Assembly: GCA_029856145.1 (NCBI GenBank)
Contig: JAHQWK010000001.1
Span: 465,731 to 529,730 of the forward strand
Source of the DNA: Promethearchaeia archaeon
GTDB lineage: Archaea; Asgardarchaeota; Lokiarchaeia; Sigyniarchaeales; SOKP01
DNA: 64,000 nucleotides
Reading direction: 5' to 3'
Shown: piece after piece, positions 1 through 64,000 of the stretch
Layout of the letters: each line of letters opens with the position of its first letter
How positions within the stretch are numbered: position 1 is the stretch's first letter
The notes under the pieces: generated by a model
Database searches by the model: none
What the model was told of the DNA's origin: nothing
The model's input: the letters and a program-made list of their open reading frames with translations, nothing else
Translations under genes and position numbers: made by a program

Positions 1-550
1 CTTGAGAAAAAGATTCAGCGCCTACCGGTAAAACCATAAATTCTTGAATTGATAAATTATTACCCGCGTGTTCACCTCCATTTATGATGTTGCAACACGG
101 AAGGGGAAGTAAATAATCATTTCTAGTTTTATTATATGCTAAATTATAAAGATATTCAAATAAGGGTACTTCAGATAATTGAGATGCTAATCTAGCTATT
201 GCTAATGAAACCGATAATATCGCATTAGCACCTAAGTTTCTCTTATTTTCTGTACCATCTATAGAGATCATTTCTTCATCTATTTTCCCTTGTTCTCTAA
301 CATCAAATCCTATCAATTTTTTACCTAAAATTTCATTTACGTTAGTAACAGCCTTTAACACGTGCTTTCCCATGAATTCCTTTCCCCCGTCTCGCAATTC
401 CAATGCTTCTAACACTCCTGTTGATGCTCCTGAGGGAACAGCAGCTCTTGAATAATATTTTCCAGCAAAAACATCAGACTCAATAGTTGGATTTCCCCGA
501 GAATCTAAAATCCATCTAGATTTAATTTTGGTAATTTTAAAATCAGTCAT
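1..550 (-). CDS. eno: Enolase (phosphopyruvate hydratase), N-terminal ~183 codons; the rest of the gene lies beyond the window start
   Basis: Absent from the ORF track because there is no stop inside the window. Hand translation of the reverse strand from the ATG at 550..548 gives [59 protein letters not shown]. This carries the enolase ILDSRGNPT and SGASTG..EA.ELRD signatures. Confidence 0.88.
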
Positions 551-651
551 ACATATCTTATTGTTTTTTTATGGATATGAATATTAATAAAGAATTAAGA
601 AAATTTAATTCTTAACATAATAATAAAAAATTTAAATCATATCTAAATAGC

Positions 652-1623
652 ATGTCTTTTGAGAATAAGCCTTGGGTTGAGAAATATCGACCAAGAGTAC
701 TGGATGAAATTGTAAACCAGAAGGGAATAATAAGACGTTTAAAGCAATTTGTAAAAGACTTTTCAATGCCTCATCTCATTTTTGCAGGACCAGCTGGAAC
801 AGGGAAAACAACTTCGGCGTTAGCAATGGTAAGAGAATTGTATGGAAGAAAAATGGCTGTTAATAAAACTTATTTAGAATTAAATGCAAGTGATGCTCGC
901 GGTATTGATGTTATAAGAACTTTTATTAAAGATTTTGCACGAGCACGTCCTCCTGCTGATATCGCCTTTAAAGTGCTAATTCTTGACGAAGCTGATAATA
1001 TGACGTCTCCTGCCCTGCAAGCTTTAAGGAGAACAATGGAAAAATATACAAAAAATTGTCGGATGATTTTAATATGCAATTATTCTAATAAAATAATACC
1101 TCCAATTCAATCAAGATGTGTAGTGTTTAGATTTGCTTCTTTAAATAATGATGACATAAAACTTAGAGTAAAATATGTAGCGAAACAAGAAAATATAAGC
1201 TTGACTCCTGGTGGTTTAAATGCGATTGTTGATGTTTCTCGGGGTGATTGTCGAAGAGCAATAAATTATTTACAATCTTGTGGCACAATATCTAAAAATA
1301 TTGATCAAGAGATTGTACTTCGCGTTGCTGGAGAAGTTCCTCCTGAAAAAATAAAAGAAATTTTGAATACGGCATTAGAAGGTCAATTACAATTATCTAT
1401 AAAGCTCCTGAACGATTTAATTAAAGAGTATGGACTTTCTGGACAAAATATCATAAAAAATATATATAAAGAAATTTATGATTTGAAAGTTCGAGAAGAT
1501 ATGAAAATTGAATTAGTAAAATTATTAGCTGAATTTGAATATCGTTTAAGTCAAGGGGGAACAGAGGAAATTCAGCTTCAAGCATTATTAGCTAAAATCG
1601 TCTTGTTGCAAAGCTCTGAATAA
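652..1623 (+). CDS. rfcS: Replication factor C small subunit (clamp-loader AAA+ ATPase)
   Basis: KPWVEKYRP box, Walker A GPAGTGKTT, Walker B ILDEAD, SRC motif (QSRCVVF). Length of 323 aa means no intein. Confidence 0.95.
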   Translation: MSFENKPWVEKYRPRVLDEIVNQKGIIRRLKQFVKDFSMPHLIFAGPAGTGKTTSALAMVRELYGRKMAVNKTYLELNASDARGIDVIRTFIKDFARARPPADIAFKVLILDEADNMTSPALQALRRTMEKYTKNCRMILICNYSNKIIPPIQSRCVVFRFASLNNDDIKLRVKYVAKQENISLTPGGLNAIVDVSRGDCRRAINYLQSCGTISKNIDQEIVLRVAGEVPPEKIKEILNTALEGQLQLSIKLLNDLIKEYGLSGQNIIKNIYKEIYDLKVREDMKIELVKLLAEFEYRLSQGGTEEIQLQALLAKIVLLQSSE

Positions 1624-2436
1624 ATGATATTTCAGATTGTAATCTAACGTTCTCTTACTGAAATATTTATCCATCCTTTCTTTAGATTTTGGGTCTATAA
1701 TAAAATTAATTTTCTCATCAAATTTTATATCCCATAAAATTAATCCTTCCGGATCTGTTGGTTGATAAGAAATTTCTTTTGAAGTATCAAATAAATTTAC
1801 AAAATCCTCATATAATATCTTACCTGTTCCTAATTCTATAATTTTTTTAACCATTCTTCTCACTTGTTGTCTTAGAAATGCTCTACTTTTAAATTGAAGA
1901 ATTATATAATCATTTTGTATTGATAATGTTACCGAATCCATATCTCTTATAGTATTTATTTTATCACCTTCTTTTTTTGAAAAATTAGCAAAATCGTGAT
2001 TTCCTTCTAATTCTTTGCAAGCTTTTTTGATTAAGCGTATATTTATTCCTGAAAATTTTTCAAAGTACGAAATTGGAAAAGGTACTATATAAACATAATG
2101 TCGTAAAACAGCATCACGCCTAGAAGAAAAATCCAATGGCACTTCTGAATAAGCCCAAAAACCTATTTCTTTAGGTAATACACTATTTATCTCCATAAGA
2201 ATTGGATTTTTTTGTGTTATACATGTAAAACACGCTCCTCTCGCAGAAACATATCTATCTGTTCTGCTTGCGAACTCAAACTGTGATTTATCAATATCTT
2301 GAATATAACCTCTGCTTTTTAAAGCTTTTATTACACAATCTTCAATTGTCATAAATCTAGGTTGTCTTTGAGATCCATGATATTCATCTATTCCAATGTA
2401 ATAGATTTTGAAAAGAATTTTAGAGTTTAACATCAC
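1588..2436 (-). CDS. truA: tRNA pseudouridine synthase A (TruA/Pus1 family)
   Basis: N-terminal FKIYYIG..YHGSQRQP and catalytic-Asp motif ASRTDRYVSARG (RTD..V.A), typical TruA size. The 3' end overlaps rfcS convergently by 36 nt. Confidence 0.8.
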   Translation of the reverse strand: MMLNSKILFKIYYIGIDEYHGSQRQPRFMTIEDCVIKALKSRGYIQDIDKSQFEFASRTDRYVSARGACFTCITQKNPILMEINSVLPKEIGFWAYSEVPLDFSSRRDAVLRHYVYIVPFPISYFEKFSGINIRLIKKACKELEGNHDFANFSKKEGDKINTIRDMDSVTLSIQNDYIILQFKSRAFLRQQVRRMVKKIIELGTGKILYEDFVNLFDTSKEISYQPTDPEGLILWDIKFDEKINFIIDPKSKERMDKYFSKRTLDYNLKYHLFRALQQDDFS

Positions 2437-2579
2437 TTATAATATTCTTCTATATTTATCGCATTTTGATTCTTACAAAATGTTGGAATAAATAAATAAA
2501 TTTTAATTTTAAGGATTTTTTTTATATTCAAAATTTAATTATGGTTATTAATTAGTAATATTCTATTTTATGATAAATT

Positions 2580-5500
2580 ATGGTTAAAATCGCCGCTTCA
2601 TTAAGAAATTTCCGTGATCGTATTAAAACATCGATATCGTTGAAAACACGGAACGTTTTATTCTTTTTGGCAATATTCTTAGTTGTATTTCTAGCCATCG
2701 TTATTAGATTAAGCCCCCTTATAAGAGATATTACTTTAATTAAAGGATTTGACCCTTGGATCCAGTGGTATAACGCTGAATATTTAGATACTCATACGCT
2801 ATATGAATATTTCAATTGGAGAGACTTTAAAAGCTGGTATCCAGAGGGATATTTTAGAGGTGGTTTACGACCAGGACTAACATTTACTGTAGTCGTTATT
2901 CATAAGATTTTAAACTTTTTTGGATTACCAATTTCGTTATATGATATATGTTTCTACTTTCCTGCATTTATGGGAGGTATAACTGTATTAACAATTTATT
3001 TTTTAGGTAAAGAAATACTTAATAAGTCAACTGGCTTATTTGCAGCATTTTTCTTAGCTTTTAATCCAGGATACTTACAACGAACCACAGCAGGATTTTT
3101 TGATAATGAAACAATTGGTGTTTTTGCTACCTTAATGATATTCTTGTTTTTTTTAAAAGCTATAAGAACAGGAAAATTTTCACATTCGGTTATTGGTGGT
3201 ATCTTTTTAGGTTATTTATCCTTAAGTTGGGGGGGATATCAATTTGTTTATTTAGTAATTCCTATAATTGCCATTATCTTAATTTTCTCAAATAAATATA
3301 ATGAAAATGTTTTGATGTCTTATGCGGGAGTTCAAGGAACTGGTCTATTGATTTTTTCTTTGTATTCAAAATTTAACCACCAAAATTTATTCTCAAATTT
3401 AGATATAGGAGGTATTTTTTTCTTTACGATCATTTTAGTTTTTTTTCATCTTATTCACACCAAAAAGAATGAGCATCCCAATTTCTATTATCGATTAGTA
3501 AATACAATAAAATGGGGGCTTATACCTGTTATTCTTGTACTTGCCGTAATAATTTGGGTTGCTCCTGCAATTTTACCTTTTGGATTTGGCTCACGATTTT
3601 GGACAATTCTTAATCCTCTGTTCCGTGAAGGAGTAAGTCTTGTTGCTTCAGTAGCAGAGCAAATGCCTAGTGCGTGGAGTGTATTTTATTATAACACATT
3701 AATTCCGTTGGTTCTTATACCATTAGGCATATATTTCTGCTTTAAAAGATTAAATGCAGCAGATATTTTTGTAATTGCATTTATTATATTAATGTATTAT
3801 TTTACGGGAAGTATGATTCGTATAATTTTAATTTTTGCGCCAGCAGCAGCATTGGCGGGAGCATATGGCTTAGCTAGTATATTAAAAATTTTTGGCAGTT
3901 TCGTTGGAGAAAGAAAAGTTGGTGTAAGCAGGAAAAGGAGAAGACAATTAAAAGGAACTTTAGGAAGCTCTGAAGTGTTAGTTGTCTATCTTCTGGTGGG
4001 GGTTTTGTTGTATGCTCAAGTTTCTCATACTACTTTTATAGCAGTCAACCAAATGTCATATGTTCAAATTGTTCCTGGAGGTATTCTTCACGATTGGGAA
4101 GAATCTTTAACATGGATGAGAGATAATTTGAAAGGAACAGATGTAGTGGTTTCATGGTGGGATTATGGTTATTGGCTTACTCCTATAGGTAATGTGACCA
4201 CTGTGAACGATAATGCTACGAAGAATCAAACTAGAATTGGTTTGACAGGAATGGCGTTAATGCAAAATGATGAACTTTATAGCGTTAAAGCATTACGTCG
4301 GCTGGGTGCCGATTATGTATTAGTTTACTGGGGCTTTCTATTAACAGGATTGGGCGGGGACGAGGGCAAGTGGACGTGGATGGTACAGATCTGTAATGAT
4401 AATTATGAAAGATATAAAAAATTAGGATGGGAAGAAGATAATTGGGCAGAAAATGCGGTCTTTGATATGGGCAATTATGTAAATGAAAGCACAGGAGCAG
4501 TGGAAGATGGGTGGTTTGAAAGTCAATTAATTAAGCTTTTGTTTATGGCTGAACCTACCTCCTCTGATGATGTTCAGAACGATCTTCAACGAAATTATTA
4601 CGATGCAATAACTAATCGACGAGATGATGATGGTGATCCATGGATATCTCATATCCCTGATGGAGGGTTTTATGATTCTAAGATATTTATTCCCTCATAT
4701 TTTTCTCTAGCCCATTTAGTAAAGCTGTATAAGGTTGATTATACAATATTAGATTCCCATTTTGCTATTCGAAGCCCAAGAGTTACAGATAGTGGATATG
4801 CTACATTTAAACTAAAAAATACAGGTACAAAAGAATTACTCATTACGCAAGTAGAAATTAATGGATCAAAATTTGATTTTTTCATGGCAGATGATCAAAT
4901 TGAAGAGGGTTCTGAACAATTAGTTTGGGTTAACACAACAAGTGCAAATTTTCAACTAGACGATGTAGTTACAATAAACGTGACTGCTCAATCAGAAGCA
5001 GAATTCCAGAGAAAGTATATTTTTTCCAATGCAACAAGTAATTTCTTCGTTAGAGAAGCACAAGATGGAGAAATTAAAATTGTTAAGGAAAATAGTATAG
5101 TTATTCAAAAAGATTCTTCTACTGTTGATTTATACCTTGAAGTGGAAAATACAGGGGACTCAATTGTTGTTTTAGATAGGTTTTATGTTAATAATGATAT
5201 AATGGAAAATAGGATTGACCAAGAGAAAATCACTTATTCAAGTGGTTCCTCGGTCCTTGAACCCATGGATAAAGCTTCTATTCTGATACAAGATGCTGAT
5301 ATAAGTTTCTTCCCTATCAAAGAATATAATAAGATCGGGGTAGCGACTCCAAACAATATATATGACGAAATATTGTTCACATCAAATGTAGAAAACTATT
5401 CGCTTTCAATTTTGGGTGAGGATCGGATTGCATCTCCTGAAGAATTGGCCATCTTTGACACAAATTTTAGGAAACACATTCCAATTGATTTTAATAATTC

Positions 5501-6458
5501 TTTTGCACATTCATATGATAATGGGACCATCATCTTAAATATAAGGATAAAGAACACAGGAGACATCATATTTGGGTTGGATCAAGTTTATTTGACAGAA
5601 TCTCTAATCGAAGCTGATTTTGATATAAAACCAAAAAATGAAACTTTAAACCCAAAAAGCAATGAGGAACGTTTAATAATAATAGAAATAGACACGGAGG
5701 ATCCCGCTGACGCAAAATATGGACTTACTGGAGATATTAATGAAGAAATATTGGTGTGCATAACTGGAGGTTTTGCAGAATTAGAAACTGTTGCATCGGA
5801 TATTGGATATATACATACTATTAAAAATGAACCAGATATTAAAATAATAAAAGAGGTTCAGGGCGTTGCGTCATCTATTATTCATGCAAATGAAACAGGA
5901 GAACTCTTAATTAAGAATACGGGAAATGAACTAGTAACTCTTGACAATATTTATGTTAATAATACCTTAGTAACTAATACTGAATATACTTATGGTGATT
6001 CTTCATTAGAGATGCAAGAATGTGCGATTGTTACATTTGATATTCCTGGGTTAAAGATAAATAAGTCAGATGAATGCTTTATAAATGTTACAACAACTTC
6101 CTTAGTAGAGGCAAATGAAACTCTCAATGCTTTTGTAGATTCTGGTTATTACAATATTGAAATCGATGATGTTGGAACCTCAGCAATTGATTCAGGAATA
6201 GTAACAATTTTGATAAATAATAATGGATTGTTAAATGTTACACTTGATTCAGTTTACATAAATAATACCTACTTTTCTATAAATGCCTTCACTTCTGATA
6301 ATGGTTATGAAATTGGAGCAGGTGATTCATTAGAATTAACAATAGATATGGCTACAATCGAATCAAAATTTGGAATTATTAATGTTGATGATATTTTAGA
6401 GATTTTGGTCCGCACTTTAGAAGGAGCCGAGGATATTCACGAAGAAATTGTAAAATAA
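2580..6458 (+). CDS. aglB: Oligosaccharyltransferase AglB/STT3 with a ~565-aa C-terminal repeat extension
   Basis: Polytopic N-terminal half. GFFDNETIG matches the eukaryotic STT3 SYDNE box. WWDYGYW lies at 4155..4175. NDNATKNQTRIGLTG and GGDEGKWTWMVQI form a DK-type motif similar to eukaryotic DDINKFLWMVRI. Confidence 0.9.
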   Translation: MVKIAASLRNFRDRIKTSISLKTRNVLFFLAIFLVVFLAIVIRLSPLIRDITLIKGFDPWIQWYNAEYLDTHTLYEYFNWRDFKSWYPEGYFRGGLRPGLTFTVVVIHKILNFFGLPISLYDICFYFPAFMGGITVLTIYFLGKEILNKSTGLFAAFFLAFNPGYLQRTTAGFFDNETIGVFATLMIFLFFLKAIRTGKFSHSVIGGIFLGYLSLSWGGYQFVYLVIPIIAIILIFSNKYNENVLMSYAGVQGTGLLIFSLYSKFNHQNLFSNLDIGGIFFFTIILVFFHLIHTKKNEHPNFYYRLVNTIKWGLIPVILVLAVIIWVAPAILPFGFGSRFWTILNPLFREGVSLVASVAEQMPSAWSVFYYNTLIPLVLIPLGIYFCFKRLNAADIFVIAFIILMYYFTGSMIRIILIFAPAAALAGAYGLASILKIFGSFVGERKVGVSRKRRRQLKGTLGSSEVLVVYLLVGVLLYAQVSHTTFIAVNQMSYVQIVPGGILHDWEESLTWMRDNLKGTDVVVSWWDYGYWLTPIGNVTTVNDNATKNQTRIGLTGMALMQNDELYSVKALRRLGADYVLVYWGFLLTGLGGDEGKWTWMVQICNDNYERYKKLGWEEDNWAENAVFDMGNYVNESTGAVEDGWFESQLIKLLFMAEPTSSDDVQNDLQRNYYDAITNRRDDDGDPWISHIPDGGFYDSKIFIPSYFSLAHLVKLYKVDYTILDSHFAIRSPRVTDSGYATFKLKNTGTKELLITQVEINGSKFDFFMADDQIEEGSEQLVWVNTTSANFQLDDVVTINVTAQSEAEFQRKYIFSNATSNFFVREAQDGEIKIVKENSIVIQKDSSTVDLYLEVENTGDSIVVLDRFYVNNDIMENRIDQEKITYSSGSSVLEPMDKASILIQDADISFFPIKEYNKIGVATPNNIYDEILFTSNVENYSLSILGEDRIASPEELAIFDTNFRKHIPIDFNNSFAHSYDNGTIILNIRIKNTGDIIFGLDQVYLTESLIEADFDIKPKNETLNPKSNEERLIIIEIDTEDPADAKYGLTGDINEEILVCITGGFAELETVASDIGYIHTIKNEPDIKIIKEVQGVASSIIHANETGELLIKNTGNELVTLDNIYVNNTLVTNTEYTYGDSSLEMQECAIVTFDIPGLKINKSDECFINVTTTSLVEANETLNAFVDSGYYNIEIDDVGTSAIDSGIVTILINNNGLLNVTLDSVYINNTYFSINAFTSDNGYEIGAGDSLELTIDMATIESKFGIINVDDILEILVRTLEGAEDIHEEIVK
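4761..6455 (+). repeat. Five divergent tandem protein-domain repeats (~105-130 aa each) inside the aglB 3' region
   Basis: Recurring motif h-x-h-x-N-[TN]-G-x(4-5)-h-x-L-[DT]-x-h-Y-h-N: FKLKNTGTKELLITQVEING (~4806), LEVENTGDSIVVLDRFYVNN (~5140), IRIKNTGDIIFGLDQVYLTE (~5545), LLIKNTGNELVTLDNIYVNN (~5905), ILINNNGLLNVTLDSVYINN (~6210). Confidence 0.7.
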
Positions 6459-6477
6459 ACAATATTAAATACAAAAC

Positions 6478-6485
6478 TTTTTTTT
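6478..6485 (+). terminator. Oligo-T tract (T8) downstream of the aglB stop; candidate archaeal intrinsic terminator
   Basis: acaaaacTTTTTTTTcatt lies 20 nt after the TAA at 6456..6458. Archaeal RNAP terminates at oligo-T runs. Confidence 0.45.
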
Positions 6486-6601
6486 CATTATCTAACTTTA
6501 GTAAAAATCATAAGATAATGTTTCATTAGAATACCTATAGACTTATCTTGTATATAATGACTTAAATTTATTTATAATATTATATAAAAATAATTTGTTT
6601 A

Positions 6602-8614
6602 ATGTACATGAACGTTAGCTTTAAATTACAGACTGGTTACGAACCTGCTGGAGATCAACCTTTAGCTATCTCCACGCTTGCTAATAATATTAAAGATGGG
6701 AAACAATATAATACTCTATTAGGGGCGACAGGCACTGGAAAAACTTTTTCAATAGCAAATATAATTCAAGAAATTCAGAAACCAACTTTAGTAATGGCAC
6801 CAAATAAAACATTAGCCGCTCAGTTATATAATGAATTAAAGGAGCTATTTCCTCATAATGCAGTTCATTATTTCGTGTCTTATTACGATTATTACCAGCC
6901 AGAGGCATATATGCCAATTTCTGGGTTATATATAGAAAAAGATTTTAGTGTTAATGAAGAAATTGAACGATTACGACTTGCAGCGGCTCATGCTGTAAGA
7001 ACTCGGAGAGATGTAATTGTAGTTGCCACAGTGTCCTGTATCTATGGACTAGGTAATCCAATTTTGTGGGAAAAAATAGCTCTCTCACTCGAAGTAGGCA
7101 CGCACATAGAACGTTCTGAGATTTTGAAGAAACTTATAAAAATGAATTATGAGCGAAATGATATTGAATTTAAACCAGGAATTGTACGAGTAAAAGGAGA
7201 TATTATCGATATTTACCCCGCTTATCTAACTAATGCTGTAAGAATTTCTTTATTTGGCGACGAAATTGAATCCATAACAGAAATTCATCCAATATCTAAT
7301 AATCCAACAAACAAAGTACCAAATTATAGAGTATTCCCTGCAACGCATTTTATAATTCCCGATGAAAATAAAGTAAGAGCTCTTGAGTTAATAAGAGATG
7401 AACTGGAAGAACGTATCAAATTTTTTAAAAATCAGAAAAAGTATGCTGAAGCCCAATGGATTGAGAGGAGAGTTAAATTTGATTTAGAAATGATGAAAGA
7501 GATGGGGTGGTGTAAAGGTGTAGAGAATTATTCAAGACATTTGGATGGTAGGCCTTCAGGTACCCCCCCTATGACTTTAGTAGATTATTTTCCAAATGAA
7601 TTTTTGATAGTTGTTGATGAATCTCATATAACAATACCACAAATCCATGGAATGATCGGTGGAGATCGTTCTCGTAAAAAAAATCTTATAGATTTTGGAT
7701 GGCGTTTGCCTAGTGCCTATGATAATAGACCTCTTACATTTGAAGAATGGGAAAACAAAATAAATAACATAATTTTTATGAGTGCTACACCAGGAAATTA
7801 TGAGTTAGAAAAAAGCGGTGGAGTTTCTGCTGAGCAAATAATTCGACCAACGGGTCTTGTTGATCCAATGGTAGAAATAAGACCAGCTAAGAATCAAATA
7901 GACGATCTATTAGGCGAGATTAGAAAAACCATTAATAACGGTGGTAGAACTCTTATAACTACTCTTACAAAGAGAATGTCTGAAGATATTGCTGAGTATT
8001 ATAATGAATTAGGATTGAAAATAACTTATTTGCATTCGGAAGTTGATACAATTGAAAGATTTGAAATCTTACGCCAGTTGAGAGACGGGACTTTTGATGT
8101 TTTAGTAGGTATTAATCTTTTAAGGGAAGGTTTAGATCTGCCTGAAGTTCAATTAGTTGCGATTTTAGATGCGGATAAACTTGGATTTTTAAGAGATACT
8201 CGATCATTAATTCAAACTATTGGTAGAGCTTCTAGAAATGTTGATGGAAAAGCAATATTATATGCAGATAGGATGTCACCATCAATGAAAGCAGCGATAG
8301 ATGAGACAAATAGGAGAAGAAATAAACAAATTAATTATAATGAAGAGAATAATATTACTCCTCAAACAATTAAGAAAAATATCTTACAATCTCTTTCAGA
8401 AGAACAGGAATTTAAAGGCAGGGAAGTTAAAAAATTAAAACAAACTGTTAAAGATAAAATAAAGCAATTAGAAGCAGAAGGAGATCTAGATATTGTAATT
8501 CAATATTTAGAGGATAAAATGTTCATGGCAGCGAAAGAACTTAGATTTGAAGATGCTGCTTATTTAAGGGATAAAATCAAGGACATAAAGGAAACAAACA
8601 AAATAAAAGCGTGA
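6602..8614 (+). CDS. uvrB: Excinuclease ABC subunit B (UvrB)
   Basis: FKLQTGYEPAGDQP N-terminus, Walker A GATGTGKTF, DESH box (VVDESHITIPQ), helicase motifs, and C-terminal UVR domain (FEDAAYLRDKI). An alternative ATG lies at 6608. Confidence 0.97.
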   Translation: MYMNVSFKLQTGYEPAGDQPLAISTLANNIKDGKQYNTLLGATGTGKTFSIANIIQEIQKPTLVMAPNKTLAAQLYNELKELFPHNAVHYFVSYYDYYQPEAYMPISGLYIEKDFSVNEEIERLRLAAAHAVRTRRDVIVVATVSCIYGLGNPILWEKIALSLEVGTHIERSEILKKLIKMNYERNDIEFKPGIVRVKGDIIDIYPAYLTNAVRISLFGDEIESITEIHPISNNPTNKVPNYRVFPATHFIIPDENKVRALELIRDELEERIKFFKNQKKYAEAQWIERRVKFDLEMMKEMGWCKGVENYSRHLDGRPSGTPPMTLVDYFPNEFLIVVDESHITIPQIHGMIGGDRSRKKNLIDFGWRLPSAYDNRPLTFEEWENKINNIIFMSATPGNYELEKSGGVSAEQIIRPTGLVDPMVEIRPAKNQIDDLLGEIRKTINNGGRTLITTLTKRMSEDIAEYYNELGLKITYLHSEVDTIERFEILRQLRDGTFDVLVGINLLREGLDLPEVQLVAILDADKLGFLRDTRSLIQTIGRASRNVDGKAILYADRMSPSMKAAIDETNRRRNKQINYNEENNITPQTIKKNILQSLSEEQEFKGREVKKLKQTVKDKIKQLEAEGDLDIVIQYLEDKMFMAAKELRFEDAAYLRDKIKDIKETNKIKA

Positions 8615-8655
8615 AATTTTTCTAATACCTTTAATTGAAAAAGATAGAATATAGA

Positions 8656-11529
8656 ATGACTGAAAACTCAATTATAATAAAAGGAGCAAGGCAGAATAAT
8701 CTAAAAAACATTGATGTTGTAATCCCACGCAATAAACTAGTAGTTATTACAGGGATTAGTGGAAGTGGAAAAAGTAGTTTGGCAATGGACACTTTATATG
8801 CAGAAGGCCAACGAAGATTTCTTGAGTCACTATCAAGTTATGCTAGACAATTTCTAGGTGAAATGGATAAACCTGATGTAGATTCAATAGAAGGATTATC
8901 TCCTGCTATAGCAATAGAACAAAAATCTCTTTCCAAAAATCCCCGAAGTACAGTAGGAACTGTAACAGAGATATATGATTATTACAGATTACTATTCGCT
9001 AATATTGGCATCCCATATTGCCCCAATTGTGGAAAAGAGATAAAACTTCAAACTCCTCAACAAATAATTCAACAAGTATTAAGTTCTATAAAAGAAAATC
9101 AAAAATTTATTGTTAAAGCACCTGTGATTCGAGATAGAAAAGGAGAATATAAGGAACTTTTAAAAGATTTAAAGAAGCAAGGTTATGTTAGAATAGAAGT
9201 AGATGGTATTCAATATACATTAGATGAAGAAATCTCAATGGAAAAGAATGTGAAACATAATATTAATGTTGTTATAGACAGATTAGTAATGCATAAAGAT
9301 ATAAAGACAAGGTTGGCTGATTCTATTGAAGTAGCATTGGATTTAACCGAGGGGATAGTTATTATTGAGATTGTTGAAAAGGGAGAACAAATATATTCTG
9401 AACATCTTGCTTGCGTTGATTGTGGTTTATCCTTTCCTCCGTTAGATCATAAAATGTTTTCATTTAACATTCCTCATGGAAGCTGTAAATATTGTAGTGG
9501 TTTAGGTAATGTTATGGAATTTGATTATGGATTATTTTTAGGAAATGATTTAGATGTTCCGCTAGAGGAGACTCCTATTAGAGATATTCCGGGATTTGGA
9601 TCTCTAAACGGCTATTCTTGGCAAACAATAGTACAAGTTGCCAAGCATTATGGATTTGACACTGATAAGACACCAATTAAAAACATTGACCCAACAAAAC
9701 TTCATAAAATCTTATATGGTTCTGAAAACGAATCAATTGATTTTCATTTTGAGAGTGATAATAATGACCACAAAAATCATAATGGAGAATTTAAATCTTC
9801 TTGGCAAGTTGTAAAGCCTTTCGAAGGAATAATACCTATACTACACAGGAGATATATGGAAACTCGTTCAGATTGGGCTCGTGATGTTTATGAAAGTTTT
9901 ATGAATCGGATAAATTGTCCTCAGTGTAAGGGGCAAAAATTAAAACCAGAAAGTTTAGCAGTAACAGTTAACAAACTCAATATCGCTGAATTATCTGCAC
10001 TATATGTAAAAGATTCTCTAAAATTTTTTAAAGAATTACAATTAAATGAAACTGAAAAGAAAATAGTTAAAGAAGTATTAAAAGAAATATTTGATAGATT
10101 ATCTTTCCTTGAAAATGTTGGTCTAGATTATATTTCATTAAACCGTCGTTCAGATACTTTATCTGTTGGAGAAGCAGAAAGAATTCGGTTAGCTACTCAA
10201 TTAGGATCTAGCCTAGTAGGAGTATTATACGTTTTGGATGAACCTAGTATAGGTCTTCATCAAAGAGATATCAATCGTCTTATCAATATGCTAAAAAAAT
10301 TAAGAGATTTAGGAAATACAGTTATTGTAGTTGAACATGATGAGGCAATAATGCGTAATGCAGATCACATAATAGATTTAGGCCCTTTAGCTGGTGAACA
10401 AGGTGGAGAAGTTGTTGCTGAAGGGTCTATAGAAATTATTATTAATTCAAAGACTTTAACAGGAGAGTATTTATCAGGAAAAAGAAAAATTCTAAATCCA
10501 AAAAATAGACGTAAAATTAGTAAAGAATTTATTGAAATATTAGGAGCAGAAGAAAATAATTTAAAAGATATTAATGTTAAAATTCCTCTGGGTTTATTTA
10601 CTTGCATAACAGGAGTTTCAGGGGCTGGAAAAACTAGCTTGATTATAGATTGTTTATATAACGGTCTCCATAATTTAATAAATACTCGAAGTTCAAAAGT
10701 TAATGAAGGGAAATTTGATAAAATAATAGGATATGAGAAAATAGATAAAATTATTAATATTGATCAATCCCCTATAGGAAGAACTCCAAGATCAGTCCCT
10801 GCTACTTATACAAAAGCACTAGATTATATAAGAGAAATTTTTGCCGGATTACCAGAATCTAGAGAAAGGGGATATAAGAAAGGTAGATTTAGTTTTAATA
10901 CAAAATATGGCCATTGTAAGAAGTGTAAAGGTACAGGCTATATCTTGAAAGAAATGTATTTCTTACCCGACGTGTATATAAGATGTGATTTATGCTATGG
11001 TAAAAGATATAATGCTGAAACATTAGAGATTAAATATCGTGAAAAATCGATCTATGATATTTTGAAAATGACTTTCCATCAAGCTTTAGAATTTTTTGAT
11101 AGTATTCCAAATTTAAAAAGAACAATCAAAACAGTAGTGGATGTTGGTTTGGGTTATTTAGAATTAGGGCAATCTTCGACTACTCTGAGTGGAGGAGAAT
11201 CACAACGCTTAAAAATCGCTAGAGAATTAAGAAAAACAAGTACAGGAAACACACTCTATATCTTGGATGAGCCCACAACTGGTCTTAGCTCTTTTGATAT
11301 TAATTATCTACTAAAAGTTCTTCAAAAATTGGTAGATAAAGGTAATACAGTAATTATTATTGAACATAATATGGAGGTTATAAAATCTGTCGATTTTATT
11401 ATCGATCTTGGTCCTGAAGGTGGTGAAAAAGGAGGTAAAATTGTAGTAAAGGGAACACCCGAAGAAATTATTAGAAATGATAATTCCTTTACTGCTCAAT
11501 ATTTAAAACCGTATCTCAACAGCAATTAA
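8656..11529 (+). CDS. uvrA: Excinuclease ABC subunit A (UvrA)
   Basis: IKGARQNNLKNIDV start, two ABC modules (GISGSGKSSL and GVSGAGKTSL; LSGGEAERIRLA and LSGGESQRLKIA), and zinc-finger Cys clusters. The track ORF opens at TTG 8635; the ATG at 8656 gives the canonical N-terminus. Confidence 0.97.
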   Translation: MTENSIIIKGARQNNLKNIDVVIPRNKLVVITGISGSGKSSLAMDTLYAEGQRRFLESLSSYARQFLGEMDKPDVDSIEGLSPAIAIEQKSLSKNPRSTVGTVTEIYDYYRLLFANIGIPYCPNCGKEIKLQTPQQIIQQVLSSIKENQKFIVKAPVIRDRKGEYKELLKDLKKQGYVRIEVDGIQYTLDEEISMEKNVKHNINVVIDRLVMHKDIKTRLADSIEVALDLTEGIVIIEIVEKGEQIYSEHLACVDCGLSFPPLDHKMFSFNIPHGSCKYCSGLGNVMEFDYGLFLGNDLDVPLEETPIRDIPGFGSLNGYSWQTIVQVAKHYGFDTDKTPIKNIDPTKLHKILYGSENESIDFHFESDNNDHKNHNGEFKSSWQVVKPFEGIIPILHRRYMETRSDWARDVYESFMNRINCPQCKGQKLKPESLAVTVNKLNIAELSALYVKDSLKFFKELQLNETEKKIVKEVLKEIFDRLSFLENVGLDYISLNRRSDTLSVGEAERIRLATQLGSSLVGVLYVLDEPSIGLHQRDINRLINMLKKLRDLGNTVIVVEHDEAIMRNADHIIDLGPLAGEQGGEVVAEGSIEIIINSKTLTGEYLSGKRKILNPKNRRKISKEFIEILGAEENNLKDINVKIPLGLFTCITGVSGAGKTSLIIDCLYNGLHNLINTRSSKVNEGKFDKIIGYEKIDKIINIDQSPIGRTPRSVPATYTKALDYIREIFAGLPESRERGYKKGRFSFNTKYGHCKKCKGTGYILKEMYFLPDVYIRCDLCYGKRYNAETLEIKYREKSIYDILKMTFHQALEFFDSIPNLKRTIKTVVDVGLGYLELGQSSTTLSGGESQRLKIARELRKTSTGNTLYILDEPTTGLSSFDINYLLKVLQKLVDKGNTVIIIEHNMEVIKSVDFIIDLGPEGGEKGGKIVVKGTPEEIIRNDNSFTAQYLKPYLNSN

Positions 11530-11654
11530 TTTTCAATTTTTCCTTAATAATTTCTTAAGTTTTAAAATAAAATTCTAAACTTATGGTAAATAATTTTATA
11601 CTATAAGTATTCTAAGGTTATGTGATAAGTATGAATTGAGGTTCGTGATAGAAA

Positions 11655-13460
11655 ATGACTATTGATGAAAAAAAGATAATCAGAGCGCCTATAGTTTGTA
11701 TTTTAGGACATATAGACCACGGAAAAACCACTATCCTGGATTATATTAGAGGTACTGTAGTCCAGCAAAGAGAAGCTGCAGGAATCACCCAACATATTGG
11801 TGCTTCTTATTTTCCAACTGGAGATATAAAAGAATTTTTAAGAAAATCTAAACAAGAATTTGCTGAAAAAGAAATTAAGCTTCCAGGATTATTAGTTGTA
11901 GACACACCAGGTCATGCAGCCTTTATGAATCTAAGAAAAAGAGGAGGTGCGGTAGCAGATATTGCAATTTTAGTTATAGACGTCACCGCTGGAACGATGC
12001 CTATAACTTGGGAATCTCTTCGGATTTTAAGAGAGAGAAAAACACCTTTTGTCATTGCTGCTAATAAAATAGATAGAATTTCTGGATGGAAATCAAAAAA
12101 AGACGCTGATTTTCTCGATTCTTATAAATCACAAAAACCACATGTTAAAGATTTCTTAGATGAAAAAATATTAGGGATAATTGGAAATTTCTTAGAGGAA
12201 GGGTCTAAAGGAATCGATAGATATGATAAAATAAAAGATTTTACTAAAAAAATAGCAATTGTACCCACTAGTGGAAAAACAGGTGAAGGAATTTCAACAT
12301 TATTAATGATTTTAATGGGATTAGTCCAGCAATATTTAACTACAAATCTTAAATATTCTGAAGGATCTGCTAAAGGAGTTGTGTTAGAAGTTAAAAAGGA
12401 GAAAGGTCAAGGAAAAACAATAGATGTCCTTATATACGATGGTCTTATTAATAAAGGTGACGAGTTTATTGTTGGGGGATTAGAAAAACCTATTAAATCA
12501 AAAGTAAGAGCACTATTAATTCCTAAACCTTTAGATGAAATACGAGACCCTAGACAAAAGTTTGATTCTGTTGATGTTATTAGTGCTGCTGCTGGTTTTA
12601 AAATTCTTGCTCCAAATATAGACGATGTTGTAGCTGGGTCTCCATTTAGAGGCATTTTAGATCCCTCAGAAGAGGAAGATGTATATAGAGAAGTTGAATC
12701 TGAAGTAGAAAGTATTAGGATAAAAACTGATAAAGCGGGAGTTGTCTTAAAAGCAGATACTTTAGGTTCACTAGAAGCTCTCGAAAATCACTTTACCAAG
12801 AATGGTGTAAAAATCAGTATTGCTGATGTTGGACCAATAAAAAAAGAAGACATAATTAATGCTAACATTGTTAAACAATTAGACCCATATTCTGCAACTG
12901 TTCTAGGATTTAATGTTCCTATATTACCTGAAGCTAATGAACAAGCTATTAAAGATAATATAAGAATTTTCACGAATAATGTGATATATCGATTATTAGA
13001 AGATTATATCGAATATGCAGAAACGAGAAAAGCAGAAGATACAGCTAAAGGGTTAAGTGAACTTACATTACCTGCAAAAATGAAAATGTTTCCGGATTTT
13101 ATATTTCGAAATTCAGATCCCGCTGTTTTTGGTGTATATGTTGAAGCTGGGACATTATACCCAAAAGTCCAATTAATAACTGATAAGGGTAAAAAGGTTA
13201 GAAGAGTACATCAAATTCAAGACAAAGGGCAAACGCTCGAAAAAGCACCTAAAGATTCAGAAGTCGCAATCTCTATTCGCGGAATTGAAATTGGTCGAGA
13301 TATAGAAAAAGATGAAACACTATTTGTTAATGTTCCAGAATCTCATGTTAGGCAATTAATGGGAAAGTTTATAGATGAACTTTCTACAGATCAAAAACAA
13401 GCTTTAAGAGAATTCATTACTTTAATGAGAACCCATACTCATCCTTGGTGGGGAATGTAA
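11655..13460 (+). CDS. infB: Translation initiation factor aIF5B (IF-2 family GTPase)
   Basis: RAPIVCILGHIDHGKTT (G1), VVDTPGH (G3), ANKIDR (G4), and the aIF5B four-domain length of 601 aa. No intein. Confidence 0.93.
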   Translation: MTIDEKKIIRAPIVCILGHIDHGKTTILDYIRGTVVQQREAAGITQHIGASYFPTGDIKEFLRKSKQEFAEKEIKLPGLLVVDTPGHAAFMNLRKRGGAVADIAILVIDVTAGTMPITWESLRILRERKTPFVIAANKIDRISGWKSKKDADFLDSYKSQKPHVKDFLDEKILGIIGNFLEEGSKGIDRYDKIKDFTKKIAIVPTSGKTGEGISTLLMILMGLVQQYLTTNLKYSEGSAKGVVLEVKKEKGQGKTIDVLIYDGLINKGDEFIVGGLEKPIKSKVRALLIPKPLDEIRDPRQKFDSVDVISAAAGFKILAPNIDDVVAGSPFRGILDPSEEEDVYREVESEVESIRIKTDKAGVVLKADTLGSLEALENHFTKNGVKISIADVGPIKKEDIINANIVKQLDPYSATVLGFNVPILPEANEQAIKDNIRIFTNNVIYRLLEDYIEYAETRKAEDTAKGLSELTLPAKMKMFPDFIFRNSDPAVFGVYVEAGTLYPKVQLITDKGKKVRRVHQIQDKGQTLEKAPKDSEVAISIRGIEIGRDIEKDETLFVNVPESHVRQLMGKFIDELSTDQKQALREFITLMRTHTHPWWGM

Positions 13461-13467
13461 AATCCTT

Positions 13468-14364
13468 TTATTTATTTTCTAGTTCTTCTTTTAGAAATCC
13501 TTCAATCTCTCCTAATTCTTCTTCATCTAGCGGTTTTATTTTTGGATGACGTATTAAATCTTTAATATGTTTAAAATATTTTAGAGCTTCTTTATCCTTA
13601 CCTTTATCTTTCAGATCTAAACCAATATAAATAAAACTCCATCGATACCATGCAGAGTGTCTAGGGGTAAAATCAGTAATATCGATATCAAAATCACGAA
13701 ATTTTTCTATATAGTTTATAGATTCTTCAATAAAAGATATATCATTCAATACTAAGTTATGCCCTAATATTATTACTTTTGTATCAAAATTACAGTAATT
13801 TTGAAGCGTAATTAAATATCTGTCGATTCTATGCCATGTTAAAAAAGGTAATGGATCAACTAGGTTGTCTCCAACATATAAAACTTTATCTAGTTGATCG
13901 TAACAACTAGCAGAGTCTTCTGAATGCCCTGGGCTATAGAAGAATTCCACATTATCTTGAGGAAACACCATTCTTTCTTGAAAAATAATAGTAGGATATG
14001 CAATACTTTTATCTTTTAGTCTGGCTTTTTTTTCTTTTTTGATTCTTTCCATTGTTTGTACCATGTTTGCCCGACATGATATATGACTAATGATCTGAGC
14101 AGTTTCAAATACACCATTGCCTCCAATATGATCCATATGAAAGTGTGAATTAAATATTATGATCGGTTTTGAAAGAAGATTTTTATCTTTTAAGTAATCC
14201 TTAAGCATAATCATCTGTTCTTTCTCTATACCCGTATCACAGATAAAAAGGTGATTTTTTCCATTTATAACATAAATCTGAATTGACATTGGAACTTGAG
14301 GATATGGAATAAAATCTGGAAATGTAAACAGAAAACCTCTACTTCCTATTTTTTGTACTTTCAT
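13468..14364 (-). CDS. Metallo-beta-lactamase fold hydrolase
   Basis: HxHxDH motif (NSHFHMDHIGG), later GHSEDS and LGHN. The start is set at the internal ATG 14364 (MKVQKIG...) because the first 19 codons of the track ORF are hydrophobic low-complexity sequence. The track ORF extends to 14421. Confidence 0.75.
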   Translation of the reverse strand: MKVQKIGSRGFLFTFPDFIPYPQVPMSIQIYVINGKNHLFICDTGIEKEQMIMLKDYLKDKNLLSKPIIIFNSHFHMDHIGGNGVFETAQIISHISCRANMVQTMERIKKEKKARLKDKSIAYPTIIFQERMVFPQDNVEFFYSPGHSEDSASCYDQLDKVLYVGDNLVDPLPFLTWHRIDRYLITLQNYCNFDTKVIILGHNLVLNDISFIEESINYIEKFRDFDIDITDFTPRHSAWYRWSFIYIGLDLKDKGKDKEALKYFKHIKDLIRHPKIKPLDEEELGEIEGFLKEELENK

Positions 14365-14556
14365 AAATACGAAAAATATAATGTCAATATATACTTTTAT
14401 CATTAGCATTTCAATATTCAAATAATTAAGTTAGGAGAAGTTTTAGTTTATAATTAAAATGAATTTGTAGATTTATTTCATTTAGAAGTTATTTTATTAT
14501 TTTGAATCTTTACCAATCATGTAAGAAATAAAAAAAACATTGTACTCAATTTTTCT

Positions 14557-16014
14557 ATGACTAAAATTAATAATATTTTAAGTGAAGCATTAAAAGAAAT
14601 TACCCCTACTCCAGAAGAAATAATTCTAATTAAAAATATCTCTGAGAAAATAAAGAGGGTATTACATAAAAAAGCAATAGAATTAGATATTAATTATACA
14701 AAAATAGAACCTCAAGGATCAACTGGAATCAAACAAACACAGTTAAAAAATGATTTTGATATTGATCTTTTTATTGGATTAGATTATAACCAGTATAAAC
14801 CTAAATATGAAGGTTTGAGTAAAAGTAAATTAAGAAAAGAGTCAAAAAAAGATTTTTTAGCACTATGTAACAATTGGATTCTACAAAGTTTGACTTTAGA
14901 TGAATTCCATAATCCTCGTCTCTTATACGCAGAACATCCATATGTAACGGTAGATTACCTTTTAGATGATATTAAAGTGAAAATTGATATCGTTTTATAT
15001 TTTGTTCTAGATTTAGAATTCATTAAAAAGAATGGTCCTATCACTGCAGTTGATAGATCTCCTTGGCATGGATGTTTTGTAAGAGATGAATTAAATTCTG
15101 ACCAAAAAAATGATGTAAGGCTTTTAAAACAGTTCTTTAAGTCTTGTTATAGTTATGGTGATAAGAGCCCAGTAGGAAAAGTAGGTTTCATAGGTTATAG
15201 CGCTGAGTTATTAATCTATTACTTTAATAATCTTATAAATCTATTTGAGAATTTTAATGAGTTGAACAAAAAACCACTAGATTACTATAAAAGAAATGAG
15301 AAGGAATTAAGTAAAATTATCCATTTTCAAAATGATTATCTCATTATCATAGATCCGATCGATAAAAATAGAAATGTTGCTTCTGCAATATCTGAAAAAG
15401 CATATAAATATTGTAATCAGAAAGTTAGTGAATTTTTAAAACAACCAAGTCCAGAATTTTTTATCATTAAACCGATTCCTGAAGCAGATTTATCAAATAA
15501 AGAAGACGTAATGCTGTCAAAAATCTATATTATTGAATTACTAAATACTGATTTTAAAGTTCACTATACTATCAACAGAGACAAATTATATTCTTTAGGA
15601 GAAAGTATTAAAGCTAATGGAGAAAGGGAATTTTCTCATGCTGATCGCTTTGGGAAAATTATATTTGAAGTATATTTCGAAGAAGAGAAGAACCAGTATA
15701 ATCTAGCTATTTTTTGTGAAAAAACTAATATCTCCAAGACTTATATTCGTAAAGGTCCCCCAATTACAGAAGAAACACATACCATTAATTTTAAGAAAAA
15801 AAATCCAGATTATTTTGAAAAAGAAGGTTCCTTGTATGTAGAAACTCAAAGAGAATTTAATAATTTCTCTAAATTTTTAAATCAATTTCTTAAGAATAAA
15901 ATTCCTGATAATTTTAACGTTGTCAATATATCAAACGCGTTTCATACAGTAAGTTCTTCAGGAAAAAAAGCCATAAATATATTGAAAAATATTATTCTAC
16001 CGTTCTATATCTAA
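14557..16014 (+). CDS. cca: CCA-adding enzyme (archaeal class I tRNA nucleotidyltransferase)
   Basis: Pol-beta-type nucleotidyltransferase motif QGSTGIKQTQLKNDFDIDLF (GS..DxD) and AVDRSPWH (archaeal DRSPFH box). 485 aa. Confidence 0.82.
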   Translation: MTKINNILSEALKEITPTPEEIILIKNISEKIKRVLHKKAIELDINYTKIEPQGSTGIKQTQLKNDFDIDLFIGLDYNQYKPKYEGLSKSKLRKESKKDFLALCNNWILQSLTLDEFHNPRLLYAEHPYVTVDYLLDDIKVKIDIVLYFVLDLEFIKKNGPITAVDRSPWHGCFVRDELNSDQKNDVRLLKQFFKSCYSYGDKSPVGKVGFIGYSAELLIYYFNNLINLFENFNELNKKPLDYYKRNEKELSKIIHFQNDYLIIIDPIDKNRNVASAISEKAYKYCNQKVSEFLKQPSPEFFIIKPIPEADLSNKEDVMLSKIYIIELLNTDFKVHYTINRDKLYSLGESIKANGEREFSHADRFGKIIFEVYFEEEKNQYNLAIFCEKTNISKTYIRKGPPITEETHTINFKKKNPDYFEKEGSLYVETQREFNNFSKFLNQFLKNKIPDNFNVVNISNAFHTVSSSGKKAINILKNIILPFYI

Positions 16015-16201
16015 AATTCCATAAGCTTCAAGGATTAAAATAATAACATTGTAAATAATAACATTATAAATTTGTACTTATCGTAAAATGGTATAGATTA
16101 GTGATTTATAGCTGAAATTCAAAAAATTTTTATGATTTCCCGAATTCTATTCTTCAATTATATCATGAATTTAATTAGAAATTTATACAAGTGAATTATT
16201 T

Positions 16202-18454
16202 ATGGTTAAAGTTAAAAACCCAGACGAAATCGCTAAACTGGTTACTTCTGGTTCATACGAAAAGAAAAGGATTTTTAGTATCACAGCTCACATTGACCAC
16301 GGCAAAACTACTGCAACTGATTATCTTCTACGTAGAGCGGGACTAATGCGACCTGAAGACGCAGGTCAGCTTCAAATGACTGATTCAGATGATGAAGAAC
16401 AAGAGAGAGGAATCACAATCTTTACTTCTGTAGTACTCCTTGCATTTAATGATTCAAGAAAACCAGATGACGAAGAACCTTATATTATCCAACTTAATGA
16501 TACTCCCGGTCATATCAGTTTTACAGGGGAAGTATCTCGAGCCCTCAGAGGTTCAGACGGAGCTATTATCTTAGTAGACGCTCTTGAAGGAGTTATGACA
16601 CAAACTGAAACTAATATTAGATTGTCTGTTGGTGAAGAATTTTGTAAGCCTGTTCTATTTATCAATAAAGTTGACCGTCTAATTAGTGAACTTAAATTAA
16701 GTCCCCAGCAGACCTTTGAAAAAATCGATAAAATCACAAGAGAGGTTAATGAGTTAATTAAAAAAGTAAGGCCCGAAGGATCAGATTGGAGCATTGATTT
16801 TGCTAAAAATTCCGTAGCTGTTGGCTCAGCTAAACATGGATGGGGTTTTACTTATGAAATTTTAATTGAAAATGGTTTGAAACCTCAAGATGTTTTTGCG
16901 AAATATAATGAAGGAGATATCCAGTGGTTAAGAGATAATTTACCTTTGGATGAGCCTATGTTAAGAATGATTGTAGACCATCTTCCTGATCCTATTACAG
17001 CCTCTAAATATAGAATCCCTCATATATGGGGAGGTGACCTAAATTCCGAATTAGGTAAAGCACTTCAGAATAGTGATTCAAACGGACCACTTTACGGAAT
17101 GATTACAAAAATTTTTCTTGACCCAAAGAGGAACTATCAACCTACACTTATAGGTCGGGTTTTTTCGGGTACGTTTAATCAAACGGATTCAATTTATCTA
17201 ATAAATAGTGGTACGAGCAATCGAGTGAAGAGATTAGGTGTTATGGAAATTACGGACATTTTAGACATTCCTAAGATCCCTGCAGGTAATTTATTTGCAA
17301 TATTTGGTTTTATTTGCCCTTCTGGAGAGACTTTTATGTCGAACAATGACGTACCTAAAGATAAAGAAGAAAAGAAGAGACTGCCCTCTTTCGAGAAAAT
17401 ACAATATGCTTGTGAAGCAGTTGTCTCCAGAAGCATTAAACCAAAAGATCCGCATGAAATTGATAAATTAGACGATGTTGTAAGCAAATGGATTCAAGCC
17501 GACCCCACAGCAGAATATAGAAGGGACGAAGAATCAGGGGAATTTATTTTATCGGGAATCGATCCATTACAAATCGAGATTTTAGTGAAAAGGATAAATA
17601 AGCAAGTTCAGATTAATATCGGAGAACCAATCATCGTTTATAGAGAAAAAATTACAGAAAAGAGTCCAAATTATTATACTAAATCCGCAAACACGCATAA
17701 TCGTATTTTATTACACCTAGAACCATTGGATGAAACTACTGAACGTCTAATCGAAACCGGTAAAGTTAACGATTTACAAAATGATAAAGAAAGAGCTCAA
17801 ATACTTAGAGAAGAAGCCGGATGGGATGCAAAAGAAGCAAGGCGTATTGTTGATGTATATCAGGGAAGTGCCCTTGTAAATGGTACTTCTGGATTACAGA
17901 GGTTTGATCGTGTTAAATCATATTTGAGTGCTGCATTTAGAGACTGGGTCGGCAATTGTATCATAGCAAAGGAACCCGCTACGGGAATTAAAGTAATATT
18001 TACAGACATGACTATACACGAAGATACCCGCCATACGTCTTATGGTCAGATTGCTGGAATGGCTTTTTCTGCTATGTCCTTAGCGATGTTGGATGCCGCC
18101 CCTCATCTTTTTGAACCAATTCAGAGAATAGATATTAAATCACCTCAAGGAACTGAAGGAAGTGTCACAGCTATCATAACCAAGCGAAGAGGTAGAATAA
18201 CTAATGTTATTCCAGAAGGAGAATACGTGAGAATTCAAGGTCAGATTCCCGCAGCGGAGACAATTGGAATCGCTGACGATATTAGAGGTTCAACTCAAGG
18301 GCGAGCGTTTTTTGGATACGAGTTTTTGGGCTTTGAGAAGGTACCTGCAAGTTTAGAGGAAGATCTTATAATGGATATCCGAAAAAGAAAAAATATGCCA
18401 TTAGAACTCCCAAATAGAAAGAGTTGGGAGCGGTTTATTTACAAACGGACCTAA
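16202..18454 (+). CDS. Elongation factor 2 family GTPase; looks like a divergent aEF-2 paralog (altered diphthamide loop)
   Basis: G1 AHIDHGKTT, EQERGITI, G3 DTPGH, G4 NKVDR, and the five-domain EF-2 length of 750 aa. The domain IV tip reads IHEDTRHTSYGQ (18017..18049) where canonical aEF-2/eEF2 has HxDxxHRG. Confidence 0.85.
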   Translation: MVKVKNPDEIAKLVTSGSYEKKRIFSITAHIDHGKTTATDYLLRRAGLMRPEDAGQLQMTDSDDEEQERGITIFTSVVLLAFNDSRKPDDEEPYIIQLNDTPGHISFTGEVSRALRGSDGAIILVDALEGVMTQTETNIRLSVGEEFCKPVLFINKVDRLISELKLSPQQTFEKIDKITREVNELIKKVRPEGSDWSIDFAKNSVAVGSAKHGWGFTYEILIENGLKPQDVFAKYNEGDIQWLRDNLPLDEPMLRMIVDHLPDPITASKYRIPHIWGGDLNSELGKALQNSDSNGPLYGMITKIFLDPKRNYQPTLIGRVFSGTFNQTDSIYLINSGTSNRVKRLGVMEITDILDIPKIPAGNLFAIFGFICPSGETFMSNNDVPKDKEEKKRLPSFEKIQYACEAVVSRSIKPKDPHEIDKLDDVVSKWIQADPTAEYRRDEESGEFILSGIDPLQIEILVKRINKQVQINIGEPIIVYREKITEKSPNYYTKSANTHNRILLHLEPLDETTERLIETGKVNDLQNDKERAQILREEAGWDAKEARRIVDVYQGSALVNGTSGLQRFDRVKSYLSAAFRDWVGNCIIAKEPATGIKVIFTDMTIHEDTRHTSYGQIAGMAFSAMSLAMLDAAPHLFEPIQRIDIKSPQGTEGSVTAIITKRRGRITNVIPEGEYVRIQGQIPAAETIGIADDIRGSTQGRAFFGYEFLGFEKVPASLEEDLIMDIRKRKNMPLELPNRKSWERFIYKRT

Positions 18455-18459
18455 AATCA

Positions 18460-18480
18460 TTTTTTATTGTTATTTTTTTT
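18460..18480 (+). terminator. Two oligo-T tracts (T6, T8) after the EF-2 family gene
   Basis: caTTTTTTattgttaTTTTTTTTcat starts 6 nt after the TAA at 18452..18454. Confidence 0.45.
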
Positions 18481-18533
18481 CATCTAAATTATATAAAGAA
18501 ATTGTAGTGATCAATTATAATCAGATCTTATAA

Positions 18534-18803
18534 TCAATCTTCATCCTCTACAATAACTGCTGTTCCATCGTAAATATTGTCGTTACCTCTATATGTAAAT
18601 CGAACATTAGTGATCGCATTAGCACCTAACTTATAGGCAATTTTTTTCAATTTATCTGGAGCATTAAAAGCCCATTTAGCATGTTTTTTAAAATCCGTAG
18701 CATCTTGTTTGATTTTTACCTTACATATTGTCTTAATAATCTTTTTTCCCGGGATATCATTAGTATCACTCATTATTATATCCTCCCACGCTTTTTTTCC
18801 CAT
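18534..18803 (-). CDS. Small YbjQ/UPF0145-like protein
   Basis: N-terminal NDIPGKKI and C-terminal KLGANAITNVRF....GTAVIVE resemble the YbjQ (DUF74) pattern TT..IPG.. / LGANAV..VRF / GTAV. This match is from memory only. Confidence 0.5.
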   Translation of the reverse strand: MGKKAWEDIIMSDTNDIPGKKIIKTICKVKIKQDATDFKKHAKWAFNAPDKLKKIAYKLGANAITNVRFTYRGNDNIYDGTAVIVEDED

Positions 18804-18973
18804 CTTAACACCACTTGTATAAATGGCTTTTCATATTTATTGTAATTAATCCTATTTTAAGAACTAAGAATTTTTAAACATTGTTGTCAACAAGATTGAT
18901 TTAAAGAAAAAAATTAACCAAAAATCATGCAAAAAAACTAGTAAGAACGCTAATAAGAGTAACTAGCTCAAGT

Positions 18974-19546
18974 TTAAGAGAAACTTGAGATTTTAGCAAT
19001 CATATATAGTTTTTTGACAAGTGTTTTAAATGCATCAGTTACTCCTTGGCCGGTCAAAGCACTCGTTTTATAATATCCAATAAATCTATTAGCTTTAACA
19101 AATTGTTCAACATTTGCATCAGAAGTTGTCACATTTGGATTTGATGCTAAATCTCCATCGTCAACTAAATCCACTTTATTTCCAAATAGAATTATTGGAA
19201 TATTCCCACAATGCTTTTTTAGATCATCAAGCCATCTGCTAACATGAGTGTAACTTTCAATTTGTTCTGGAGCGTGAGAAAAGACAATTATCGCTCCACT
19301 ACTTCCTATATAAAATCTTTGACGTAATGCCTGAAATGAATCTTGACCTGCAATATCCCAAAGAAACAATCCCACATTCTCCCCCTCAATTACTTCTTCA
19401 TATTTAGAGAATTGTGTTCCCAAGGTTGATATATACTCCTTCTGAAAGGATCCTTGAGTATATTTTTTAATTAAAGATGTTTTCCCTACAGCTCCGTCCC
19501 CGATTATGACAACCTTGAATCCATATCCTTTTTCATCGTCACTCAT
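18974..19546 (-). CDS. Rab/Ras-like small GTPase (Asgard-type), tandem paralog 1
   Basis: G1 GDGAVGKTS, switch I YISTLG, G3 WDIAGQ, G4 GNKVDL, G5 TSALTG. No C-terminal Cys. The start is set at ATG 19546 (MSDDEKGYGFK), which matches the paralog start MSDKAFGFK. The track ORF extends to 19573. Confidence 0.9.
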   Translation of the reverse strand: MSDDEKGYGFKVVIIGDGAVGKTSLIKKYTQGSFQKEYISTLGTQFSKYEEVIEGENVGLFLWDIAGQDSFQALRQRFYIGSSGAIIVFSHAPEQIESYTHVSRWLDDLKKHCGNIPIILFGNKVDLVDDGDLASNPNVTTSDANVEQFVKANRFIGYYKTSALTGQGVTDAFKTLVKKLYMIAKISSFS

Positions 19547-19763
19547 TTTATTTATCCATCCTTCTAAGTACAATATCCCTTTTTTAAATAGTAATAATCA
19601 GATGTTTTAAATTTTTACAATACAATAATTAAAAGTAATTTTAAAGAATTATACTGATGTTTAGAATTAAAAGAATTATATTATCTCTATATTTTAAAAT
19701 TGAATGAAGTCTAGTTTTGATTAATAGACAGATTAGATTATTATAAGAAGTAATTATTGATTT

Positions 19764-20318
19764 TTATAGTGTAGCTCGATGATATAATTTCCTCACCAAT
19801 GTTTGAAAAGCTTCTATAACACCTTGACCTGTTAGGGCACTTGTTCTGAAATATTCACTAATATTGTGATCTTGGGCAAATTTCTTAACATGAACATCTG
19901 AAGTTTCATAATTTGGGCTAGTAGCTAACGCATCCTGATCAACTAAATCAGCTTTATTTCCAAATAATACTATTGGTATATTCCCGCACGCTTCCTTTAT
20001 ATTTGATAACCACTTATCAATATGACGATAAGTTTCGATTTCTTCAGGAGCAAGAGAAAAAACAATAATAGCACCACTACTTCCCTTATAAAATCTATCG
20101 CGTAAGGTATTAAATGATTCTTGACCCGCTAAATCCCATAAAAATAATTCAACCATTATTCCACTTAAAGTCTCTTTATATCTCGAAAATTGCATACCTA
20201 AAGTCGAAATATAATCTTTTTCAAACGTGTTTGTTGTATATCTTTTAATTAGCGAAGTTTTCCCTACAGCACTATCCCCAACTATGGTTATCTTAAAGCC
20301 AAACGCTTTATCACTCAT
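19764..20318 (-). CDS. Rab/Ras-like small GTPase (Asgard-type), tandem paralog 2
   Basis: G1 GDSAVGKTS, YISTLG, G3 WDLAGQ, G4 GNKADL, G5 TSALTG. Roughly 60% identical by eye to the neighbour at 18974..19546. No C-terminal Cys. Confidence 0.9.
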   Translation of the reverse strand: MSDKAFGFKITIVGDSAVGKTSLIKRYTTNTFEKDYISTLGMQFSRYKETLSGIMVELFLWDLAGQESFNTLRDRFYKGSSGAIIVFSLAPEEIETYRHIDKWLSNIKEACGNIPIVLFGNKADLVDQDALATSPNYETSDVHVKKFAQDHNISEYFRTSALTGQGVIEAFQTLVRKLYHRATL

Positions 20319-20452
20319 TGTCTTAGATTAATATTTTTTTTATTATTTATTTTACTAATAGTAGAAATAAGATCTTTTAAGCCTTGCTAAAATATCAATA
20401 ATAGTGTAGATTGATAAGACAATTAAATATTAATATAACAAAACTTTCTCGC

Positions 20453-21166
20453 TTAGACGTTAAACAGCTTAATTAATTGCTCAGTATTATCTACTAAAAT
20501 ATTAGGTTGATGTTTGCTTAATGTTTCTTTCTGAGCTAACCCACTTGCAACACACACCATTTTCACTTTTGCAGCTTTTCCCGCTTCTATATCGGTTGTC
20601 ATATCTCCAATAAATATAGCTTCCGATGGGTTGATTTTCCACTTTTGTAGAATTTTAAGAATTCCTTCTGGATTTGGTTTAACTTCCGAAACATCGTTAA
20701 ATCCTATAATTATACTAAAAAATTTTGTCAAATTAAACTTCTTTAAAACTTCCTCAGCATACTGGCTTTTATTGTTTGTTAGAATAGCCATTTCCAACTT
20801 TTTATTGAAAAGATCTGATAATAATATATCTATTCCTTCAAAAATTGTAGATTCAGCTTCTTTATATTTATTAAATTGATTAAATAAGAAAATTGCTGTT
20901 CTAATCTTTTTAAAAAAACTGATATCCTCTAAAAAATTCACTTTTAATAAGTCATATGAATTGAGCAGAATCTTAGGTACGGGATAATTTTGGATTTCCT
21001 CAATTAGATGGGCAACTTCTTCCATTATTTCATTTCGATTAACCGTTAAGTTATATTTTTCAATAGTATCATCAATCGCTTTCTTTATAGCCACTGTGAT
21101 ATCGTATATCGTTCCATCAAGATCCCATATTATCCCTTTATAATTTTCTATGCTAATTTTTTCCAT
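20453..21166 (-). CDS. HAD-superfamily hydrolase (phosphoglycolate phosphatase-like subfamily IA)
   Basis: Motif I IWDLDGTIYD, motif II ILTNN, motif III/IV K...FIGDMTTDIEAG. Confidence 0.8.
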   Translation of the reverse strand: MEKISIENYKGIIWDLDGTIYDITVAIKKAIDDTIEKYNLTVNRNEIMEEVAHLIEEIQNYPVPKILLNSYDLLKVNFLEDISFFKKIRTAIFLFNQFNKYKEAESTIFEGIDILLSDLFNKKLEMAILTNNKSQYAEEVLKKFNLTKFFSIIIGFNDVSEVKPNPEGILKILQKWKINPSEAIFIGDMTTDIEAGKAAKVKMVCVASGLAQKETLSKHQPNILVDNTEQLIKLFNV

Positions 21167-21263
21167 ATTAAAGTCTATTAATATTTAGAACAATTTTAAT
21201 TATACGAATATCAATAATTTAATTATACAAATATCAAGAAATTTTATTTAAAATATTTTTTTA

Positions 21264-22160
21264 ATGACAATGAACGAAAACCAAGAAGAAGAAAGCGAAG
21301 AACAAACAATAGAAGAAAATCAATTGAAAGAAGATGATTTGGAAGCTTACCTAAGAGATATGAAAGCACTTGAATCAGATTTTTCAGATATGGAGGATCT
21401 AGACATGGATGAGCTTCAAGAGATACAAGACGCAATTGAGAAGGTTAAGGAGGGGGAAGAAATACATGATGATGGCTTAGATAGCGATGGAATCCCTTCT
21501 GAAGAAATGCTTGTGGATGAATATAAAACTCAAGAAGAAGTTAAGGAAACCATGATCTCTGATTTTTCTGACATGGATGAGATTGATTTTGATGAATTAA
21601 AAGAGATGCAAGAAGCCATTGAATCAGTAAAGCAAGAGGAAATAGAGGACTTAGCCACACCAGAAGGTGAAACTCAATACACTCAAGAAGTTTCTAAGGA
21701 ATTAGAAGAAAGGATTAAGCAAGAGCTTTTAAAAAGAAAAAAACTAGAAGTAAAGGAAATTATTACACCTGAGAAGTTTTTAGATTATGTTAAAAATAGA
21801 CGTGATAAGATATGGTACCATGCTCTTTATTATTTGGTTTTTAACGTTGAAGACTATATTGCTTCAAAAGCATTATTATATGACGTCTTAAAAGAAGTAA
21901 CAAGCAAATCTCCAATTGATCCAATTCTCGAACACCAATTTTATTTTGGCTTGGGTTATCTTTTAAGGCTAACCTTGAATGATAGACAAGTTGTACGATT
22001 TCTAAGAGATGGAAAGTTTAAAATTAATGTTAATATTGATATTTTAAAAGAAATATTAGAAGAAGCTGGGGAACCAATAAGTACAAGGCCAGTTATAAAA
22101 GAAGAAGAAAAGAAAAAAATGTTTCAGGATTTTTTAGATGATAATTTTCTTGATGTCTAA
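21264..22160 (+). CDS. Hypothetical protein: acidic N-terminal half with a duplicated 30-aa motif, plus a conserved-looking ~110-aa C-terminal domain
   Basis: The repeat SDFSDMEDLDMDELQEIQDAIEKVKEGEEI (21375..21464) recurs as SDFSDMDEIDFDELKEMQEAIESVKQEEIE (21558..21647). Long uninterrupted ORF in a gene-dense region. Confidence 0.6.
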   Translation: MTMNENQEEESEEQTIEENQLKEDDLEAYLRDMKALESDFSDMEDLDMDELQEIQDAIEKVKEGEEIHDDGLDSDGIPSEEMLVDEYKTQEEVKETMISDFSDMDEIDFDELKEMQEAIESVKQEEIEDLATPEGETQYTQEVSKELEERIKQELLKRKKLEVKEIITPEKFLDYVKNRRDKIWYHALYYLVFNVEDYIASKALLYDVLKEVTSKSPIDPILEHQFYFGLGYLLRLTLNDRQVVRFLRDGKFKINVNIDILKEILEEAGEPISTRPVIKEEEKKKMFQDFLDDNFLDV

Positions 22161-22184
22161 GTTTGAAATTTATTTTGTAAAAAG

Positions 22185-22823
22185 ATGAATCAAAAACCAT
22201 CATTATTAATTATAGGAAATTCAAATGTAGGGAAAACTTCAATAACTAGATTATTGATGCCAAATCCTAGAAAATTTAAAGGGAAAATTGGGAAAACTCC
22301 AGGTAGCACATTATTAATAAAATCTATTACCCAAGAGAATTTACCTTATAATATAGTAGATCTTCCGGGATTTGGGTATGTAAGTCAATCAAGTCGGAGA
22401 CGGGCAGAGCATATAAAAAAGCAAATGGTAATTCATATTGAAAAGCACCATACAGATTATTTTTTTGGTTTGGTTGTAATTAATATCTTGAGGATTGAAG
22501 ATGAATTAGAAAAATATTTCATTCAGAATAAGAAAACCATTCCTCTAAGCTTTGAATTAGTTAACTTTCTTAAGGAATTTCAGATTCCTCTTTTAATAAT
22601 AATCAATAAAATTGATAAAGTATCTAATCTGGATAAAATCAAAAATATCAAATTATTTGTTGAATCAGCAAAAGAATATGGAATAAGCATTGTTCATTTA
22701 AATAAGCGCGAACTTAATAACAAGGAAGAAATTCCTTATTTAGATTTTTCAGCTTTAAAAAAAACAAATCTAGAAAAATTAAAAAAAATAATTCAACAAT
22801 TATTAAACCAAATTAAGAGATAG
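22185..22823 (+). CDS. engB: EngB/YihA-type ribosome-biogenesis GTP-binding protein
   Basis: G1 GNSNVGKTS, G3 DLPGFGY, G4 NKIDK. 212 aa. Confidence 0.72.
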   Translation: MNQKPSLLIIGNSNVGKTSITRLLMPNPRKFKGKIGKTPGSTLLIKSITQENLPYNIVDLPGFGYVSQSSRRRAEHIKKQMVIHIEKHHTDYFFGLVVINILRIEDELEKYFIQNKKTIPLSFELVNFLKEFQIPLLIIINKIDKVSNLDKIKNIKLFVESAKEYGISIVHLNKRELNNKEEIPYLDFSALKKTNLEKLKKIIQQLLNQIKR

Positions 22824-22824
22824 G

Positions 22825-23361
22825 TCAACCTCTTTTTCTTAGAATGAAATATTTAATGATTCCTAATAAAGGATTAAGACGAGGCACTTTTGCTTTATAT
22901 TTTTTATAATCTTCACCAAATTTATCAATAAGATTTTTATCCTCTGCGTAAGTCCATTGATATGTTAGAATGAGGATGATGATGCTAAGAATTAAGCTAA
23001 GCCATATTTGAGTCCAGAATGTAATACTTATAGTAAATAATATACCTCCTAAATATTGTGGATGACGGATTATAGCATATGGACCTCTATCTACTACCTT
23101 TGTAGTATAAAGATAACTTTTTCCCTTTTCCACAGCTCCTCGTTTTTTAAAAGTCCAAAAAGAAATAAACCCAAAATAAAGACTAAATCCCCAAATCACA
23201 TATCCTATATATAATAAAATGATAATATCTAATTCATTAAAGAATAGGAACATTAAGATTATTTGAACTATAAAAGATATCGTAAAAATTGTCGTAAAGA
23301 TAATATCCTTTAAACTAAATCTTTTCTTATTTTTTTCAGCATCAGTATCATTTTTCAGCAT
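22825..23361 (-). CDS. Isoprenylcysteine carboxyl methyltransferase (ICMT)/phospholipid methyltransferase family membrane protein
   Basis: Four or five TM helices and the family motif RGPYAIIRHPQYLGGILF followed by ...AEDKNLIDKFGEDYKKY. Confidence 0.72.
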   Translation of the reverse strand: MLKNDTDAEKNKKRFSLKDIIFTTIFTISFIVQIILMFLFFNELDIIILLYIGYVIWGFSLYFGFISFWTFKKRGAVEKGKSYLYTTKVVDRGPYAIIRHPQYLGGILFTISITFWTQIWLSLILSIIILILTYQWTYAEDKNLIDKFGEDYKKYKAKVPRLNPLLGIIKYFILRKRG

Positions 23362-23509
23362 TTCTGAAACAATATCTAAAATCTTATATATCTTCAGCTA
23401 TAATTATATAATTAAAATTAAATATTTAAATTTAACTATTCAAATTTGACCATTTTGAAAATAGAAAAACTAAAAAATATATATGTATATAAAGAGTTGA
23501 GGAAAATAG

Positions 23510-24148
23510 ATGCCAAAGAAAAGATATACGCCACTTAAAACATTTATTTTAGGTGTAATGAGTACAATTCCTAAACCTATGAGCGGTTATGAGCTCATAT
23601 CATTAGCAAAAGCATGGCGTTATGATCATTACATTAAAGCTACAAACGCATCTTTTTATTATACGTTAAGGCAACTTTTAGGTGATAAAATCATCAAAGT
23701 AGTAGGATCTAAGCAAGAAGGTAATCGTCCCGAGCAAATTATCTATAAGTTATTAAATAAGGGTAAAAAGGAATTTCAAGAACAGATTTCTTATATTCTT
23801 AATCAAGTTCAAGAAACATTTTTTGATATAGATGCTGCAACTCCTTTTATTTTACTTTTTGGTGTAACAAAGGGAAAACAGTTTATACTAGATTCTATAG
23901 AAAAGCAAATTATTGAAAGAAGAAATTTGTTCAAGCATGCTGATGAAGGTGAAAAATTAGTTAAATCTAATATACTCTATGATTTAAGCCCGTTTTATAT
24001 ACTACCTCTGAGACATTGGAGATTTCATAATAAAGCGGAAATAAAATGGCTGGAATATTTTAAAGAAATGGTTGAAAGTATTGAAAATTTTGAAGAACAG
24101 TATAATAAAATTATAAAAAAAACAATTAGCGAAGGTTTATTGGATTAA
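23510..24148 (+). CDS. PadR-like winged-helix transcriptional regulator
   Basis: N-terminal ILGVMS..PMSGYELISL......NASFYYTLRQLLGDKIIK....EGNRPEQIIYKLLNKGKKEF matches the PadR wHTH pattern. A long C-terminal helical domain follows. Confidence 0.65.
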   Translation: MPKKRYTPLKTFILGVMSTIPKPMSGYELISLAKAWRYDHYIKATNASFYYTLRQLLGDKIIKVVGSKQEGNRPEQIIYKLLNKGKKEFQEQISYILNQVQETFFDIDAATPFILLFGVTKGKQFILDSIEKQIIERRNLFKHADEGEKLVKSNILYDLSPFYILPLRHWRFHNKAEIKWLEYFKEMVESIENFEEQYNKIIKKTISEGLLD

Positions 24149-24176
24149 AATGGAGATTATGTCATTCTTTTTATAA

Positions 24177-25469
24177 TTAAGGGTTAGTTATTTTTGGATC
24201 TTTATCTTTATCCCAATTTATAGCAAATAAGAAATCCCTACTTGCTTTGTTTTTATAGATTAGCGGAAATCCACTCACTTTCTCAAATTTTAGCGCTAAA
24301 TCCTCTAAATAATCATATTCGGGAAAAAAAGCTTGGACTTGCTTTTCCGTTTTCAATCTTTCTTTTATTAATAATGCTTTTGCTTGTAAGGTGAATCCCT
24401 TCATCTCAAAAAAGTTGGGACTTGCTTTCTCAATTATTTTAGCATATTCATTAATCATATTTTCATTTAAATTAAGATCTTTAATTGCTGTTAGCCTGAC
24501 AACTGACCTGCAAGATAATGATTTAACTAAATCTAAGCTATTCATTATATTATTCCAACCATTTTTAATCATAGGGCGACATGTTTTTTTATAGACTTTT
24601 TCATTAGAAGCAGGTAATGTAATATATAACTGAGTAGGTAAGGGATCTAATTTTTCAATTATTTCAGGCAATGTCCCATTAGTCACTATGAATGTAGTCA
24701 TATTTCGATTCTTAAATTCTTGAACGAATTCAGAGATTCTTGGATACAAAAGAGGCTCTCCATCTAAAGAAATGGCAGCATGATTTGGTATCATGGCTTC
24801 ACTATGAGCTTGCATTATCTCATCAGGTGAAGTCAATTCTCTATTAATCAAAACTTCTAACTCCTCTCTAGAGCCAATACAACCATTTACATCATTATCT
24901 AATCTAAAACTATCATATGAAGAGTTTGTTGGCTTAATAAATTCTTGGTTCTTTAGAAGAGTAACTGCCCGCTCAATTTTATTTTTTGAAACGTGAATAT
25001 TATTACTGAGTGAATTTATATTATGGGTTTGGTTGCAGTTTAAAAGAATAAAATAGAGGATATCAATCATTATTTCATAATTATCAAGGTATCTCCTTAG
25101 TGGTAAATGGTTTTTAACGATATCTTTATGGTGTCTTAACATTTCATCAACAAGAAATTTAGGATCATCTGGTTCAACAATAAATTCACTTCCAAGTGAT
25201 CCAGACTCAATATCTCTCCAACAAAAGACACATTGATGATTACAAAAAGGTAATGAAGGAGTGTTTTGTAAGCATCTATGACTTTGTATTCCAAAAACAC
25301 CTTTATAACAATTACGATTATCTCTTCCCGTTGCTAACCTTTGCTCAAACCAATGACATGGTTTGATAGATGAATGTTTATTATCTCCAATTATCCTATA
25401 TGTTGTTTTTGTATAAGATTCAACAAATTCATTTGTGATCTTATTGTCAATGATAAACCTATTATTCAT
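24177..25469 (-). CDS. taw1: tRNA 4-demethylwyosine synthase Taw1/TYW1 (radical SAM), with an internal insertion
   Basis: The radical-SAM CxxxCxxC motif is CNHQCVFCW (25221..25244). Upstream auxiliary-cluster Cys residues are KPCHW...NCYKG...SHRCLQ. AISLDGEPLLYP is also present. At 430 aa it exceeds the ~310-340 aa typical of archaeal Taw1. Confidence 0.85.
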   Translation of the reverse strand: MNNRFIIDNKITNEFVESYTKTTYRIIGDNKHSSIKPCHWFEQRLATGRDNRNCYKGVFGIQSHRCLQNTPSLPFCNHQCVFCWRDIESGSLGSEFIVEPDDPKFLVDEMLRHHKDIVKNHLPLRRYLDNYEIMIDILYFILLNCNQTHNINSLSNNIHVSKNKIERAVTLLKNQEFIKPTNSSYDSFRLDNDVNGCIGSREELEVLINRELTSPDEIMQAHSEAMIPNHAAISLDGEPLLYPRISEFVQEFKNRNMTTFIVTNGTLPEIIEKLDPLPTQLYITLPASNEKVYKKTCRPMIKNGWNNIMNSLDLVKSLSCRSVVRLTAIKDLNLNENMINEYAKIIEKASPNFFEMKGFTLQAKALLIKERLKTEKQVQAFFPEYDYLEDLALKFEKVSGFPLIYKNKASRDFLFAINWDKDKDPKITNP

Positions 25470-25646
25470 TAAAGGACCACTCTGAACTCAAAATTATCAC
25501 TATCTTATATAAATAAATGTATTTTATTAAGATATTAAATTATATTCTTTAAAATTATAAGTACATAAATAATTAGTATAATACTTATAGATTATAATCA
25601 AAATTTCATGTTTGGTTTCCTAAGATAAATAATAATCTGGTTGAAA

Positions 25647-26525
25647 ATGTTAAATAGAATCAAAAGCGAGTTGCTAAATGTAGGTTTAAAATTTATAAGT
25701 GTAGATGAGAAAATCGTCCGTATGATACTTGAAACAAGTCCTTCAAATGTAAATGAAATTGTTATCCTCCCAGCTATTAAAATAGTTATGAAGAAATTAT
25801 TACAAAAATTACAAAATAAACGGAACTATGGAAGAGTATATAATGGGGAGTTGAATAATGTTAAAGTTAGTATTGTTCGTTCTTTAATCGGAGCACCTAA
25901 TTGTGCAATGGTTGTAGAAGCTTTAAAACGATGTAAAACGAAAGTTATTATTAGAATTGATGTATGTGGAGGAATAGAAAATGTAATTACACCAATTAAC
26001 ATTGGAGATATTTTAATCCCAAAATTAGCTTTTTGTGATGATGGGACTTGTCCTCAATATTTTAGAGAGAATCCCGCTTTAGTAAATGAACTAGAATCAA
26101 TTTCTAATCCAATGGGAAAATTTCAAAAAATGTTTACGGGGAATCAAACTGTATTTATATCCAAACCAAATGACACATTAAAAGAAATATTGTTTAATAA
26201 AGGCGTATTATTTTTAAGGGAAAAGGTAAAATTAGCTGATTTATGGACAACCGATGCTCTATTTTGTGAAAGTTTTGATTTTGTCCGAGCATTGAGTTCA
26301 ATAAACATACAATGTGTCGATATGGAGTCTTCTATATTATTCTTATTAGGAAAGATTTACAATCTAAAAACTTGTTCTATTCTTTCAGTTTCAGATTTAC
26401 CAGGGCATTCGAAATATGATTTACTTAATTCAAATGAAATACACCACGATATGGAGAATGGAATTGATAACACAATTAAAATCCTTATCAATTCATTACC
26501 CCAAATAAAGTATGAATTAATCTAA
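25647..26525 (+). CDS. Nucleoside phosphorylase family (PNP/UDP type 1) protein
   Basis: GAPNCAMVVEALKRCKTKVIIRIDVCGGI and CVDMESSILFLLG resemble the PNP_UDP_1 core. The track ORF opens at TTG 25641; the ATG at 25647 is used here. Confidence 0.6.
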   Translation: MLNRIKSELLNVGLKFISVDEKIVRMILETSPSNVNEIVILPAIKIVMKKLLQKLQNKRNYGRVYNGELNNVKVSIVRSLIGAPNCAMVVEALKRCKTKVIIRIDVCGGIENVITPINIGDILIPKLAFCDDGTCPQYFRENPALVNELESISNPMGKFQKMFTGNQTVFISKPNDTLKEILFNKGVLFLREKVKLADLWTTDALFCESFDFVRALSSINIQCVDMESSILFLLGKIYNLKTCSILSVSDLPGHSKYDLLNSNEIHHDMENGIDNTIKILINSLPQIKYELI

Positions 26526-26539
26526 GTTCAGTTCAGAGA

Positions 26540-27436
26540 CTAAAGTCCTTTTAAAAGTTGAGAAAAATCAGGTTCCGAAAAAAAATCATTATAAACCTTT
26601 AGCAACTCAATATTTATAAGGAAAACTTTTTTACCCGATTTATTTTTTGTAGTTCTCATAAGATTAAGTTGTTTTAATTTTTTAATGTGATACAATATGG
26701 TTCCTGAATAAATGTCAAGATTTTCTCCGATTTTTGATACAGCTACTTCTTCATCCTTAAATATTTCTTCTAATATTTTTGGGATTAATGGATTTAAAAA
26801 AATAGCTTTAAATTCTTGATAATCTTCAGGTACCTCACTTAAAAAGTAATGAAGAGTTTTACCAATTTTTTTGGATCTAATTAGATTAAATCTTTCAAGT
26901 GTCATTACATGTTTTAGAAAAGGAGTTCTTGTTATTTCTAATACTTCTTCGATTTTCTCATCGCGAGCGTGAATTCCCGGATTGTTTTTAATGAAATCTA
27001 GTATTTTCACAAGTTTTTTATTACTAAGTATCTCTAATTTGGTACGTCTTTCATTTGTTACAATCCAATTCTTCTCTTCTAAACTTCGAATTGCTAGAAA
27101 AATTTCTTCTTTACTATATCCTTTATTATAAGATAATTTAGCAATACACTTGGCATATAATTTTTCGATTATTGGATATTTTTGAATTTGAGCTTCCGAA
27201 ACAATTTCAAATTCTGTATCGTATCTCTTTAATTTTAATATATCTTTAGCAATTTTTAAAACATCTTTTTCTATTTCACTTAGCTCTTCAACAATTTCTT
27301 CTTTTATTACTTCTTTGCCTAGTTTTTTTTTTTTCTTTTCCCCTAAAGGTTTAAAATCAAGACGCCTAAATGAACTCTCCTGTAGATTTTCATTTTCTTT
27401 ATTTCCTCTGGGTTCTCTTCTTCTTTCGAGCGACAT
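26540..27436 (-). CDS. Hypothetical protein with a basic N-terminal tail and three predicted winged-helix modules
   Basis: Three HTH-like segments: YSKEEIFLAIRSLEEKNWIV; GIHARDEKIEEVLEITRTPFLKHVMTLERFNLIRSKKIGKTLHYFL; VAVSKIGENLDIYSGTILYHIKKLKQLNLMRTTKNKSGKKVFLIN. The start lies 2 nt after the stop of the upstream gene. Confidence 0.6.
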   Translation of the reverse strand: MSLERRREPRGNKENENLQESSFRRLDFKPLGEKKKKKLGKEVIKEEIVEELSEIEKDVLKIAKDILKLKRYDTEFEIVSEAQIQKYPIIEKLYAKCIAKLSYNKGYSKEEIFLAIRSLEEKNWIVTNERRTKLEILSNKKLVKILDFIKNNPGIHARDEKIEEVLEITRTPFLKHVMTLERFNLIRSKKIGKTLHYFLSEVPEDYQEFKAIFLNPLIPKILEEIFKDEEVAVSKIGENLDIYSGTILYHIKKLKQLNLMRTTKNKSGKKVFLINIELLKVYNDFFSEPDFSQLLKGL

Positions 27437-27438
27437 CT

Positions 27439-28983
27439 TTAAGCGTTTTCCTCTAAGAATTGAACAAATTGTATTTGTTCCTCAACATCCATATATTTTA
27501 ATTCTTCAACAATTTTATCATAATGTTTAGGTTTAACATTAGGAAGTTTACGAATTCTATTAATCAGCCTTTTAGGTATTTCTTTATATAGACTAACCAT
27601 TGCTTCGATATATTTTACTTGCTCTTCTTTTGTTAAGAATGCAAGTTCTTCCAATAATTCTTTCTTTTCCTTTTTAGAAATTTTTAGACCTATTATTTGC
27701 TTCCTTAAATCTTTTGACAATACAGCAAATATCTTTGATAAATATTCTTTAACTAATTTTTTATCTTTTTCATCTTTTACAGGTAAGAGAGAGTCATGTA
27801 ATTTTAATCTAAATTCTTCTTCCCTTTTTGCTTTTTCCTCATTATCTATTTTTAAAGGTATCTCTTCAAGTTCTTTTATTGGTACTTCTTTAATTTTTTT
27901 TTGTTCAATTTTAATTTCTTCTTTTACAGGAGCTACTTTTTGTGGGCGGTCTAATTTTTCAGATGGCGTAAGTGGCGTAGGGGGGATAGGCGAAGTAGGA
28001 GCATATATTACTGGTTTTTCAATTTCAGATACTTGTTGGGCTTTTTCTGATGGTTTACCGAAAGATAAGAAAATTACTAAGATTCCTTTTAGTAGTATAA
28101 AGATACCTGCAGCATAAAACATAGTTCCTAAAATCCCTAGGATAATAAACTTAACTGCATCTTTTGATACAAATTTTTGTTTTTCCTTGATTCTTTTTTT
28201 CATTCCACTATCTATGAGCAAAATTATTAATGCAGTGATTAGAAGAACAACCCAAATTAGTATTCCTAAAGGGATTTGGATACCAAAAGGTAAATTTATT
28301 AGCGTATTACCCCCGTCTGGGAGATAAATCCCATCTGAAAATGCTCTGTAAATACCATATAATATTAATATAAATCCTGCTTTATTAGAGAAATAATTCA
28401 ATGAATTCTTTGCGAGCAAACCGTAATCATAGATTTTAAAATCCTTATTTTTGGAGTTTGTAAACACATATATTATGATAAAAACCCCTTTAATAAGAAT
28501 AATTACACCTAAACCATACATAATACAACCTAATATTCCCCAACAGAAAGAATCTAGAAAAATTTCATTATATTTTTTCTCCTTTACTTTTTGAGTAATA
28601 TAAGTTCTATCATATATTAGCAGAAATAAACAAATTATAATATTTGCAATATTATCTAAAAGGTTAGCAAGACTATAGTATGGGAATAGATTAAAAAAAA
28701 TTGATATTACTAAATAAAAGAAAAAAATAAACAATGGTAAAGAAGATATTTTATTTAGAAATTGAATAAACTTGTCTAAACTAGATGATTTTATTTCAGG
28801 GAAGGTATGATATGGTTTTTTTGCCCTAATATATGGAGTTGGAGCGGGCTTGAATGTAACCCCTTCCAAAATAAAAGGAGAACCACATCTTTCACAATAA
28901 ACTTGAATATTACTTTCTATTAAGTGAGAGAGTTCCTGGGGGAATACATATTCGCACTCCCGGCAGACAAAAATTTTACTCAT
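27439..28983 (-). CDS. Polytopic membrane protein with an N-terminal Cys4 zinc ribbon and a C-terminal Pro-rich linker plus coiled-coil domain
   Basis: CRECEYVF...(x)...CERCGSPF at the N-terminus. About 8 hydrophobic helices with an internal duplication (YGLGVIILIKGVFIIIYVF / YAAGIFILLKGILVIFLSF). PTSPIPPTPLTPSE linker and K/E-rich tail. Confidence 0.7.
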   Translation of the reverse strand: MSKIFVCRECEYVFPQELSHLIESNIQVYCERCGSPFILEGVTFKPAPTPYIRAKKPYHTFPEIKSSSLDKFIQFLNKISSLPLFIFFFYLVISIFFNLFPYYSLANLLDNIANIIICLFLLIYDRTYITQKVKEKKYNEIFLDSFCWGILGCIMYGLGVIILIKGVFIIIYVFTNSKNKDFKIYDYGLLAKNSLNYFSNKAGFILILYGIYRAFSDGIYLPDGGNTLINLPFGIQIPLGILIWVVLLITALIILLIDSGMKKRIKEKQKFVSKDAVKFIILGILGTMFYAAGIFILLKGILVIFLSFGKPSEKAQQVSEIEKPVIYAPTSPIPPTPLTPSEKLDRPQKVAPVKEEIKIEQKKIKEVPIKELEEIPLKIDNEEKAKREEEFRLKLHDSLLPVKDEKDKKLVKEYLSKIFAVLSKDLRKQIIGLKISKKEKKELLEELAFLTKEEQVKYIEAMVSLYKEIPKRLINRIRKLPNVKPKHYDKIVEELKYMDVEEQIQFVQFLEENA

Positions 28984-29059
28984 TCTTTTTAATTACACCT
29001 TTATTATGATCATTTGCTTTTACTTTAATTTTTTTCGAATAAAATGGAATAAAAATTAA

Positions 29060-29545
29060 TTAATGAGAGACAGTAAGCGGTTGAATAGCTTGATCTATTC
29101 TTAACCTTGTACCACAATTAACACAAAATACAATTTCAGTTGATTCTAAGTGATATTTCATTTTATTGGTAAATTTTTTTCCACATTCACTGCAATATTC
29201 TAAGAAAATTCGAGGTTCCTTAGTAGAATTATTCTGAATATTGTATTGATTATTATTTTGTGTCTGAGATTTTGATTTCCCCGAAACCAGAAGGTAAAAA
29301 CCCTCAAATAATTTATAGATCCCATAACCAATGTATTTAAGAAGGTAAAAAATCCCTTTGATAATATAATAAATCAAGTATGCGATTCCTTTAATGATAT
29401 AATAAAGCAACGTTACAGTTAAAGCTAATAGTGCGACTAAACCAATAATAGCTAATACTTGGCCATAAAGAGGTTGTGCTAAATACCATTCGACAAAAGT
29501 GTTATACCAAACACCGATATTTTCAAGAAAGTTTTCCCAATCCAT
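29060..29545 (-). CDS. Small membrane protein with a C-terminal Cys4 zinc ribbon
   Basis: TM region with the direct duplication YYIIKGIAYLIYYIIKGIFYLLKYIG. C-terminal CSECGKKF....CVNCGTRL. Confidence 0.62.
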   Translation of the reverse strand: MDWENFLENIGVWYNTFVEWYLAQPLYGQVLAIIGLVALLALTVTLLYYIIKGIAYLIYYIIKGIFYLLKYIGYGIYKLFEGFYLLVSGKSKSQTQNNNQYNIQNNSTKEPRIFLEYCSECGKKFTNKMKYHLESTEIVFCVNCGTRLRIDQAIQPLTVSH

Positions 29546-29658
29546 AATTATTCATCCAATTTTTTAGTACTTTTTATTAATAAAAAAGTGTTAAGAATTG
29601 ATTTTAAAATTCTTGGAGTCCAATTTTTGAAATGTAAAAGAATGAGTTTAGACAACAT

Positions 29659-30165
29659 TTAATTTTTTTTTATTAAATTTTCCCAATCCAAAGTTACAAC
29701 TGTTTTATGAAGGGAATGATCATCATCAACTATATTGTATTTTAGATTTGTAAAAAGTTTTTCAGCACGAACTCGAGACTGGTTTATTGAAACTATTTTA
29801 TCATGTTTACCATGGTAAACTACAACGGGAATTTTGACTGTAGAATAAATCTTAGGATTTAACTTGGGAAAAGACAAATATGGAGCGAGTAAAATCAATT
29901 TTGATACCTTATCAGGATTTTCTAAAGTGAAGATACTCGCTATCAAACCACCAAAACTACTACCTATAATAATCCAAGGGCTTTTTTCTTTTAATATTGA
30001 ATATAATTGTTTCATACGGATCTCTAATAAAACTTTAGTTGATATGTTTGGATTGTACTTTTCAAAATCTGGAGTTAAGCATTCAGGGAGCCGTTTTCGA
30101 AGAAGTTGCCCTTTAAAACCTTTCCCTGAACTTTCAAGGCCGTGAATAAAAATGATACTTTGCAT
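29659..30165 (-). CDS. Alpha/beta-hydrolase fold esterase (YqiA/UPF0227-like)
   Basis: IIFIHGLESSG start, nucleophile elbow GSSFGG (GxSxG), and C-terminal DDDHSLH (catalytic His). Confidence 0.68.
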   Translation of the reverse strand: MQSIIFIHGLESSGKGFKGQLLRKRLPECLTPDFEKYNPNISTKVLLEIRMKQLYSILKEKSPWIIIGSSFGGLIASIFTLENPDKVSKLILLAPYLSFPKLNPKIYSTVKIPVVVYHGKHDKIVSINQSRVRAEKLFTNLKYNIVDDDHSLHKTVVTLDWENLIKKN

Positions 30166-30180
30166 AATTTTATAAGAATG

Positions 30181-31239
30181 TTAAGGCTCTCTCTCGACAG
30201 AAAACTTATCCATTTCTTCTTTCAATAATCTCATTTCCTTCTTGTGACCAAAATAGACAAGTAATCCGAAAATAGTGAAGTAAATTGTTAAAATTATCAT
30301 TGTATAAAAATAATACTTATAGGTATAACTCATAAAATGTAAAGCTAAACCAATAATGAATCCAGTGAATAATCTAGATTCAGTAGAGCTTTTTCTTAAT
30401 AAAAGTCTTTGCGTTCCCCAATCAGTTAATCCCGGTATTGGAAGGATTATGCAAAGAAGTAAGGCAATTTCCGGACTAAAATCAATTTGATAGATTTTAG
30501 ATATTAAGTACGTAGTAAAAAGAGCTATTAATCCCCCAAGTATTACTCCTGAACATCTTGAGCAAAAATAGATTTTGGTTCTTCCAAATTTAAGATAAAA
30601 TGTATGATCGCTCGCAGAGAGAGGATGATGAGTTAAGAACATATAATATAATTGTTTTTCTTCTTTTGCAAGCACTTTATCATATAGAAATAATAGTATT
30701 GGAACAATAAATAAAACTGAGATAAGTACTGCGAGTAAGAATTTGATGCCATAATTAATAAAAATAATATCAAGTGTAAATTGGCCAGGATAAAAGACAA
30801 TTTGAAAAGAAATTATGAGACTAAAAATAATGAAAGAAGTAATAATTAATGCTATGAAGGTATAAAGCACATTAATTCGTTTATGATATTTTAAAGGCTG
30901 GTATTTATAGATACCAACCAAGAATCCATAAATTGCTATAATAAAACACCATTCAATATAAATCGTTCCATAAAATGCTAACTGAAAGATAAATTCCCCC
31001 AAAAAACCAGTGATTAAACCATTTATAGGGCCTGCGAGAACAGATAGAAATGTAAAAAGCAAAAGTGTTATTCCAAACTGAATTGAAAGCTCTTGATTAT
31101 TTATAAAAATGGTAGAGATTGAGCCAAAAGGTTCAGAAATATATACATATGATATTGTAATGAACGCAATAATGAATATATTTAAAAATATACGTCTTAA
31201 AATATCATATTGCTCTTCATTATGAGCAGATTCAGTCAC
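30181..31239 (-). CDS. Polytopic membrane protein; the C-terminal half is DUF2085-like (CxxC membrane domain)
   Basis: About 9 TM helices. YFCSRCSGVILGG and a later TDWGTQ resemble the DUF2085 pattern. The N-terminal half (GPINGLITGFLGE) resembles ECF-transporter S components. Family names are from memory. Confidence 0.55.
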   Translation of the reverse strand: MTESAHNEEQYDILRRIFLNIFIIAFITISYVYISEPFGSISTIFINNQELSIQFGITLLLFTFLSVLAGPINGLITGFLGEFIFQLAFYGTIYIEWCFIIAIYGFLVGIYKYQPLKYHKRINVLYTFIALIITSFIIFSLIISFQIVFYPGQFTLDIIFINYGIKFLLAVLISVLFIVPILLFLYDKVLAKEEKQLYYMFLTHHPLSASDHTFYLKFGRTKIYFCSRCSGVILGGLIALFTTYLISKIYQIDFSPEIALLLCIILPIPGLTDWGTQRLLLRKSSTESRLFTGFIIGLALHFMSYTYKYYFYTMIILTIYFTIFGLLVYFGHKKEMRLLKEEMDKFSVEREP

Positions 31240-31294
31240 GATATCTTCTCAATTCTTTTTTATTTATGCTATTTATAATTAGTTTGATGTAATA

Positions 31295-31954
31295 TTAATT
31301 AAAAATCGTATCAAGTTCTTCGATTAAGTTCTCTTTCGTCATTTCAAAACCCATACGTAGTACTTTTAAAATTATGTTTTTTCCGAAAGGAACTTTTAAA
31401 ATTGAATCATCTTGTTCTACAATAGAAATTCCTTCGTCATTATAATCAAGTTGACGCTTTAATGCTTGATATGCTTTTTCTTTTATTTTAAATGTCGCTC
31501 TGGATAATTCATTGTAATTCTTAACATCATCTTTAACATTAAAAAAAAGGATAGCTTCTTCTAATTGTGTAATGAAGCACTTTTTAGTAACTTCTTTTAA
31601 CTTTTTATAGTTACGGTGAGTGTCTTTACACTGGATGAATGTCTGGTCGTTTTTTAGATAAATAGGAAAGTTATTATTAACAACTCTTTCAAATTTTTCT
31701 TTTGAAATATCTCCATTTTGTATTAATTGTTTAGCGGAATCAAGTGTAACTCGAATTTGCTCTAGTGTACCTACTTTTGCTTCTTTATCACTCCAGTATT
31801 TATAAAATGATTTGATTATAGGTTTAACAACAAAATTTAGAGTACCCACATCTAATTCAGAATCTATAAGGTCTCGTCCGTAGTTAAGACTGGTCTCCAT
31901 TTGGTCAACCATTCTTTTCTCTAAGATCTGGTAATTTCGGTCTAAGTAGTCCAT
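31295..31954 (-). CDS. Hypothetical soluble protein, tandem paralog A (unknown family)
   Basis: 219 aa, about 50% identical by eye to the adjacent 220-aa ORF. Shared blocks: MDYL.RNY.I...RM..QM..SL..GR.LID.ELD.G.LNF.VKPI.K.FY.YW, FPIYL.NDQT..QC...H.NY..LK. Confidence 0.7.
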   Translation of the reverse strand: MDYLDRNYQILEKRMVDQMETSLNYGRDLIDSELDVGTLNFVVKPIIKSFYKYWSDKEAKVGTLEQIRVTLDSAKQLIQNGDISKEKFERVVNNNFPIYLKNDQTFIQCKDTHRNYKKLKEVTKKCFITQLEEAILFFNVKDDVKNYNELSRATFKIKEKAYQALKRQLDYNDEGISIVEQDDSILKVPFGKNIILKVLRMGFEMTKENLIEELDTIFN

Positions 31955-32064
31955 TATTCAACTCCGATCTATTTAATACTAGTAATTTTTGCAAGTTTGA
32001 TTATTTATTTAAAGTTATTATCCGAATTTATTTGTTAAAATCTATAATGAAATTAATATTTTGA

Positions 32065-32727
32065 CTATTTATTATCGTATGTTTCATTGAGTGATGTAAT
32101 AAACTCTTTTTTAGTTAACTTAAAGCCTTGTCTAAGCGCTCTAACTATTATTTTTCTCCCAATTGGGATTTTAAGCATTGATGAGTCTTCTTCAACTATT
32201 TTAATACCCATATCTGTAAATTCTAATTGTTTCCTTAAATTTTGCTCAGCTATATCTTTTGAAGGAAATGCTATTAAACATAAGTCTCCATAATCATTCA
32301 CTTCATCCTTTACCTCTAAAAATCTTACAACTTCTCTTAAATAATTTCTAAATGTTTCTTTTGCTACCTGCTTTAATCTTTCATAATTTTTATGTGATTT
32401 CGAGCATTGGGAATCCGTTTGATCATTTGCCAAATAGATAGGAAAATTCTCCTCTATAATTTTATTAAAACTCTCTTGAGTTTTCCCATTTAGTAATAAT
32501 TGTTTACCAGAATCCAATGTAATTTTAATTTGTTTTAAAGTACCAGATCTTGCCTCGCTTTTTGCCCAATAATCATAGAAAGTTTTGACGATTGGTTTGA
32601 CAATGAAGTTTAATAAACCTGTATCTAATTCAGTATCGATTAATTTTCTTCCTAATTCTAAAGATTTTTGCATTTGCTCAATCATTCGTTCCTTTATAAT
32701 CAAGTAATTTCTCTCTAAGTAATCCAA
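32065..32727 (-). CDS. Hypothetical soluble protein, tandem paralog B (unknown family)
   Basis: See paralog A. Conservation between the two copies supports real coding sequence. Confidence 0.7.
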   Translation of the reverse strand: MDYLERNYLIIKERMIEQMQKSLELGRKLIDTELDTGLLNFIVKPIVKTFYDYWAKSEARSGTLKQIKITLDSGKQLLLNGKTQESFNKIIEENFPIYLANDQTDSQCSKSHKNYERLKQVAKETFRNYLREVVRFLEVKDEVNDYGDLCLIAFPSKDIAEQNLRKQLEFTDMGIKIVEEDSSMLKIPIGRKIIVRALRQGFKLTKKEFITSLNETYDNK

Positions 32728-32919
32728 TATTAAATCTCCGTATATATTTTAAAACAAAAATATAAATTCTCAAATAATTATTATAAAAAGACTTCTATTC
32801 TTTTAAAATGATTTCATAATCATTATACTATTAATTTTATGTGTTCAAAAATCTTTATAATCGAAATAAAATTAATCAATCAATAGAAATTGAAAAAAAA
32901 AGTTTGAATTTTCTATAAA

Positions 32920-35900
32920 ATGTCAATTTTTTATTTTCGAACTTTGTTGCTTGGTTCAGACCCTGATACTATTCATTTTTATATATCAAGAGCTTTTGGT
33001 GAACCTGGCGAAGATAAGGAGACTTATGTCTCATGGTATAAAGAATTAAACGTCTTAGATAATAAATGTGATTTAGAAATTGATGCTCTTACAAGTTTTT
33101 CTGCTAATTTAGATGAAATAATTCCAACGGTAGATGGAATTGTTTATTTTTTAAATCCTACAATTCAGGAAGAGTCAGAACTTTTTGAAATGATACTTCC
33201 GGATATTTTTTCCGTAAAACGGGATATCCCTACGATTATTATGTTTTATGATCAAAATGGAATTCTTCCTATCTCTATTAATGATTTATTAACACATATA
33301 TGGGTTAATTTTCCTAGCCTTGAAGCATTTGTGAATCTTCCTCCTAACGATTTTCATCAAACTCTCCAATCTTTATGCTTAGCTATGATTAATGGAGATA
33401 CGCCATTAAATATAGAAAATGCATGGATGCGATTTCCAATATTTATACAAATGGCAAATATCTATTTTAATAACAAAAATTACTTTTATGCCGCTCAAGC
33501 TATCAGAAAAGCAGCTCAAATTGCAGAGATCTATAATAAAGAAGAATTTTTTATAATCAGTGAACAAGCAGCATACCTTTTTTCCAAAATGAATTTATAT
33601 TTAGAAGCAAGTAAAATTTTAGAAAAAGTAGATAAACGGAAATCAAGAAATTTCAAGAAGTTATATGCTGAAGCTATAGTAAGAGAGGGCAATCATTTTT
33701 TCAAAAGGAATGAATATGAAAAAGCAGCTAGAAGCTATGAAAGAGCAGCTCAATGGTCAAGTATAGAATTATTAGATAAAAAACTTATTAATGAAGCATT
33801 TAGATTAGCTATAAATTCGTGGATTTCTGCATGTAGTGTTGAGGATGCTTTTAGAATTTTTCTAAGTTTACCTCATAAAGAGGTTATCACCATTTTAAAA
33901 GAAATTTCGGATAAAATTTGTGCTGCAGCTGATTATTTGGCAAGTATTAATAATTTTGAATTAGCAAGAGAACAGCTATATAGCGCAGTTAACAGATATC
34001 AATTGGAGGATCTTTTTGATGAATTAAAAAACTTGACTACCAAACTTTCCGAAGTTCTAATTGAACTTTTTAAGCATCAAGTAAAAGAACAAAAAAAACA
34101 TGCTGCTAGAAATACTTATGATGAGATTGAAAACATGTGGATCTCTTATAAGGTAAAAAAAGTAGATTTAAATTTGACTCTAGAAGAGTTGATTAATCAA
34201 TTTTTTGAAGTTAATAATTTTGGAATGGCTACAATATTAATAGATAAATTAAGTTCAAGAAAATCCAAACAACAATTAGCAAAAGTTAGAGATGAGCTCG
34301 AAGATAAATATAGAGCTTTGAAAAAGAAAGAAGTAGAAGACAATATCAATAAAGGAGTTCAAGTTATAAGAGATTTTGGCGAAGTTGAACGAGAAATACT
34401 TATAGAGATGAATTCTCAAAAAATAACTGAAGTAAATGAATTTATTAAACATAATAGTTATTTAACAGCAGCAAATCTGCTGAAAAAACAAGCAGAATAT
34501 CTTAAAAGTATTGGAAAAGATGAAATAAGGGATCAAATTCTAACAAAATCTTTAGACATCTTGTTAGATGGTTTAGAATTTGAAAATTTCTTCATAACTT
34601 GTAATACACTCTCAGGTGAAATGAAAACCAAATATTTAACTAGAATTTTTCCAAAATATATTCAAAAATTAAATGAACTTAAGGATTCTGAGGATTATCT
34701 AAGAAAAGAAAGAATTTTTGAGAATTCAATCAGAATTTACCGAGATCAAATGCTTTATGACCATTCAAAAGAAATAAGCTTACTTTTCATAAAACTTGTT
34801 AAAACTGAAGCCTTAAGGATATTGGAGAGCGAAGATAATCTCTCTGCTGTCAATAAAGCTGAAGTTTTAATCAAAAAAGCTCTAAATATAACTTCAGCAT
34901 ATCTGGAAAAAGAGGAAAATATTAAAATTACTTTTAACAAAATCTATAAAAAAATTACTGAAATTTATATTGAATTAGATAACTTGCATTTAGCACACGT
35001 TTATAATGATAAAATTGAAAAACCAACTTACAAAATAGAACTCAATAAGAAAATAGAGAAACTTGAAGCTAAGAAAAGTGAAATTAGATCTAAAAAAGCT
35101 AAGGAAACACGTAAAGGAGAAGAATTAAAGGAAAAAGATTCAATTATCGAAAAAAGAGCGCAAGAAGCGAGATTAGATAAAGAAAATGATATGAAAGAAC
35201 GAAAAGGATTAATAAGAGGATATTTCAAAGATGGTTTGAGTTATTTAAAATCCCAACAGTATGATGAAGCGCTTGAGATCTACAAAAATACAATGAATCG
35301 ATTAAATTTGACTAAAAAATATAAATTAGCAGGAGTTTCTTTAGCCATAGCAAGTTTAATACTTATGAAACAAAATAAATTTGAACAAGCGAGGAATTTA
35401 TTAAATGAGACAAAAAAGAAATTATCTGGTTTAGCTAAATTATTTTCTGAAACATTTGCGGTTACATTGATCGAATATGTTATTGATTTGAAGAGTTTTC
35501 AAGATGAAGAAAAATTGAAAGAATCACTGCACTTTTTTGAAATACTCCCATTATTTGAAGAGGAATTATTTTTATTATATGATCTAATAGGCGAAGAATA
35601 TCAAAAGGAAGAAAAGCGTGAAAAAACTATTGAGACGTTCGCAAAACAAAAAGAAATTGAAAGGATTGTTAAAAAGCTAGCAGGATCTATTGAAAAAAAA
35701 ACACATCACATAAAACAACGAGAGGCAATCAAAAGCCAATATTGGAGACTTATATTAGATGATATCTTTAATGGAAAAATGATAAATGCATCAATAGGTT
35801 ATTTTGACATAATACCAAAACTAATCAAAGAAGGTTATATTAAACTAGCTGCAGTTAGTTTGATCTTAGGTTCGATAATCCTTATTAATGAAAAAACAGT

Positions 35901-36648
35901 TAAAATTTCTGAAGAAACATTCCAGAAACATGTAGATGAAAATAAATCTGATTTAAAGCCTCTTCCAGAAATCGAGATTATGAAGTATTTTTTCCCTGCA
36001 ATAAGAAATGATGAAAAATCGGTTATTAAACTAATCATTGATTCATTTATCGAGAAATTGGTTTTGTTCGAACCTGAAATTCAGATATTAAGAAATATTG
36101 CTGGAGAAGAAATTTCGGAAGAAGAAGAAATTGAAGAAATGTCAAGAAAAGAATATGGAAAATTATCAAAAATACGAATAGATTTTGAGCAAAGATATGG
36201 CAAACTACATTCTAAACAAGGAGATGCTAGAAGAGATAAAGAAAATTCATTAAAGAAAAGAAAACCAATGAGAAAGAGGTATTATTTATTGATATTAGAG
36301 TTGTTGGAAACAAAAAAATTTAAGGAGGGTGCAGAAAAATACTTAGAATTAGCATATAGTTTCTCTAAAAGGAAAGATCTCGAGAGTAGTTCATTAATGG
36401 TGATTTTTTATGGATTAGCTCTTTTAAAGGCAGAAGAACCCTTAAAATCAATTAAAAAGAATATTAATATTTATTTAAATAGCTTAGGAGTTAACAAAAA
36501 ATTGGTCGAAGAAACATTTTATATTATGCTAATTATGTTTCTGATTGATGTAAAACTATATAATTTTGACAAATTTTTGCCTAAAATTAAAGAAATATTG
36601 GAGATACTGCCTATGTTCGAAGAAGAGAAGGTTTTAATTGAAGAATAA
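32920..36648 (+). CDS. Large (1,242 aa) protein: N-terminal degenerate small-GTPase-like domain plus TPR/alpha-solenoid with a central K/E coiled coil
   Basis: Residues 1 to ~160 align by eye, with matching spacing, to the window's Rab-like GTPases, but the motifs are lost: G1 GSDPDTIH (32953..32976), G3 DALTS (33082..33096), G4 YDQN (33247..33258). Many TPR-like hairpins follow, for example YAEAIVREGNHFFKRNEYEKAARSYERAAQ and GYFKDGLSYLKSQQYDEALEIYKNTM. Confidence 0.65.
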   Translation: MSIFYFRTLLLGSDPDTIHFYISRAFGEPGEDKETYVSWYKELNVLDNKCDLEIDALTSFSANLDEIIPTVDGIVYFLNPTIQEESELFEMILPDIFSVKRDIPTIIMFYDQNGILPISINDLLTHIWVNFPSLEAFVNLPPNDFHQTLQSLCLAMINGDTPLNIENAWMRFPIFIQMANIYFNNKNYFYAAQAIRKAAQIAEIYNKEEFFIISEQAAYLFSKMNLYLEASKILEKVDKRKSRNFKKLYAEAIVREGNHFFKRNEYEKAARSYERAAQWSSIELLDKKLINEAFRLAINSWISACSVEDAFRIFLSLPHKEVITILKEISDKICAAADYLASINNFELAREQLYSAVNRYQLEDLFDELKNLTTKLSEVLIELFKHQVKEQKKHAARNTYDEIENMWISYKVKKVDLNLTLEELINQFFEVNNFGMATILIDKLSSRKSKQQLAKVRDELEDKYRALKKKEVEDNINKGVQVIRDFGEVEREILIEMNSQKITEVNEFIKHNSYLTAANLLKKQAEYLKSIGKDEIRDQILTKSLDILLDGLEFENFFITCNTLSGEMKTKYLTRIFPKYIQKLNELKDSEDYLRKERIFENSIRIYRDQMLYDHSKEISLLFIKLVKTEALRILESEDNLSAVNKAEVLIKKALNITSAYLEKEENIKITFNKIYKKITEIYIELDNLHLAHVYNDKIEKPTYKIELNKKIEKLEAKKSEIRSKKAKETRKGEELKEKDSIIEKRAQEARLDKENDMKERKGLIRGYFKDGLSYLKSQQYDEALEIYKNTMNRLNLTKKYKLAGVSLAIASLILMKQNKFEQARNLLNETKKKLSGLAKLFSETFAVTLIEYVIDLKSFQDEEKLKESLHFFEILPLFEEELFLLYDLIGEEYQKEEKREKTIETFAKQKEIERIVKKLAGSIEKKTHHIKQREAIKSQYWRLILDDIFNGKMINASIGYFDIIPKLIKEGYIKLAAVSLILGSIILINEKTVKISEETFQKHVDENKSDLKPLPEIEIMKYFFPAIRNDEKSVIKLIIDSFIEKLVLFEPEIQILRNIAGEEISEEEEIEEMSRKEYGKLSKIRIDFEQRYGKLHSKQGDARRDKENSLKKRKPMRKRYYLLILELLETKKFKEGAEKYLELAYSFSKRKDLESSSLMVIFYGLALLKAEEPLKSIKKNINIYLNSLGVNKKLVEETFYIMLIMFLIDVKLYNFDKFLPKIKEILEILPMFEEEKVLIEE

Positions 36649-36657
36649 AAAGATTTT

Positions 36658-37581
36658 TTAATCGGCCATATTAGCATAATTTTGTAAATCCTTGACACGC
36701 ATTCTCAGAGTAACTTCAGTAACCCTAGCTAATTTTGAAATTTCTTTTTGAGTTCGGTTCTCATTACAAATTTTCGAACCAATATAAATAGCTGCTGCTG
36801 CTATCCCTTTAGGATCCTTTCCCGCCGAATTAAATCCACTTTCCCTAGCTTTTTCAATAATTTTAACAGCTATATTTCGACATTTCATAGATAGCTTTAA
36901 TTCTTCATTAAATTTATCTACATAACGCTCACTAGAAAAGTGAGTCACTTTCAAACCTAATTTCGGCAATACTTCCATCAAAATTAAACGATAACTTTTG
37001 ATCACTTTTTTTTTAGGAATTTGTGCAACTTTTGTAATCTCTTCGGCAGTTCTGGGTATTCCATGGACTCGTAAAGCCGCAAAAATCGAAGCTGATAATA
37101 GGGTATCAATACTACGACCCATTGTTAATTTCTTTTTTACTGTTTGAGTATAAATCCGAAGTGCATCCTCTGCAACCGCATCAGGAATTCCTAATCTCTT
37201 TTGTAAACGCTGTAAATTTGGTAAAGCAATCCATAAATTTCTTTCATAGCTAGTTGTTAGTGATCTATGTATTTTAGCTAATCTATTGAACTTTGACTTA
37301 TATTTTGGACTTAATAACGTACCTCTGGCATCTCTAGAACCTCTAATAATGGTTCTTGGGCCAATAGGACTGTATACTCTCTCGTTACTTTTTCTTTTTT
37401 GGATTTCTTCTTGAGTAAAAGCTCTCCGAGGACTATCATCAAGAATACGAGAATATACAAATCCGCAATTTAAACACACATACCAGCCATCCTCTTCCGA
37501 AATTTTTGGGCTGTCACAGCAAGGGGGTCCTTCTTCGGTGCCATCTTCAAAAAAATCATCATCTTCAAAATGTGCTGGCAT
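36658..37581 (-). CDS. tfb: Transcription initiation factor B (TFB/TFIIB family)
   Basis: N-terminal zinc-ribbon region CCDSPKISEEDGWYVCLNCG (37465..37521), B-reader/linker, and two cyclin-fold repeats (ALPNLQRL....AEDALRIY; CRNIAVKIIEKA....AAAAIYIGS). 307 aa. Confidence 0.9.
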   Translation of the reverse strand: MPAHFEDDDFFEDGTEEGPPCCDSPKISEEDGWYVCLNCGFVYSRILDDSPRRAFTQEEIQKRKSNERVYSPIGPRTIIRGSRDARGTLLSPKYKSKFNRLAKIHRSLTTSYERNLWIALPNLQRLQKRLGIPDAVAEDALRIYTQTVKKKLTMGRSIDTLLSASIFAALRVHGIPRTAEEITKVAQIPKKKVIKSYRLILMEVLPKLGLKVTHFSSERYVDKFNEELKLSMKCRNIAVKIIEKARESGFNSAGKDPKGIAAAAIYIGSKICNENRTQKEISKLARVTEVTLRMRVKDLQNYANMAD

Positions 37582-37781
37582 AGTTTTTAAAATGCAAAAG
37601 GACGGTAATTGAATTTTTAATTTTTTTCCTTAGAAATACATAAATTAAAAAATATATAAGTGTAATCTATTTCAAATTAACTTGTGAAAATTTATATCTT
37701 TATCTTTTTAACTAGTATAGTAATAAATAATAATAAAAATTAAATCAACCTATTAATAATAAAGAAAAATCGTTATTTGTA

Positions 37782-39020
37782 ATGTCTACTGAAGTCTCTA
37801 GCTTGATAAAAGTCATCTCTAAATTTTTAGACCCGAAATCTGCTAAAGTTAGTAAATTAAAAGAAATTGATGACATTTTAAAATTACATATTGATTCTTA
37901 TAAATTTATTGATAAAGAAGAATTCACAATCATTAAGCAATTATTGGACATCACGACCATTGGAGATGCCTCAAAGTTAAATAAAGATGACCCGTTTGGG
38001 AGTCTTATTGAAATTGAAGAAACGGATGATTCTATAGAATTAGCAATAGACTTGCAGAAAAAAATTGAGGAATTAAAAGAAAAATACCCTTTTCTTGAAA
38101 CTAAATTAAAGAAAACAGGCACAATTAGTTCACTTATTGCGAGTATTAAAGAGGAAAAAGAAGGAATAGAGATTAAAGGTCAAAAAGTTCTTGTATGTGG
38201 TTTAGACGCAGCTGGGAAAACATCATTGTTATCCAAATTTGGAGGACGTTTAGGAATAAGTGATATGATCGCAACACATCCAACAAAAGGAGTGGTACGA
38301 ATGAAATTTGGCACTAGCAATTTGAATCTATTTATATGGGATTTGGGTGGTCAAGAGGAATATAGAGAAAGATATTTAAATAATCCAGAGCAATATTTTG
38401 TCCAATTGGATTTATTAATGTTTGTAATTGATGTACAGGATCCTGATAGATTTGAAGAATCTCTTCAATATTTTGATAAGATAATAGATTCAATAATCTT
38501 GTTAGAGGAAACTCCCTATATATTAATATTCATTCATAAGTATGATCCTGATCTGAAAAATGACCCAAAAATACTCTTAAATGTTGAACTTTTAAAGGAT
38601 AACTTAAATGAACTTTTAAAAAGTAAAACGAGCGAATTTGAGCTTGAGATCTATTTAACATCAATATATTCTCTTATTTCTCGTGAACCTCAGTTTGCTA
38701 AATATATAAAGAATTTGATGAGTGCAAGTTCTTCTCTAACTGATCCGACAGTACGAAAAGTGGAGGGTCTTGGAAAGACTTTAGAAGAAACTTTGAATGC
38801 TGTAATTCGTTTATCAGAAAGTATTTCTATGCAACTCAGCGATCTTGATAATCGACTTCGAGCAATAGAGTCAGGAGCGTTTCAAGTTGCTCAAAGTGGT
38901 ATTCCAATTGAAATTGCTAATCCCAATCAGCCAACCGCAAGGCGTCAAGAAAATGTACGTTTAAATGTCCTTAATGAGTTAAAAGATTTATTTAGCAAGA
39001 GGAAAAGTCTAGACCTTTAA
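37782..39020 (+). CDS. Arf/Sar/Arl-type small GTPase with a 134-aa N-terminal and a ~105-aa C-terminal coiled-coil extension
   Basis: G1 GLDAAGKTS (38199..38225; the eukaryotic Arf consensus is GLDAAGKTT). G3 WDLGGQ (38337..38354; Arf is WDVGGQ). G4 is HKYD (38535..38546) instead of NKxD. Confidence 0.85.
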   Translation: MSTEVSSLIKVISKFLDPKSAKVSKLKEIDDILKLHIDSYKFIDKEEFTIIKQLLDITTIGDASKLNKDDPFGSLIEIEETDDSIELAIDLQKKIEELKEKYPFLETKLKKTGTISSLIASIKEEKEGIEIKGQKVLVCGLDAAGKTSLLSKFGGRLGISDMIATHPTKGVVRMKFGTSNLNLFIWDLGGQEEYRERYLNNPEQYFVQLDLLMFVIDVQDPDRFEESLQYFDKIIDSIILLEETPYILIFIHKYDPDLKNDPKILLNVELLKDNLNELLKSKTSEFELEIYLTSIYSLISREPQFAKYIKNLMSASSSLTDPTVRKVEGLGKTLEETLNAVIRLSESISMQLSDLDNRLRAIESGAFQVAQSGIPIEIANPNQPTARRQENVRLNVLNELKDLFSKRKSLDL

Positions 39021-39029
39021 ATCTTTAGC

Positions 39030-39749
39030 CTATTCTTTTTTAAAAGATTTCATAATCTTCTTATAGAATGTTAACAAAAAAATAGCAAAAAATATACTAA
39101 TCGAGAGTAATAGATACCCTATATTACTAATCAACATTGTATTAATTTCTTGATATTGAATTTCATATGCTACAAACTGTTCTAAGTAGGTTAGCATTTT
39201 ATATATTAGTGGACCGGTTAAATAGAGCGTTATTAAAAATCCTATTATACCAAAAATGCAACCAAATATGACATCTGTAGGGTAATGCACACCAAGCTGA
39301 ATTCTTGAAAATGAAACCATAATCACAAGTAAAAATAGTAAAATACAAATAATTGGTGATTTCGTAAAAAACAAACCAAATAATAAACCTTGTGCCATAA
39401 CATTATACGAATGCCACGACGGAAAACTTCTCGAAGTAGGTTTTCGTTCAAAAACAATTATTTCACCTTCTTCAAATCTTTCAAATGGCCTTTTTCTTTT
39501 TACTGTTTGTTTTATCACTAATATTAGAATTAATCCAGTAAGAAATGTAGCGGAGATATAGGCTAATAAAAAAGGATCATACCAAATAAATAAATAAAAA
39601 GCAATTAAGAAAAGCCATAAAGTTTCTCTTCCAAAAAAAGAAATAAATCTTAAAATGATTGTGAATGGTTTACCCCCTAAACCATTGTATTTCATAATAA
39701 TTCTTTGGTCCCATTGGTCAATTCTATTTGAAAATTCTTTGAAATCCAT
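39030..39749 (-). CDS. PAP2-superfamily (type 2 phosphatidic acid / polyprenyl-diphosphate) phosphatase
   Basis: Three PAP2 motifs: KRKRPF (KxxxxxxRP), SFPSWHS (PSGH) and SRIQLGVHYPTDV (SRxxxxxHxxxD). Six TM helices. Confidence 0.85.
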   Translation of the reverse strand: MDFKEFSNRIDQWDQRIIMKYNGLGGKPFTIILRFISFFGRETLWLFLIAFYLFIWYDPFLLAYISATFLTGLILILVIKQTVKRKRPFERFEEGEIIVFERKPTSRSFPSWHSYNVMAQGLLFGLFFTKSPIICILLFLLVIMVSFSRIQLGVHYPTDVIFGCIFGIIGFLITLYLTGPLIYKMLTYLEQFVAYEIQYQEINTMLISNIGYLLLSISIFFAIFLLTFYKKIMKSFKKE

Positions 39750-39772
39750 AATAGTTTGTATGTCTTGGTTTT

Positions 39773-40567
39773 TTAATGTGGATTTAATAACTTATAAGCT
39801 TCAATCACTTTAGGGATTTGATCTTTAAAATAGTCTAATGAATGTGAATCAGATCCAACAAAAAATTCTACTCCTTCTTTCCTTAACTGCTTCATAACAC
39901 TCATGGATGGAAATGATCTATTTATTGGAAATCGCAATCCAGATAAATTTAATTCTACTTTTATTTTGTTTTTTATACATAGGCGACCTAAATCTATTAC
40001 TCGATTATCAGATACATCACAATCATCTGTAGGTATGCAATCATTATTATTAATATAACGAAAGATAGTATCAATATGACAGATATTTTTAAAAATTTGC
40101 GAGTTAATCATTTTTGTACTTAATTCAAAATAATTATCTATAATCTGTTTCATTGGAATTTTTTCTAACAATTTTGTTAACCCCTCTCTTGTTGTAATGG
40201 GATATCCAATTATCCATTCGTGAATAGATCCTCCAATAAAATCAAATTCTTTCCCATAATCATCCATAAATTCAATTAATTGAATCTCTTTACTCTCATA
40301 GTATTCAATTTCTAAGCCACTGAGTATGAAATCATATGTTTCTTTATATATATCGATCTCTTCAAGATAATCATTAACTCTTCCATTATAAAAGGGATTA
40401 GTCTTGTCATTTTCCACATAATAAAGTTCATAATGGTCAAGAAAACAGACATTAATTTGGTGTTCTTCAGCAACTTTTATATAATCTTCAAAAGTAGGAC
40501 CGTCTTGTGCCACATCTCCGCTCCAATTTCTAGTATGAACATGAAAATCTGTAAATTTAAACTTCAT
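39773..40567 (-). CDS. PHP-domain phosphoesterase (HisJ-family histidinol-phosphatase-like)
   Basis: N-terminal DFHVHT, internal GGSIHE, ICHIDT and GSDSHS metal-ligand motifs typical of the PHP/HisJ family. Confidence 0.72.
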   Translation of the reverse strand: MKFKFTDFHVHTRNWSGDVAQDGPTFEDYIKVAEEHQINVCFLDHYELYYVENDKTNPFYNGRVNDYLEEIDIYKETYDFILSGLEIEYYESKEIQLIEFMDDYGKEFDFIGGSIHEWIIGYPITTREGLTKLLEKIPMKQIIDNYFELSTKMINSQIFKNICHIDTIFRYINNNDCIPTDDCDVSDNRVIDLGRLCIKNKIKVELNLSGLRFPINRSFPSMSVMKQLRKEGVEFFVGSDSHSLDYFKDQIPKVIEAYKLLNPH

Positions 40568-40616
40568 AAAATAACAAGATTGATAATTAAAGAAGAAAAA
40601 TAAAAATTTGGATTAA

Positions 40617-42521
40617 TCAACTAATTGAATCTTCTTTATCAAAAAAAACTCTGTAAAACAGTTCTTTTTCACCTATATCTGGCGGAGTTATCTTAGTATA
40701 GCCTCCCTTATGAATAACACGAATTGTTTCTTTATTTTGAATGTGTATATTTCCATAGAATCCCTTTATACCTTTTTCCTTAGCAACAATAATTATATGT
40801 TGATATAGAAATGTACCAATACCCTTTCCTCGATAATCTTCCCTAACTAAAAAGCTATATTCCGCCATATTCATTTGAGGGTTTAAATAATATGTAGCAC
40901 TTCCTATCATTTCTTCTTTTCCAATTTCCCCAATAAATGCTCCTAGTGAAAAAACATTATGATAATCAATATTAACTTCACTCTGAGTTTTTGAATGTGT
41001 GAATTCTTTTCTAAGCTCAAAAAATCGTAAATATCTATCTCTTTCATTTAATGAATAATACAATTCTTTAAGGACTTGTTCATCTGTAGTTTTAACAGGT
41101 CGAATATTAATTTTTTCTCTATCTCTTGTTGTATAAATGGTTTCGTATTCTGAAGGATATAAACAAATTCGACCATCATCATCACAAGGAAGCATCTGAT
41201 CAGAAAATATATAATTCAATTTTTTAGCTTCGTCTAATAATGATTGTCGGAATTTTGGGTGAGCTATACAAATCAACTCAAGCACTCTTTCACGAATAGT
41301 TTTACCATGAAGGTATGCCACACCCCATTCAGTCACAATATAATGAACATCACCACGAGATAACAATATTCCTGCTCCTTCATCTAGATGAGGCACAATT
41401 CGTGATTTTTCACCATCTCTAGATGTTGAAGGTATTATTATAATGGGTTTTCCTCCTTTAGAAAATGCTGCACCCCTCATAAAATCAATAGTTTCACCTA
41501 ATCCCGAATAAAAACTGTAACCCTCAGTAGCAGCATTTACTTGTCCAGTCAAATCAATTTGTCTAGCAGAATTGACAGAGACCATTTTTTTATTCATTCC
41601 AATGTATCTAGGATTACATACATAATCAGATGGAAAAAATTCTATATAGGGATTATTGTCTACAAAATCATATAATTTTTTTGTTCCTAAAGCAAAACTA
41701 GTAAGAATTTTTTCAGGATGGAAATTCTTTTTTCTACAAGTCAATACTCCGTTTTCAATGAGTGGTATTACATTGTCTGTAATATAATGAGAATGCATTC
41801 CAAGATCTCTTTTATCCTTTAGAAATTTTAAGCTTGCATTTGGTAAGTCACCAAAACCTATATGAATCGTAGATTTATTTTCTATTATGTTTGCAAGATT
41901 TTTTCCGATTCTTTCAGCTATTTCATCAGGCTCATCAAAAATAAATTCTAATAACGGTGTGTCATTAAAGACAAAAAAATCAATTTCTTTCATATGTATG
42001 AAACTATTTCCTAAAGTTCGCGGCATTTGTGGGTTAATTTCAACAATAGTGATATAGGATGATTGAGCTATTGGCTTCGCAATATCTACATTAATCCCTA
42101 AAGAGCAAAAACCATAGGGATCTGGGGGAGAAACTTGTATAAGGGCAACATCGATATGTTTCTTACCAGTTAGAAATAAAGATGGAATTTCACTAGTAAA
42201 AATAGGTGTATAGTCTGCTTGACCTTTGTTAATTTCCTCTCTAAGAGTTTTTCCAATAAAAAATGCATTATGTCTAAAGAGATCCTCTGCCTTATCCTTA
42301 AAATATTTTTCTGGACCTATAGTTAAGAAGTGAAGTATTTCAGTATCAATTAATTTCTCTGAGTGTTTAATCAATTCTGATGTTAGTAACTGTGGCTCTG
42401 AACATCCAGAATCAATAAAAACTCTATTTCCAGGAATTATTTTTTTAATTGCTTCCTCTGCTGTTATTTCCTTATCTTTCCATTTTTCTCTCCAGTCTTC
42501 TTTCATAATATTAGATTTCAC
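40617..42521 (-). CDS. Fusion protein: acetyl-CoA hydrolase/transferase-family domain (aa 1 to ~470) plus a C-terminal Pat-type GNAT acetyltransferase (aa 471-634)
   Basis: The N-terminal part has CoA-transferase family I-like blocks (GNRVFIDSGCSEPQ, GINVD, SVNSARQIDLTGQV, GLGETIDFMRGA). The C-terminal part (40620..41111) has INIRPVKTTDE...RYLRFF...IDYHN...AEYSFLVREDYRGKGIG, the pattern of the GNAT domain of bacterial Pat/YfiQ. Confidence 0.82.
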   Translation of the reverse strand: MKSNIMKEDWREKWKDKEITAEEAIKKIIPGNRVFIDSGCSEPQLLTSELIKHSEKLIDTEILHFLTIGPEKYFKDKAEDLFRHNAFFIGKTLREEINKGQADYTPIFTSEIPSLFLTGKKHIDVALIQVSPPDPYGFCSLGINVDIAKPIAQSSYITIVEINPQMPRTLGNSFIHMKEIDFFVFNDTPLLEFIFDEPDEIAERIGKNLANIIENKSTIHIGFGDLPNASLKFLKDKRDLGMHSHYITDNVIPLIENGVLTCRKKNFHPEKILTSFALGTKKLYDFVDNNPYIEFFPSDYVCNPRYIGMNKKMVSVNSARQIDLTGQVNAATEGYSFYSGLGETIDFMRGAAFSKGGKPIIIIPSTSRDGEKSRIVPHLDEGAGILLSRGDVHYIVTEWGVAYLHGKTIRERVLELICIAHPKFRQSLLDEAKKLNYIFSDQMLPCDDDGRICLYPSEYETIYTTRDREKINIRPVKTTDEQVLKELYYSLNERDRYLRFFELRKEFTHSKTQSEVNIDYHNVFSLGAFIGEIGKEEMIGSATYYLNPQMNMAEYSFLVREDYRGKGIGTFLYQHIIIVAKEKGIKGFYGNIHIQNKETIRVIHKGGYTKITPPDIGEKELFYRVFFDKEDSIS

Positions 42522-42798
42522 CTTTTATTCTAGTTTAATTTAATTCTTTAAAATATAAATATAATCTCCAGTCTCTTTATTAATTGTATTATCATCAATA
42601 TAATGTTTTTGAAATTATAAATAAAATGTTTAAATTCAATTCTATATATCTCTCAATTGATTCAAATCTGTCCATTTAAATCTAAAAGGTTTAAATGTGA
42701 TGTGTATAAAAAAAAATCTTTAAAATGGTTAAAGAATTTATTAAAATTAGAATTCTAAATAATATAAATTGACTGAAAATTTGTTTAAGTGAAGAATT

Positions 42799-44781
42799 AT
42801 GTCAGAAGAAGATAAGAAAATGGAAAGTATTCTAACAGAGACTCGTAAATTCGACCCAGTTAAACTAAACGAGAAGTTTGCGAAAACTGGCATGTCTTTT
42901 GAAGAATATAAGAATCTATATAAGCAATCAATAGAAGATATGGAAGGTTTCTGGGGAGAACAAGCTAAATCTCTTGATTGGTTCAAACCCTATGAAAAAG
43001 TTTGGGAAAAAACCGATCTATTTCCTGGTAAGTGGTTTATTGGCGGTAAACTTAACGTTGCTTACAATTGCCTTGATAGGCATGTAAAAAATGGAAAAGG
43101 TGATCAAGCAGCTCTTATTTGGGAAGCTGATGAGCCCGGACAGATTAAATCTTATACTTATAAAGAATTACTTGCTGAAGTAAGTAAAACTGCAAATGCT
43201 ATGAAAAAAGTTGGATTAAAAAAAGGCGATAGAGTCACAATTTGGCTTCCTATGATTCCTGAATTGGCAATTATTATGTTAGCATGCGCTCGAATTGGCG
43301 TTATTCATTCAATTGTTTTTGGTGGCTTTTCTAAAGAAGCAGTAAAAGATAGAATTGAGGATTCTGATTCTCGATTACTCTTCACAAGTGATGAAACAGC
43401 ACGTGCGGGTAAATTTTACCCCAAAATAGCTGATGTAGTCCAGATCATTAATGATGTACCAACGATTGAGCATGTCATTGTTGTAAAGCGAACTGGAAGA
43501 GACGTACCTCATACTGAAAAAGATATCTGGTATCACGACTTCATTGAAGGAATGAGTGAGGAATGTGAGCCTGAAATGATGGACTCTGAAGATACACTAT
43601 TCATTCTTTATACAAGTGGAACTACTGGAAAACCCAAGGGCGTTAATCATACTACAGCAGGCTATATATTATTTACATCTATTACCCATAAAATCGTATT
43701 TAATTACCATGAAGGTGATATCTGGTATTGTACTGCAGATATTGGTTGGATTACAGGTCATTCTTATATTGTATATGGACCTTTAGCTAATGGTGCTACT
43801 TCATTAATGTTTGAGGGAGTTCCAACTTATCCTGATGTTGATCGTTTCTGGGATATTGTAGAACGTCATAAAGTGACTCATTTCTATACAGCTCCTACTG
43901 CAATTCGTGCTATAATGAGATATGGTGATGATCATGTTAACAAGCATGATCTTAGTTCATTAAAAGTCCTAGGTACTGTTGGAGAACCTATAAATCCCGA
44001 AGCATGGACATGGTATCATAGAGTTGTTGGAAAAGAGAAATGTCCTATAGTTGATACTTACTGGCAAACTGAAACCGGGGGGTTTATTATGACCCCAATC
44101 GCTACAGCAACACCCACAAAACCTGGGTCTTGTTGTCTACCATTTTTAGGTATTAAACCAATCATTTTCGATTTAGAAGGGGATGAAATTACAGAACCAA
44201 ACGAAGGTGGATACTTTGCAATTGCTCAAAGTTGGCCGGGTATGTTACGTGATGTTTGGGGTGATACTGAGAGATTTAAATCAACTTATCTCGAAAAATA
44301 TCCAGGATATTATTATACTGGTGATGGAGCACGACGAGATGAAGATGGTTATTATTGGATTTTAGGTAGACTTGATGATGTTATTAAAGTATCTGGACAT
44401 AGAATAGGAACCATGGAAGTAGAATCTGCTCTTGTAAGTCATCCAAAAGTAGCTGAAGCAGCAATTGCCCCATTTCCCCATAAAATTAAAGGGCAGGCAA
44501 TATGGGCGTATGTTACTTTAATGCAAGGAGTTGAAAAATCTGCTAAATTATCCAAAGAAATTAGAATGCATGTTAGACAAGAAATTGGGCCTGTATTTCA
44601 ACCAGACGTTATTCAATTTGCTGATGCCTTGCCTAAGACGAGAAGTGGTAAGATAATGAGAAGAATATTAAAAGCTATTGCCGCTGGCACGAATATTGGA
44701 AATGTTACAACATTAGCTGATCCCTCTGTAGTAGATGCTTTACTTGAAGAACGTAAAAAGATGGATGTTGAAATAGGTTAA
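42799..44781 (+). CDS. acs: Acetyl-CoA synthetase (AMP-forming)
   Basis: YTSGTTGKPKG (A3), WWQTETGG-like YWQTETGG, YYTGDGARRDEDGYYWILGRLDDVIKVSGHRIG, and C-terminal A10 motif PKTRSGKIMRR. The regulatory/catalytic Lys (K618) is at 44650..44652. Confidence 0.97.
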   Translation: MSEEDKKMESILTETRKFDPVKLNEKFAKTGMSFEEYKNLYKQSIEDMEGFWGEQAKSLDWFKPYEKVWEKTDLFPGKWFIGGKLNVAYNCLDRHVKNGKGDQAALIWEADEPGQIKSYTYKELLAEVSKTANAMKKVGLKKGDRVTIWLPMIPELAIIMLACARIGVIHSIVFGGFSKEAVKDRIEDSDSRLLFTSDETARAGKFYPKIADVVQIINDVPTIEHVIVVKRTGRDVPHTEKDIWYHDFIEGMSEECEPEMMDSEDTLFILYTSGTTGKPKGVNHTTAGYILFTSITHKIVFNYHEGDIWYCTADIGWITGHSYIVYGPLANGATSLMFEGVPTYPDVDRFWDIVERHKVTHFYTAPTAIRAIMRYGDDHVNKHDLSSLKVLGTVGEPINPEAWTWYHRVVGKEKCPIVDTYWQTETGGFIMTPIATATPTKPGSCCLPFLGIKPIIFDLEGDEITEPNEGGYFAIAQSWPGMLRDVWGDTERFKSTYLEKYPGYYYTGDGARRDEDGYYWILGRLDDVIKVSGHRIGTMEVESALVSHPKVAEAAIAPFPHKIKGQAIWAYVTLMQGVEKSAKLSKEIRMHVRQEIGPVFQPDVIQFADALPKTRSGKIMRRILKAIAAGTNIGNVTTLADPSVVDALLEERKKMDVEIG

Positions 44782-44787
44782 ATTATA

Positions 44788-44809
44788 TTTTTATTTTATA
44801 TTTTTTTTT
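44788..44809 (+). terminator. Oligo-T tracts (T5 ... T9) after the acs stop
   Basis: atatTTTTTattttataTTTTTTTTTaa starts 7 nt after the TAA at 44779..44781. Confidence 0.45.
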
Positions 44810-44834
44810 AATTTTTAAAAAATCCAATTTTTCC

Positions 44835-45677
44835 TCAACCTTTTGCAAAAGTACCTATTATGTATAGTAAATCTAATTCCTTATTAATATCTTTTCCCAA
44901 TATCATCTTTACACTGGCTCTATTTTCTAGTTCAGTTAAATTGAACAATTCAAAAATCCTTTTTGGGAAGTATTGATGTTTAGCAATAATCATATGATCA
45001 GCTTCTAATGCAATACTCTTATTAATTATCTGTGATGCTGCATCTAAATTCGTGGCAATTAATGGGCCTAACCGCTTATTCGCCACTAATCCATATCCTT
45101 CATTTTCAATAATTAAAATCCTAGCACCCAATTTAATTCTCATGGTTAAATAATTAGTTCTATTAAATCCCATTGCTTTCTTATCTAGAGCTAACACCCA
45201 GTCCGGAACTGTATTTAAAACCTTTACCTCTTTATTTGCAATTCCTAATTTTGGAGGTTGTATTGGTAAATGATACATCACCCCATAAAATCTTCTTTTA
45301 AAACCAAATTTTTTATAGATGGGTTCTCCTAATTTGGAAGCATAAAGTATCATTGTCTCGCAATTCATTTTATTTGCAATTCCTACTAAATTTCTAAAAA
45401 TTTCTGTGCCTACTCCTCTTCCTCTGTATTCTTTCAACACAACCATATATCCAAAACTACTAACTTTTTCAAATATAAAAACCCCACCCACACCAATAAT
45501 CTTTCCTTTCTCTTCAGAAATAAGGAATTTTCCAATTTTCCATTTTATTAAAGCCTTCCATATTTTTTCTTCTTCTTGAATACTCGCTGGAGGAGCTCTA
45601 CCAAAAGCAGAATAGAGTACATTTATACATTTGGAAATTTCTTCGTCTGCTGGTTCTCTAATAGTATATTTAAACAT
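44835..45677 (-). CDS. GNAT-family N-acetyltransferase with a C-terminal accessory domain
   Basis: Motif A VVLKEYRGRGVGTEIF (R/Q-x-x-G-x-G/A) in the first ~150 aa, then a ~130-aa second domain. Confidence 0.78.
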   Translation of the reverse strand: MFKYTIREPADEEISKCINVLYSAFGRAPPASIQEEEKIWKALIKWKIGKFLISEEKGKIIGVGGVFIFEKVSSFGYMVVLKEYRGRGVGTEIFRNLVGIANKMNCETMILYASKLGEPIYKKFGFKRRFYGVMYHLPIQPPKLGIANKEVKVLNTVPDWVLALDKKAMGFNRTNYLTMRIKLGARILIIENEGYGLVANKRLGPLIATNLDAASQIINKSIALEADHMIIAKHQYFPKRIFELFNLTELENRASVKMILGKDINKELDLLYIIGTFAKG

Positions 45678-45845
45678 AAAATTTATTTTAAAGCGTTTTT
45701 CTTAAAAGAATAAAAATAAATAAATCAATTTATTTTTAATACTTCAAAGAATTATTTGTTTTCTGTACTTTATATTTATTTTAAGTATTTTGAGGTTTTA
45801 CAATTGAGTTTTGACAATGATCAGTTAGTTGAAAAGATAAAGTCG

Positions 45846-47474
45846 ATGGATAAAGATGAAGCTGTTGAAATTCTTCTTTCAATATTATCAACATCTAAAA
45901 ATATGGAAAGTAAAATAAAAGCGGTTGAACTATTAATTCAATTCGACGATAGTAATAATACACACTTTCAAACTATAAAAGATACTTTTTTAAATGATCG
46001 GCATCCACAATTGAGACTTCAGTTAATAAAATTAATAGGGACATATTATAAAGAGAAGGGAATTGATTTCTTAAAAGAACAATATAAAAATTGTAGCGAT
46101 GGAACGGTCAGGAAGAATCTTATTGATATAGTAGGAAAAGTGGATTTAAATGCCTCATTATCTTTTCTTGTTGAGGCTTTAAATGATGCTAATATGGAAG
46201 CAAAAAAAATCGCTATAACTAACTTAGGAAAAATTAGCGCTAGTGAAGCGTTAATCCCTCTAATCAACATGCTGCATTTTAGAAATACTGAGATTTATGA
46301 TTCTTTGATTAATGCTATTGTAAAAATTGGAAAAAAAGGAAATTTAGAAATTATTTATGATTATATTGATACAGAGGACCCTCACATCAAAAGAGAAATT
46401 CCCATAATACTTGGTAAGATAGGAAGTAAAGAGAGCGCAGCTGTTTTAATCGATTTTTTGAAAGATGATAATCCAATTATAAGAAAAAATTCAATAAAGG
46501 CATTAGATGGAATAATTGAATTAAGGAATGTAAAGCATGTTATTGATCTTTTAACAGATCAAGATATTGAGGTAAGGAAAGAAGTTATTCGAGTCTTAGG
46601 TAATGTTAGAAGTAAGAGGGCAATCAATCCATTAATTGAATCACTAAAAGAAAATGATGCAAAAATCAGGAATCTTGCTAAAAATGCTCTTTATAAAATT
46701 CTTGAGAAAACTAAATCATATGAACCACTTTTTGAGGTTGTAAAAGGAAGAAATATTAATGCAAGAAGAGAAGCAGTAAAACTATTAGGAATGTTAAAAG
46801 ATGTTGCTGCTATTAATTTATTGATATCTCTTTTTAATAGTAAAGTAGCAAGTTTACGAGGTTCTGCTTATCGATCTCTCTTAAGAATTTTAGATAATAA
46901 AATCGATAATAAGATTATTAGCGCACTATCGGATAAATCTTGGCAAATAAGAATGTTTTGTGCTAAAATTATAGGTGAAATTGCTGATCCGAGTACTATC
47001 GATCATTTATTTAATTTATTCGAAGATGAAAATGGAAGTGTAAGGAAAGTAGCTGTGGATGCATTAGTCAAATTTGATAATAAAAAAGTAATAGACTTTG
47101 CAATTGAATCGTTGAAGAGTTCAAATTGGAAGACACGTAGAGCTGCAGTCAACTTATTGTTAAGAACTGGAAGTAAGGAATCATTCAATTCTCTAATTTC
47201 TTGTTTAAATGATGAAGATGTATATATAAAAAGTTGGGCTGCTATGGCATTAGGAAAACTTAAAGATATAGATTCTATTGAACCTTTTATTCAATTATTA
47301 AAAGAAAATGACGATAAAATACGAATATCAGCGATTAAAGCATTAGGTGAAATTGGAAATAAAGACGCAATTAAACCTTTAATTGAAGTATTAGGAGATG
47401 ATAATTGGGACGTACGAAAAGAAATAGAGAACACTCTTAATCAGATTGATCCAGATTGGATGAGCTACTTATAA
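45846..47474 (+). CDS. HEAT-repeat protein (PBS-lyase HEAT-like repeats)
   Basis: More than 10 copies of a ~31-aa unit, for example NPIIRKNSIKALDGI, DIEVRKEVIRVLGNVRSKRAINPLIESLKD-like, NWKTRRAAVNLLLRTGS, DDKIRISAIKALGEIGNKDAIKPLIEVLGDDNWDVRKE. The start is uncertain: the track ORF opens at TTG 45756, and other in-frame candidates are TTG 45804 and ATG 45846 (used here). A TATA-like tatattta at ~45771 sits inside the longest version. Confidence 0.8.
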   Translation: MDKDEAVEILLSILSTSKNMESKIKAVELLIQFDDSNNTHFQTIKDTFLNDRHPQLRLQLIKLIGTYYKEKGIDFLKEQYKNCSDGTVRKNLIDIVGKVDLNASLSFLVEALNDANMEAKKIAITNLGKISASEALIPLINMLHFRNTEIYDSLINAIVKIGKKGNLEIIYDYIDTEDPHIKREIPIILGKIGSKESAAVLIDFLKDDNPIIRKNSIKALDGIIELRNVKHVIDLLTDQDIEVRKEVIRVLGNVRSKRAINPLIESLKENDAKIRNLAKNALYKILEKTKSYEPLFEVVKGRNINARREAVKLLGMLKDVAAINLLISLFNSKVASLRGSAYRSLLRILDNKIDNKIISALSDKSWQIRMFCAKIIGEIADPSTIDHLFNLFEDENGSVRKVAVDALVKFDNKKVIDFAIESLKSSNWKTRRAAVNLLLRTGSKESFNSLISCLNDEDVYIKSWAAMALGKLKDIDSIEPFIQLLKENDDKIRISAIKALGEIGNKDAIKPLIEVLGDDNWDVRKEIENTLNQIDPDWMSYL

Positions 47475-47525
47475 AAATTGATTATTATAACCAAAATTAA
47501 CCTTTAAAAAATACTAAATTTAAAA

Positions 47526-47948
47526 TTAATACATTTTAATAATTTTTTGAATTATTCCCTCTAATTTGCTTAAAATATAAGAAACTTTAGATTCCCTATT
47601 AATAATTAATATTAAAAATGTATTATTATCACATTCAAAAATTAGTATTGTTTTATCTTCTAATTCTGCAATGACTTTAATAATTTCTTGATTACCTATT
47701 GCTTCTCCAATTCCTACGGCGCTTTCCAAAACGGAAGCACACATAGATACAAATTCTTTACTTTTAAAATCATTTCCTAAATTTTCTATTATAAGACCTC
47801 CGTCTCTATATGCAAAAATAGCCCCATCTAAGTTTCCCTTATTTTTTAGTTCATTAAGGAGTAGAGACAACTCACCGAAATGCTGCAAATTAGAATGATT
47901 CATACTATTCATTAAATAAGATACTTCAGTTTCTATAAATATGGACAA
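47526..47948 (-). CDS. Roadblock/LC7 (MglB-like) domain protein
   Basis: NLDGAIFAYRDGGLIIEN...FVSMCASVLESAVGIGEAIG...VIAELEDKTILIFEC fits the Roadblock/LC7 alpha-beta-alpha pattern. Internal Met codons at positions 13 and 16 may be the real start. Confidence 0.72.
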   Translation of the reverse strand: MSIFIETEVSYLMNSMNHSNLQHFGELSLLLNELKNKGNLDGAIFAYRDGGLIIENLGNDFKSKEFVSMCASVLESAVGIGEAIGNQEIIKVIAELEDKTILIFECDNNTFLILIINRESKVSYILSKLEGIIQKIIKMY

Positions 47949-47966
47949 TTAAATAAAACTATTTAA
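47949..47966. promoter_or_regulatory. Palindromic TATA-like element TTAAATA-aaac-TATTTAA in a 32-bp divergent intergenic spacer
   Basis: A perfect 7-bp inverted repeat of A/T TATA-box-like sequence lies between divergent starts 47948 (-) and 47981 (+). It is a candidate bidirectional promoter core. Confidence 0.3.
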
Positions 47967-47980
47967 TCATTATATTATAT

Positions 47981-49396
47981 ATGGAAATCGCAAATTCAGA
48001 AACAAATATAATTGAATTAATACGAAATTCAAATAAGCCATTTATTGAAAATGAATTGCGTCTATTTCTAACAATTCCAAGTAATACTCTTAATCATGAA
48101 GGAATAGCAAAAGCCAAAAATTATCTTATCTCTTACATCTCTGAAATTTCTGAAGAAATAAATGAATATAAAGGAGTAATAAATCCATTAATCCTTGCTA
48201 AAGTAGAGGGAAAAATAAAGGAATCACTCTTGATATACATGATGTATGATACTCAACCTGTTAATAAAGAAAAAGAATGGATAAGTAACCCATTTGGAGC
48301 AGAAATTAAGATTCTACCTTCACCTCTTAATAAATTAGGCAATTGCATTATAGCAAGGGGTGCTTATAATTCAAAAACTCCATTATTATGTTTTTTAAAT
48401 ATTATAAAAATCTTGAAAAAAAACGATTGCCTTCCAATTTCTTTATTACTTTTATTTGATGGTGAAGAGGAAAAGGGGTCACCTTCTCTTCTAAGATTTC
48501 TTGAAAATAACACTCATAGAAAAATGTTCGAAAATTGCATAGATGCTTATTATCCCTCAACAAAACAAGATCTTAACCGAAAATCCGTTTTAAAATTAGG
48601 ATATAAAGGTATTCTATCGTTAACAATTAGAATTTCATCAAGAAATAAAGAACCACATTCAGCTTTTGGTGGTATGATTCCTAATCCTGCAACTGATTTG
48701 GTCTCTTTACTTAATACAATTTATACCAATAATGAATTTCAAATCGATAGCTTGAAAAACCCATATGACCTTACTGATGATGAGCAATCTCTCATTGATA
48801 TGCTTATTAAAGAACTTGATTTAGAAAAAATTAAGGAGAAAGCGGGAATACAACAAACAATTGAAGATAATCCTCAAAAAGCCTTTATAAATTATTTATT
48901 TAATCCTACTTTCAATATTTCTACTCTAAGGTCAGGATTTTTAGAGGAAGGGACAAAAAATTATGTACCTAATGAAGCTATATGCAATATAGATATTAGA
49001 TTCGCTCGTGATGTTACAATTGAAGAAATTTTTAAAGAAATTAAAGAAAAAGTAGATTTTTTCTCCAAAAGCACTAAATCTCAAGTTGAGATAGCTAAAA
49101 ATATAGGTTATGAAAGCTCACGGGTCAAAAAAGATTCAACTCTTGTTAAGAGTCTAATTAATAGTACTGAAAGTCTAGGCTTTACAACTGAACTTTGGCC
49201 TTTAAGTGCAGCCGCAGCCCCATTAAGTAAAATTCAAAAAGTATTAGGATTAAATTTCATTACTGGAGGTTTGGGTATTGGGGGATTTGCTCATTCTGCA
49301 AATGAATTCATTCAGTATGATTCAATAATTAATACTAGACTAGCTGATTATCATTTCCTAAAGAATTATTCAAAAATGGTAAAAGAAAACTTGTAA
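47981..49396 (+). CDS. M20-family metallopeptidase homolog (dipeptidase/ArgE/DapE-like), possibly catalytically degenerate
   Basis: FDGEEEKGSP (EE box), a dimerisation-domain-sized insert, and C-terminal GGFAHSANEF. The His box reads IYMMYDTQP (expected GHxDxxP), and the Asp box reads ARGAYNSKT (expected GRGxxDxKG). Confidence 0.7.
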   Translation: MEIANSETNIIELIRNSNKPFIENELRLFLTIPSNTLNHEGIAKAKNYLISYISEISEEINEYKGVINPLILAKVEGKIKESLLIYMMYDTQPVNKEKEWISNPFGAEIKILPSPLNKLGNCIIARGAYNSKTPLLCFLNIIKILKKNDCLPISLLLLFDGEEEKGSPSLLRFLENNTHRKMFENCIDAYYPSTKQDLNRKSVLKLGYKGILSLTIRISSRNKEPHSAFGGMIPNPATDLVSLLNTIYTNNEFQIDSLKNPYDLTDDEQSLIDMLIKELDLEKIKEKAGIQQTIEDNPQKAFINYLFNPTFNISTLRSGFLEEGTKNYVPNEAICNIDIRFARDVTIEEIFKEIKEKVDFFSKSTKSQVEIAKNIGYESSRVKKDSTLVKSLINSTESLGFTTELWPLSAAAAPLSKIQKVLGLNFITGGLGIGGFAHSANEFIQYDSIINTRLADYHFLKNYSKMVKENL

Positions 49397-49397
49397 T

Positions 49398-50552
49398 TTA
49401 ATCAAATATTCCTCTTAATCCCCTTTTTTTTGCCTTTATTGCATTCTCAGGACATAATTCCATACAACATAAACAAGAAATACATTTTTTCCTTGAGAAC
49501 ATTGGATAATTCCCTTCTTCAAATTTTATTGCTTCTGCAGGACAAATTTCAGCGCATTGACCACATTGTGCGCATTTTTCCTTTATTAAATCTGGAATTT
49601 TTTTCATTATTTTATAAGCAAGATGTCCAGTAATATAACTAATAAAACTTGTCATATTACTTCCAAGGACATTAAATTTAGGGGTTTGATTTTTAGCTTC
49701 ATCTAAAGACATTCCAACAATCTCAATTTTGTCTAAATCTCCGACACCTAAGTCTCTTTCGATAGCATTTTTAATATGAGGAACATTTTTCGCTTTTAGT
49801 TTTCCAATTTCTAACGCAATAATATCTAACGCTAGCTCATCTGTTCCGGCCAAAATTAAATTCCATTTAACCATTTTACCTGCAGCAGGACCCATTGAAC
49901 CTTCCATAATCTCTTGTAAGTCATATACAGTTAATCTTTTTGGTTTATGTTTTAAAACCCATGAAAAATTATCTGCAAGAACCTCTCCAAATCTATCAGC
50001 AGTTTTTCCTAATAAGTGATACTTAGCTTTTAACCCTCCCGGAATTATGCCCCAATAGTTTTTTATTGCTCCTGTAATCATAGCTTCTGCATGACTTTTA
50101 AGTCGTGGCAAATTTATCAAAATATCGCAATTTTTAATGGCTTTAGCGACATGAAAATTTTTCATTTGTATAGCATCTTCGATTGTTTCAACTACTGGCA
50201 CATCCCTTTCAAAATCAATAACTTTAATATCGTTTTTTTTACAAATATCTAATACTCCAATTTCTCTTGCTACGTCAGAGGCATTTGTTCCCTGTTGTCC
50301 AGGAGAATCTCCAAGAGAGACATTATTCATAGATATTCCCTTCTCTTTTAAATAAGAAATAACCCCTTCAACAAAATCAGGCTGAGTACATGCGTCTTTC
50401 TTTGCTCTAAGAAAATTAGGTTTCAAAAGAATTTGGTTAGAATTGGAAAAATCAAATGATAGATTATCTTCAACTAACTTAATAGCTCCAACTACAGCCT
50501 TAGAAATAGAATCATAATCCCTAACATTTACAATACTAACTCTTGTAGACAT
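49398..50552 (-). CDS. DUF362-domain protein fused to a 2x[4Fe-4S] ferredoxin domain
   Basis: N-terminal VSIVNV.DY......ILLKPNF pattern of DUF362. The C-terminus has two CxxCxxCxxxCP motifs (CAQCGQCAEICP, CISCLCCMELCP). Confidence 0.78.
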   Translation of the reverse strand: MSTRVSIVNVRDYDSISKAVVGAIKLVEDNLSFDFSNSNQILLKPNFLRAKKDACTQPDFVEGVISYLKEKGISMNNVSLGDSPGQQGTNASDVAREIGVLDICKKNDIKVIDFERDVPVVETIEDAIQMKNFHVAKAIKNCDILINLPRLKSHAEAMITGAIKNYWGIIPGGLKAKYHLLGKTADRFGEVLADNFSWVLKHKPKRLTVYDLQEIMEGSMGPAAGKMVKWNLILAGTDELALDIIALEIGKLKAKNVPHIKNAIERDLGVGDLDKIEIVGMSLDEAKNQTPKFNVLGSNMTSFISYITGHLAYKIMKKIPDLIKEKCAQCGQCAEICPAEAIKFEEGNYPMFSRKKCISCLCCMELCPENAIKAKKRGLRGIFD

Positions 50553-50812
50553 AGCTTATATTGATTAAATTTTTTGTTTTTTAAAATATTTCTTCTAATA
50601 AATTGTAAAAAATATTTTAAATTTGAGATTATTAGGTATCTAAAACCAATTATTTTTAATAATCTAATCCATTATATTTATAAAAAAATTTATATCAACT
50701 AAGTCAAATAAAAGGTTACTTACTAGTGTTTTTAATTAAATTTTGCTAGTATAAATAGGCTAATAAAAACTGAATGATTAAATTAACTAAATAGAAGGAG
50801 AGGGTGAAGGAA

Positions 50813-51346
50813 ATGGTTGATGCGATGTTTAAAATCGTGTTTTTTGGAGACGGAGGGGTTGGAAAAACAACTCTAATTAACCGTTTTCTCACGGGTGTTT
50901 TCAGAAGCGATTCGCAAATTACGATAGGGGTTGACTTTCACGTAAAAAAAGTTGATATTAATGGAAATAGAGTTAGTTTACAAATCTGGGATTTTGCTGG
51001 TGAAGATAGGTTTAGATTTCTTATGCCTAGTTATGTTGTTGGGGCCTCTGGAGGAATCTTTATGTTTGACATAACAAGATATACTAGTCTTAAAAATTTT
51101 GACGACTGGATTGAAATATTTAAAAAAGGTTATAAAGGGGATAATCATCAAATGCCCGTTCTTATGGTAGGCAGTAAACTAGATCTTGAGTATAAAAGAG
51201 CAGTATCTAGAGATGAAGCATTTGAGTTGGCAAAAAAGAATAATCTTTTTGGTTACCTTGAATGTTCTGCTAAAAGTGGTGAAAATGTAGAAGATATCTT
51301 CCAAGAAATAAGTCGATTGATGATGATTAAAGCAGGACTCTTATAA
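50813..51346 (+). CDS. Rab-like small GTPase with atypical G3 (DFAGE) and G4 (SKLD)
   Basis: G1 GDGGVGKTT, Rab-type switch I ITIGVDF, G3 WDFAGE (E at 51002..51004 replaces the catalytic Gln), G4 GSKLDL (S at 51173..51175 replaces Asn), G5 CSAKSG. An SD-like GGAGAGGG precedes the ATG at 50813. The track ORF opens at GTG 50804. Confidence 0.88.
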   Translation: MVDAMFKIVFFGDGGVGKTTLINRFLTGVFRSDSQITIGVDFHVKKVDINGNRVSLQIWDFAGEDRFRFLMPSYVVGASGGIFMFDITRYTSLKNFDDWIEIFKKGYKGDNHQMPVLMVGSKLDLEYKRAVSRDEAFELAKKNNLFGYLECSAKSGENVEDIFQEISRLMMIKAGLL

Positions 51347-51363
51347 ATATTCTTTAATAGGTA

Positions 51364-52209
51364 CTATTTTTTAAACATCTCATTCAAATTCTTAATTATT
51401 ATATCGGGAATTAAATTCCTATCAATATTTTCAGATTTTATAGATCTCATTTTTAAATCATTAATTATTTCCATTGTAGTAACTCCTGTTAAAACAGCTA
51501 TAGTTTTTATACCTGCTCGATTACCTGCTAAAATATCAGTATTCAAGCGATCTCCAAAAATACAAGCTTTTTCGGCAGGTATTTGGGTATCATTCAATAT
51601 CAAATTAATACCAAACGGTTCAGGCTTTCCAAAAATTCTTACTGGCTCTTTCCCTGTACATGTTTTTAGAGCATTCACCATTACACCGGCTCCCGGTTTA
51701 AGACCACGAACAACTGGTAAGGTTGAATCCGCGTTTGTCGCATAAAATTGGGCATTACCTTCTAAAATACATTTTTGGGCTGTTGCTAAATTTTGATATT
51801 TAAAATCTCTGTCAAGCCCTACAATGACAAAATTGATATCATTGTAATTAGAAACTTCTTCTATTACATTATGCCCTTGAGCTTTTAGTTCTGATCTTAA
51901 TCCCCTTTCTCCAATCACGAATATTTTAGCATTTTTCTTTATTTTTGTTATTTCTGTAGAAGTAATTGAAGCACTTGTATAAAAATCGGATATTTCACAC
52001 TCAATGCCGAATTTTTTTAATCTTTCAACATATATCTGCCTTGTTACCGTAGAATTATTAGAATTAAATACTACTTTTATTGATCTTTCTTTTAGTTCTT
52101 TAACGATTTCATCTGAATGAGGGATTAATGTATCTCCACGATAAATTACTCCATCTAAATCAAATATAGCTAGTTCTATGTTTTTTAAATCGTCTATTAA
52201 TTCACGCAT
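51364..52209 (-). CDS. HAD-IIA subfamily phosphatase (NagD-like sugar/nucleotide phosphatase)
   Basis: FDLDGVIYRG (motif I), FNSNNS (motif II), GKP, and GDRLNTDILAG (motif IV). Confidence 0.83.
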   Translation of the reverse strand: MRELIDDLKNIELAIFDLDGVIYRGDTLIPHSDEIVKELKERSIKVVFNSNNSTVTRQIYVERLKKFGIECEISDFYTSASITSTEITKIKKNAKIFVIGERGLRSELKAQGHNVIEEVSNYNDINFVIVGLDRDFKYQNLATAQKCILEGNAQFYATNADSTLPVVRGLKPGAGVMVNALKTCTGKEPVRIFGKPEPFGINLILNDTQIPAEKACIFGDRLNTDILAGNRAGIKTIAVLTGVTTMEIINDLKMRSIKSENIDRNLIPDIIIKNLNEMFKK

Positions 52210-52245
52210 AGTTTTTAATAAATCATTTATTTATATGAATCTTAA

Positions 52246-53388
52246 TTACCAACCGATTGGTAAACCTAATAAGAGAAATCCAAGCTGGATTCCAATCGGA
52301 ATGAATATTGGATTTAAAATGTTATCAGCAGTGTATATTGGAAAATAGTCAGTAATAAAGAAAATTACAGCACCTATTATTGCATATATGGGTCCTACGA
52401 GGATTAAACCAATTATATACGCTACAACTGTACCTGCAAGAAAACCTTCCACAGATTTACTGTCTTTACTCCTTACTTTGACCTTGTGTTTTCCATATCT
52501 TCTTCCAATTAAAGCAGCTGCTGCATCAGATAGACATGCTATAAGGACTCCTGAAAAAAAAGCTAAAATATCGATTAATCCCACCATATAAAGCATATAG
52601 GAAAAAATAAAACCGGTAATTATGTAAATTTGCGGACCCATAGCATTTAACTCTTTCTTTCGTAACATTGAGTGTGTTAGAAAATTAAAAAGTGAATATT
52701 CTGGACCCCTAAGAACTCTGATTAAATCAGAAATTAATGCAAACATTAAGGCTCCTATTAAAGCCATCATGGTGAGGTGCTTAAGGCCTCGAGGATCACC
52801 TAGACTATATTCAAATAAAGATATATCCCCCCAAATAAATTCATATGCAGGTTTTATATCATTAATAAGCATAACTACACCATCACTTATTAGTTGTATA
52901 AGTGGTGGGAGTAGAAAAAACCCAAAATATCCTATTAATAATACCAATCCCATTAAATGAAAACTTTTTCGAATTAGCTCCATTTTAAATGAGATATCTT
53001 CCAGATATGGATTTTCTTTTGTTAGTCTTTCCACATATCTTCTTAAAATGGATTTTTTACTATTAACCAATTCCACATCTTCACTTTTTAAATCAATTTT
53101 ATTAACTACTCTTTTGATTAGCAAGAAAAAAATCAGAGCGACAAGTAAATTTATTCCAATCCACCACACCATAAACCCATTATAGGGATAATGAAAAAAT
53201 CTTATGATGGAATTATAATATCCAAAAATTAAGAAACAAAAGCCACATATAATTGTTGAAATTCCACCATACTTATTTTTTGCTTTAATTCCCTTCCGAC
53301 CAATATGAAACATTAAAATCATTAAGATAAAAAAAGAGAGAGATAATGTAATATTATAAATATTATCAACAGCTGTCCAATAGTCCAT
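52246..53388 (-). CDS. Polytopic membrane protein of the CTP-dependent polyprenol (dolichol/phytol) kinase / cytidylyltransferase family
   Basis: About 10 TM helices. The C-terminal signature is LSDAAAALIGRRYGKHKV......KSVEGFLAG (D..AA..G...GK ... K[ST].EG). Confidence 0.62.
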   Translation of the reverse strand: MDYWTAVDNIYNITLSLSFFILMILMFHIGRKGIKAKNKYGGISTIICGFCFLIFGYYNSIIRFFHYPYNGFMVWWIGINLLVALIFFLLIKRVVNKIDLKSEDVELVNSKKSILRRYVERLTKENPYLEDISFKMELIRKSFHLMGLVLLIGYFGFFLLPPLIQLISDGVVMLINDIKPAYEFIWGDISLFEYSLGDPRGLKHLTMMALIGALMFALISDLIRVLRGPEYSLFNFLTHSMLRKKELNAMGPQIYIITGFIFSYMLYMVGLIDILAFFSGVLIACLSDAAAALIGRRYGKHKVKVRSKDSKSVEGFLAGTVVAYIIGLILVGPIYAIIGAVIFFITDYFPIYTADNILNPIFIPIGIQLGFLLLGLPIGW

Positions 53389-53459
53389 AATTTATCTGGT
53401 AAAGAATTTTATTAATTATTGAAATAATTTATAATCTAATAATTAATTCCGCTTTAATA

Positions 53460-54512
53460 ATGTCTAGACATAAAACTGATTTTATTAAAACATTATCAAA
53501 AGAACCAACAACCAGAGTTCCATTATATTGTACAGGATACCCAGATTTAGAGTTTATTAACAATTTTGTAGATCAATATAATCTTAAAACTGAAAAAATC
53601 GACTTAATGTTAAATAATAAGAATTATAACATAATTGAACAAATGGGTTTTAATGCTATTTCTCTATGGGATTTTCGACGAGGAGAAGGAGGCTATAACT
53701 TGAATGATGAAAGAAGAGTAGATGGATGGGGCCGCCTATATAAAGGAGAATGGTATTTATGGGATGGTGTTTTTAAAGATGAAAAAACGGTACAAAATTG
53801 GGAATACTTAAATTTTCCCTCTAAAGAAAACCTAATGAATTTAAAAAATTTTTTAAATAGAGCAAATGTAAATTTAGAATACGTAATCTCTTTACCTGGT
53901 TTATTTGAAAAAACTTGGCAATCAATGAGCTTTCATTATTTCGCTAAATGTTTAAAAAAAAAAAATATTGAGTTTGTGAAAAGGGTCATCTCTTTTTTCT
54001 CAAATTATTTGAAAACATTAATTAAAAATCTCCAAACAACAGGGGCAGAAACATTTCTAATAGCAGATGATCTGGGTTATAAGAATAGAACATTCATATC
54101 AAAAGAAATGTGGCGAAAACTATTCTATAATAAATATAAGGAAATTATTAATATTATACATCAAAGAAAGCAACATATCATAATCCATTCTGACGGATAT
54201 ATTTCTGATATGATTGGAACTTTCATAGATTTAGGCTTTGATGCGATTCAAAGTTTAGAACCTAGTGCTGGAGTGAATATCTTTAGTCTTTTCAAGAAAT
54301 TTAAAAATCAGATCTGCTTTATTGGAAATCTAGATATGAGTCTCCTGTCTTTTGGTACACCACAAGAAGTAAGAAACTATACCAAAAAATTAATTACAAA
54401 AGCAAAAGAAAATAAATGCCCTTTAGTAGTTTCACCATCACATCAAATCAATATAAAATGTAAACCCAAAAATATTAATGCAATAATTGAAACGACTAAA
54501 ATATTTAAATAA
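53460..54512 (+). CDS. Uroporphyrinogen-decarboxylase (URO-D) fold protein, MtaA/CmuA-like methyltransferase family
   Basis: The C-terminal block IIIHSDGYISDMIGTFIDLGFDAIQSLEPSAGVNIF....ICFIGNLD matches the URO-D family pattern. The N-terminus is divergent. Confidence 0.5.
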   Translation: MSRHKTDFIKTLSKEPTTRVPLYCTGYPDLEFINNFVDQYNLKTEKIDLMLNNKNYNIIEQMGFNAISLWDFRRGEGGYNLNDERRVDGWGRLYKGEWYLWDGVFKDEKTVQNWEYLNFPSKENLMNLKNFLNRANVNLEYVISLPGLFEKTWQSMSFHYFAKCLKKKNIEFVKRVISFFSNYLKTLIKNLQTTGAETFLIADDLGYKNRTFISKEMWRKLFYNKYKEIINIIHQRKQHIIIHSDGYISDMIGTFIDLGFDAIQSLEPSAGVNIFSLFKKFKNQICFIGNLDMSLLSFGTPQEVRNYTKKLITKAKENKCPLVVSPSHQINIKCKPKNINAIIETTKIFK

Positions 54513-54679
54513 TAATTTTGATATTTACTACAAATAAGGTTATTATAAAAATAATAATAGTGCTTAAGAGTATAATAATACAAAATTTCTAAACTAAATT
54601 AATAAGGAAATAATAATATAATTTAATACATAGTAAGAAATAAAAAAAAATAAATAAAATTAAAATAAGTTAATTATAT

Positions 54680-54702
54680 CTAATATAATAAGATTATATT
54701 AG
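54680..54702. promoter_or_regulatory. Perfect 10-bp inverted repeat CTAATATAAT-aag-ATTATATTAG about 40 bp upstream of the Roadblock gene
   Basis: Read directly at 54680..54689 and 54693..54702. It lies inside a 230-bp, extremely AT-rich intergenic region. It is a candidate operator overlapping the promoter. Confidence 0.3.
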
Positions 54703-54742
54703 AAATTATATCCTCAATATTTATCCTAATAAACAAAAAAAA

Positions 54743-55120
54743 ATGACTTCCATGGAACCAACTACAGACTCGCTCGATGACATTTTGAAGAAATTGTTAG
54801 CAGCAATCCCAGAAGTGAAAGCCGCCGCAATTGTATCTGCTGAAGGTCTACCAATCGCTTCTGCACTTCCACAAGGAGTTGATGAAACAAGGATTGCCGC
54901 GATGACTGCTGCATTACTCTCCTTAGCCGAAAGGTCAGTTATCGAGATGGAGAAGGGTGAGTTCGATCAATTATATGTTAAGGGAAGCGACGGTTATCTC
55001 TTAGTCTTACAAGCTGGTCCCAATGCGGTATTAACAGTTTCTACAACGAAGGATGTAAGATTGGGATTAATATTTTTAGATTGTAAGAGAACGTGTGAAA
55101 AAATCGCGAAATTAATTTAA
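54743..55120 (+). CDS. Roadblock/LC7 (MglB-like) domain protein
   Basis: ILKKLLAAIPEVKAAAIVSAEGLPIAS....RIAAMTAALLSLAERSV....LYVKGSDGYLLVLQAGPNAVLTVSTTKDVRLGLI is a textbook Roadblock/LC7 pattern. 125 aa. Confidence 0.85.
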   Translation: MTSMEPTTDSLDDILKKLLAAIPEVKAAAIVSAEGLPIASALPQGVDETRIAAMTAALLSLAERSVIEMEKGEFDQLYVKGSDGYLLVLQAGPNAVLTVSTTKDVRLGLIFLDCKRTCEKIAKLI

Positions 55121-55836
55121 TCTTCTTCTATTATCGTATCATTTATCATATCGTAATAAAGATAGATATATGAATGTTTTAACACTTCACATTTCTTAAG
55201 CATTAGAGCTTTAATGTTGAATAAATCGTCATCAGTCTGAGGAGCGACTCCATCTATTGATGTAGGAGTATCCTTTCCGCCAATTAAGCAGGGAGCGATG
55301 ATAAGAGAAATATGATCTATAAGTTTTTGTTTAAGAAATAAAGAATTCAATATCCCCCCTGATTGAAGTGATATCTTTTCAATTTTATAATCTTGCTTTA
55401 GTTTTACAAATAATTCTTTAATATTAATCTCATTTGGATAATAAATAATATTCATTTCTTTTTCATTTGCTATTTCGAAAGCCGGATGGTTTTTGTTGTT
55501 TGTTACGATGTAAATAGATTTAAATGAATTTATTAGATAATTGACTCCCATTTTGTTAAGGTGTGGTTTGCGATCAATAATAATTAGGTTGACATCCTTA
55601 TGGTTATCCGCTTTTTCACGTAAGTTAACACCAATTTTAGCCAATACTTTTCCACTAATTAACGCATCCCTTTCAGTTTTAAATAAAAGATCATAGTATT
55701 GATAATTTCCTTCTTTAATTCCTTTGATTTTAGGAAAATCGATTTCTTGATCTCGTTTATCAACATCCCCTGTAGAAATTTTTCCATCCAGTGACTGCAT
55801 TAGAAAAAGAGTTGTTTCAGGTCGATTCTTATCCAT
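55117..55836 (-). CDS. RibD C-terminal/dihydrofolate-reductase-like reductase domain protein
   Basis: LFLMQSLDGKIS near the N-terminus and a C-terminal GGILNSLFLKQKLIDHISLIIAPCLIGG pattern, typical of RibD_C family reductases. Confidence 0.68.
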   Translation of the reverse strand: MDKNRPETTLFLMQSLDGKISTGDVDKRDQEIDFPKIKGIKEGNYQYYDLLFKTERDALISGKVLAKIGVNLREKADNHKDVNLIIIDRKPHLNKMGVNYLINSFKSIYIVTNNKNHPAFEIANEKEMNIIYYPNEINIKELFVKLKQDYKIEKISLQSGGILNSLFLKQKLIDHISLIIAPCLIGGKDTPTSIDGVAPQTDDDLFNIKALMLKKCEVLKHSYIYLYYDMINDTIIEED

Positions 55837-55950
55837 TAATTTCTCACTTTTTATATTCTTTTAATAATTTAATAACAATTAAGTATAGTAATAAAACAAT
55901 TAATAAACTCATAGTTAGTTGATTTATTAATCTCTTATAATTAAATTAAT

Positions 55951-56385
55951 ATGGAGTCGGTTAAAATCCAAGATAAAAGAAGTCCATTTTTTATAAATAT
56001 TGAAGATGCTCCAAAATTCATGCAAATGGAAGGATTAGAGACAACAATTCTTACAGGCATACATGGTGAAAAGATGATGATGGCGCTCAATGCAACCTTA
56101 CCAGGTCATTCAGTTCCAACACATTCTCATAAACATGAACAAATTGGCATGGTTTATGGTGGTAAAGCAAAACTTCGTATCGGAGATGAAGAGCGAATTG
56201 TAAAGAAGGGAGATTTTTATTGTATCCCCTCCAACACTCCTCATAGTGATACATGTATAGGCGATGAACCATTTATTATGCTAGATATTTTTTATCCATT
56301 AAGAAAAGATTTTTTGAAGAAGTTAAGGAGTAAATCTAGAACTCTCAAAATGAATAGAAATATATATAGAGATTTCAATAAATAA
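55951..56385 (+). CDS. Cupin-domain protein
   Basis: Cupin motifs G.SVPTHSHKHEQIGMVYGG and GDFYCIPSNTPHS. Confidence 0.7.
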   Translation: MESVKIQDKRSPFFINIEDAPKFMQMEGLETTILTGIHGEKMMMALNATLPGHSVPTHSHKHEQIGMVYGGKAKLRIGDEERIVKKGDFYCIPSNTPHSDTCIGDEPFIMLDIFYPLRKDFLKKLRSKSRTLKMNRNIYRDFNK

Positions 56386-56426
56386 AAAAAAAAGAAGATT
56401 TAAATTAAGTTTTTTTATCATTTCTT

Positions 56427-56741
56427 TTATCCCTTTATTTTCTTAGCCAATTTCATGAGTAGTGGGACTACTTTGACTACTTCCATCGCAGGAGTGCTTT
56501 TAATGAACTTAAAAATACCTGGTTTTGCAATTCTCCACATACCCGTTATTTCTGTCAATTGCTCTTCAGTTTCAGCTTCTACTATGGTTATACCCCAATA
56601 ATCAGAAGCGCTAACATACCATGCAATTTCTTTAGTACCTTCCACTGGCCACAATTTTTTGCTTATTAACGTTTGGGCAACTCCTGCTAATTCTGATGGA
56701 TCAAAATCTGGATTAAGTTCCCAATAAGTGATAAAAATCAT
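56427..56741 (-). CDS. Small hypothetical protein (possibly DUF3303-like)
   Basis: 104-aa ORF, MIFITYWELNPDFDPSE.... with an alpha/beta pattern. The family assignment is from memory only. Confidence 0.45.
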   Translation of the reverse strand: MIFITYWELNPDFDPSELAGVAQTLISKKLWPVEGTKEIAWYVSASDYWGITIVEAETEEQLTEITGMWRIAKPGIFKFIKSTPAMEVVKVVPLLMKLAKKIKG

Positions 56742-56900
56742 TTTATTACCTCCTTTACATTCTTAAGATTGGATTTGTTTTTGTATAGTCCTTTAAGCTA
56801 TACACTACAATCCTATATTCATACTTATTATTTAAGGATTTCTAAAGCATTTCAAGTTATTAAAAAGAAGAAGATTGATTTCATTCAAAATCCAGTTCAA

Positions 56901-57677
56901 CTAAATCAAAGCATTTTCAATTGCTTCTCTAAGTTTACTTTTCTCTATTTCTGGACCTACTTTAATCATTTCACCATTAACGTAGATTCTTCTCTCAATG
57001 CCATATCGCTGTAAAATTTTTTGATCAACCGCTGAAAATTCATTGAGAATAACATCATTTCCGTATTCTGAGACTACATCTCGCACTCTTTGTGCTTCAA
57101 CATCACTAGTTAAACAAAATCTATTCCAAAATAAATCTATAACAATTTTACCTTTTATAGGTTTAAAATTGTAATTTTCTTTTCGGAAATGAGGAGGCTC
57201 AGCATTTGGATCAAATTGCTTCCAAAGAATTGCTTCTTCACCCCGTTTTTCTGCGACTTTAAATCCTAACTTTAAAAAATATTCTGCTGGCATAAACCAA
57301 AAATCCCAAAAATATCCTATAGTTGCGATTCCTTTCCGATCTTGGCGTTTAGTTTCTTCTTCTGCCGTTTTAATTAACTCTTTCCCTACGCTCTTTTTAG
57401 AAAATTTAGAATGTGAAACTAAGCAAGGAAATACCATCAAATCTTTACCTTGTATTTGCCAAGGATTTATTTCAATTGGCATGATATATAAAAATCCTGC
57501 ATGAATATCATCTAAAAGAGCAACCTTGACTTTCAAACCATATTTTTCCATACTTTTGAGCCAGGATATACGGCGTGGACAAGACGATTCACGCTCAATG
57601 TTATTCTCATTTACATGAGTACAGGTACCAACATAATATTCATCATCTTTAGTCATATCTCGGATATTAATTGACAT
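56901..57677 (-). CDS. GNAT-family acetyltransferase with a C-terminal thioredoxin-fold-like domain
   Basis: The GNAT core is FLYIMPIEINP....VSHSKFSKKSVGKELIKTAEEETKRQDRKGI. The C-terminal ~85 aa (IVIDLFWNRFC...YVNGEMI) resembles a glutaredoxin/thioredoxin-like fold without CxxC. Confidence 0.65.
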   Translation of the reverse strand: MSINIRDMTKDDEYYVGTCTHVNENNIERESSCPRRISWLKSMEKYGLKVKVALLDDIHAGFLYIMPIEINPWQIQGKDLMVFPCLVSHSKFSKKSVGKELIKTAEEETKRQDRKGIATIGYFWDFWFMPAEYFLKLGFKVAEKRGEEAILWKQFDPNAEPPHFRKENYNFKPIKGKIVIDLFWNRFCLTSDVEAQRVRDVVSEYGNDVILNEFSAVDQKILQRYGIERRIYVNGEMIKVGPEIEKSKLREAIENALI

Positions 57678-57848
57678 TTTTTTACATCTAAATTGGTTCT
57701 CAAAGATTTATGTTTATATAATAATGTTATTGTTTGAAAATAGGAAATTTAAAATAATATTTATATTATTTCCAGACAACTATCTAACTTCAAATAATTC
57801 AAATAAGATCAATTTAAAATTTATAAGAAATTAAAATTATTAATAATT

Positions 57849-58157
57849 ATGACAAAAAAGCAGCATTTTTACGCAATCATCAAACCGTATCGGCAGGATT
57901 TCATTACAAATCCAAAAGAAGAAGAAGAAAAAATCATGTCTGATCATTTTTATTATCTAAAATCTTTATTAAAACAGAAGAAATTATATCTTGCGGGTCC
58001 AAAATTGATTCCTGAGGATCCTTTTGGATTAATAATCCTTGAAACTGAATCCGAAGATGAAGCAAAAAAATTACTTGAAAATGATCCTTCAGTTAAAGCA
58101 GAAATTCAAAAAGTTGTAGATTTTAGACCCATTAGGTTATCTCTTATGAAAAAATAA
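57849..58157 (+). CDS. YciI-like protein
   Basis: HFYYLKSLLKQKKLYLAGP....FGLIILETESEDEAKKLLENDPSVKA matches the YCII-related domain pattern. Confidence 0.68.
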   Translation: MTKKQHFYAIIKPYRQDFITNPKEEEEKIMSDHFYYLKSLLKQKKLYLAGPKLIPEDPFGLIILETESEDEAKKLLENDPSVKAEIQKVVDFRPIRLSLMKK

Positions 58158-58162
58158 ATAGT

Positions 58163-59392
58163 TTACCCCCCAAGTGTAAAGAACCATAAAAAAGTAAGTA
58201 TAGTGTTAAAAAAATATAAGATTAATATTCCAAGAATTATATACACAATTCTTCTATAAATTTGAAAATCTAAGATCTTTCTAAACTTTCTTTTATTGCT
58301 AATCTTTAAAGCTTTAATAAGTTTTGATGAGTGATAAGCCATAACAGTACCAATCACACAATAAGGAACTATCCATTTATGAGGGAACCCAATTATCCCA
58401 ACGACTATTCCAGTCTTATAATCGATGATTAAAATCGTATCTGAAAATAAATTACTTACAAGGATGTTACCATTGGGTAACATATCAGCTTCATATGGAT
58501 TTGCTAACCAAGGTGATTTTATTTCCTTAACGACTTTTTTAGATTTCATATCATATATTAATAAGCGATTATTTCCCGAATCAGTTATCAATCTCATATC
58601 GTTTCCAATATCATCACAATCTCTTGCGAATCTAAACTTTCCAAATGGAAATTCTAATTTTAATTCCCAAACTATTTTCTTAGTTGAAGTATTAACTTCA
58701 ATTATTCTATCATTTCCCGTATCACAAATTACTGTATTTCCGTTATCATATCGATCGGGATTATGTTGATGATTGATAATTGTTATATTTGTTGGGTGAC
58801 CATACCACCAGATAATTTCTTTGGTTTCACTATAGTTAATTTCAATAACCATGTTAAAATTATTTAAAGAAATTAAGATAGAATCAAAATTCCTTCCAAA
58901 TTTTGACCCATTAATGAAGTCTACATCATTAAGATGTGTCCATGAACTTATCAGCGATGACTGGTCTTCTAAAAACGGAATGTCAGTCCAACCTTGATCA
59001 AGGCTAAATCTTGTCCAATTTATATCCGAAATGTTTAGCGCATCCCAACTCCATAATATTTTAGAAGGATTGTTTATATCTACTTCAATTACTCTGTTAT
59101 CCGATGTGTCAGCCATAAGAATATTACCATTTGGTAGAACATCACTATCATGTAAGAAAAACTTATTATCATGGCTCCTCCATTTAACGATTCCATTTTG
59201 ATCCACAATTACAACATGACCCCAAATAGGCGATACCAAATAACATCCTGCATATTCTCCATCTGAAATATAATCTACATCACAAGGACTATTAAAAGGC
59301 ATAAAACCCGGAATTATTGTATAAAAAATTATTGATAAAAATGAAAATATAACAACCAAGCCGATAATTAATTTTTTTGTATTCACTTTCAT
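58163..59392 (-). CDS. Membrane-anchored beta-propeller repeat protein (ASST/NHL-like blades)
   Basis: N-terminal TM helix and C-terminal TM helices. Recurrent blade motif: ADTSDNRVIEVD, CDTGNDRIIEVN, TDSGNNRLLIYD, SNLFSDTILIID. Confidence 0.6.
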   Translation of the reverse strand: MKVNTKKLIIGLVVIFSFLSIIFYTIIPGFMPFNSPCDVDYISDGEYAGCYLVSPIWGHVVIVDQNGIVKWRSHDNKFFLHDSDVLPNGNILMADTSDNRVIEVDINNPSKILWSWDALNISDINWTRFSLDQGWTDIPFLEDQSSLISSWTHLNDVDFINGSKFGRNFDSILISLNNFNMVIEINYSETKEIIWWYGHPTNITIINHQHNPDRYDNGNTVICDTGNDRIIEVNTSTKKIVWELKLEFPFGKFRFARDCDDIGNDMRLITDSGNNRLLIYDMKSKKVVKEIKSPWLANPYEADMLPNGNILVSNLFSDTILIIDYKTGIVVGIIGFPHKWIVPYCVIGTVMAYHSSKLIKALKISNKRKFRKILDFQIYRRIVYIILGILILYFFNTILTFLWFFTLGG

Positions 59393-59415
59393 GATTATTC
59401 AGAACTTAAGTATTA

Positions 59416-59799
59416 TCAGAAACCTATATAAAATGTTATACTAGCACTGATGAAGAAAACTACTATAAATATAAAAGAAAATCTCAATGAAAATCTCCAA
59501 AGATTTTCATTATTAGGCACCAATTTTTGAAATTTTTTTTTTAAAAATAATAAAATAAGAATAATCAAAAACTGGATAAATGAAAAATAAGCAAAAATTA
59601 TGCTATTTATAAATAATCCACGTAAAATGTAATGAACATTAAAACTTCCAATGTGAAACAATATTCGTTGAATGAAGTAATGAGTAATACCTCCAACTAT
59701 ACCAAAAAATATTTTTAACCAAAATAGGAAAATTGAAGGTAGATCTTTATCCCTAATATCCTTATTTTTGTGCAGAATATCTTTCATATTTAAATTCAA
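59416..59799 (-). CDS. Small hypothetical membrane protein (4 predicted TM helices)
   Basis: 127-aa hydrophobic ORF 23 nt downstream of the propeller gene on the same strand. Confidence 0.5.
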   Translation of the reverse strand: MNLNMKDILHKNKDIRDKDLPSIFLFWLKIFFGIVGGITHYFIQRILFHIGSFNVHYILRGLFINSIIFAYFSFIQFLIILILLFLKKKFQKLVPNNENLWRFSLRFSFIFIVVFFISASITFYIGF

Positions 59800-59896
59800 C
59801 TCAAAAAAAATTACATTTTAAATACTTAAAAATCATATATTTCAATATTAAATTTATGAATATTTAATTATATAATTACAAAAAATGGGTGAAAAA

Positions 59897-60364
59897 ATGG
59901 TTGATATTAAAGGAAATTTATGGCTTATTTCTATAGTGGCGGGTATAATAGGAGTTATCACAATCTTTACTCCAGCCTGGGGATATTTATCAGGAAGTGA
60001 AAATGTAGCTGCTTGGTTATGGGGTTTGTATATAAACAATGGAAATGTTAACTTTATTGATTTAGATGAACCAATAGTTATTTTAGGTATTATTTCAACA
60101 CTAATTATTGCTATTGGGACATTGCCATTACTACTCGGGGGAATACTTACAAAAGTAAAAGATAGGGAGATTAGTTTATTATATCTTGTGGGGGGAATTT
60201 TACCAATTATAGGAATTATTGTGTTTTTAGCAGGTACAGAATCATTATATTCAGGTTGGTGGTCATACTATATCGTACATGTTGGTACAATTCTCGCTTT
60301 CATCGCCGGGGGATTAGGAATTTCCGCAGGAGTAATAAGTATAATGGAAAATCGAAAAACATAG
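59897..60364 (+). CDS. Small hypothetical membrane protein, tandem paralog 1
   Basis: MVDIKGNLWLISIVAGIIGVITIFTPAWGYLSG aligns with the paralog's MVGIKDIKENLWAIAILGGIFGAISIFTPAWGLISGG. The start is set at the shared MV. The track ORF begins at 59885. Confidence 0.65.
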   Translation: MVDIKGNLWLISIVAGIIGVITIFTPAWGYLSGSENVAAWLWGLYINNGNVNFIDLDEPIVILGIISTLIIAIGTLPLLLGGILTKVKDREISLLYLVGGILPIIGIIVFLAGTESLYSGWWSYYIVHVGTILAFIAGGLGISAGVISIMENRKT

Positions 60365-60592
60365 TAATCCACTTTATTTTGTTATATCACTAATTCCTTT
60401 TTTTTTCAGTTCTAAATCTTAACAATAATTTATTTAATTAATTCCATGCGAAATTAAAATTTTATATAGAAGATCCTTTATTATTTAATTGAATTTAGAC
60501 ATTAAATCAATTTAAATACTTTAGAATCCAATATTTCAATATATAACTTTTAAACGATTAATTCCATAATTCTAAGAAAATAGTTGATAAAA

Positions 60593-61078
60593 ATGGTTGG
60601 TATTAAGGATATTAAAGAAAATTTATGGGCTATAGCTATTCTGGGAGGAATTTTTGGTGCAATTTCAATTTTTACACCTGCTTGGGGCCTTATCTCTGGA
60701 GGGGATTTTATGGTTGCTTGGTATTGGAATTTGTATTATGTGAGCGCAGGTGGAGGCACCTTTGGTTGGATAGATACCGAGGAAATGCTTTTCTTTTTGG
60801 ATCTGGGGGCTTTAATTGTTATAGCAATAGCAACATGTATTTTACTTATGGCAGGGATCCTTGATAAAGTTAAGAATAAAAAATTGTATATCTTAAATCT
60901 TTTGGGTGGAATTTTACTAATTTTAGGACCTACTATTGTGTTAGCTGGTGCAGAAGCTGCCTATGCGGGGTTCTTTCTTGCCTATAATGTCAATGTAGCT
61001 ATGATTTTACCTTTCATAGGGGGCGCATTAGGAATTTTAACTGGAGTAATGGGTATTATGGAAAAGCGAAGTGAGTAA
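60593..61078 (+). CDS. Small hypothetical membrane protein, tandem paralog 2
   Basis: Same four-TM layout and shared blocks (FTPAWG, LLGGIL...LAG.E..Y.G, GGLGI..GV..IME.R). The track ORF begins at TTG 60584. Confidence 0.65.
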   Translation: MVGIKDIKENLWAIAILGGIFGAISIFTPAWGLISGGDFMVAWYWNLYYVSAGGGTFGWIDTEEMLFFLDLGALIVIAIATCILLMAGILDKVKNKKLYILNLLGGILLILGPTIVLAGAEAAYAGFFLAYNVNVAMILPFIGGALGILTGVMGIMEKRSE

Positions 61079-61099
61079 ATTACATCTATTTTAAATTTC

Positions 61100-61107
61100 T
61101 TTTTTTT
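61100..61107 (+). terminator. Oligo-T tract (T8) after membrane paralog 2
   Basis: aaatttcTTTTTTTTaat lies 22 nt after the TAA at 61076..61078. Confidence 0.4.
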
Positions 61108-61207
61108 AATTTCTATGAGTACAAAACCACAAACTATTAATTTTTTTGCGTATTCTATCAATTACTTAACTTTATTAAATTTCATTATTTTTACGTGAAA
61201 AGTTCTT

Positions 61208-61810
61208 ATGTTCCAATTATTTACCATTGAAGGAAAAATCGAGATACCTCCGTTTCTTTTTGGTCAAGAGAAAGATGTAAGTGCAAGAATAATCCTTTCG
61301 GAAGATTATGAAGGAATCATAACTCGTAATTATGGTTTTATAATAGCAGTTGTAGATGTTCTTAATGTCGGAAAAGGGATAATCATACCAGGTAACGCAA
61401 ATACCTTTCATGAAGTAGAGTTCACTATTCTAGCATTTAAACCAACTGTTTCAGAAGTGGTTGAAGGAACTGTTGTAGAAATTGTTGATTTTGGTTCATT
61501 TGTCCGTTTAGGCCCATTAGATGGATTAGTCCATGTATCACAAATTTGCGATGACTATATCTCTTATGAACAAGTTGGGAACCGATTTATAGGCAAAGAA
61601 ACTGGAAAAATCCTGGAGGTTAATGACCAAGTAAGAGCTAAAATTATTGCTGTTTCATTAGGTACTGGAAGAAGTGGAAAACTTGGTTTAACAATGAGAC
61701 AAAAATTTCTAGGGAAAGAAGAGTGGATTGAAGACGATGTCGAAGAAGTATTTGCTGAAAAGGAAGGAAAAAAAGCAGGATCAAGTGAAGGAGAAGAGAA
61801 TAAAGAATAA
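61208..61810 (+). CDS. rpo7: DNA-directed RNA polymerase subunit Rpo7 (E')
   Basis: N-terminal Rpb7-like domain (MFQLFTIEGKIEIPP) and S1 domain (VEGTVVEIVDFGSFVRLGPLDGLVHVSQI). It sits upstream of spt4, as in most archaea. Confidence 0.9.
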   Translation: MFQLFTIEGKIEIPPFLFGQEKDVSARIILSEDYEGIITRNYGFIIAVVDVLNVGKGIIIPGNANTFHEVEFTILAFKPTVSEVVEGTVVEIVDFGSFVRLGPLDGLVHVSQICDDYISYEQVGNRFIGKETGKILEVNDQVRAKIIAVSLGTGRSGKLGLTMRQKFLGKEEWIEDDVEEVFAEKEGKKAGSSEGEENKE

Positions 61811-61835
61811 TAATTAAAGGAAGAAGGGAATAAAT

Positions 61836-62024
61836 ATGAAAGAGAAAGCTTGTAAAAATTGCCACTTAATAACTAAAAATGAAACAATTTGCCCAAAGTG
61901 TAAAACACATACTCTAAGCGAAGACTTTACAGGAGAGGTAATAATAATAAATCCTAAGGAATCGAAGTTCGCGGCTCATTTAAAGGTTGTTTACCCCGGA
62001 AAATACGCTTTAAGAGTACGCTAA
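61836..62024 (+). CDS. spt4: Transcription elongation factor Spt4 (formerly RpoE'')
   Basis: 62 aa with a Cys4 zinc ribbon, CKNCHLI....CPKCK. Conserved position after rpo7. Confidence 0.85.
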   Translation: MKEKACKNCHLITKNETICPKCKTHTLSEDFTGEVIIINPKESKFAAHLKVVYPGKYALRVR

Positions 62025-62116
62025 AACCATAATTAATGTTAACCTGTTATATTTCTACCAAGACTAATTTCTTAATAAATATTAAATTACACTCTTTCTT
62101 TATAATCTTGATTTAA

Positions 62117-62704
62117 ATGGATTTCAATTTACGAATTCCTCAAGATAAAAGGCATTTATTTACAGAACCTCTTGATAAATTAATAGCAGGAACACGAGAA
62201 GAAACAATTCTTCAAGTAGAAAACATTTTTAAAGATTATTTAAAATCAGGAATACATATAAACTTTTATATTGTTGGAGATATTGTAGCTAAAGACTTTC
62301 TGGCTAATCAATTTCTAAAAATATTCATTAAGATTTGTATAATTGATGAAAAGACCCAAAGAAATTATATAAAGTTAGATTTTGAGGAATTTTTTGAACA
62401 AACTATTGAATTTCAAAACCCTGAAGGAACAATTAATAGTGATTGTTGGAAACTCTTTAGAGACGTCATTAATTCTGGGAAAAGAACCTTAATCAAAATA
62501 ACAGAGGGAGAGGAGGATCTATTAATACTTCCTCTTTTAGTTGAAATTCCTCTTTTAAAAGGAATAAAAAACTTCTGTTTTTATGGTCAACCACCTATTA
62601 CGGATTCTAAATTCATAATTCCAGAAGGAATCGTAATTGTTGATGTTGATAAAAACATTCAAGAAAAGGTTAAAAAAGTTATATCAATAATGGAAAGTTT
62701 CTAA
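62117..62704 (+). CDS. DUF359 protein = archaeal GTP-dependent dephospho-CoA kinase
   Basis: IVGDIV, IIDEKTQR, FQNPEGTI, ITEGEEDLLILP and FYGQP blocks of the DUF359 family. Conserved position between spt4 and eS24. Confidence 0.8.
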   Translation: MDFNLRIPQDKRHLFTEPLDKLIAGTREETILQVENIFKDYLKSGIHINFYIVGDIVAKDFLANQFLKIFIKICIIDEKTQRNYIKLDFEEFFEQTIEFQNPEGTINSDCWKLFRDVINSGKRTLIKITEGEEDLLILPLLVEIPLLKGIKNFCFYGQPPITDSKFIIPEGIVIVDVDKNIQEKVKKVISIMESF

Positions 62705-62847
62705 AGATTTATTTTAAATTAATTAGTAATAATTTAACTTTTACCTATAGTAAAAAGCAAAATTTTATTTTATATCTATTCTTTTGAATTTTATAATAGT
62801 AAAAATCTTTAATTAATAGATGTTATAAAAAGTTAGTACGCTGAAAA

Positions 62848-63201
62848 ATGCCATTAAATATAGAAATACTGGAAGAGAAGAAAAACCCCCTAATTGAGCG
62901 AACAGAAATCAAATTTAGAATTGATCATTTTGGAGTGGGTACTCCAAATAGGCTAGATATTAAGAAAAAAATTGCTGCAATGCAAGGGAGCGATGAAAAA
63001 TTGACCATAATTAGAAAACTAGGTACTCATTTTGGAGTATCTTATACTATTGGAAAAGTTTACATTTATAAAGATGCTAAAGAGCTGCGCTATTTTGAAC
63101 CCTTCCATGTTCAAGTTCGTAATCTTGAAAAAGAAAAAAGAACCGAAATTATTCAATTGAAAAAAAGAAAAGAACCTTATAAACATCTATTTGAATATTA
63201 A
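62848..63201 (+). CDS. rps24e: Ribosomal protein eS24
   Basis: NPLIERTEIKFRIDH.G.GTPNR..IKKKIA pattern, 117 aa, conserved cluster position. Confidence 0.9.
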   Translation: MPLNIEILEEKKNPLIERTEIKFRIDHFGVGTPNRLDIKKKIAAMQGSDEKLTIIRKLGTHFGVSYTIGKVYIYKDAKELRYFEPFHVQVRNLEKEKRTEIIQLKKRKEPYKHLFEY

Positions 63202-63223
63202 TTAAATATATATTAAGATTGAG

Positions 63224-63430
63224 ATGAATTCTTCGAATTATTATAAAATTGAAGGAAACAAGTTGGTTAGAACCCATCGATCATGCCCTAAATGTGGTCC
63301 AAGTTTTTTCCTTGCAAATCATTTTGATAGATGGTCTTGCGGGTCTTGTGGATATACCGTATTTAAAAGAAAAGGTGCTCCAAAACCTAAAACTACTAGA
63401 CGAACTCCTCGAAAACGTCAAAAAGCATAG
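63224..63430 (+). CDS. rps27ae: Ribosomal protein eS27ae (zinc ribbon, no ubiquitin fusion)
   Basis: CPKCGPSFFLANHFDRWSCGSCGY with a basic tail. 68 aa. Confidence 0.9.
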   Translation: MNSSNYYKIEGNKLVRTHRSCPKCGPSFFLANHFDRWSCGSCGYTVFKRKGAPKPKTTRRTPRKRQKA

Positions 63431-63551
63431 CGTACTTAATCTTTAAATACTTTATTTAATTGAAAAATTAAATCTAAGTCATTAATTTAAAAGTAATTCA
63501 ATTTTTAACCCTTAAAATTTATTAACCTGAATTGAAAATTTGGCGAAATTA

Positions 63552-64000
63552 ATGAAAAAGTTATGTTTAGGTATTGAATCTACTGCACATACGTTTTCAG
63601 TAGGAATTCTCGATTTTAATGGAAATGTATATAGTCTAATAAATGATATTTTCGTACCTGATAAAGGAGGACTCCATCCTGCCTTGGTTAGAGAACAACA
63701 CTTAAACAACTTTATGAAGATCATAAATCGAGCTCTATTAGAAGCAAATATCTCAATAAAAGATATTAATTTAATGGCTTTTAGTCAAAGTCCTGGTTTA
63801 GGATCTGTTTTAAAAATTGGTGCTATGGTTGCACGCATGTTAAGCCAACTCTTAAATATTCCGATTGTTGGGGTTAATCATTGTGTTGCTCATATTGAAA
63901 TAGGAAGACTATTATGCCATATTGAAGATCCTCTTGTTTTGTACGTTTCAGGTGGGAATACTATTGTAAGTGCGTATGAATCTAGTAGATACCAAATCTT
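63552..64000 (+). CDS. kae1: tRNA N6-adenosine threonylcarbamoyltransferase Kae1, N-terminal ~149 codons; the gene continues beyond the window end
   Basis: Not in the ORF track because there is no stop in the window. Hand translation from the ATG at 63552 gives MKKLCLGIESTAHTFSVGIL...SQSPGLGSVLKIGA...GVNHCVAHIEIG...LYVSGGNT. This carries the Kae1/TsaD signatures (GIE.TAH, metal-binding HxxxH, YVSGGNT). Confidence 0.9.
   Translation, partial: MKKLCLGIESTAHTFSVGILDFNGNVYSLINDIFVPDKGGLHPALVREQHLNNFMKIINRALLEANISIKDINLMAFSQSPGLGSVLKIGAMVARMLSQLLNIPIVGVNHCVAHIEIGRLLCHIEDPLVLYVSGGNTIVSAYESSRYQI

Follow-up and report, generated by a model that had tools for sequence, protein, structure and literature searches.

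Scaffold pseudo-GTPase domains are known from CENP-M, dynein light intermediate chain and p190RhoGAP; to our knowledge, no protein has been described in which an N-terminal head of Ras fold precedes about 1000 residues of TPR-like repeats, and a search of the literature on Asgard pseudoGTPases returned nothing. Among the small GTPases, the Rag/Gtr proteins (RagA-D, Gtr1/2) carry WDxGGQ, an HKxD-type G4 and a TSI[YF] G5. Rag GTPases of eukaryotes form dimers with unequal nucleotide states and dock on large scaffolds (PMC10933270). Asgard proteins once called Arf-like ("Arfl") are reported to group near Rag/Rup2, outside the Arf clade, the Asgard members of which are the AArfs (PMC11914678). Small GTPases are numerous in Asgard genomes, with 94 GTPase asCOGs (bioRxiv 10.1101/2020.10.19.343400) and, in Loki, 37 Rab-like members (PMC10933270), so that meeting one beside an arbitrary gene is not in itself improbable. 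Most Asgard ESP genes lie outside conserved neighbourhoods (bioRxiv 10.1101/2020.10.19.343400), and in MK-D1 GTPase genes generally do not share an operon with those of their regulators (PMC10933270).

The locus considered here lies in a window of 64,000 nucleotides (the whole stretch of DNA analysed) and comprises six ORFs, all re-found in the ORF listing exactly as the initial annotation had placed them (Table 1): parB and giant diverge across 192 nt, giant and TFB converge with a 9-nt gap, TFB and GTPase diverge across 200 nt, and GTPase and PAP2 converge, again 9 nt apart. Because the strands alternate, the six genes are not one operon and co-transcription is excluded; this had been recognised, but the co-directional run from parB and parA into DUF2085 and abH (gaps of 110, 55 and 15 nt) had been missed. 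The last gene of that run, abH, falls outside the span originally annotated; it is collinear in 65/65 first-tier loci (see below), and none is found near the giant in the second tier.

Table 1. Features of the locus, in window coordinates.
Feature	Length	Coordinates	Strand	Basis or context
abH, alpha/beta hydrolase	168 aa	29659..30165	(-)	Pfam Abhydrolase_1, 5e-12
DUF2085 polytopic membrane protein	352 aa	30181..31239	(-)	Pfam DUF2085, 2e-13
parA, uncharacterised	219 aa	31295..31954	(-)	paralog of parB
parB, uncharacterised	220 aa	32065..32727	(-)	divergent from giant
parB/giant divergent intergenic region	192 bp	32728..32919		
giant, whole ORF	1242 aa	32920..36648	(+)	
giant residues 1-165, Ras-fold pseudo-GTPase head		32920..33414	(+)	
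giant residues 166-1242, TPR-like helical repeats		33415..36648	(+)	Pfam TPR_2 and internal repeat
TFB	307 aa	36658..37581	(-)	convergent with giant; TFIIB repeats, 4.9e-36
conserved non-coding block 5' of GTPase gene		37682..37745	(+)	column conservation
Rag/Gtr-like small GTPase	412 aa	37782..39020	(+)	Pfam Gtr1_RagA, 1.9e-21
PAP2-family membrane phosphatase	239 aa	39030..39749	(-)	convergent with GTPase; Pfam PAP2, 3.4e-20

The giant is a cytosolic protein in which a Ras-fold head lacking canonical nucleotide-binding motifs precedes about 1000 residues of TPR-like repeats, an architecture that the initial annotation had proposed and that holds. The AF2 model of the head (residues 1-175; pLDDT 87.4) has Ras topology (b1-a1-b2-b3-a2-b4-a3-b5-a4-b6-a5) and gives 1541 Foldseek matches in the PDB at E<=0.001; each of the best 50 of these 1541 is a small GTPase of the Ras superfamily (Rap1, KRas, Rab), with a TM of about 0.7 and 9-17% identity, and the top ones have E of about 7e-9. 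A motif check found GxxxxGK[ST], DxxG and NKxD nowhere in the head across the whole family, in all tiers; a Pfam search gave no match to the head, and profile comparison showed no similarity to the neighbouring GTPase. Past the head, TPR_2 scores 32 bits at residues 250-278 (cut-off 27 bits), further TPR matches stay sub-threshold, and the region has charged linkers. Its C-terminal modules, among them 743-886 (35146-35577) and 1096-1240 (36205-36639), end in LP[LM]FEEE and are duplicated: on self-comparison, 145 aa repeat at 28% identity (E 3e-10). A variable module at residues of about 906-1066 (35635-36117) is present in some homologs and absent in others. The family has 257 members, in Promethearchaeota only.

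The 412-aa protein belongs to the Rag/Gtr-like small GTPases and has its motifs intact. A helical N-terminal domain (1-122) leads into the G domain (about 133-300; 38178-38681), which is followed by a tail of long helices (330-372 and 390-409); its invariant motifs are GLDxAGKT, PT, WDxGGQ, [HN]KxD and TSI[YF], with G1-G5 intact. It had been called an Arf/Sar-type GTPase with extensions; the extensions are there, and the Arf/Sar type is rejected. Gtr1_RagA (PF04670) scores 77 bits against 72 bits (4.3e-20) for Arf, and the closest PDB entry by sequence and by fold is LokiRagO (8yl2, "RagA-like small GTPase from Asgard Lokiarchaeota"; E 1.7e-28, 35% identity), followed by SpGtr1 and RagA. Arf/Sar1/Arl is the second-best family by Pfam and fold, WDxGGQ is common to both, and orthologs carry the NCBI name "ADP-ribosylation factor-like protein"; however, the N-terminal amphipathic helix and Gly2 are absent, and in most sequences G4 reads HKxD, not NKxD. 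With the Rag proteins it shares WDxGGQ, G4 and G5, but it differs from them in an extra 130-residue helical N-terminal domain, in that no roadblock domain is recognisable at the C terminus (alignment to the Pfam profile ends at position 162/232), where long helices replace it in a low-confidence AF2 model (pLDDT 64), and in its setting, with no Ragulator, GATOR or longin partner gene nearby. It is probably an independent GTP switch that would oligomerise through its C-terminal helices.

How much does the gene order itself reveal? About 120 related loci were compared. The first tier is made up of Lokiarchaeial genomes at species level, 80 GTDB species in all, that encode a giant homolog. Gene order is conserved in them, as it is across a block of 17 or more genes (20 kb; 24177 to 44781) that are collinear in nearly all 80 species. 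Counted over loci extending far enough, presence is 49/53, 52/56, 56/56, 57/57, 65/65, 66/66, 69/69, 70/70, 73/73 (TFB), 64/66 (GTPase), 57/61 (PAP2), 54/58, 53/58 and 40/48; the block also holds unrelated housekeeping genes (radical SAM, PNP, acetyl-CoA hydrolase/GNAT, acetyl-CoA synthetase). The giant|TFB junction is never broken in the window's clade (73/73) and TFB|GTPase is broken in 2/66; the background rearrangement rate there is so low that adjacency cannot discriminate function from inheritance. GTPase, PAP2 and PHP are missing after TFB in L040 and L041. A GTPase identical to that of L041's genome is encoded on a second contig in L081, from another assembly, where it keeps PAP2-PHP-AcCoA but borders on an upstream segment that has been inverted. 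In this one lineage, then, inversion has parted the GTPase gene from TFB and giant, both GTPase and TFB staying intact.

Deeper giant homologs tell a different story. A search with giant residues 1-500 found only 90 representatives among 1.84 billion, which fall into homologs at 27-36% identity (second tier) and at 21-25% identity (third tier, one member of which is labelled Sigynarchaeota). In the three second-tier loci with long downstream flanks (L084, L085 and L086), the 10 kb that follow the giant contain no gene for TFB, GTPase, PAP2, PHP or AcCoA, and a GTPase ortholog was not located in second- or third-tier genomes. In four third-tier loci EF-2 adjoins the giant, whose neighbours in the window, par and DUF2085 included, are all missing there. 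Taken together, these are probably separately transcribed Lokiarchaeial (Promethearchaeota) genes whose adjacency is mostly inherited order, and they would not form a GTPase/solenoid/lipid-phosphatase module.

Which neighbours, then, might work with the giant? We tentatively name the par protein or proteins and the DUF2085 membrane protein as the only likely ones, most plausibly in a scaffold whose protein-binding surfaces would be the giant's TPR array and its dead Ras-like head, and which par/DUF2085 would tie to the membrane. This link is a candidate drawn solely from proximity. The tandem par genes are true paralogs, as first suggested (51% identity over 219 aa, E 4e-85), of a family of 485 homologs, Promethearchaeota throughout, that have neither names nor a Pfam domain; parA matches nothing in the PDB or among PHROGs, and weak FtsX_ECD similarity recurs in 21/25 members. 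The gene directly downstream on the same strand encodes a protein with an ECF-S-like N-terminal half (Pfam ECF-ribofla_trS, 3.4e-5) and a DUF2085 C-terminal half. In the second tier, par is kept upstream of the giant in 7/7 loci whose upstream sequence reaches 1.8 kb or more, 0.15-3.4 kb from giants that are 26-31% identical, and DUF2085 accompanies it in six, adjoining or overlapping par in L084 and L085 and found also in four others. The proposed association of par with the giant thereby holds in the second tier, whereas that of GTPase and PAP2 does not within 10 kb. Since par is single-copy in all second-tier loci and in eight others, the linkage of par to the giant predates the tandem duplication.

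An alternative, which we consider unlikely, is that par works only with DUF2085, as an operon-like pair, that the giant is an inherited neighbour and that none of the originally annotated genes cooperate. Indeed, par and DUF2085 are co-directional in every tier that has both, with a 55-nt gap shrinking to overlap; the second tier has 0-3 unrelated genes (HTH, a 137-143 aa protein, radical SAM) between par and giant; third-tier giants do without either; and in an exploratory analysis of rate covariation the par-giant values are zero or negative (parA-parB, 0.47; AcCoA hydrolase-ACS, 0.42). However, among about 20 first-tier neighbours just par and DUF2085 stay near the second-tier giant while its downstream side is fully reshuffled, and the family sizes match (257 giants to 485 par proteins, about two per genome).

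Less probable still is the module that the initial annotation put forward, in which the GTP-bound GTPase would recruit or regulate the giant on a PAP2-tuned membrane, as a primitive coat- or scaffold-like device of this Lokiarchaeial clade. Its parts are suggestive: 57-73 of 61-73 species keep the genes side by side, the giant carries a head folded like a GTPase partner, and the GTPase, with every switch motif in place, belongs with proteins that, in eukaryotes, pair in unequal nucleotide states and dock on scaffolds. PAP2, correctly read as a gene of that family, encodes a membrane enzyme whose catalytic motifs (KQTVKRKRP, PSWH, SRIQLGVHYPTD) are intact in the translation. Yet the linkage is background synteny; the inversion breaks it with neither gene lost; PAP2 is gone from five loci; the GTPase is Rag-like and has no amphipathic N-terminal helix; the strands forbid co-transcription; and giant-GTPase rate covariation is low (rho 0.14, rank 22 of 105; exploratory). 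Within 10 kb of second- and third-tier giants GTPase, TFB and PAP2 are absent, that is, unlinked in related genomes, an outcome that the initial annotation had itself named as contrary to its proposal. A functional link confined to the window's clade would be compatible with missing linkage at depth. Under the inherited-order reading, PAP2, which has undecaprenyl-diphosphatase family matches in NCBIfam, all under cut-offs, would have a housekeeping role as a phosphatase of polyprenyl phosphates or lipid phosphates.

Conservation of TFB is very high, and the protein is of the general-factor type. Like archaeal TFB and eukaryotic TFIIB, it has two cyclin-like TFIIB repeats, an N-terminal ribbon and a RAF-containing B-reader region; unlike them, its first zinc knuckle is CC, not CxxC, an oddity noted from the start and kept (CC...CxxC) in 29/29 species. 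At 81-99% identity across the first tier (207 members in one 90% cluster), it is the most conserved gene of the block, which fits a general factor rather than a module-specific regulator; it would serve general transcription. Upstream of the GTPase gene, the conserved block comprises BRE/TATA-like GTGAAAATTTATATC and an A/T-rich leader, with >90% column conservation in 64 loci; in L081, post-inversion, its proximal half is kept and its distal half replaced. The parB|giant region has partly conserved blocks in 74 loci and shares no k-mer of at least 9 nt with the TFB|GTPase region. TFB and GTPase, which diverge, may to some extent be co-regulated, given this unusually conserved promoter region of the GTPase gene and the TFB-GTPase rate covariation (rho 0.36, 5th of 105, uncorrected p about 0.01; exploratory). 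That the locus is a unit run by its own TFB, specifically driving giant, GTPase or both, is very improbable, for all the divergent arrangement, the atypical ribbon and an NCBIfam TFIIB score of 232 bits under the subfamily cut-off of 384, because its conservation is that of a general factor, it is away from the giant at depth, the inversion parts it from GTPase, and the conserved block has the look of an ordinary archaeal promoter.

Two items remain of interest: an Asgard pseudo-GTPase/TPR family not described before and the candidate par-DUF2085-giant unit. The resemblance to Arf/Sar-nucleated coats (COPI, COPII, AP/clathrin) goes no further than small GTPase and helical-repeat protein genes in one region: unlike the coats, the locus encodes neither a beta-propeller nor a domain of Sec23/24, adaptin or longin type, its GTPase lacks an amphipathic helix, and outside one clade the linkage is not conserved. 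With the known scaffold pseudo-GTPases the giant's head has no sequence relationship, but the design is common to both: the Ras-like fold is kept, the nucleotide-binding motifs are gone, and the domain sits within, or is attached to, an interaction scaffold.

Do a GTPase, a solenoid protein with a dead GTPase head and a lipid phosphatase that are encoded side by side form a membrane module, or a unit run by its own TFB, as the initial annotation of this locus proposed? Asgard archaea are a hunting ground for precursors of eukaryotic membrane trafficking, and gene order is often the sole clue. The layout itself was described correctly: the six ORFs, namely parA and parB, a 1242-aa protein (here called the giant), TFB, a 412-aa GTPase and PAP2, lie on the strands assigned to them, with gaps of 192, 9, 200 and 9 nt. 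The left boundary drawn for the group, however, splits a run of four co-directional genes, since the minus strand continues past parA into a DUF2085 membrane protein and a 168-aa alpha/beta hydrolase (abH); this parB–parA–DUF2085–abH run, with gaps of 110, 55 and 15 nt, looks like one transcription unit. The G+C content is ~30% along the entire window, and for every protein of the stretch, identical or near-identical copies are confined to metagenome bins of Promethearchaeota/Lokiarchaeia. A viral or defence-system reading was rejected, as PHROGs and PADLOC searches returned no viral or defence family save one trivial sub-threshold match. Most likely, each of the six genes forms a transcription unit of its own, and their adjacency in this clade is an inherited order in a slowly rearranging, housekeeping-rich region; the case for the proposed module largely falls away.

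Coordinates of the features discussed (window positions unless another locus is named)
Feature	Position	Strand	Remark
STT3/AglB	2580-6458		
UvrB and UvrA	6602-11529		tandem
aIF5B	11655-13460		
CCA-adding enzyme and EF-2	14557-18454		
298-aa protein and 212-aa small GTPase	21264-22823		same strand
Region compared for collinearity	24177-44781		
Small ORF	29060		
parB–parA–DUF2085–abH run	29659-32727	-	
abH	29659-30165	-	alpha/beta hydrolase
DUF2085 membrane protein	30181-31239	-	
parA	31295-31954	-	
parB	32065-32727	-	
Giant	32920-36648	+	1242 aa
Giant, first C-terminal module	35146-35577	+	residues 743-886; internal repeat
Giant, variable segment	35635-36117	+	residues ~906-1066
Giant, second C-terminal module	36205-36639	+	residues 1096-1240; internal repeat
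TFB	36658-37581	-	
Conserved non-coding block	37682-37745		TFB/GTPase spacer
GTPase	37782-39020	+	412 aa
PAP2	39030-39749	-	
Acetyl-CoA hydrolase-GNAT and acetyl-CoA synthetase	40617-44781		divergent
Two UQ_con/RWD genes	L085, 15696-18900		distant locus
Remains of the conserved block	L081, 9900-10000		inversion lineage

A scan with the giant alignment, one genome per GTDB species, recovered 80 loci from 80 different bins in which the giant is 42-83% identical to that of the window (tier i, the close Lokiarchaeial relatives). In tblastn searches with the window proteins, nearly all 80 preserve the order abH–DUF2085–parA–parB–giant–TFB–GTPase–PAP2–PHP–acetyl-CoA hydrolase. Other genes of the compared region, such as those for a radical SAM protein, a nucleoside phosphorylase, an HTH protein and acetyl-CoA synthetase (ACS), are collinear too; gene by gene, the order holds in 83-100% of the loci reaching far enough, except for one small ORF (30/62). 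Since unrelated flanking genes are equally collinear, conserved order within this clade is uninformative about the six genes specifically. The block is also occasionally broken: in L040 and L041 an inversion leaves no GTPase–PAP2–PHP–acetyl-CoA hydrolase segment after TFB, and a contig of a different assembly (L081) carries a GTPase protein identical to that of L041's genome (81% identity, intact), to which PAP2–PHP–acetyl-CoA hydrolase is still attached but which the inverted upstream segment now adjoins. Insertions separate TFB from the GTPase in L059 and L078, and PAP2 is missing at five loci (L038, L043, L091, L094 and L096). A second GTPase-containing pair of the window, a Pfam-less 298-aa protein followed 24 nt on by a same-strand 212-aa small GTPase of the MMR_HSR1/FeoB_N type, likewise adjoins in L081. 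Several bins with JBHL... accessions are titled Thor-, Odin-, Hod- or Hermodarchaeota and carry the same block at 55-80% protein identity; their labels look unreliable, because gene content and order match those of Lokiarchaeial bins.

Contexts of more distant giants were obtained by exact-sequence look-ups and a metagenome scan. Around tier-ii giants, the 10 kb downstream (L084, L085, L086) holds no TFB, GTPase, PAP2, PHP or acetyl-CoA hydrolase, and the genes found there differ among the three loci; in L085, the segment 2-5 kb past the end of the giant homolog includes two genes whose products have ubiquitin-conjugating (UQ_con/RWD) domains. The tier-iii, Sigynarchaeota-like giants (L082, L083, L087 and L088; four loci, three distinct contexts) have EF-2 directly on one side, and in three of these loci (L082 and L087 among them) the CCA-adding enzyme follows past EF-2. 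OST3/6 is on the other, downstream side, where L087 and L088 also have an alpha/beta hydrolase and L088 has Ribophorin I; hmmsearch found none of the window's neighbours around them. Proteins of 137-143 and 301-314 aa encoded beside tier-ii and tier-iii giants have no homologs in the window. In the window itself, EF-2 and the CCA-adding enzyme are found 14.5 kb ahead of the giant on its upstream side, which makes the distant giants positional orthologs, with the intervening genes added or moved later. STT3/AglB is also present in the window, and together these genes suggest that the positional orthology of the region runs deep across Asgard classes. The window further contains tandem UvrB and UvrA genes of bacterial type that adjoin aIF5B. 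The claim that giant, GTPase, PAP2 and TFB form a functional neighbourhood finds no support in this comparison: their linkage equals the background in tier i, is gone in the three tier-ii and four tier-iii loci compared and is broken by the L040/L041 inversion. An order of GTPase, solenoid and lipid phosphatase genes kept in dozens of genomes, yet no better than unrelated flanks and lost with distance, shows how gene order can mislead.

Could regulation or co-evolution still tie these genes together? No conserved k-mer of 9 nt or more is common to the two divergent promoter regions, which have only A/T-rich 7-8-mers in common. The TFB/GTPase spacer holds a ~60-nt non-coding block that is >90% conserved in 64 species, although the GTPase proteins of these species are just 45-92% identical. 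A BRE/TATA-like GTGAAAATTTAWATC comes first, followed by an A/T-rich leader (ATAAATAATAATAAAAA), and the block looks like a strong promoter of the ordinary kind with a leader. After the inversion (L081), its proximal half remains and its distal half has been replaced. Rate covariation (15 genes in 29 species; branch lengths fitted by NNLS to a common NJ tree with 46 branches), an exploratory analysis of low power, gives values of 0.47 for parA–parB, 0.43 for PAP2–PHP, 0.42 (rho) for acetyl-CoA hydrolase–ACS and 0.36 for TFB–GTPase, of which the first and third are sensible positives. The giant scores 0.14 with the GTPase (rank 22/105) and 0.11 with PAP2, and GTPase–PAP2 yields nothing; given the low power, this gives no support for a giant–GTPase link but does not disprove it. 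The acetyl-CoA hydrolase/transferase (634 aa) is fused to a GNAT acetyltransferase domain and is divergent from ACS; the two genes, both very conserved (75-94% identity), may constitute an acetylation-regulated ACS pair.

TFB and PAP2 are proteins of already known kinds, as are RagA-like and Arf-like Asgard GTPases. TFB contains two TFIIB stretches (Pfam, 4.9e-36), matches PRK00423 at 5.7e-69 and has all archaeal TFB features: ribbon, B-reader (with DDSPRRAF in this region) and two cyclin-like repeats. Its zinc ribbon had been singled out as unusual, and it is: the first knuckle is CC rather than CxxC (a CC...CxxC type; PPCCDSPKISEEDGWYVCLNCG) in 29/29 species examined. Within the block, TFB shows the highest conservation (81-99% identity across the clade), which argues for a general factor. 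PAP2 (PF01569, 3.4e-20) retains intact catalytic motifs, KQTVKRKRP, PSWH and SRIQLGVHYPTD, corresponding to the KxxxxxxRP, PSGH and SRxxxxxHxxxD pattern; its closest NCBIfam models, scoring under their cut-offs, are undecaprenyl-diphosphatases, and from its family it would be a membrane lipid- or polyprenyl-phosphate phosphatase.

What is the giant? An AF2 model of residues 1-175, based on an alignment with 46 homologs, has exact Ras topology (pLDDT 87.4, pTM 0.86), and a Foldseek search of the PDB yielded 1541 hits at E<=0.001; every one of the 50 listed is a small GTPase of the Ras superfamily (Rap1, KRas, MRas, Rab), at E ~1e-8, TM 0.63-0.72 and just 9-17% identity. The positions of G1, G3 and G4 are occupied by LLLGSDPDTIHF, EIDALTS and FYDQNG; the P-loop GxxxxGK[ST], DxxG and NKxD motifs are absent from giant homologs close and distant, and GK[ST] occurs in no tier. 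The "dead GTPase head" of the initial annotation is thus upheld: with a predicted Ras fold and without the P-loop Lys/Ser, DxxG and NKxD, "pseudo-GTPase head" appears a sound description of the giant N-terminus. A recent origin of this head as a copy of the neighbouring GTPase was rejected, because hhalign comparison of the two family profiles gave no signal (probability 0.2%).

Behind the head, Pfam sees TPR only: one TPR_2 repeat (residues 250-278, 32 bits) exceeds its cut-off, four other TPR families match below theirs, and a PDB sequence search with the giant profile found nothing meaningful. The C-terminal third contains a duplicated module, whose two copies are 28% identical (E 3e-10) and both terminate in LP[LM]FEEE; a ~160-residue segment between them is present in 1240-aa forms and missing from ~1086-aa forms, including those of close relatives. 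Searching residues 1-500 against 1.84 billion cluster representatives matched just 90, which include a tier 27-36% identical and ~1100-1290 aa long (tier ii) and another 21-25% identical and ~1090-1108 aa long (tier iii), with one member of the latter labelled Sigynarchaeota. Neither the literature searched nor Pfam and NCBIfam yielded a description or model of this pseudo-GTPase/TPR architecture or of the par family. The giant represents an undescribed, Promethearchaeota-restricted family (~1100-1250 aa) that Pfam does not detect and in which a TPR-like array follows a pseudo-GTPase head of Ras fold; a pseudo-GTPase scaffold with a dead Ras-like head is its most likely account.

Which neighbours stay with this scaffold when all others change? 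The initial annotation rightly took the two minus-strand genes for paralogs: parA and parB are 51% identical (E 4e-85) and belong to a family of 485 homologs, all from Promethearchaeota, that has no Pfam, PDB or PHROG relative; a weak FtsX_ECD match recurring in 21/25 members is the sole lead. The tandem duplication is absent from deeper branches, where par is single-copy (L033, L038, L043, L067, L071, L072, L076, L078 and tier ii). Linkage of par, DUF2085 and the giant is kept in 70/70 tier-i loci. In tier ii, a single par lies 0.15-3.4 kb upstream of the giant in 7/7 loci whose upstream sequence extends to 1.8 kb or more (L084, L085, L089, L093, L098, L118 and L119), with up to three unrelated genes in between; DUF2085 is directly downstream of par in six of the seven, and in L084 and L085 the two genes overlap or are 22 nt apart. 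Hmmsearch found neither par nor DUF2085 near tier-iii giants, and giant–par rate covariation is zero or below. Since they alone stay close to the giant after all its other neighbours have changed, par and the DUF2085 membrane protein are, by proximity, its most credible partners; that the giant scaffold works with them is the narrower, directly testable hypothesis left by this analysis.

The 412-aa GTPase has a different affiliation from the one proposed for it. Its G1-G5 motifs (GLDxAGKT, PT(K)G with T168, WDxGGQ, [HN]KxD and TSI[YF]) are intact and invariant or nearly so in orthologs down to 45% identity. The Arf/Sar label fails on several counts: (i) Gtr1_RagA (PF04670; 77.0 bits, 1.9e-21, above cut-off) outscores Arf (72.3 bits); (ii) the nearest solved relative (E 1.7e-28, 35% identity) is 8yl2, titled [quoted passage not shown], with S. 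pombe Gtr1 and human RagA next in the Foldseek ranking, ahead of Arf1/Arf6; (iii) G4 is HKxD in most orthologs, as opposed to NKxD in Arf/Sar; and (iv) the AF2 model lacks an N-terminal amphipathic helix. Literature searches found no paper for 8YL2/8ZLA, LokiRagO or locus tags Lokiarch_03710-03750. The sequence starts with MSTEVSS..., and all orthologs carry a 122-residue multi-helix domain (pLDDT 74-87) ahead of the G domain. Overall the model reaches a pLDDT of 64, probably owing to a shallow alignment; at this confidence it contains no roadblock-like sheet, and helices 330-372 and 390-409 (pLDDT 36-62) make up a C-terminus free of beta-sheet; the Gtr1_RagA match stops at profile position 162/232. 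The protein would be a bona fide switch that probably self-associates through these helices, with the N-terminal domain conferring partner or location specificity.

A bolder proposal would join the two proteins: the giant as an ancient Asgard-specific scaffold, shared by Lokiarchaeia and lineages as distant as the Sigynarchaeota-like ones and a positional ortholog beside EF-2, whose dead head pairs with an active small GTPase (the Rag-like neighbour being the obvious candidate here) much as unequal Rag dimers dock on scaffolds, with par/DUF2085 as the membrane anchor. We consider this improbable, although the pairing of dead head and Rag-like GTPase is directly testable; if true, membrane scaffolds controlled by GTPases would have a forerunner in prokaryotes.

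How do known systems compare? Arf/Sar proteins insert an N-terminal amphipathic, often myristoylated helix into the membrane upon GTP binding; the GTPase described here is not of this type and has no such helix, which further weakens the analogy to coats. Rag/Gtr proteins are obligate dimers with a second Rag, dimerise via a C-terminal roadblock and dock on the Ragulator/EGO roadblock scaffold; Pfam searches of the region examined revealed no roadblock or longin gene, and the 412-aa protein possesses the Rag-type G domain with intact G1-G5 and is modelled, at low confidence, with helices where the C-terminal roadblock would lie. Its Rag-side matches agree with the placement of earlier "Arf-like" Asgard proteins near Rag, outside the Arf clade (PMC11914678); a widely conserved Lokiarchaeial "Arf-like" GTPase shifts toward Rag/Gtr, and a different eukaryotic analogy applies.

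Follow-up and report, generated by a model that had tools for sequence, protein, structure and literature searches.

A 64,000-nucleotide stretch of a Promethearchaeia archaeon contig (the window) encodes a long protein that had been proposed to combine a small-GTPase-like head, stripped of its nucleotide-binding motifs, with a helical repeat region. The questions raised by this locus are whether the head indeed has a G-domain fold that has lost nucleotide binding, and what such a protein might do.

Gene, family and neighborhood

The gene occupies 32920..36648 (+), and direct reading confirms the open reading frame as called earlier: it is complete, with an ATG start, 1,242 codons and a stop codon, the start being backed by homologs with the same first position. 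More than 250 homologs are found, nearly all in MAGs of Lokiarchaeota (NCBI: Promethearchaeota); hence, the possibility left by the earlier note, that no homologs exist elsewhere, gives way to hundreds of them. Relatives are seen in 105 GTDB species; 80 loci were returned, with one matching place apiece, and the gene is apparently single-copy. One Sigynarchaeota locus also bears a family member. The family falls into two length classes, the 1,242-aa type and a shorter one of ~1,085 aa. Family members are everywhere annotated only as "hypothetical" or "TPR repeat protein."

Gene order around the target is conserved in the 80 species loci examined. Upstream lie a divergently transcribed gene for a 220-aa protein, pB220 (32065..32727, –), its tandem paralog pA219 (31295..31954, –), and a membrane protein with DUF2085 and ECF-S-like domains (30181..31239, –). 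The target appears to be monocistronic, its neighbors being divergent or convergent. Even the three deep Lokiarchaeal lineages have a homolog of pA219/pB220 2–4 kb upstream of the target, and there the DUF2085 protein also keeps its place while the downstream genes differ; none of the target's neighbors is present at the Sigynarchaeota locus.

The window was described as rich in Asgard-type GTPase and Roadblock genes, and this is correct: it holds three Rab-like GTPases of the Ras superfamily (19764..20318, 18974..19573, and 50804..51346), one Rag/Arf-like GTPase, and two Roadblock/LC7 genes. Such a setting invites the reading that the target belongs to an Asgard small-GTPase/Roadblock network, its dead G domain pairing with a live GTPase (e.g., the Rag/Arf-like neighbor) or with a Roadblock/longin regulator as a decoy or as the constitutive partner in a heterodimer, while the solenoid would provide an effector platform. 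The Rag/Arf-like gene is indeed two genes downstream of the target in 65 of the 80 loci, and eukaryotic pseudoGTPases shaped like G domains act as interaction modules. However, this adjacency is confined to one clade in which the whole 20 kb is collinear, and is a weak sign of partnership because the synteny is so general; it is lost in all three deep Lokiarchaeal lineages and at the Sigynarchaeota locus. The two genes are, moreover, not co-oriented and form no operon, a convergent TFB gene lying between them, and nearby GTPases are to be expected, as Asgard genomes carry very many GTPase and Roadblock genes (10.1101/2020.10.19.343400). We thus consider this reading possible but rather doubtful, and the scaffold or effector role in the local network suggested earlier finds no support here. 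Of the neighborhood proposed for a conservation check, the homolog of the tandem paralogs persists in the three deep lineages, and the Arf-like GTPase does not.

Predicted fold and erased motifs of the head

The head (aa 1–160, 32920..33399, +; AlphaFold2, Foldseek, hhalign) is predicted to have small-GTPase topology: the AlphaFold2 model of aa 1–178 (pLDDT 78.6, pTM 0.80) contains, in order, β1 (aa 3–12), α1 (15–26), β2 (36–45), β3 (48–57), α2 (64–70), β4 (73–78), α3 (83–97), β5 (105–109), α4 (120–130), β6 (134–138), and α5 (142–158), and the topology is identical in the full-length model. Element order and fold are common to the head and the Asgard Rab-like GTPases, and the spacing agrees within two residues except at the P-loop. 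With the Rab-like protein at 19764..20318 as reference, the distance from the G3 Asp to the β4 Gly is 18 residues in the target and 20 in the reference, and that from the β4 Gly to the start of G4 is 37 and 39, respectively; from the Gly at the end of β1 to the G3 Asp it is 43 vs. 48, the five-residue shortfall being due to the P-loop deletion. The register of the earlier by-eye alignment on Rab-like GTPases therefore stands, while its helix 1, drawn without the five-residue gap, does not.

The conserved G motifs are lost one after another, and the three coordinate ranges cited for them earlier map onto the protein as described. Of G1 there remains G12-S-D-P (32953..32964, +), identified from AlphaFold2, the family motif count, and hhalign; the cited range 32953..32976 encodes GSDPDTIH (aa 12–19). 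The β1–α1 loop has two residues and contains neither Lys nor Ser/Thr, in contrast to GxxxxGK[ST] of real GTPases, and hhalign places a five-residue gap exactly at the P-loop. The other three sites were located from the alignments and the motif count. At β3 and the former G3 site, CDLEIDALTS (aa 50–59, 33067..33096, +), C50, L52, and E53 do not vary and D55 reaches at least 90% conservation, while the DxxG glycine is absent (33082..33096 is DALTS, aa 55–59). At β5 and the former G4 site, PTIIMFYDQNGILP (aa 104–117, 33229..33270, +), NKxD has given way to other residues; P104 and P117 never vary, and neither does G114 across the 16 sequences of the head alignment, while in the 70-sequence one it is at least 90% conserved (33247..33258 is YDQN, aa 110–113). 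At β6 and the former G5 site, SLEAFVNLPP (aa 133–142, 33316..33345, +), SAK is replaced, and E135 and N139 are invariant.

We also scored 145 full-length family members for [AG]xxxxGK[ST], for GK[ST] within the N-terminal 45 aa, and for [NT][KQ]xD and S[AC][KL], each where it would be expected. None retains Walker A, NKxD, or SAK; hence, the loss goes back to the common ancestor of the family as far as it is detectable, and the search for a homolog with an intact P-loop, as proposed earlier, yields none in this set. Among the scored members, identity to the window protein falls as low as 26%. The AlphaFold2 model, Foldseek, the motif count, and hhalign agree with the earlier claim of a head that has lost G1 and G3–G5. 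With about five residues of the P-loop deleted and other residues standing in for DxxG, NKxD, and SAK, the head qualifies as a predicted class-i-type pseudoGTPase, i.e., a GTPase fold with no nucleotide binding and no switching, the former following from motif logic.

Alternatively, a non-canonical pocket of the head might still accommodate GTP, ATP, or some other phosphorylated ligand, so that the protein would be a switchable scaffold of the atypical-GTPase or class ii/iii pseudoGTPase kind. Such a pocket could draw on the conserved acidic and polar residues D55, N79, D111, E135, and N139, which would lie at strand ends of the nucleotide face, as placed by secondary-structure position only; Ser/Thr often occupies position 35 in the α1–β2 loop, and purifying selection on the head is strong. 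Nevertheless, with a two-residue β1–α1 loop, the five-residue deletion, and the key motifs missing from every scored family member, this is improbable: we know of no P-loop NTPase that binds nucleotide without a phosphate-binding loop.

Even less credence can be given to the head being an unrelated Rossmann-like α/β domain (flavodoxin, CheY, TIR, or periplasmic-binding-protein-like) placed near Ras by chance by AlphaFold and Foldseek. Plain sequence searches do lack a GTPase match: phmmer/hmmsearch of the head against PDB finds none, the only PDB profile match is AraR/PBP-like and marginal (E 0.5), and hhalign gave no significant match from a shallow alignment of 16 sequences. With a deep alignment, however, each strand up to and including β5 falls into the GTPase register in hhalign: the head profile matches the Rab-like proteins plus H-Ras over 141 columns (probability 82%, P 1.1e-5), H-Ras alone with P 8.6e-4, and the Rab-like proteins alone with P 5.7e-3, whereas five unrelated α/β proteins of the window give P 0.08–0.35. 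This profile–profile similarity, in the correct register, is weak and template-dependent (P 1e-5 to 6e-3). The head model has 1,444 PDB matches at E ≤ 1e-3 in Foldseek, and the best 50 are all small GTPases (Ras/Rap/Ral/Rheb; E 1.6e-8 to 1e-7, probability 1.00, TM 0.60–0.74). The model also has six strands and the β2–β3 antiparallel hairpin, a hallmark of TRAFAC GTPases that is missing from CheY and flavodoxin. Structure prediction thus returns a small-GTPase fold rather than the CheY, flavodoxin, or TIR fold considered earlier. The label "Rab-like" is too specific, however, as the evidence reaches only a predicted Ras-superfamily fold, not assignable to Rab, Ras, Arf, or Rag. Unlike the Asgard Rab-like GTPases, the head lacks G1, G3, G4, and G5, yields no Pfam Ras/Arf/Roc match on the target at E ≤ 1, and does not stand alone. 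Finally, a degenerate STAND-type (NB-ARC/NACHT-TPR) or Roco-type signaling/defense NTPase, superficially similar in having an NTPase-like domain followed by TPR repeats, is effectively refuted by Pfam (no NB-ARC, NACHT, Roc, or COR at E ≤ 1), Foldseek (a Ras-like head of 160 aa, not an AAA+-like STAND module), and PADLOC (no match on the target), the protein having no COR domain, Walker motifs, or defense context and being encoded by a syntenic core gene rather than an island gene.

Junction, solenoid and C-terminal modules

Head and solenoid meet at a junction (aa 159–180, GDTPLNIENAWMRFPIFIQMAN, 33394..33459, +; alignment, AlphaFold2), and in the family alignments the head and junction outrank the rest of the protein in conservation. 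Of all 20-residue blocks of the protein, residues 161–180 vary least (mean column entropy 0.26 bits vs. 0.7–2.3 bits in other blocks). The junction is ordered in the full-length model (pLDDT 76–83), whereas modeling the head by itself leaves it disordered (35–44).

The TPR-like α-solenoid of about 25 helices spans aa 168–700 (33421..35019, +; Pfam, AlphaFold2) and includes one 64-residue helix (aa 447–510). Pfam TPR_2 is matched at aa 250–278 (32 bits, cut-off 27), and the full-length model is all-helical from aa 168 (mean pLDDT 82), in line with the ~1,050 aa of TPR/helical repeat described earlier, although with pTM 0.41 its global arrangement is unreliable. The best Foldseek matches of this model are long helical-hairpin solenoids that scaffold eukaryotic multi-subunit complexes, i.e., CTR9 (Paf1C), SKI3/TTC37, IFT-A TPR subunits, Naa15, APC/C TPR subunits, and LGN/Pins (E 6e-7 to 5e-4); with TM 0.06–0.25 and identity 8–15%, they are alike only as repeat proteins in general and not as orthologs, and the resemblance to coat, tether, and IFT components proposed earlier reduces to the same. 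These scaffolds also have neither a G-domain-like N-terminal head nor the three LPLFEEE-ending modules of the target.

These homologous modules, of ~150 aa each, form the C-terminal part, and each is preceded by a charged helical linker. Linker 1 (aa 700–770, 35017..35229, +; composition, AlphaFold2) is K/E-rich (56% K/R/E/D, 27% hydrophobic), with modeled helices at 702–719 and 727–763 and low confidence at 720–730; in composition it would be closer to a charged single helix than to a classical coiled coil. The charged stretch reported at aa 700–770 is real, but is better described as one of the three linkers than as a coiled coil splitting the solenoid. Module R1 (aa 746–897, 35155..35610, +; hhalign, Pfam) consists of a basic "RKxxxRxYF" helix, TPR-like hairpins (sub-threshold Pfam TPR_12/TPR_7 at aa 772–830), a small-residue helix (LAGVSLAIASLIL), and the terminal LPLFEEE motif. 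R2 (aa 919–1068, 35674..36123, +; hhalign, alignments), the middle module, is absent from the ~1,085-aa class; R3 (aa 1095–1242, 36202..36645, +; hhalign) ends with ILPMFEEEKVLIEE. The three are mutually homologous (hhalign probability 97.5–99.2%; R1 vs. R2, 98.4%, E 6e-15; R1 vs. R3, 99.2%, E 1e-19).

Proposed role

The closest analogs of the head are class-i pseudoGTPases: the pseudoGTPase domain of AAGAB, CENP-M, p190RhoGAP pG1/pG2, and the Ras-like domain of the dynein light intermediate chain. They have in common with it the G-domain fold, degenerate G motifs, and a predicted inability to bind nucleotide, and AAGAB also a β1–α1 loop incompatible with nucleotide binding. They are, however, eukaryotic, without detectable sequence relationship to the archaeal target, and none has its fusion to about 1,080 aa of TPR/helical repeats. 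Class-i domains are constitutive protein-binding modules in larger assembly factors and scaffolds (PMC12490416; PMC5593906); that of AAGAB binds the AP1/AP2 sigma subunits (PMC12490416).

Computation shows the predicted fold, the missing motifs, the arrangement of the repeats, and the distribution and synteny of the family; for function, we infer, and on balance favor, a class-i-type pseudoGTPase head on a TPR scaffold. The head would serve as a fixed protein-docking surface: its strongly conserved polar residues (E53, D55, D72, N79, D111, E135, N139) would mostly lie, as placed by secondary-structure position, at strand ends of the former nucleotide face, which is probably re-used for binding. 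The nearly invariant junction would couple the head to the TPR superhelix of ~530 residues. This superhelix and the three ~150-residue modules that follow it in tandem, each borne on a charged helix, may together present many peptide- or protein-binding grooves; with the docking head, this would make the whole protein a nucleotide-independent assembly platform. The best candidate partners are the divergently encoded upstream 220-aa proteins, with a putative functional link of pB220 to the target, and the adjacent DUF2085 membrane protein; such partnering, the weakest step here, would put the platform at the membrane. The protein belongs to a conserved, lineage-specific family without previous description and would be, somewhat more probably than otherwise, a vertically inherited scaffold specific to Lokiarchaeota.

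The head and its lost nucleotide site

The target, an ORF at 32920..36648 (+) in a window with a G+C content of about 30% throughout, begins with ATG and encodes 1,242 amino acids. The three coordinate ranges at which the earlier note placed the erased GTPase motifs are correct and correspond to aa 12–19 (GSDPDTIH), 55–59 (DALTS), and 110–113 (YDQN). The motif loss itself is seen both in the target and across the family. In the target, the b1–a1 loop consists of two residues (S13-D14, in G12-S-D-P) where GTPases carry GxxxxGK[ST]; the former G3 reads D55-A-L-T, the former G4, Y110-D-Q-N, and the former G5, V138-N-L. Of 145 family members no shorter than 1,000 aa, not one carries a Walker A motif, GK[ST] within the first 45 residues, or, where they should lie, [NT][KQ]xD or S[AC][KL]; in five, a DxxG occurs by chance at non-homologous positions. 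The P-loop is absent from the most divergent representatives too, hence, its loss is older than the divergence of the entire detectable family, and the ancestor-like member with an intact P-loop, which the earlier note proposed to look for, was not found.

The AlphaFold2 model of aa 1–178, which covers the head (aa 1–160), built from a 16-sequence alignment (A1; mean pLDDT 78.6, pTM 0.80), has a six-stranded mixed sheet with antiparallel b2 and five helices, in the order b1 (3–12), a1 (15–26), b2 (36–45), b3 (48–57), a2 (64–70), b4 (73–78), a3 (83–97), b5 (105–109), a4, b6, and a5 (142–158); the order is identical in the full-length model. This predicted topology is that of a small GTPase, the b2–b3 hairpin included. 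Foldseek comparison of the head model with PDB yields 1,444 matches at E ≤ 1e-3, the best 50 being, without exception, chains of Ras, Rap, Ral, or Rheb (E 1.6e-8 to 1e-7, probability 1.00, TM 0.60–0.74, identity 11–18%). Of the "Rab-like GTPase fold" suggested previously, the small-GTPase fold is retained on the strength of both analyses; for so narrow a label as "Rab-like", the data do not suffice.

Residues 1–180 have no Pfam match at E ≤ 1; when the whole protein and the head were scanned with Pfam, NCBIfam, and PADLOC, TPR models alone were matched. Searches of PDB sequences by phmmer and profile hmmsearch, whether with the head, its alignment, or the alignment of the full-length protein, return nothing meaningful, the marginal matches being AraR (E 0.5) and, for a charged linker, ribosomal protein S20 (E 0.014). 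The shallow 16-sequence head alignment gives no significant hhalign match to the window GTPases in either global or local mode. A signal is obtained with a profile of ~140 family sequences, including members 26% identical: against the three Rab-like GTPases of the window combined with H-Ras, the probability is 82% and P is 1.1e-5 over 141 columns. Strands b1, b3, b4, and b5 align on the corresponding strands of the GTPases, with a gap of 5 residues exactly at "xVGKT". By template, P is 8.6e-4 for H-Ras alone, 5.7e-3 for the Rab-like proteins alone, 0.036 for the Rag/Arf-like protein of the window, and 0.42 for EngB; five unrelated alpha/beta window proteins, used as controls, give 0.08–0.35. 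Due to this template dependence, most weight is given to the fold prediction, and the sequence signal is taken as support consistent with it.

The G1, G3, G4, and G5 features of the functional Ras superfamily are all lacking in the target, and neither the whole protein nor aa 1–170 matches Pfam Ras, Arf, Roc, or Gtr1_RagA at E ≤ 1 in a scan where a true GTPase of the window (37782..39020, +) scores 1.9e-21. Having the predicted fold without the motifs or the Pfam membership, the target is not a member of this functional superfamily. The term class-i pseudoGTPase denotes a GTPase fold with neither nucleotide binding nor catalysis, and was so applied to AAGAB, which was examined by mant-nucleotide binding, thermal-shift, and GTPase assays (PMC12490416). 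By its modeled fold and lost motifs, the head is predicted to be a class-i pseudoGTPase, the motif loss suggesting that it does not bind nucleotides, and the target is likened to such a module carried on a TPR scaffold.

TPR region, junction, and family

Assignment of the remainder to TPR proteins is based on a Pfam TPR_2 match above the gathering score (aa 250–278; 32 bits vs. a cut-off of 27; other TPR models are sub-threshold at aa 772–830), on the AlphaFold2 model of aa 1–1200 from a 70-sequence alignment (A2), which is all helical beyond aa 168, and on Foldseek matches of the full model. The model has a mean pLDDT of 82 but a pTM of 0.41, so that its local structure is credible and its global shape is not. 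The Foldseek matches, CTR9, SKI3, IFT-A subunits, Naa15, APC/C subunits, LGN, and Tom70 (E 6e-7 to 5e-4), are long TPR scaffolds of multi-subunit complexes, with TM of just 0.06–0.25; the likeness to CTR9/SKI3/IFT-A-type scaffolds is generic repeat similarity.

The C-terminal third comprises three homologous modules, R1 (aa 746–897), R2 (919–1068), and R3 (1095–1242), with pairwise hhalign probabilities of 97.5–99.2% (E 7.5e-12 to 1e-19). Each contains a basic RKxxxRxYF/YW helix, TPR-like hairpins, a small-residue-rich helix, and a terminal LPLFEEE-type motif, and each is preceded by a charged stretch (aa 700–770, 895–935, and 1062–1120; 51–56% charged residues), near which the AlphaFold2 confidence falls (pLDDT < 50 at aa 720–730, 896–905, and 1063–1074). 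The Lys/Glu-rich stretch at aa 700–770, previously described as a coiled coil, is indeed present as the first of these three linkers; however, as just 27% of its residues are hydrophobic, its composition points to something closer to a charged single helix.

The best-conserved parts of the target are the head and the junction (aa 159–180). Mean column entropy is 0.26 bits at aa 161–180 (TPLNIENAWMRFPIFIQMAN) vs. 0.7–2.3 in other 20-residue blocks, and the pLDDT of this stretch is 35–44 in the isolated-head model and 76–83 in the full-length one, where aa 168–184 form the first solenoid helix.

Among 5.8 billion proteins searched, 257 are relatives of the target; the 120 listed are 46–100% identical, originate from MAGs of Lokiarchaeota (NCBI: Promethearchaeota), and are named just "hypothetical" or "TPR repeat protein". 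Relatives are present in 105 GTDB species in a scan of one genome per species, and the 80 loci listed, each with a single matching place, all come from MAGs of Lokiarchaeota; the family is apparently conserved and single-copy. The cluster names of the family are MAGs alone, with no cultured-strain ortholog among them. Two length classes are seen, ~1,240 and ~1,085 aa, and the N-terminal domain is present in both: the shorter proteins are not headless, but lack an internal C-terminal segment (query aa ~914–1067), that is, the middle module R2. The head profile has 49 matches among 1.84 billion representative proteins, nearly all of the same architecture or fragments (one weak 397-aa match, E 1.2e-4, was excluded as non-family); no eukaryotic, bacterial, or other archaeal protein is matched. 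The most distant matches include a full-length homolog 26% identical to the window protein and a partial Sigynarchaeota relative.

Gene neighborhood

About 20 kb around the target (window ~22000–45000) is collinear in nearly all of the 80 listed species loci. The gene order is DUF2085 membrane protein (30181–31239, −), the tandem paralogs pA219 (219 aa; 31295..31954, −) and pB220 (220 aa; 32065..32727, −), target (+), TFB (−), Rag/Arf-like GTPase (37782..39020, +), and PAP2 (−). Flanked by divergent and convergent genes, the target is probably monocistronic. Protein identities across the block range from ~40% (p514) to 85–99% (TFB), and the target, at 43–83%, is among the faster-evolving genes. 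In the 514-aa p514 (27439–28983, −), a CxxC pair resembling a zinc ribbon lies near the N terminus, several segments are hydrophobic, and the C-terminal half is rich in K and E; the protein is kept in 65 of 80 loci and has no Pfam or NCBIfam match. Elsewhere in the window, 2580–6458 (+) encodes a 1,292-aa oligosaccharyltransferase of the STT3/AglB type (Pfam STT3, E 1.5e-46), which is extended at its C terminus by a long stretch.

Since such blanket synteny says little about function, we also compared far more divergent loci, three from deep Lokiarchaeal lineages (L081, where target identity was measured, at 26%, L083, and L084) and one from Sigynarchaeota. TFB and the GTPase are gone downstream of the target in all of them. 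The three Lokiarchaeal lineages keep, upstream and within 2–4 kb, the DUF2085 protein with its ECF-S-like N-terminal part (L081 4635–5942, L083 4866–5903, L084 2944–4128) and a single pA/pB homolog (34–41% identical, E 1e-39 to 1e-60); in the one Sigynarchaeota locus examined, the DUF2085 and pA/pB neighbors are absent as well. Of the tandem-paralog neighborhood, whose conservation the earlier note proposed to test, a single homolog is thus kept in the three deep lineages and none in the Sigynarchaeota locus. In the deep lineages, the genes between the DUF2085–pA/pB pair and the target, directly upstream of the latter and transcribed divergently from it (L081 6744–7883, L083 6635–7777, L084 6681–7800), encode an HVO_0163_N-like HTH protein and a protein of ~140 aa; the ~140-aa protein has a conserved "TG[VL]C...C.WEG" motif and no homolog in the window.

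As a lead, the conserved link of the target is with pA/pB and DUF2085, not with the GTPase. The pA/pB family has 527 homologs, the 120 listed all being "hypothetical" proteins from Asgard MAGs; it is Lokiarchaeota-specific and unannotated, and nothing in Pfam, NCBIfam, PDB, or PADLOC matches pA219 or pB220.

Proposed function and significance

Overall, we lean, by a modest measure, towards the target being a nucleotide-independent scaffold with three working parts. The dead G domain would be a fixed docking head, the near-invariant junction would couple it rigidly to the TPR superhelix, and the three repeated helical modules on charged spacers would add further binding sites or let them reach farther. 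Identification of the partners with pA/pB and DUF2085, and hence with the membrane, is the weakest step and is offered as a doubtful one. It is mainly from eukaryotes that dead G domains are known to act as fixed interaction modules, e.g., in AAGAB (PMC12490416), CENP-M, dynein LIC, and p190RhoGAP.

Alternatively, the target might be a decoy or a heterodimer half in the GTPase/Roadblock network, which seems unlikely. The window is rich in such genes, as noted earlier: a tandem pair of Rab-like GTPases (18974..19573 and 19764..20318, both −) with intact G1, G3, and NKxD, a third one (50804..51346, +) with intact G1 and G3, two Roadblock/LC7 genes (47526–47948, −, and 54743–55120, +; Pfam E 3e-5 and 6e-20), and the 412-aa Rag/Arf-like GTPase (37782..39020, +). 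The latter has a Gtr1_RagA/Arf-type G domain (aa 132–297, E 1.9e-21 and 4.3e-20) with an intact P-loop and HKYD as G4, preceded by an extension of ~130 aa and followed by a helical tail that gives weak MCP-signaling-like matches; this GTPase is present in three tandem copies in locus L061. The conservation of this GTPase beside the target is, however, limited to one collinear clade and is lost in the three deep Lokiarchaeal loci and the Sigynarchaeota locus.

The (near-)invariant head residues include W39, C50, L52, E53, D55, D72, G73, N79, P80, P104, D111, G114, P117, W128, E135, N139, and F145. Several conserved polar ones are located at or just past the C-terminal ends of b3, b4, b5, and b6, which in real GTPases form the nucleotide-pocket side; hence, the former pocket face may now serve to bind the junction in cis or a partner. 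That these residues serve a non-canonical ligand-binding switch is highly improbable in a family where Walker A is uniformly lost. A non-GTPase origin of the head fold deserves still less credence. The head-profile matches contain no live GTPase, other architecture, or P-loop member, so the ancestral state is not recoverable by profile search; at the same time, the CheY, flavodoxin, and TIR readings, which the earlier note named as refuting ones, are rejected, as the modeled head has six strands with the b2–b3 hairpin rather than five all-parallel ones, and none of these folds is among the best 50 Foldseek matches. This hairpin is absent from all-parallel folds, e.g., CheY and flavodoxin. A degenerate STAND or Roco protein is hardly credible, the STAND NTPase–TPR architecture being rejected by the absence of Pfam NB-ARC/NACHT, Walker A, and PADLOC matches and by the Ras-like head, and Roco, by the absence of Roc or COR Pfam matches at E ≤ 1 and by TPR helices directly following the head.

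The literature search found no paper linking Asgard archaea and pseudoGTPases, none mentioning the Lokiarchaeum member Lokiarch_03720, and, for Asgard GTPase and TPR, no description of the target family; nor is the family described in the main text of the asCOG/ESP analysis, the Arf survey, or the structure-based ESP prediction. That archaea have a pseudoGTPase appears to be a new occurrence; the combination of the head with a TPR scaffold is novel, its components and likely logic being familiar. In the boldest form of the scaffold reading, which is distinctly unlikely, a Ras-type G domain would have been independently made into a nucleotide-free docking head in Lokiarchaeota, on a TPR platform of more than 1,000 residues, and would form with the co-inherited 220-aa proteins and the DUF2085 membrane protein a lineage-specific membrane-associated assembly, similar in logic to coats, tethers, or IFT. 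Such an assembly would be the first archaeal pseudoGTPase machine and a natural example of the "GTPase plus solenoid" pair hard-wired into one polypeptide.

The bearing on eukaryogenesis is limited, with the family confined to Lokiarchaeota, apart from a marginal relative in Sigynarchaeota, and eukaryotic homologs not detected. If confirmed, the scaffold would mean that the Asgard archaea did not just expand live small GTPases but also recycled the G domain into a structural element of a giant scaffold, a design otherwise associated with eukaryotic cell-biology machines. For so large and conserved a family, apparently single-copy, identification of the partners could bring to light a so-far invisible Lokiarchaeal complex.

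Follow-up and report, generated by a model that had tools for sequence, protein, structure and literature searches.

A CoA-transferase-like domain joined to a Pat-type GNAT, encoded beside acetyl-CoA synthetase in an Asgard archaeon

The window, which is the whole stretch of 64,000 nucleotides that was analysed, comes from a Loki-type Asgard archaeon and contains three neighbouring genes arranged as the preliminary description had reported. The fusion gene (40617..42521, minus strand) is an ORF of 634 amino acids that encodes a CoA-transferase-like domain, a linker and a Pat-type GNAT domain. Pfam matches to PF02550 and PF13336 and to PF00583 agree with the original assignment of an acetyl-CoA hydrolase/transferase-family domain joined to a GNAT. 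Divergent from this gene is acs (42799..44781, plus strand; 660 aa), which encodes an AMP-forming acetyl-CoA synthetase (TIGR02188) and is proposed to supply the substrate of the fusion protein. The spacer between the two genes (42522..42798) is 277 bp long with 17% G+C, and both promoters are presumed to lie within it. A second GNAT gene, here called gnat2 (44835..45677, minus strand; an ORF of 280 aa), lies 53 nt beyond the acs stop codon; this gap and the spacer were recomputed and are as first given. Fusion and acs genes are 212-300 bp apart in 20 of 48 related loci, and at most 5.8 kb apart in the remainder. If the fusion gene starts at the ATG at 42506, its product is 629 aa and the spacer is 292 bp; a start matching this ATG is common among homologues.

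At least 120 homologues, with 74-92% identity to the fusion protein, have the identical set of Pfam domains. The AF2 model has a pLDDT of 86.9 and a pTM of 0.82. The inter-domain linker (aa 437-470; 41112..41213, minus strand) is the least conserved segment, with an identity of 0.68, and is modelled with a pLDDT of 75-90. No collagen-like region was found in the Pfam scan or the AF2 model.

The Pat-type GNAT domain (aa 471-612; 40686..41111, minus strand) was delimited by PDB and NCBIfam matches and by Foldseek, and its core matches PF00583 (2e-11) across aa 507-605. The best NCBIfam match is mycobacterial Pat. The best solved relatives are the GNAT domain of Streptomyces lividans PatA (4NXY; 6e-15), 9IT0 (1e-12), Sulfolobus Pat and Mycobacterium tuberculosis Pat, with 3F8K and 4ORF among the matches, and the best fold match is 4U5Y (Foldseek target TM-score 0.90). 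The structure search names 9IT0, an 886-aa Pat chain, as E. coli PatZ. Catalytic residue E554 (40860..40862, minus strand) aligns with E123 of S. lividans PatA (SlPatA) and E809 of PatZ, such that AEYSFLV in the fusion corresponds to AEVAFLV and AEFAVLV, and it is invariant in our alignment A1. The equivalent Glu is known to be catalytic in PatZ (PMC12184503). The acetyl-CoA P-loop (R/Q-x-x-G-x-G/A) is present as R564-G-K-G-I-G569 and is kept in 63-65 of 68 clusters of the fusion family. The Pat-specific N-terminal segment (RP...D...Y.RFF) is likewise recognizable, with R474, P475 and R499 kept in 58-65 of the 68 clusters. By sequence and by fold, then, the GNAT half is of the Pat type proposed at the outset, with an intact catalytic Glu and acetyl-CoA loop, and its closest relatives are characterized Pat enzymes.

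GNATs are functionally diverse, and weaker NCBIfam and PDB matches of this domain include phosphinothricin- and arsinothricin-type N-acetyltransferases. Perhaps, therefore, the GNAT acts on an amine, amino acid, polyamine or other small molecule in a pathway fed by Acs-derived acetyl-CoA, and the N-terminal domain binds that substrate. Some distant relatives bear on this alternative, since they are CoA-transferase-GNAT-HDAC triple fusions (two representative clusters and two genomes), and acetylpolyamine amidohydrolases share the HDAC fold. However, the HDAC part of these proteins is closest to class-I protein deacetylases, not to the polyamine enzymes. Moreover, every one of the best sequence and fold matches of the GNAT is a Pat-group protein acetyltransferase, and the Pat-specific segment is conserved. 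We regard a small-molecule substrate as highly improbable.

The N-terminal domain (aa 10-436; 41214..42494, minus strand) was assigned to the 4-hydroxybutyrate CoA-transferase family by alignment to PDB sequences and by Foldseek. PF02550 (2e-28) and PF13336 (3e-59) span aa 10-432, and the domain aligns over its full length to 9VAG, 3EH7 and 3GK7 (E = 2e-116 to 6e-100). Its model resembles CoA-transferases with Foldseek target TM-scores of 0.92-0.94 and has the two-lobed alpha/beta fold of family I CoA-transferases. All matches are to CoA-transferases, which bears out the suggestion that a CoA-enzyme fold other than that of the Pat sensor occupies this position.

Family I CoA-transferases use a Glu that forms a glutamyl-CoA thioester, which in the 3GK7 enzyme is active-site residue E238 (PMC11659651). 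This Glu is replaced by H245 in the fusion protein (41787..41789, minus strand). In sequence alignments, two CoA-contacting motifs are also altered. H220 (41862..41864, minus strand) stands where 3GK7 has Q213, the Gln of its QxGhG active-site loop, so that QLGIG has become HIGFG. The GGQ motif reads GET, with E343-T344 (41490..41495, minus strand) at the positions of its second Gly (G336 of 3GK7) and its Gln (Q337). Q337 hydrogen-bonds CoA in 3GK7, and its counterpart here is T344. Thus, with neither the nucleophile nor the usual CoA-contacting motifs, the domain as judged from its residues cannot carry out canonical ping-pong CoA transfer. When the domain was checked for catalytic residues, therefore, the fold proved to be kept but the Glu and both CoA motifs did not. 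These losses strengthen the earlier idea that the domain is a sensor instead of an enzyme, and we consider it probably a regulatory pseudo-enzyme domain.

The three motif losses are found in 66 of 66 members of the Asgard clade to which the fusion belongs and in 0 of 14 distant fusions. Among the 66, position 245 is H, Y or L, with nearly unchanged flanks, and position 343 carries an acidic residue, E or D, without exception. Because residue 245 interchanges in this way, it is not expected to have acquired a new catalytic role, and the same variation leaves unsupported the idea that H220, H245 and E343 make up a new metal site of the 2-His-1-carboxylate type. Q344T belongs to a set of 12 sites fixed in one state in the clade and in another in all other fusions, and just these 12 differ among the 158 sites that are conserved in both groups. 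The N-terminal domain is under strong purifying selection, with clade members on average 0.83-0.84 identical to one another over its length, versus 81% for the GNAT. The loop at 332-340, immediately before E343-T344, is the sole internal stretch of low confidence in the AF2 model. A candidate catalytic Glu in an NSxxE-x-DL motif was ruled out, as 3GK7 has Gln at that place and the nucleophile described in the literature is E238, in an H(S/T)E motif.

Across the wider family, GNAT catalytic residues are constant and the transferase site decays. Position 554 is E or D in 64 of 68 fusion clusters and Asn596 is present in 66, and the transferase Glu is found in 40. All three transferase motifs are retained by 15 of 68 fusions versus 37 of 56 stand-alone enzymes (p = 1e-6). 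The genome that contains the window also encodes a paralogue that is 53% identical to the fusion and has all three motifs intact, the Glu included; it is located at 142478-144277 of contig C9, away from acs. The acs-linked copy may descend from duplication of a Glu-retaining fusion within the order of the window organism, and would then have evolved fast and lost catalysis in one family.

[quoted passage not shown] It would use a relocated or different nucleophile, such as E/D343 or a His, to hydrolyse or transfer acyl-CoA, and so supply or use up the acyl donor of the attached GNAT. The invariably acidic residue 343 lies within the old active-site loop, and the strong conservation of the domain would also be expected of an enzyme. 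A Glu-to-Asp change is sufficient to convert glutaconate CoA-transferase into a hydrolase. Furthermore, ThnP is a CoA-transferase that does not have the canonical Glu (PMC11659651). On the other hand, three separate catalytic or CoA-contacting motifs are altered together, and the free exchange of E with D at 343 and of H, Y and L at 245 is unusual for precise catalytic residues. Motif loss is also common and varied in the fusion family and rarer in stand-alone enzymes. Retained catalysis thus appears quite improbable, and a regulatory role for the domain is preferred.

The acs product scores 959 bits against TIGR02188, for which the cut-off is 725 bits, and is the only true Acs in the genome; the next-best AMP-forming ligase is 29% identical. 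Its A10-motif catalytic lysine, K618 (44650..44652, plus strand), lies within LPKTRSGKIMRR in the motif PKTRSGKIMRR and is the proposed acetylation site. The preliminary description had pointed to this intact lysine, which is indeed present but says nothing about acetylation, because every Acs has this residue as a catalytic lysine. All 62 fusion-linked Acs proteins examined have the motif, as any Acs would, and it was dropped as proof that Acs is the substrate. Previous work indicates that sequence does not predict whether an Acs is acetylated, and that in vitro the Acs of S. lividans is not a substrate of SlPatA (PMC4053389).

The divergent arrangement with acs had been taken as a specific sign of Acs control, and this is not borne out inside the clade. 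Of 26 clade loci, 25 retain acs, but 23-24 also retain neighbours with no evident relation to it, namely PHP, PAP2, GTPase and TFB. Because these neighbours are retained as often as acs, adjacency within the clade is by itself weak evidence and may reflect inherited gene order, and we no longer use it as proof of functional linkage. In the wider family, a survey of the kind originally proposed shows that the linkage recurs. Five or more distinct clades of the tree have fusions adjacent to acs, in co-directional, divergent and convergent orders. In one Thermoplasmata and two Chthonomonadales genomes, the best Acs match of the genome is directly upstream of the fusion and co-directional with it. 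In Asgard family f31, acs is divergent and a gene of an acetate-channel family lies between the two genes in 8 of 11 loci, and in family f28 acs is convergent to the fusion. A tandem AMP-binding_C protein did not recur near the other fusions examined.

Many members of the family are instead located beside an ADP-forming acetyl-CoA synthetase, or beside neither type of synthetase, so targets may differ between clades. In 25 of 40 Thermoplasmatota loci the fusion gene clusters with genes for an ADP-forming acetyl-CoA synthetase and a DRTGG protein, as it does in Asgard families f16 and f28. The Asgard paralogues of f1, f3 and f4, which retain the Glu, have neither synthetase beside them. These distributions, along with the neighbour control within the clade and the in vitro result for SlPatA, are what would be expected if the fusion is a protein acetyltransferase whose main substrate is not Acs. 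Its substrates might be acyl-CoA enzymes or proteins of chromatin, or might be numerous like those of PatZ, and acs would be a neighbour through inherited order or a shared acetate regulon. However, adjacency to acs in several clades and orders, and the three distant genomes in which the adjacent gene is the best Acs match, argue against this explanation. So does the closest GNAT structure, as 4U5Y is the SlPatA GNAT solved in complex with the C-terminal domain of Acs. We judge a main substrate other than Acs to be unlikely.

No sirtuin or deacetylase had been noticed in the window, and this holds for the whole contig, on which no SIR2 or HDAC genes were found. The suggested genome search revealed three SIR2-type and four HDAC-type loci on other contigs. 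Across the family, the links to acetyl-CoA synthetases and to class-I HDAC domains make reversible acetylation of proteins at the acetate node the favoured reading.

From these data, the fusion protein probably acetylates a lysine of Acs, and its transferase-like half is probably a pseudo-enzyme with a regulatory role. The transferase-like domain would serve as a regulatory module after the manner of the inactive ADP-forming-synthetase-like domain of Pat, an inactive homologue of a CoA enzyme with two roles, acetyl-CoA binding and activation of the GNAT (PMC8556138; PMC12184503). It might gate the GNAT by binding CoA, an acyl-CoA or a related acid, or by providing oligomerization and substrate docking. 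The GNAT would then acetylate K618 of the adjoining Acs, so that acetate activation is switched off when the CoA-thioester pool is high, and one of the sirtuins or HDAC-type deacetylases encoded in the genome would remove the mark. We give roughly an even chance to this reading in full, that is, to a Pat-like acetyltransferase gated by its transferase-like domain, K618 as target, reversal by a deacetylase and origin by duplication.

The architecture appears to be a new variant within the Pat kind. Like the fusion, type I Pat/PatZ (YfiQ) of Salmonella enterica and E. coli, which acts with the CobB sirtuin, has a C-terminal Pat-type GNAT with equivalent catalytic Glu and P-loop. Its N-terminal domain is likewise large and descends from an enzyme of CoA thioesters, with the catalytic residue lost, and Acs is the classic target of Pat/PatZ. 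However, the Pat/PatZ regulatory domain is an ADP-forming acyl-CoA-synthetase fold of about 700 aa. This type of domain, which marks type I and type II Pat enzymes, is absent from the fusion, an archaeal protein in which a family I CoA-transferase fold of about 430 aa is found instead. Type II PatA of S. lividans has the closest GNAT, both in sequence and in fold (4NXY and 4U5Y, target TM-score 0.87-0.90), but its GNAT precedes an inactive ADP-forming-synthetase-like domain, so that domain order and regulatory fold both differ. Type III ligand-gated GNATs (mycobacterial cAMP-Pat, ACT-GNAT and NADP-binding MxKat) also have a Pat-type GNAT at the C-terminus under the control of an N-terminal domain that binds a small molecule, and Acs is known as a target. 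Their sensor folds differ from that of the putative sensor in the fusion.

In Bacillus subtilis, the acetyltransferase gene is divergent from acs, as here. The acuABC operon lies opposite acsA, and the pairing of AcuA (a GNAT) with AcuC (an HDAC-type deacetylase) is mirrored by the class-I HDAC domain fused to relatives of the fusion. In contrast, AcuA is a single-domain GNAT of another subgroup, and no deacetylase or AcuB-like gene adjoins the genes in the window; an acetyltransferase and an HDAC-type deacetylase do not occur together beside acs at this locus. The AbfT/Cat2 4-hydroxybutyrate CoA-transferases (3GK7, 3EH7, 2OAS and 9VAG) share the fold of the N-terminal domain and are homologous to it over its full length. 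The fusion differs from them in having a C-terminal GNAT and in its replacements of E238, Q213 and G336-Q337, and canonical CoA transfer is not expected of it.

The textbook example of metabolism controlled through protein acetylation is the reversible acetylation of Acs, for which the known writers use few regulatory modules. The CoA-transferase fold would be an additional module, widespread in archaea and bacteria and so far represented by automatic annotation. In the literature searched, including classifications of acetyltransferases, no CoA-transferase-GNAT architecture was described, which is no proof that a description is absent overall. Because little is known of acetylation control in archaeal central metabolism, the fusion is a directly testable candidate. 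The Asgard clade offers a natural experiment, with an acs-linked copy that has lost the residues for catalysis and a Glu-retaining paralogue in the same genome, and comparison of the two would separate an enzyme used as a sensor from a sensor that only binds. Metabolic reconstructions of Asgard archaea call for caution, as the gene is probably neither a 4-hydroxybutyrate/acetate CoA-transferase nor an acetyl-CoA hydrolase; no Lokiarchaeota paper naming a 4-hydroxybutyrate CoA-transferase was found in the literature searched.

A bolder proposal, which we consider distinctly unlikely, is that CoA-transferase-GNAT proteins form a class of their own among prokaryotic lysine acetyltransferases, the sixth and a widespread one, and control AMP- as well as ADP-forming acetyl-CoA synthetases. 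The transferase module would then range from a working enzyme, whose CoA loading reports the ratio of acyl-CoA to acid, to a pure pseudo-enzyme sensor, of which this Asgard clade would be the example. The order [CoA-transferase-GNAT][ADP-forming synthetase], which is seen in archaea and bacteria, could be ancestral, and gene fusion followed by inactivation of the synthetase could have led to classical Pat. If so, acetylation control of ADP-forming acetyl-CoA synthetase would itself be new.

The gnat2 gene had been regarded as part of the acetylation control. Of 26 loci, 7 retain it, so it is not a conserved partner and was dropped as a component of the system. The sole strong solved relative of its product is 3DDD, an uncharacterized two-domain acetyltransferase.

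The fusion gene (40617..42521, minus strand) and acs (42799..44781, plus strand) diverge from a 277-bp spacer with 17% G+C, and a second GNAT gene (44835..45677, minus strand) lies 53 nt beyond acs. All three reading frames are exactly where the preliminary description placed them. The listed start codon of the fusion gene is GTG. Because many homologues start at an ATG five codons later, at 42506, the protein may comprise 629 rather than 634 aa. Pfam recognizes both of the proposed domains, with the two halves of the acetyl-CoA hydrolase/transferase family at residues 10-432 and GNAT at residues 507-605. Acs scores 959 bits against TIGR02188 (cut-off 725 bits), and the codon of its A10-motif lysine, K618, is at 44650..44652 (plus strand). 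Window neighbours encode TFB, an Arf/Rag-like GTPase, a Roadblock protein and a HEAT-repeat protein, in keeping with a Loki-type Asgard archaeon. The gene immediately downstream of the fusion (39773-40567, minus strand) encodes a 264-aa protein and is retained at 24 of 26 related loci. This protein has no significant Pfam match (DUF7588 is sub-threshold only), and its N-terminal DFHVH sequence hints at a PHP-like metal hydrolase.

The C-terminal domain was originally assigned to the Pat-type GNATs, and each comparison agrees. Its top NCBIfam match is the mycobacterial Pat model. Among solved structures, it is closest to the S. lividans PatA GNAT (6e-15), the 886-aa Pat chain 9IT0, named as E. 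coli PatZ (1e-12), Sulfolobus Pat and M. tuberculosis Pat. In an AlphaFold2 model of the fusion (pLDDT 86.9, pTM 0.82), the GNAT is structurally most similar to 4U5Y (target TM-score 0.90, rmsd 2.2 Å), a structure of the SlPat GNAT in complex with the C-terminal domain of Acs. Residue E554 aligns with the catalytic residues SlPatA E123 and PatZ E809, and the acetyl-CoA loop R564-GKGIG569 is intact. Given these Pat matches, E554 and the intact loop, the domain is of the Pat type and appears capable of catalysis.

Over its entire length the N-terminal half can be aligned with 4-hydroxybutyrate CoA-transferases (E down to 2e-116), and its model matches their structures with target TM-scores of 0.92-0.94, so a different CoA-enzyme fold does stand in place of the Pat sensor, as was proposed. 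The transferase reaction follows a ping-pong mechanism via a glutamyl-CoA thioester (PMC3180442). In 3GK7 the active-site Glu is E238, and CoA is hydrogen-bonded by Ile216 of the QxGhG loop and Gln337 of the GGQ motif (PMC11659651). It had been asked whether the window protein retains catalytic residues, and the following are replaced: Q213 by H220, E238 by H245, and G336 and Q337 by E343 and T344.

These replacements were compared in 80 related loci from named genomes, comprising 66 members of the Asgard clade (70-94% identical) and 14 distant fusions (44-51% identical) from Thermoplasmata, Chthonomonadales, Phycisphaera, WOR-3, Desulfobulbia and one Promethearchaeota genome. The Glu is absent from all 66 clade members, which have mostly H and in a few cases Y or L, and which carry (H/S)xGxG and G(E/D)(T/A/N). 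Glu and GGQ are present in each of the 14 distant fusions, whose loop is QxG(I/Y)G. Of the 158 sites that are conserved within each group, only 12 distinguish the two, including Q344T and the position next to the missing nucleophile. Mean pairwise identity within the clade is 0.83-0.84 for the transferase-like domain versus 0.81 for the GNAT. Because the domain is as conserved as the GNAT and its motifs are lost, the fold is kept under selection with its catalytic apparatus gone. Since H, Y and L are all tolerated at position 245, this position has acquired no new catalytic role. Position 343 is acidic in every clade member, so the nucleophile might possibly have been relocated there. The canonical CoA-transferase mechanism is very probably absent from the window protein.

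The same genome contains a second fusion (53% identical; contig C9:142478-144277, equivalent to L090:8422-10329, minus strand) that keeps IQMGIG, HSE and GGQ and is surrounded by unrelated genes. Among 400 genomes of the phylum, the Glu-less type is confined to the family of the window organism. In the other families, all matches share ~40-57% identity with either the window protein or the paralogue, and those examined all have the Glu, apart from one f32 sequence with Cys. On a maximum-likelihood tree (quick search, LG+G4, deep nodes poorly resolved), the Glu-less clade is on a long, fully supported stem of 0.62 substitutions per site, nested among Glu-retaining Asgard paralogues of the same order. 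The paralogue's neighbours encode a DNA glycosylase, a B12/radical-SAM protein, TatD, a methyltransferase, a TetR regulator and a Ras-like GTPase, and the P-loop of its GNAT is RGLGIT. One contig labelled Candidatus Nanopelagicaceae bacterium (L041, DATKTW010000124.1) encodes a fusion that shares the Glu-less motifs of the Asgard clade and 84% identity with it, and is probably mis-binned.

The proposed linkage to acs is upheld in part. Within the clade, acs is divergently upstream in 48 of 51 informative loci (within 1 kb in 34), downstream in one and absent from two. As a synteny control, 26 clade loci with full flanks were used: acs is present in 25, and the count is 24 for each of the unrelated PHP, PAP2 and GTPase genes, 23 for TFB and just 4-8 for genes beyond acs. 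Because unrelated neighbours are kept about as often as acs, adjacency inside the clade is best read as inherited gene order. The second GNAT, suggested as a partner in the system, is kept near acs in only 7 of the 26 loci and is not a conserved partner; it has two domains, GNAT and Acetyltransf_18, and its sole strong solved relative is the uncharacterized 3DDD (6e-35).

The part of the linkage that stands is seen outside the clade. Three of eight distant genomes have their best Acs match directly upstream of the fusion and co-directional with it. This order recurs in two further Thermoplasmatota loci, and acs is no more than ~5 kb away in another six. In Asgard family f31, acs is divergent from a Glu-retaining fusion in 8 of 11 loci, and in family f28 it is adjacent and convergent. 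In one f31 locus (L137:2946-11867), acs is divergent from the Glu-retaining fusion, a gene of the acetate-channel family GPR1/FUN34/YaaH separates the two, and an H+-pyrophosphatase gene follows ~2 kb beyond. PPi is released by Acs. From its gene content, the locus appears to be an acetate-use module. The acs-linked groups of other lineages form separate clades on the tree and are independent support for linkage.

The family's other partner is an ADP-forming acetyl-CoA synthetase. Among 40 Thermoplasmatota loci, 25 (L107, L130 and 23 others) have the fusion in a co-directional cluster with a full synthetase (CoA_binding_2, Succ_CoA_lig, Ligase_CoA_2, ATP-grasp_5) and an AAA_26/DRTGG protein, usually in the order fusion, synthetase, DRTGG protein. 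The SHTGSLAG phospho-histidine motif is kept in the synthetase of L130, the one representative locus read. The synthetase also follows the fusion in four loci of Asgard families f16 and f28 (L152, L154, L155, L158), three of which include the DRTGG gene, as well as in a WOR-3 bacterium (L089). Given both kinds of loci, the family tracks one or other acetyl-CoA synthetase across lineages. The DRTGG protein resembles the N-terminal part of Pta, and the window genome has a synthetase-DRTGG pair without a fusion on contig C13 (about 109.7-112.9 kb).

In two Thermoplasmatota genomes (L163:654-3689 and L164:3497-6577) and in two 50%-identity cluster representatives (P0158 and P0174), the CoA-transferase-like and GNAT domains are joined to Hist_deacetyl in one chain of about 955-1026 aa. 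The deacetylase part is closest to the class-I protein deacetylases HDAC1, 2, 3, 8, RPD3 and HDLP (E 1.5e-66), and the transferase nucleophile position is Asp in three triple fusions (including L163 and L164) and Gly in P0174. Of 68 fusion clusters, 40 have the Glu and 15 have all three transferase motifs; for 56 stand-alone transferases these counts are 45 and 37 (p = 1e-6 for the three motifs). In 63-66 of the 68 clusters the GNAT retains its catalytic and CoA-binding residues, as it does in 24 of the 28 Glu-less clusters. The GNAT is thus the constant catalytic element of the family and transferase catalysis dispensable, and this conservation and the triple fusions argue for a role in protein acetylation.

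Several variants also were observed. A 445-aa protein (P0271, L163:6061-7398), encoded 2.4 kb downstream of a triple fusion, has four tandem repeats of AMP-binding_C, the Acs C-terminal domain; the last ends LPRTETRKTLRSIL, similar to the A10 lysine motif, and the protein may be an acetyl acceptor or decoy. No such protein was found near other fusions. P0124 and P0126 (cluster representatives at 50% identity, ~960 aa) have an extra N-terminal region of ~340 aa before a Glu-less CoA-transferase-GNAT, and the 4Fe-4S dicluster motifs in this region suggest redox input in some members. In P0248 (703 aa), a Glu-retaining CoA-transferase from this family has an enoyl-CoA hydratase domain as its partner in place of GNAT; in contrast to the GNAT fusions, this one is plainly metabolic. 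Thermoplasmatota contigs G154:C43, G085:C85 and G182:C40 have ~1050-aa frames that match the transferase half of the fusion alone (residues 1-453) and extend for a further 600 aa at the C-terminus.

None of the five published types into which bacterial GNAT lysine acetyltransferases are sorted contains a CoA-transferase domain, and the regulatory domain of Pat is an inactive homologue of ADP-forming synthetases that binds acetyl-CoA (KD 290 nM) and activates the GNAT (PMC8556138, PMC12184503). This Pat domain is the closest functional analogy to the transferase-like domain, and no description of a CoA-transferase-GNAT fusion was found in the literature searched. Very probably, the window protein is an acetyltransferase similar to Pat, with a CoA-transferase-derived domain that is unable to perform canonical catalysis. 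We infer that K618 of Acs is its target and that acyl-CoA or CoA is the signal sensed; the mechanism as a whole has about an even chance of being correct. As the preliminary description noted, the window contains no sirtuin or other deacetylase, and a search of the genome reveals three SIR2-type and four HDAC-type loci elsewhere.
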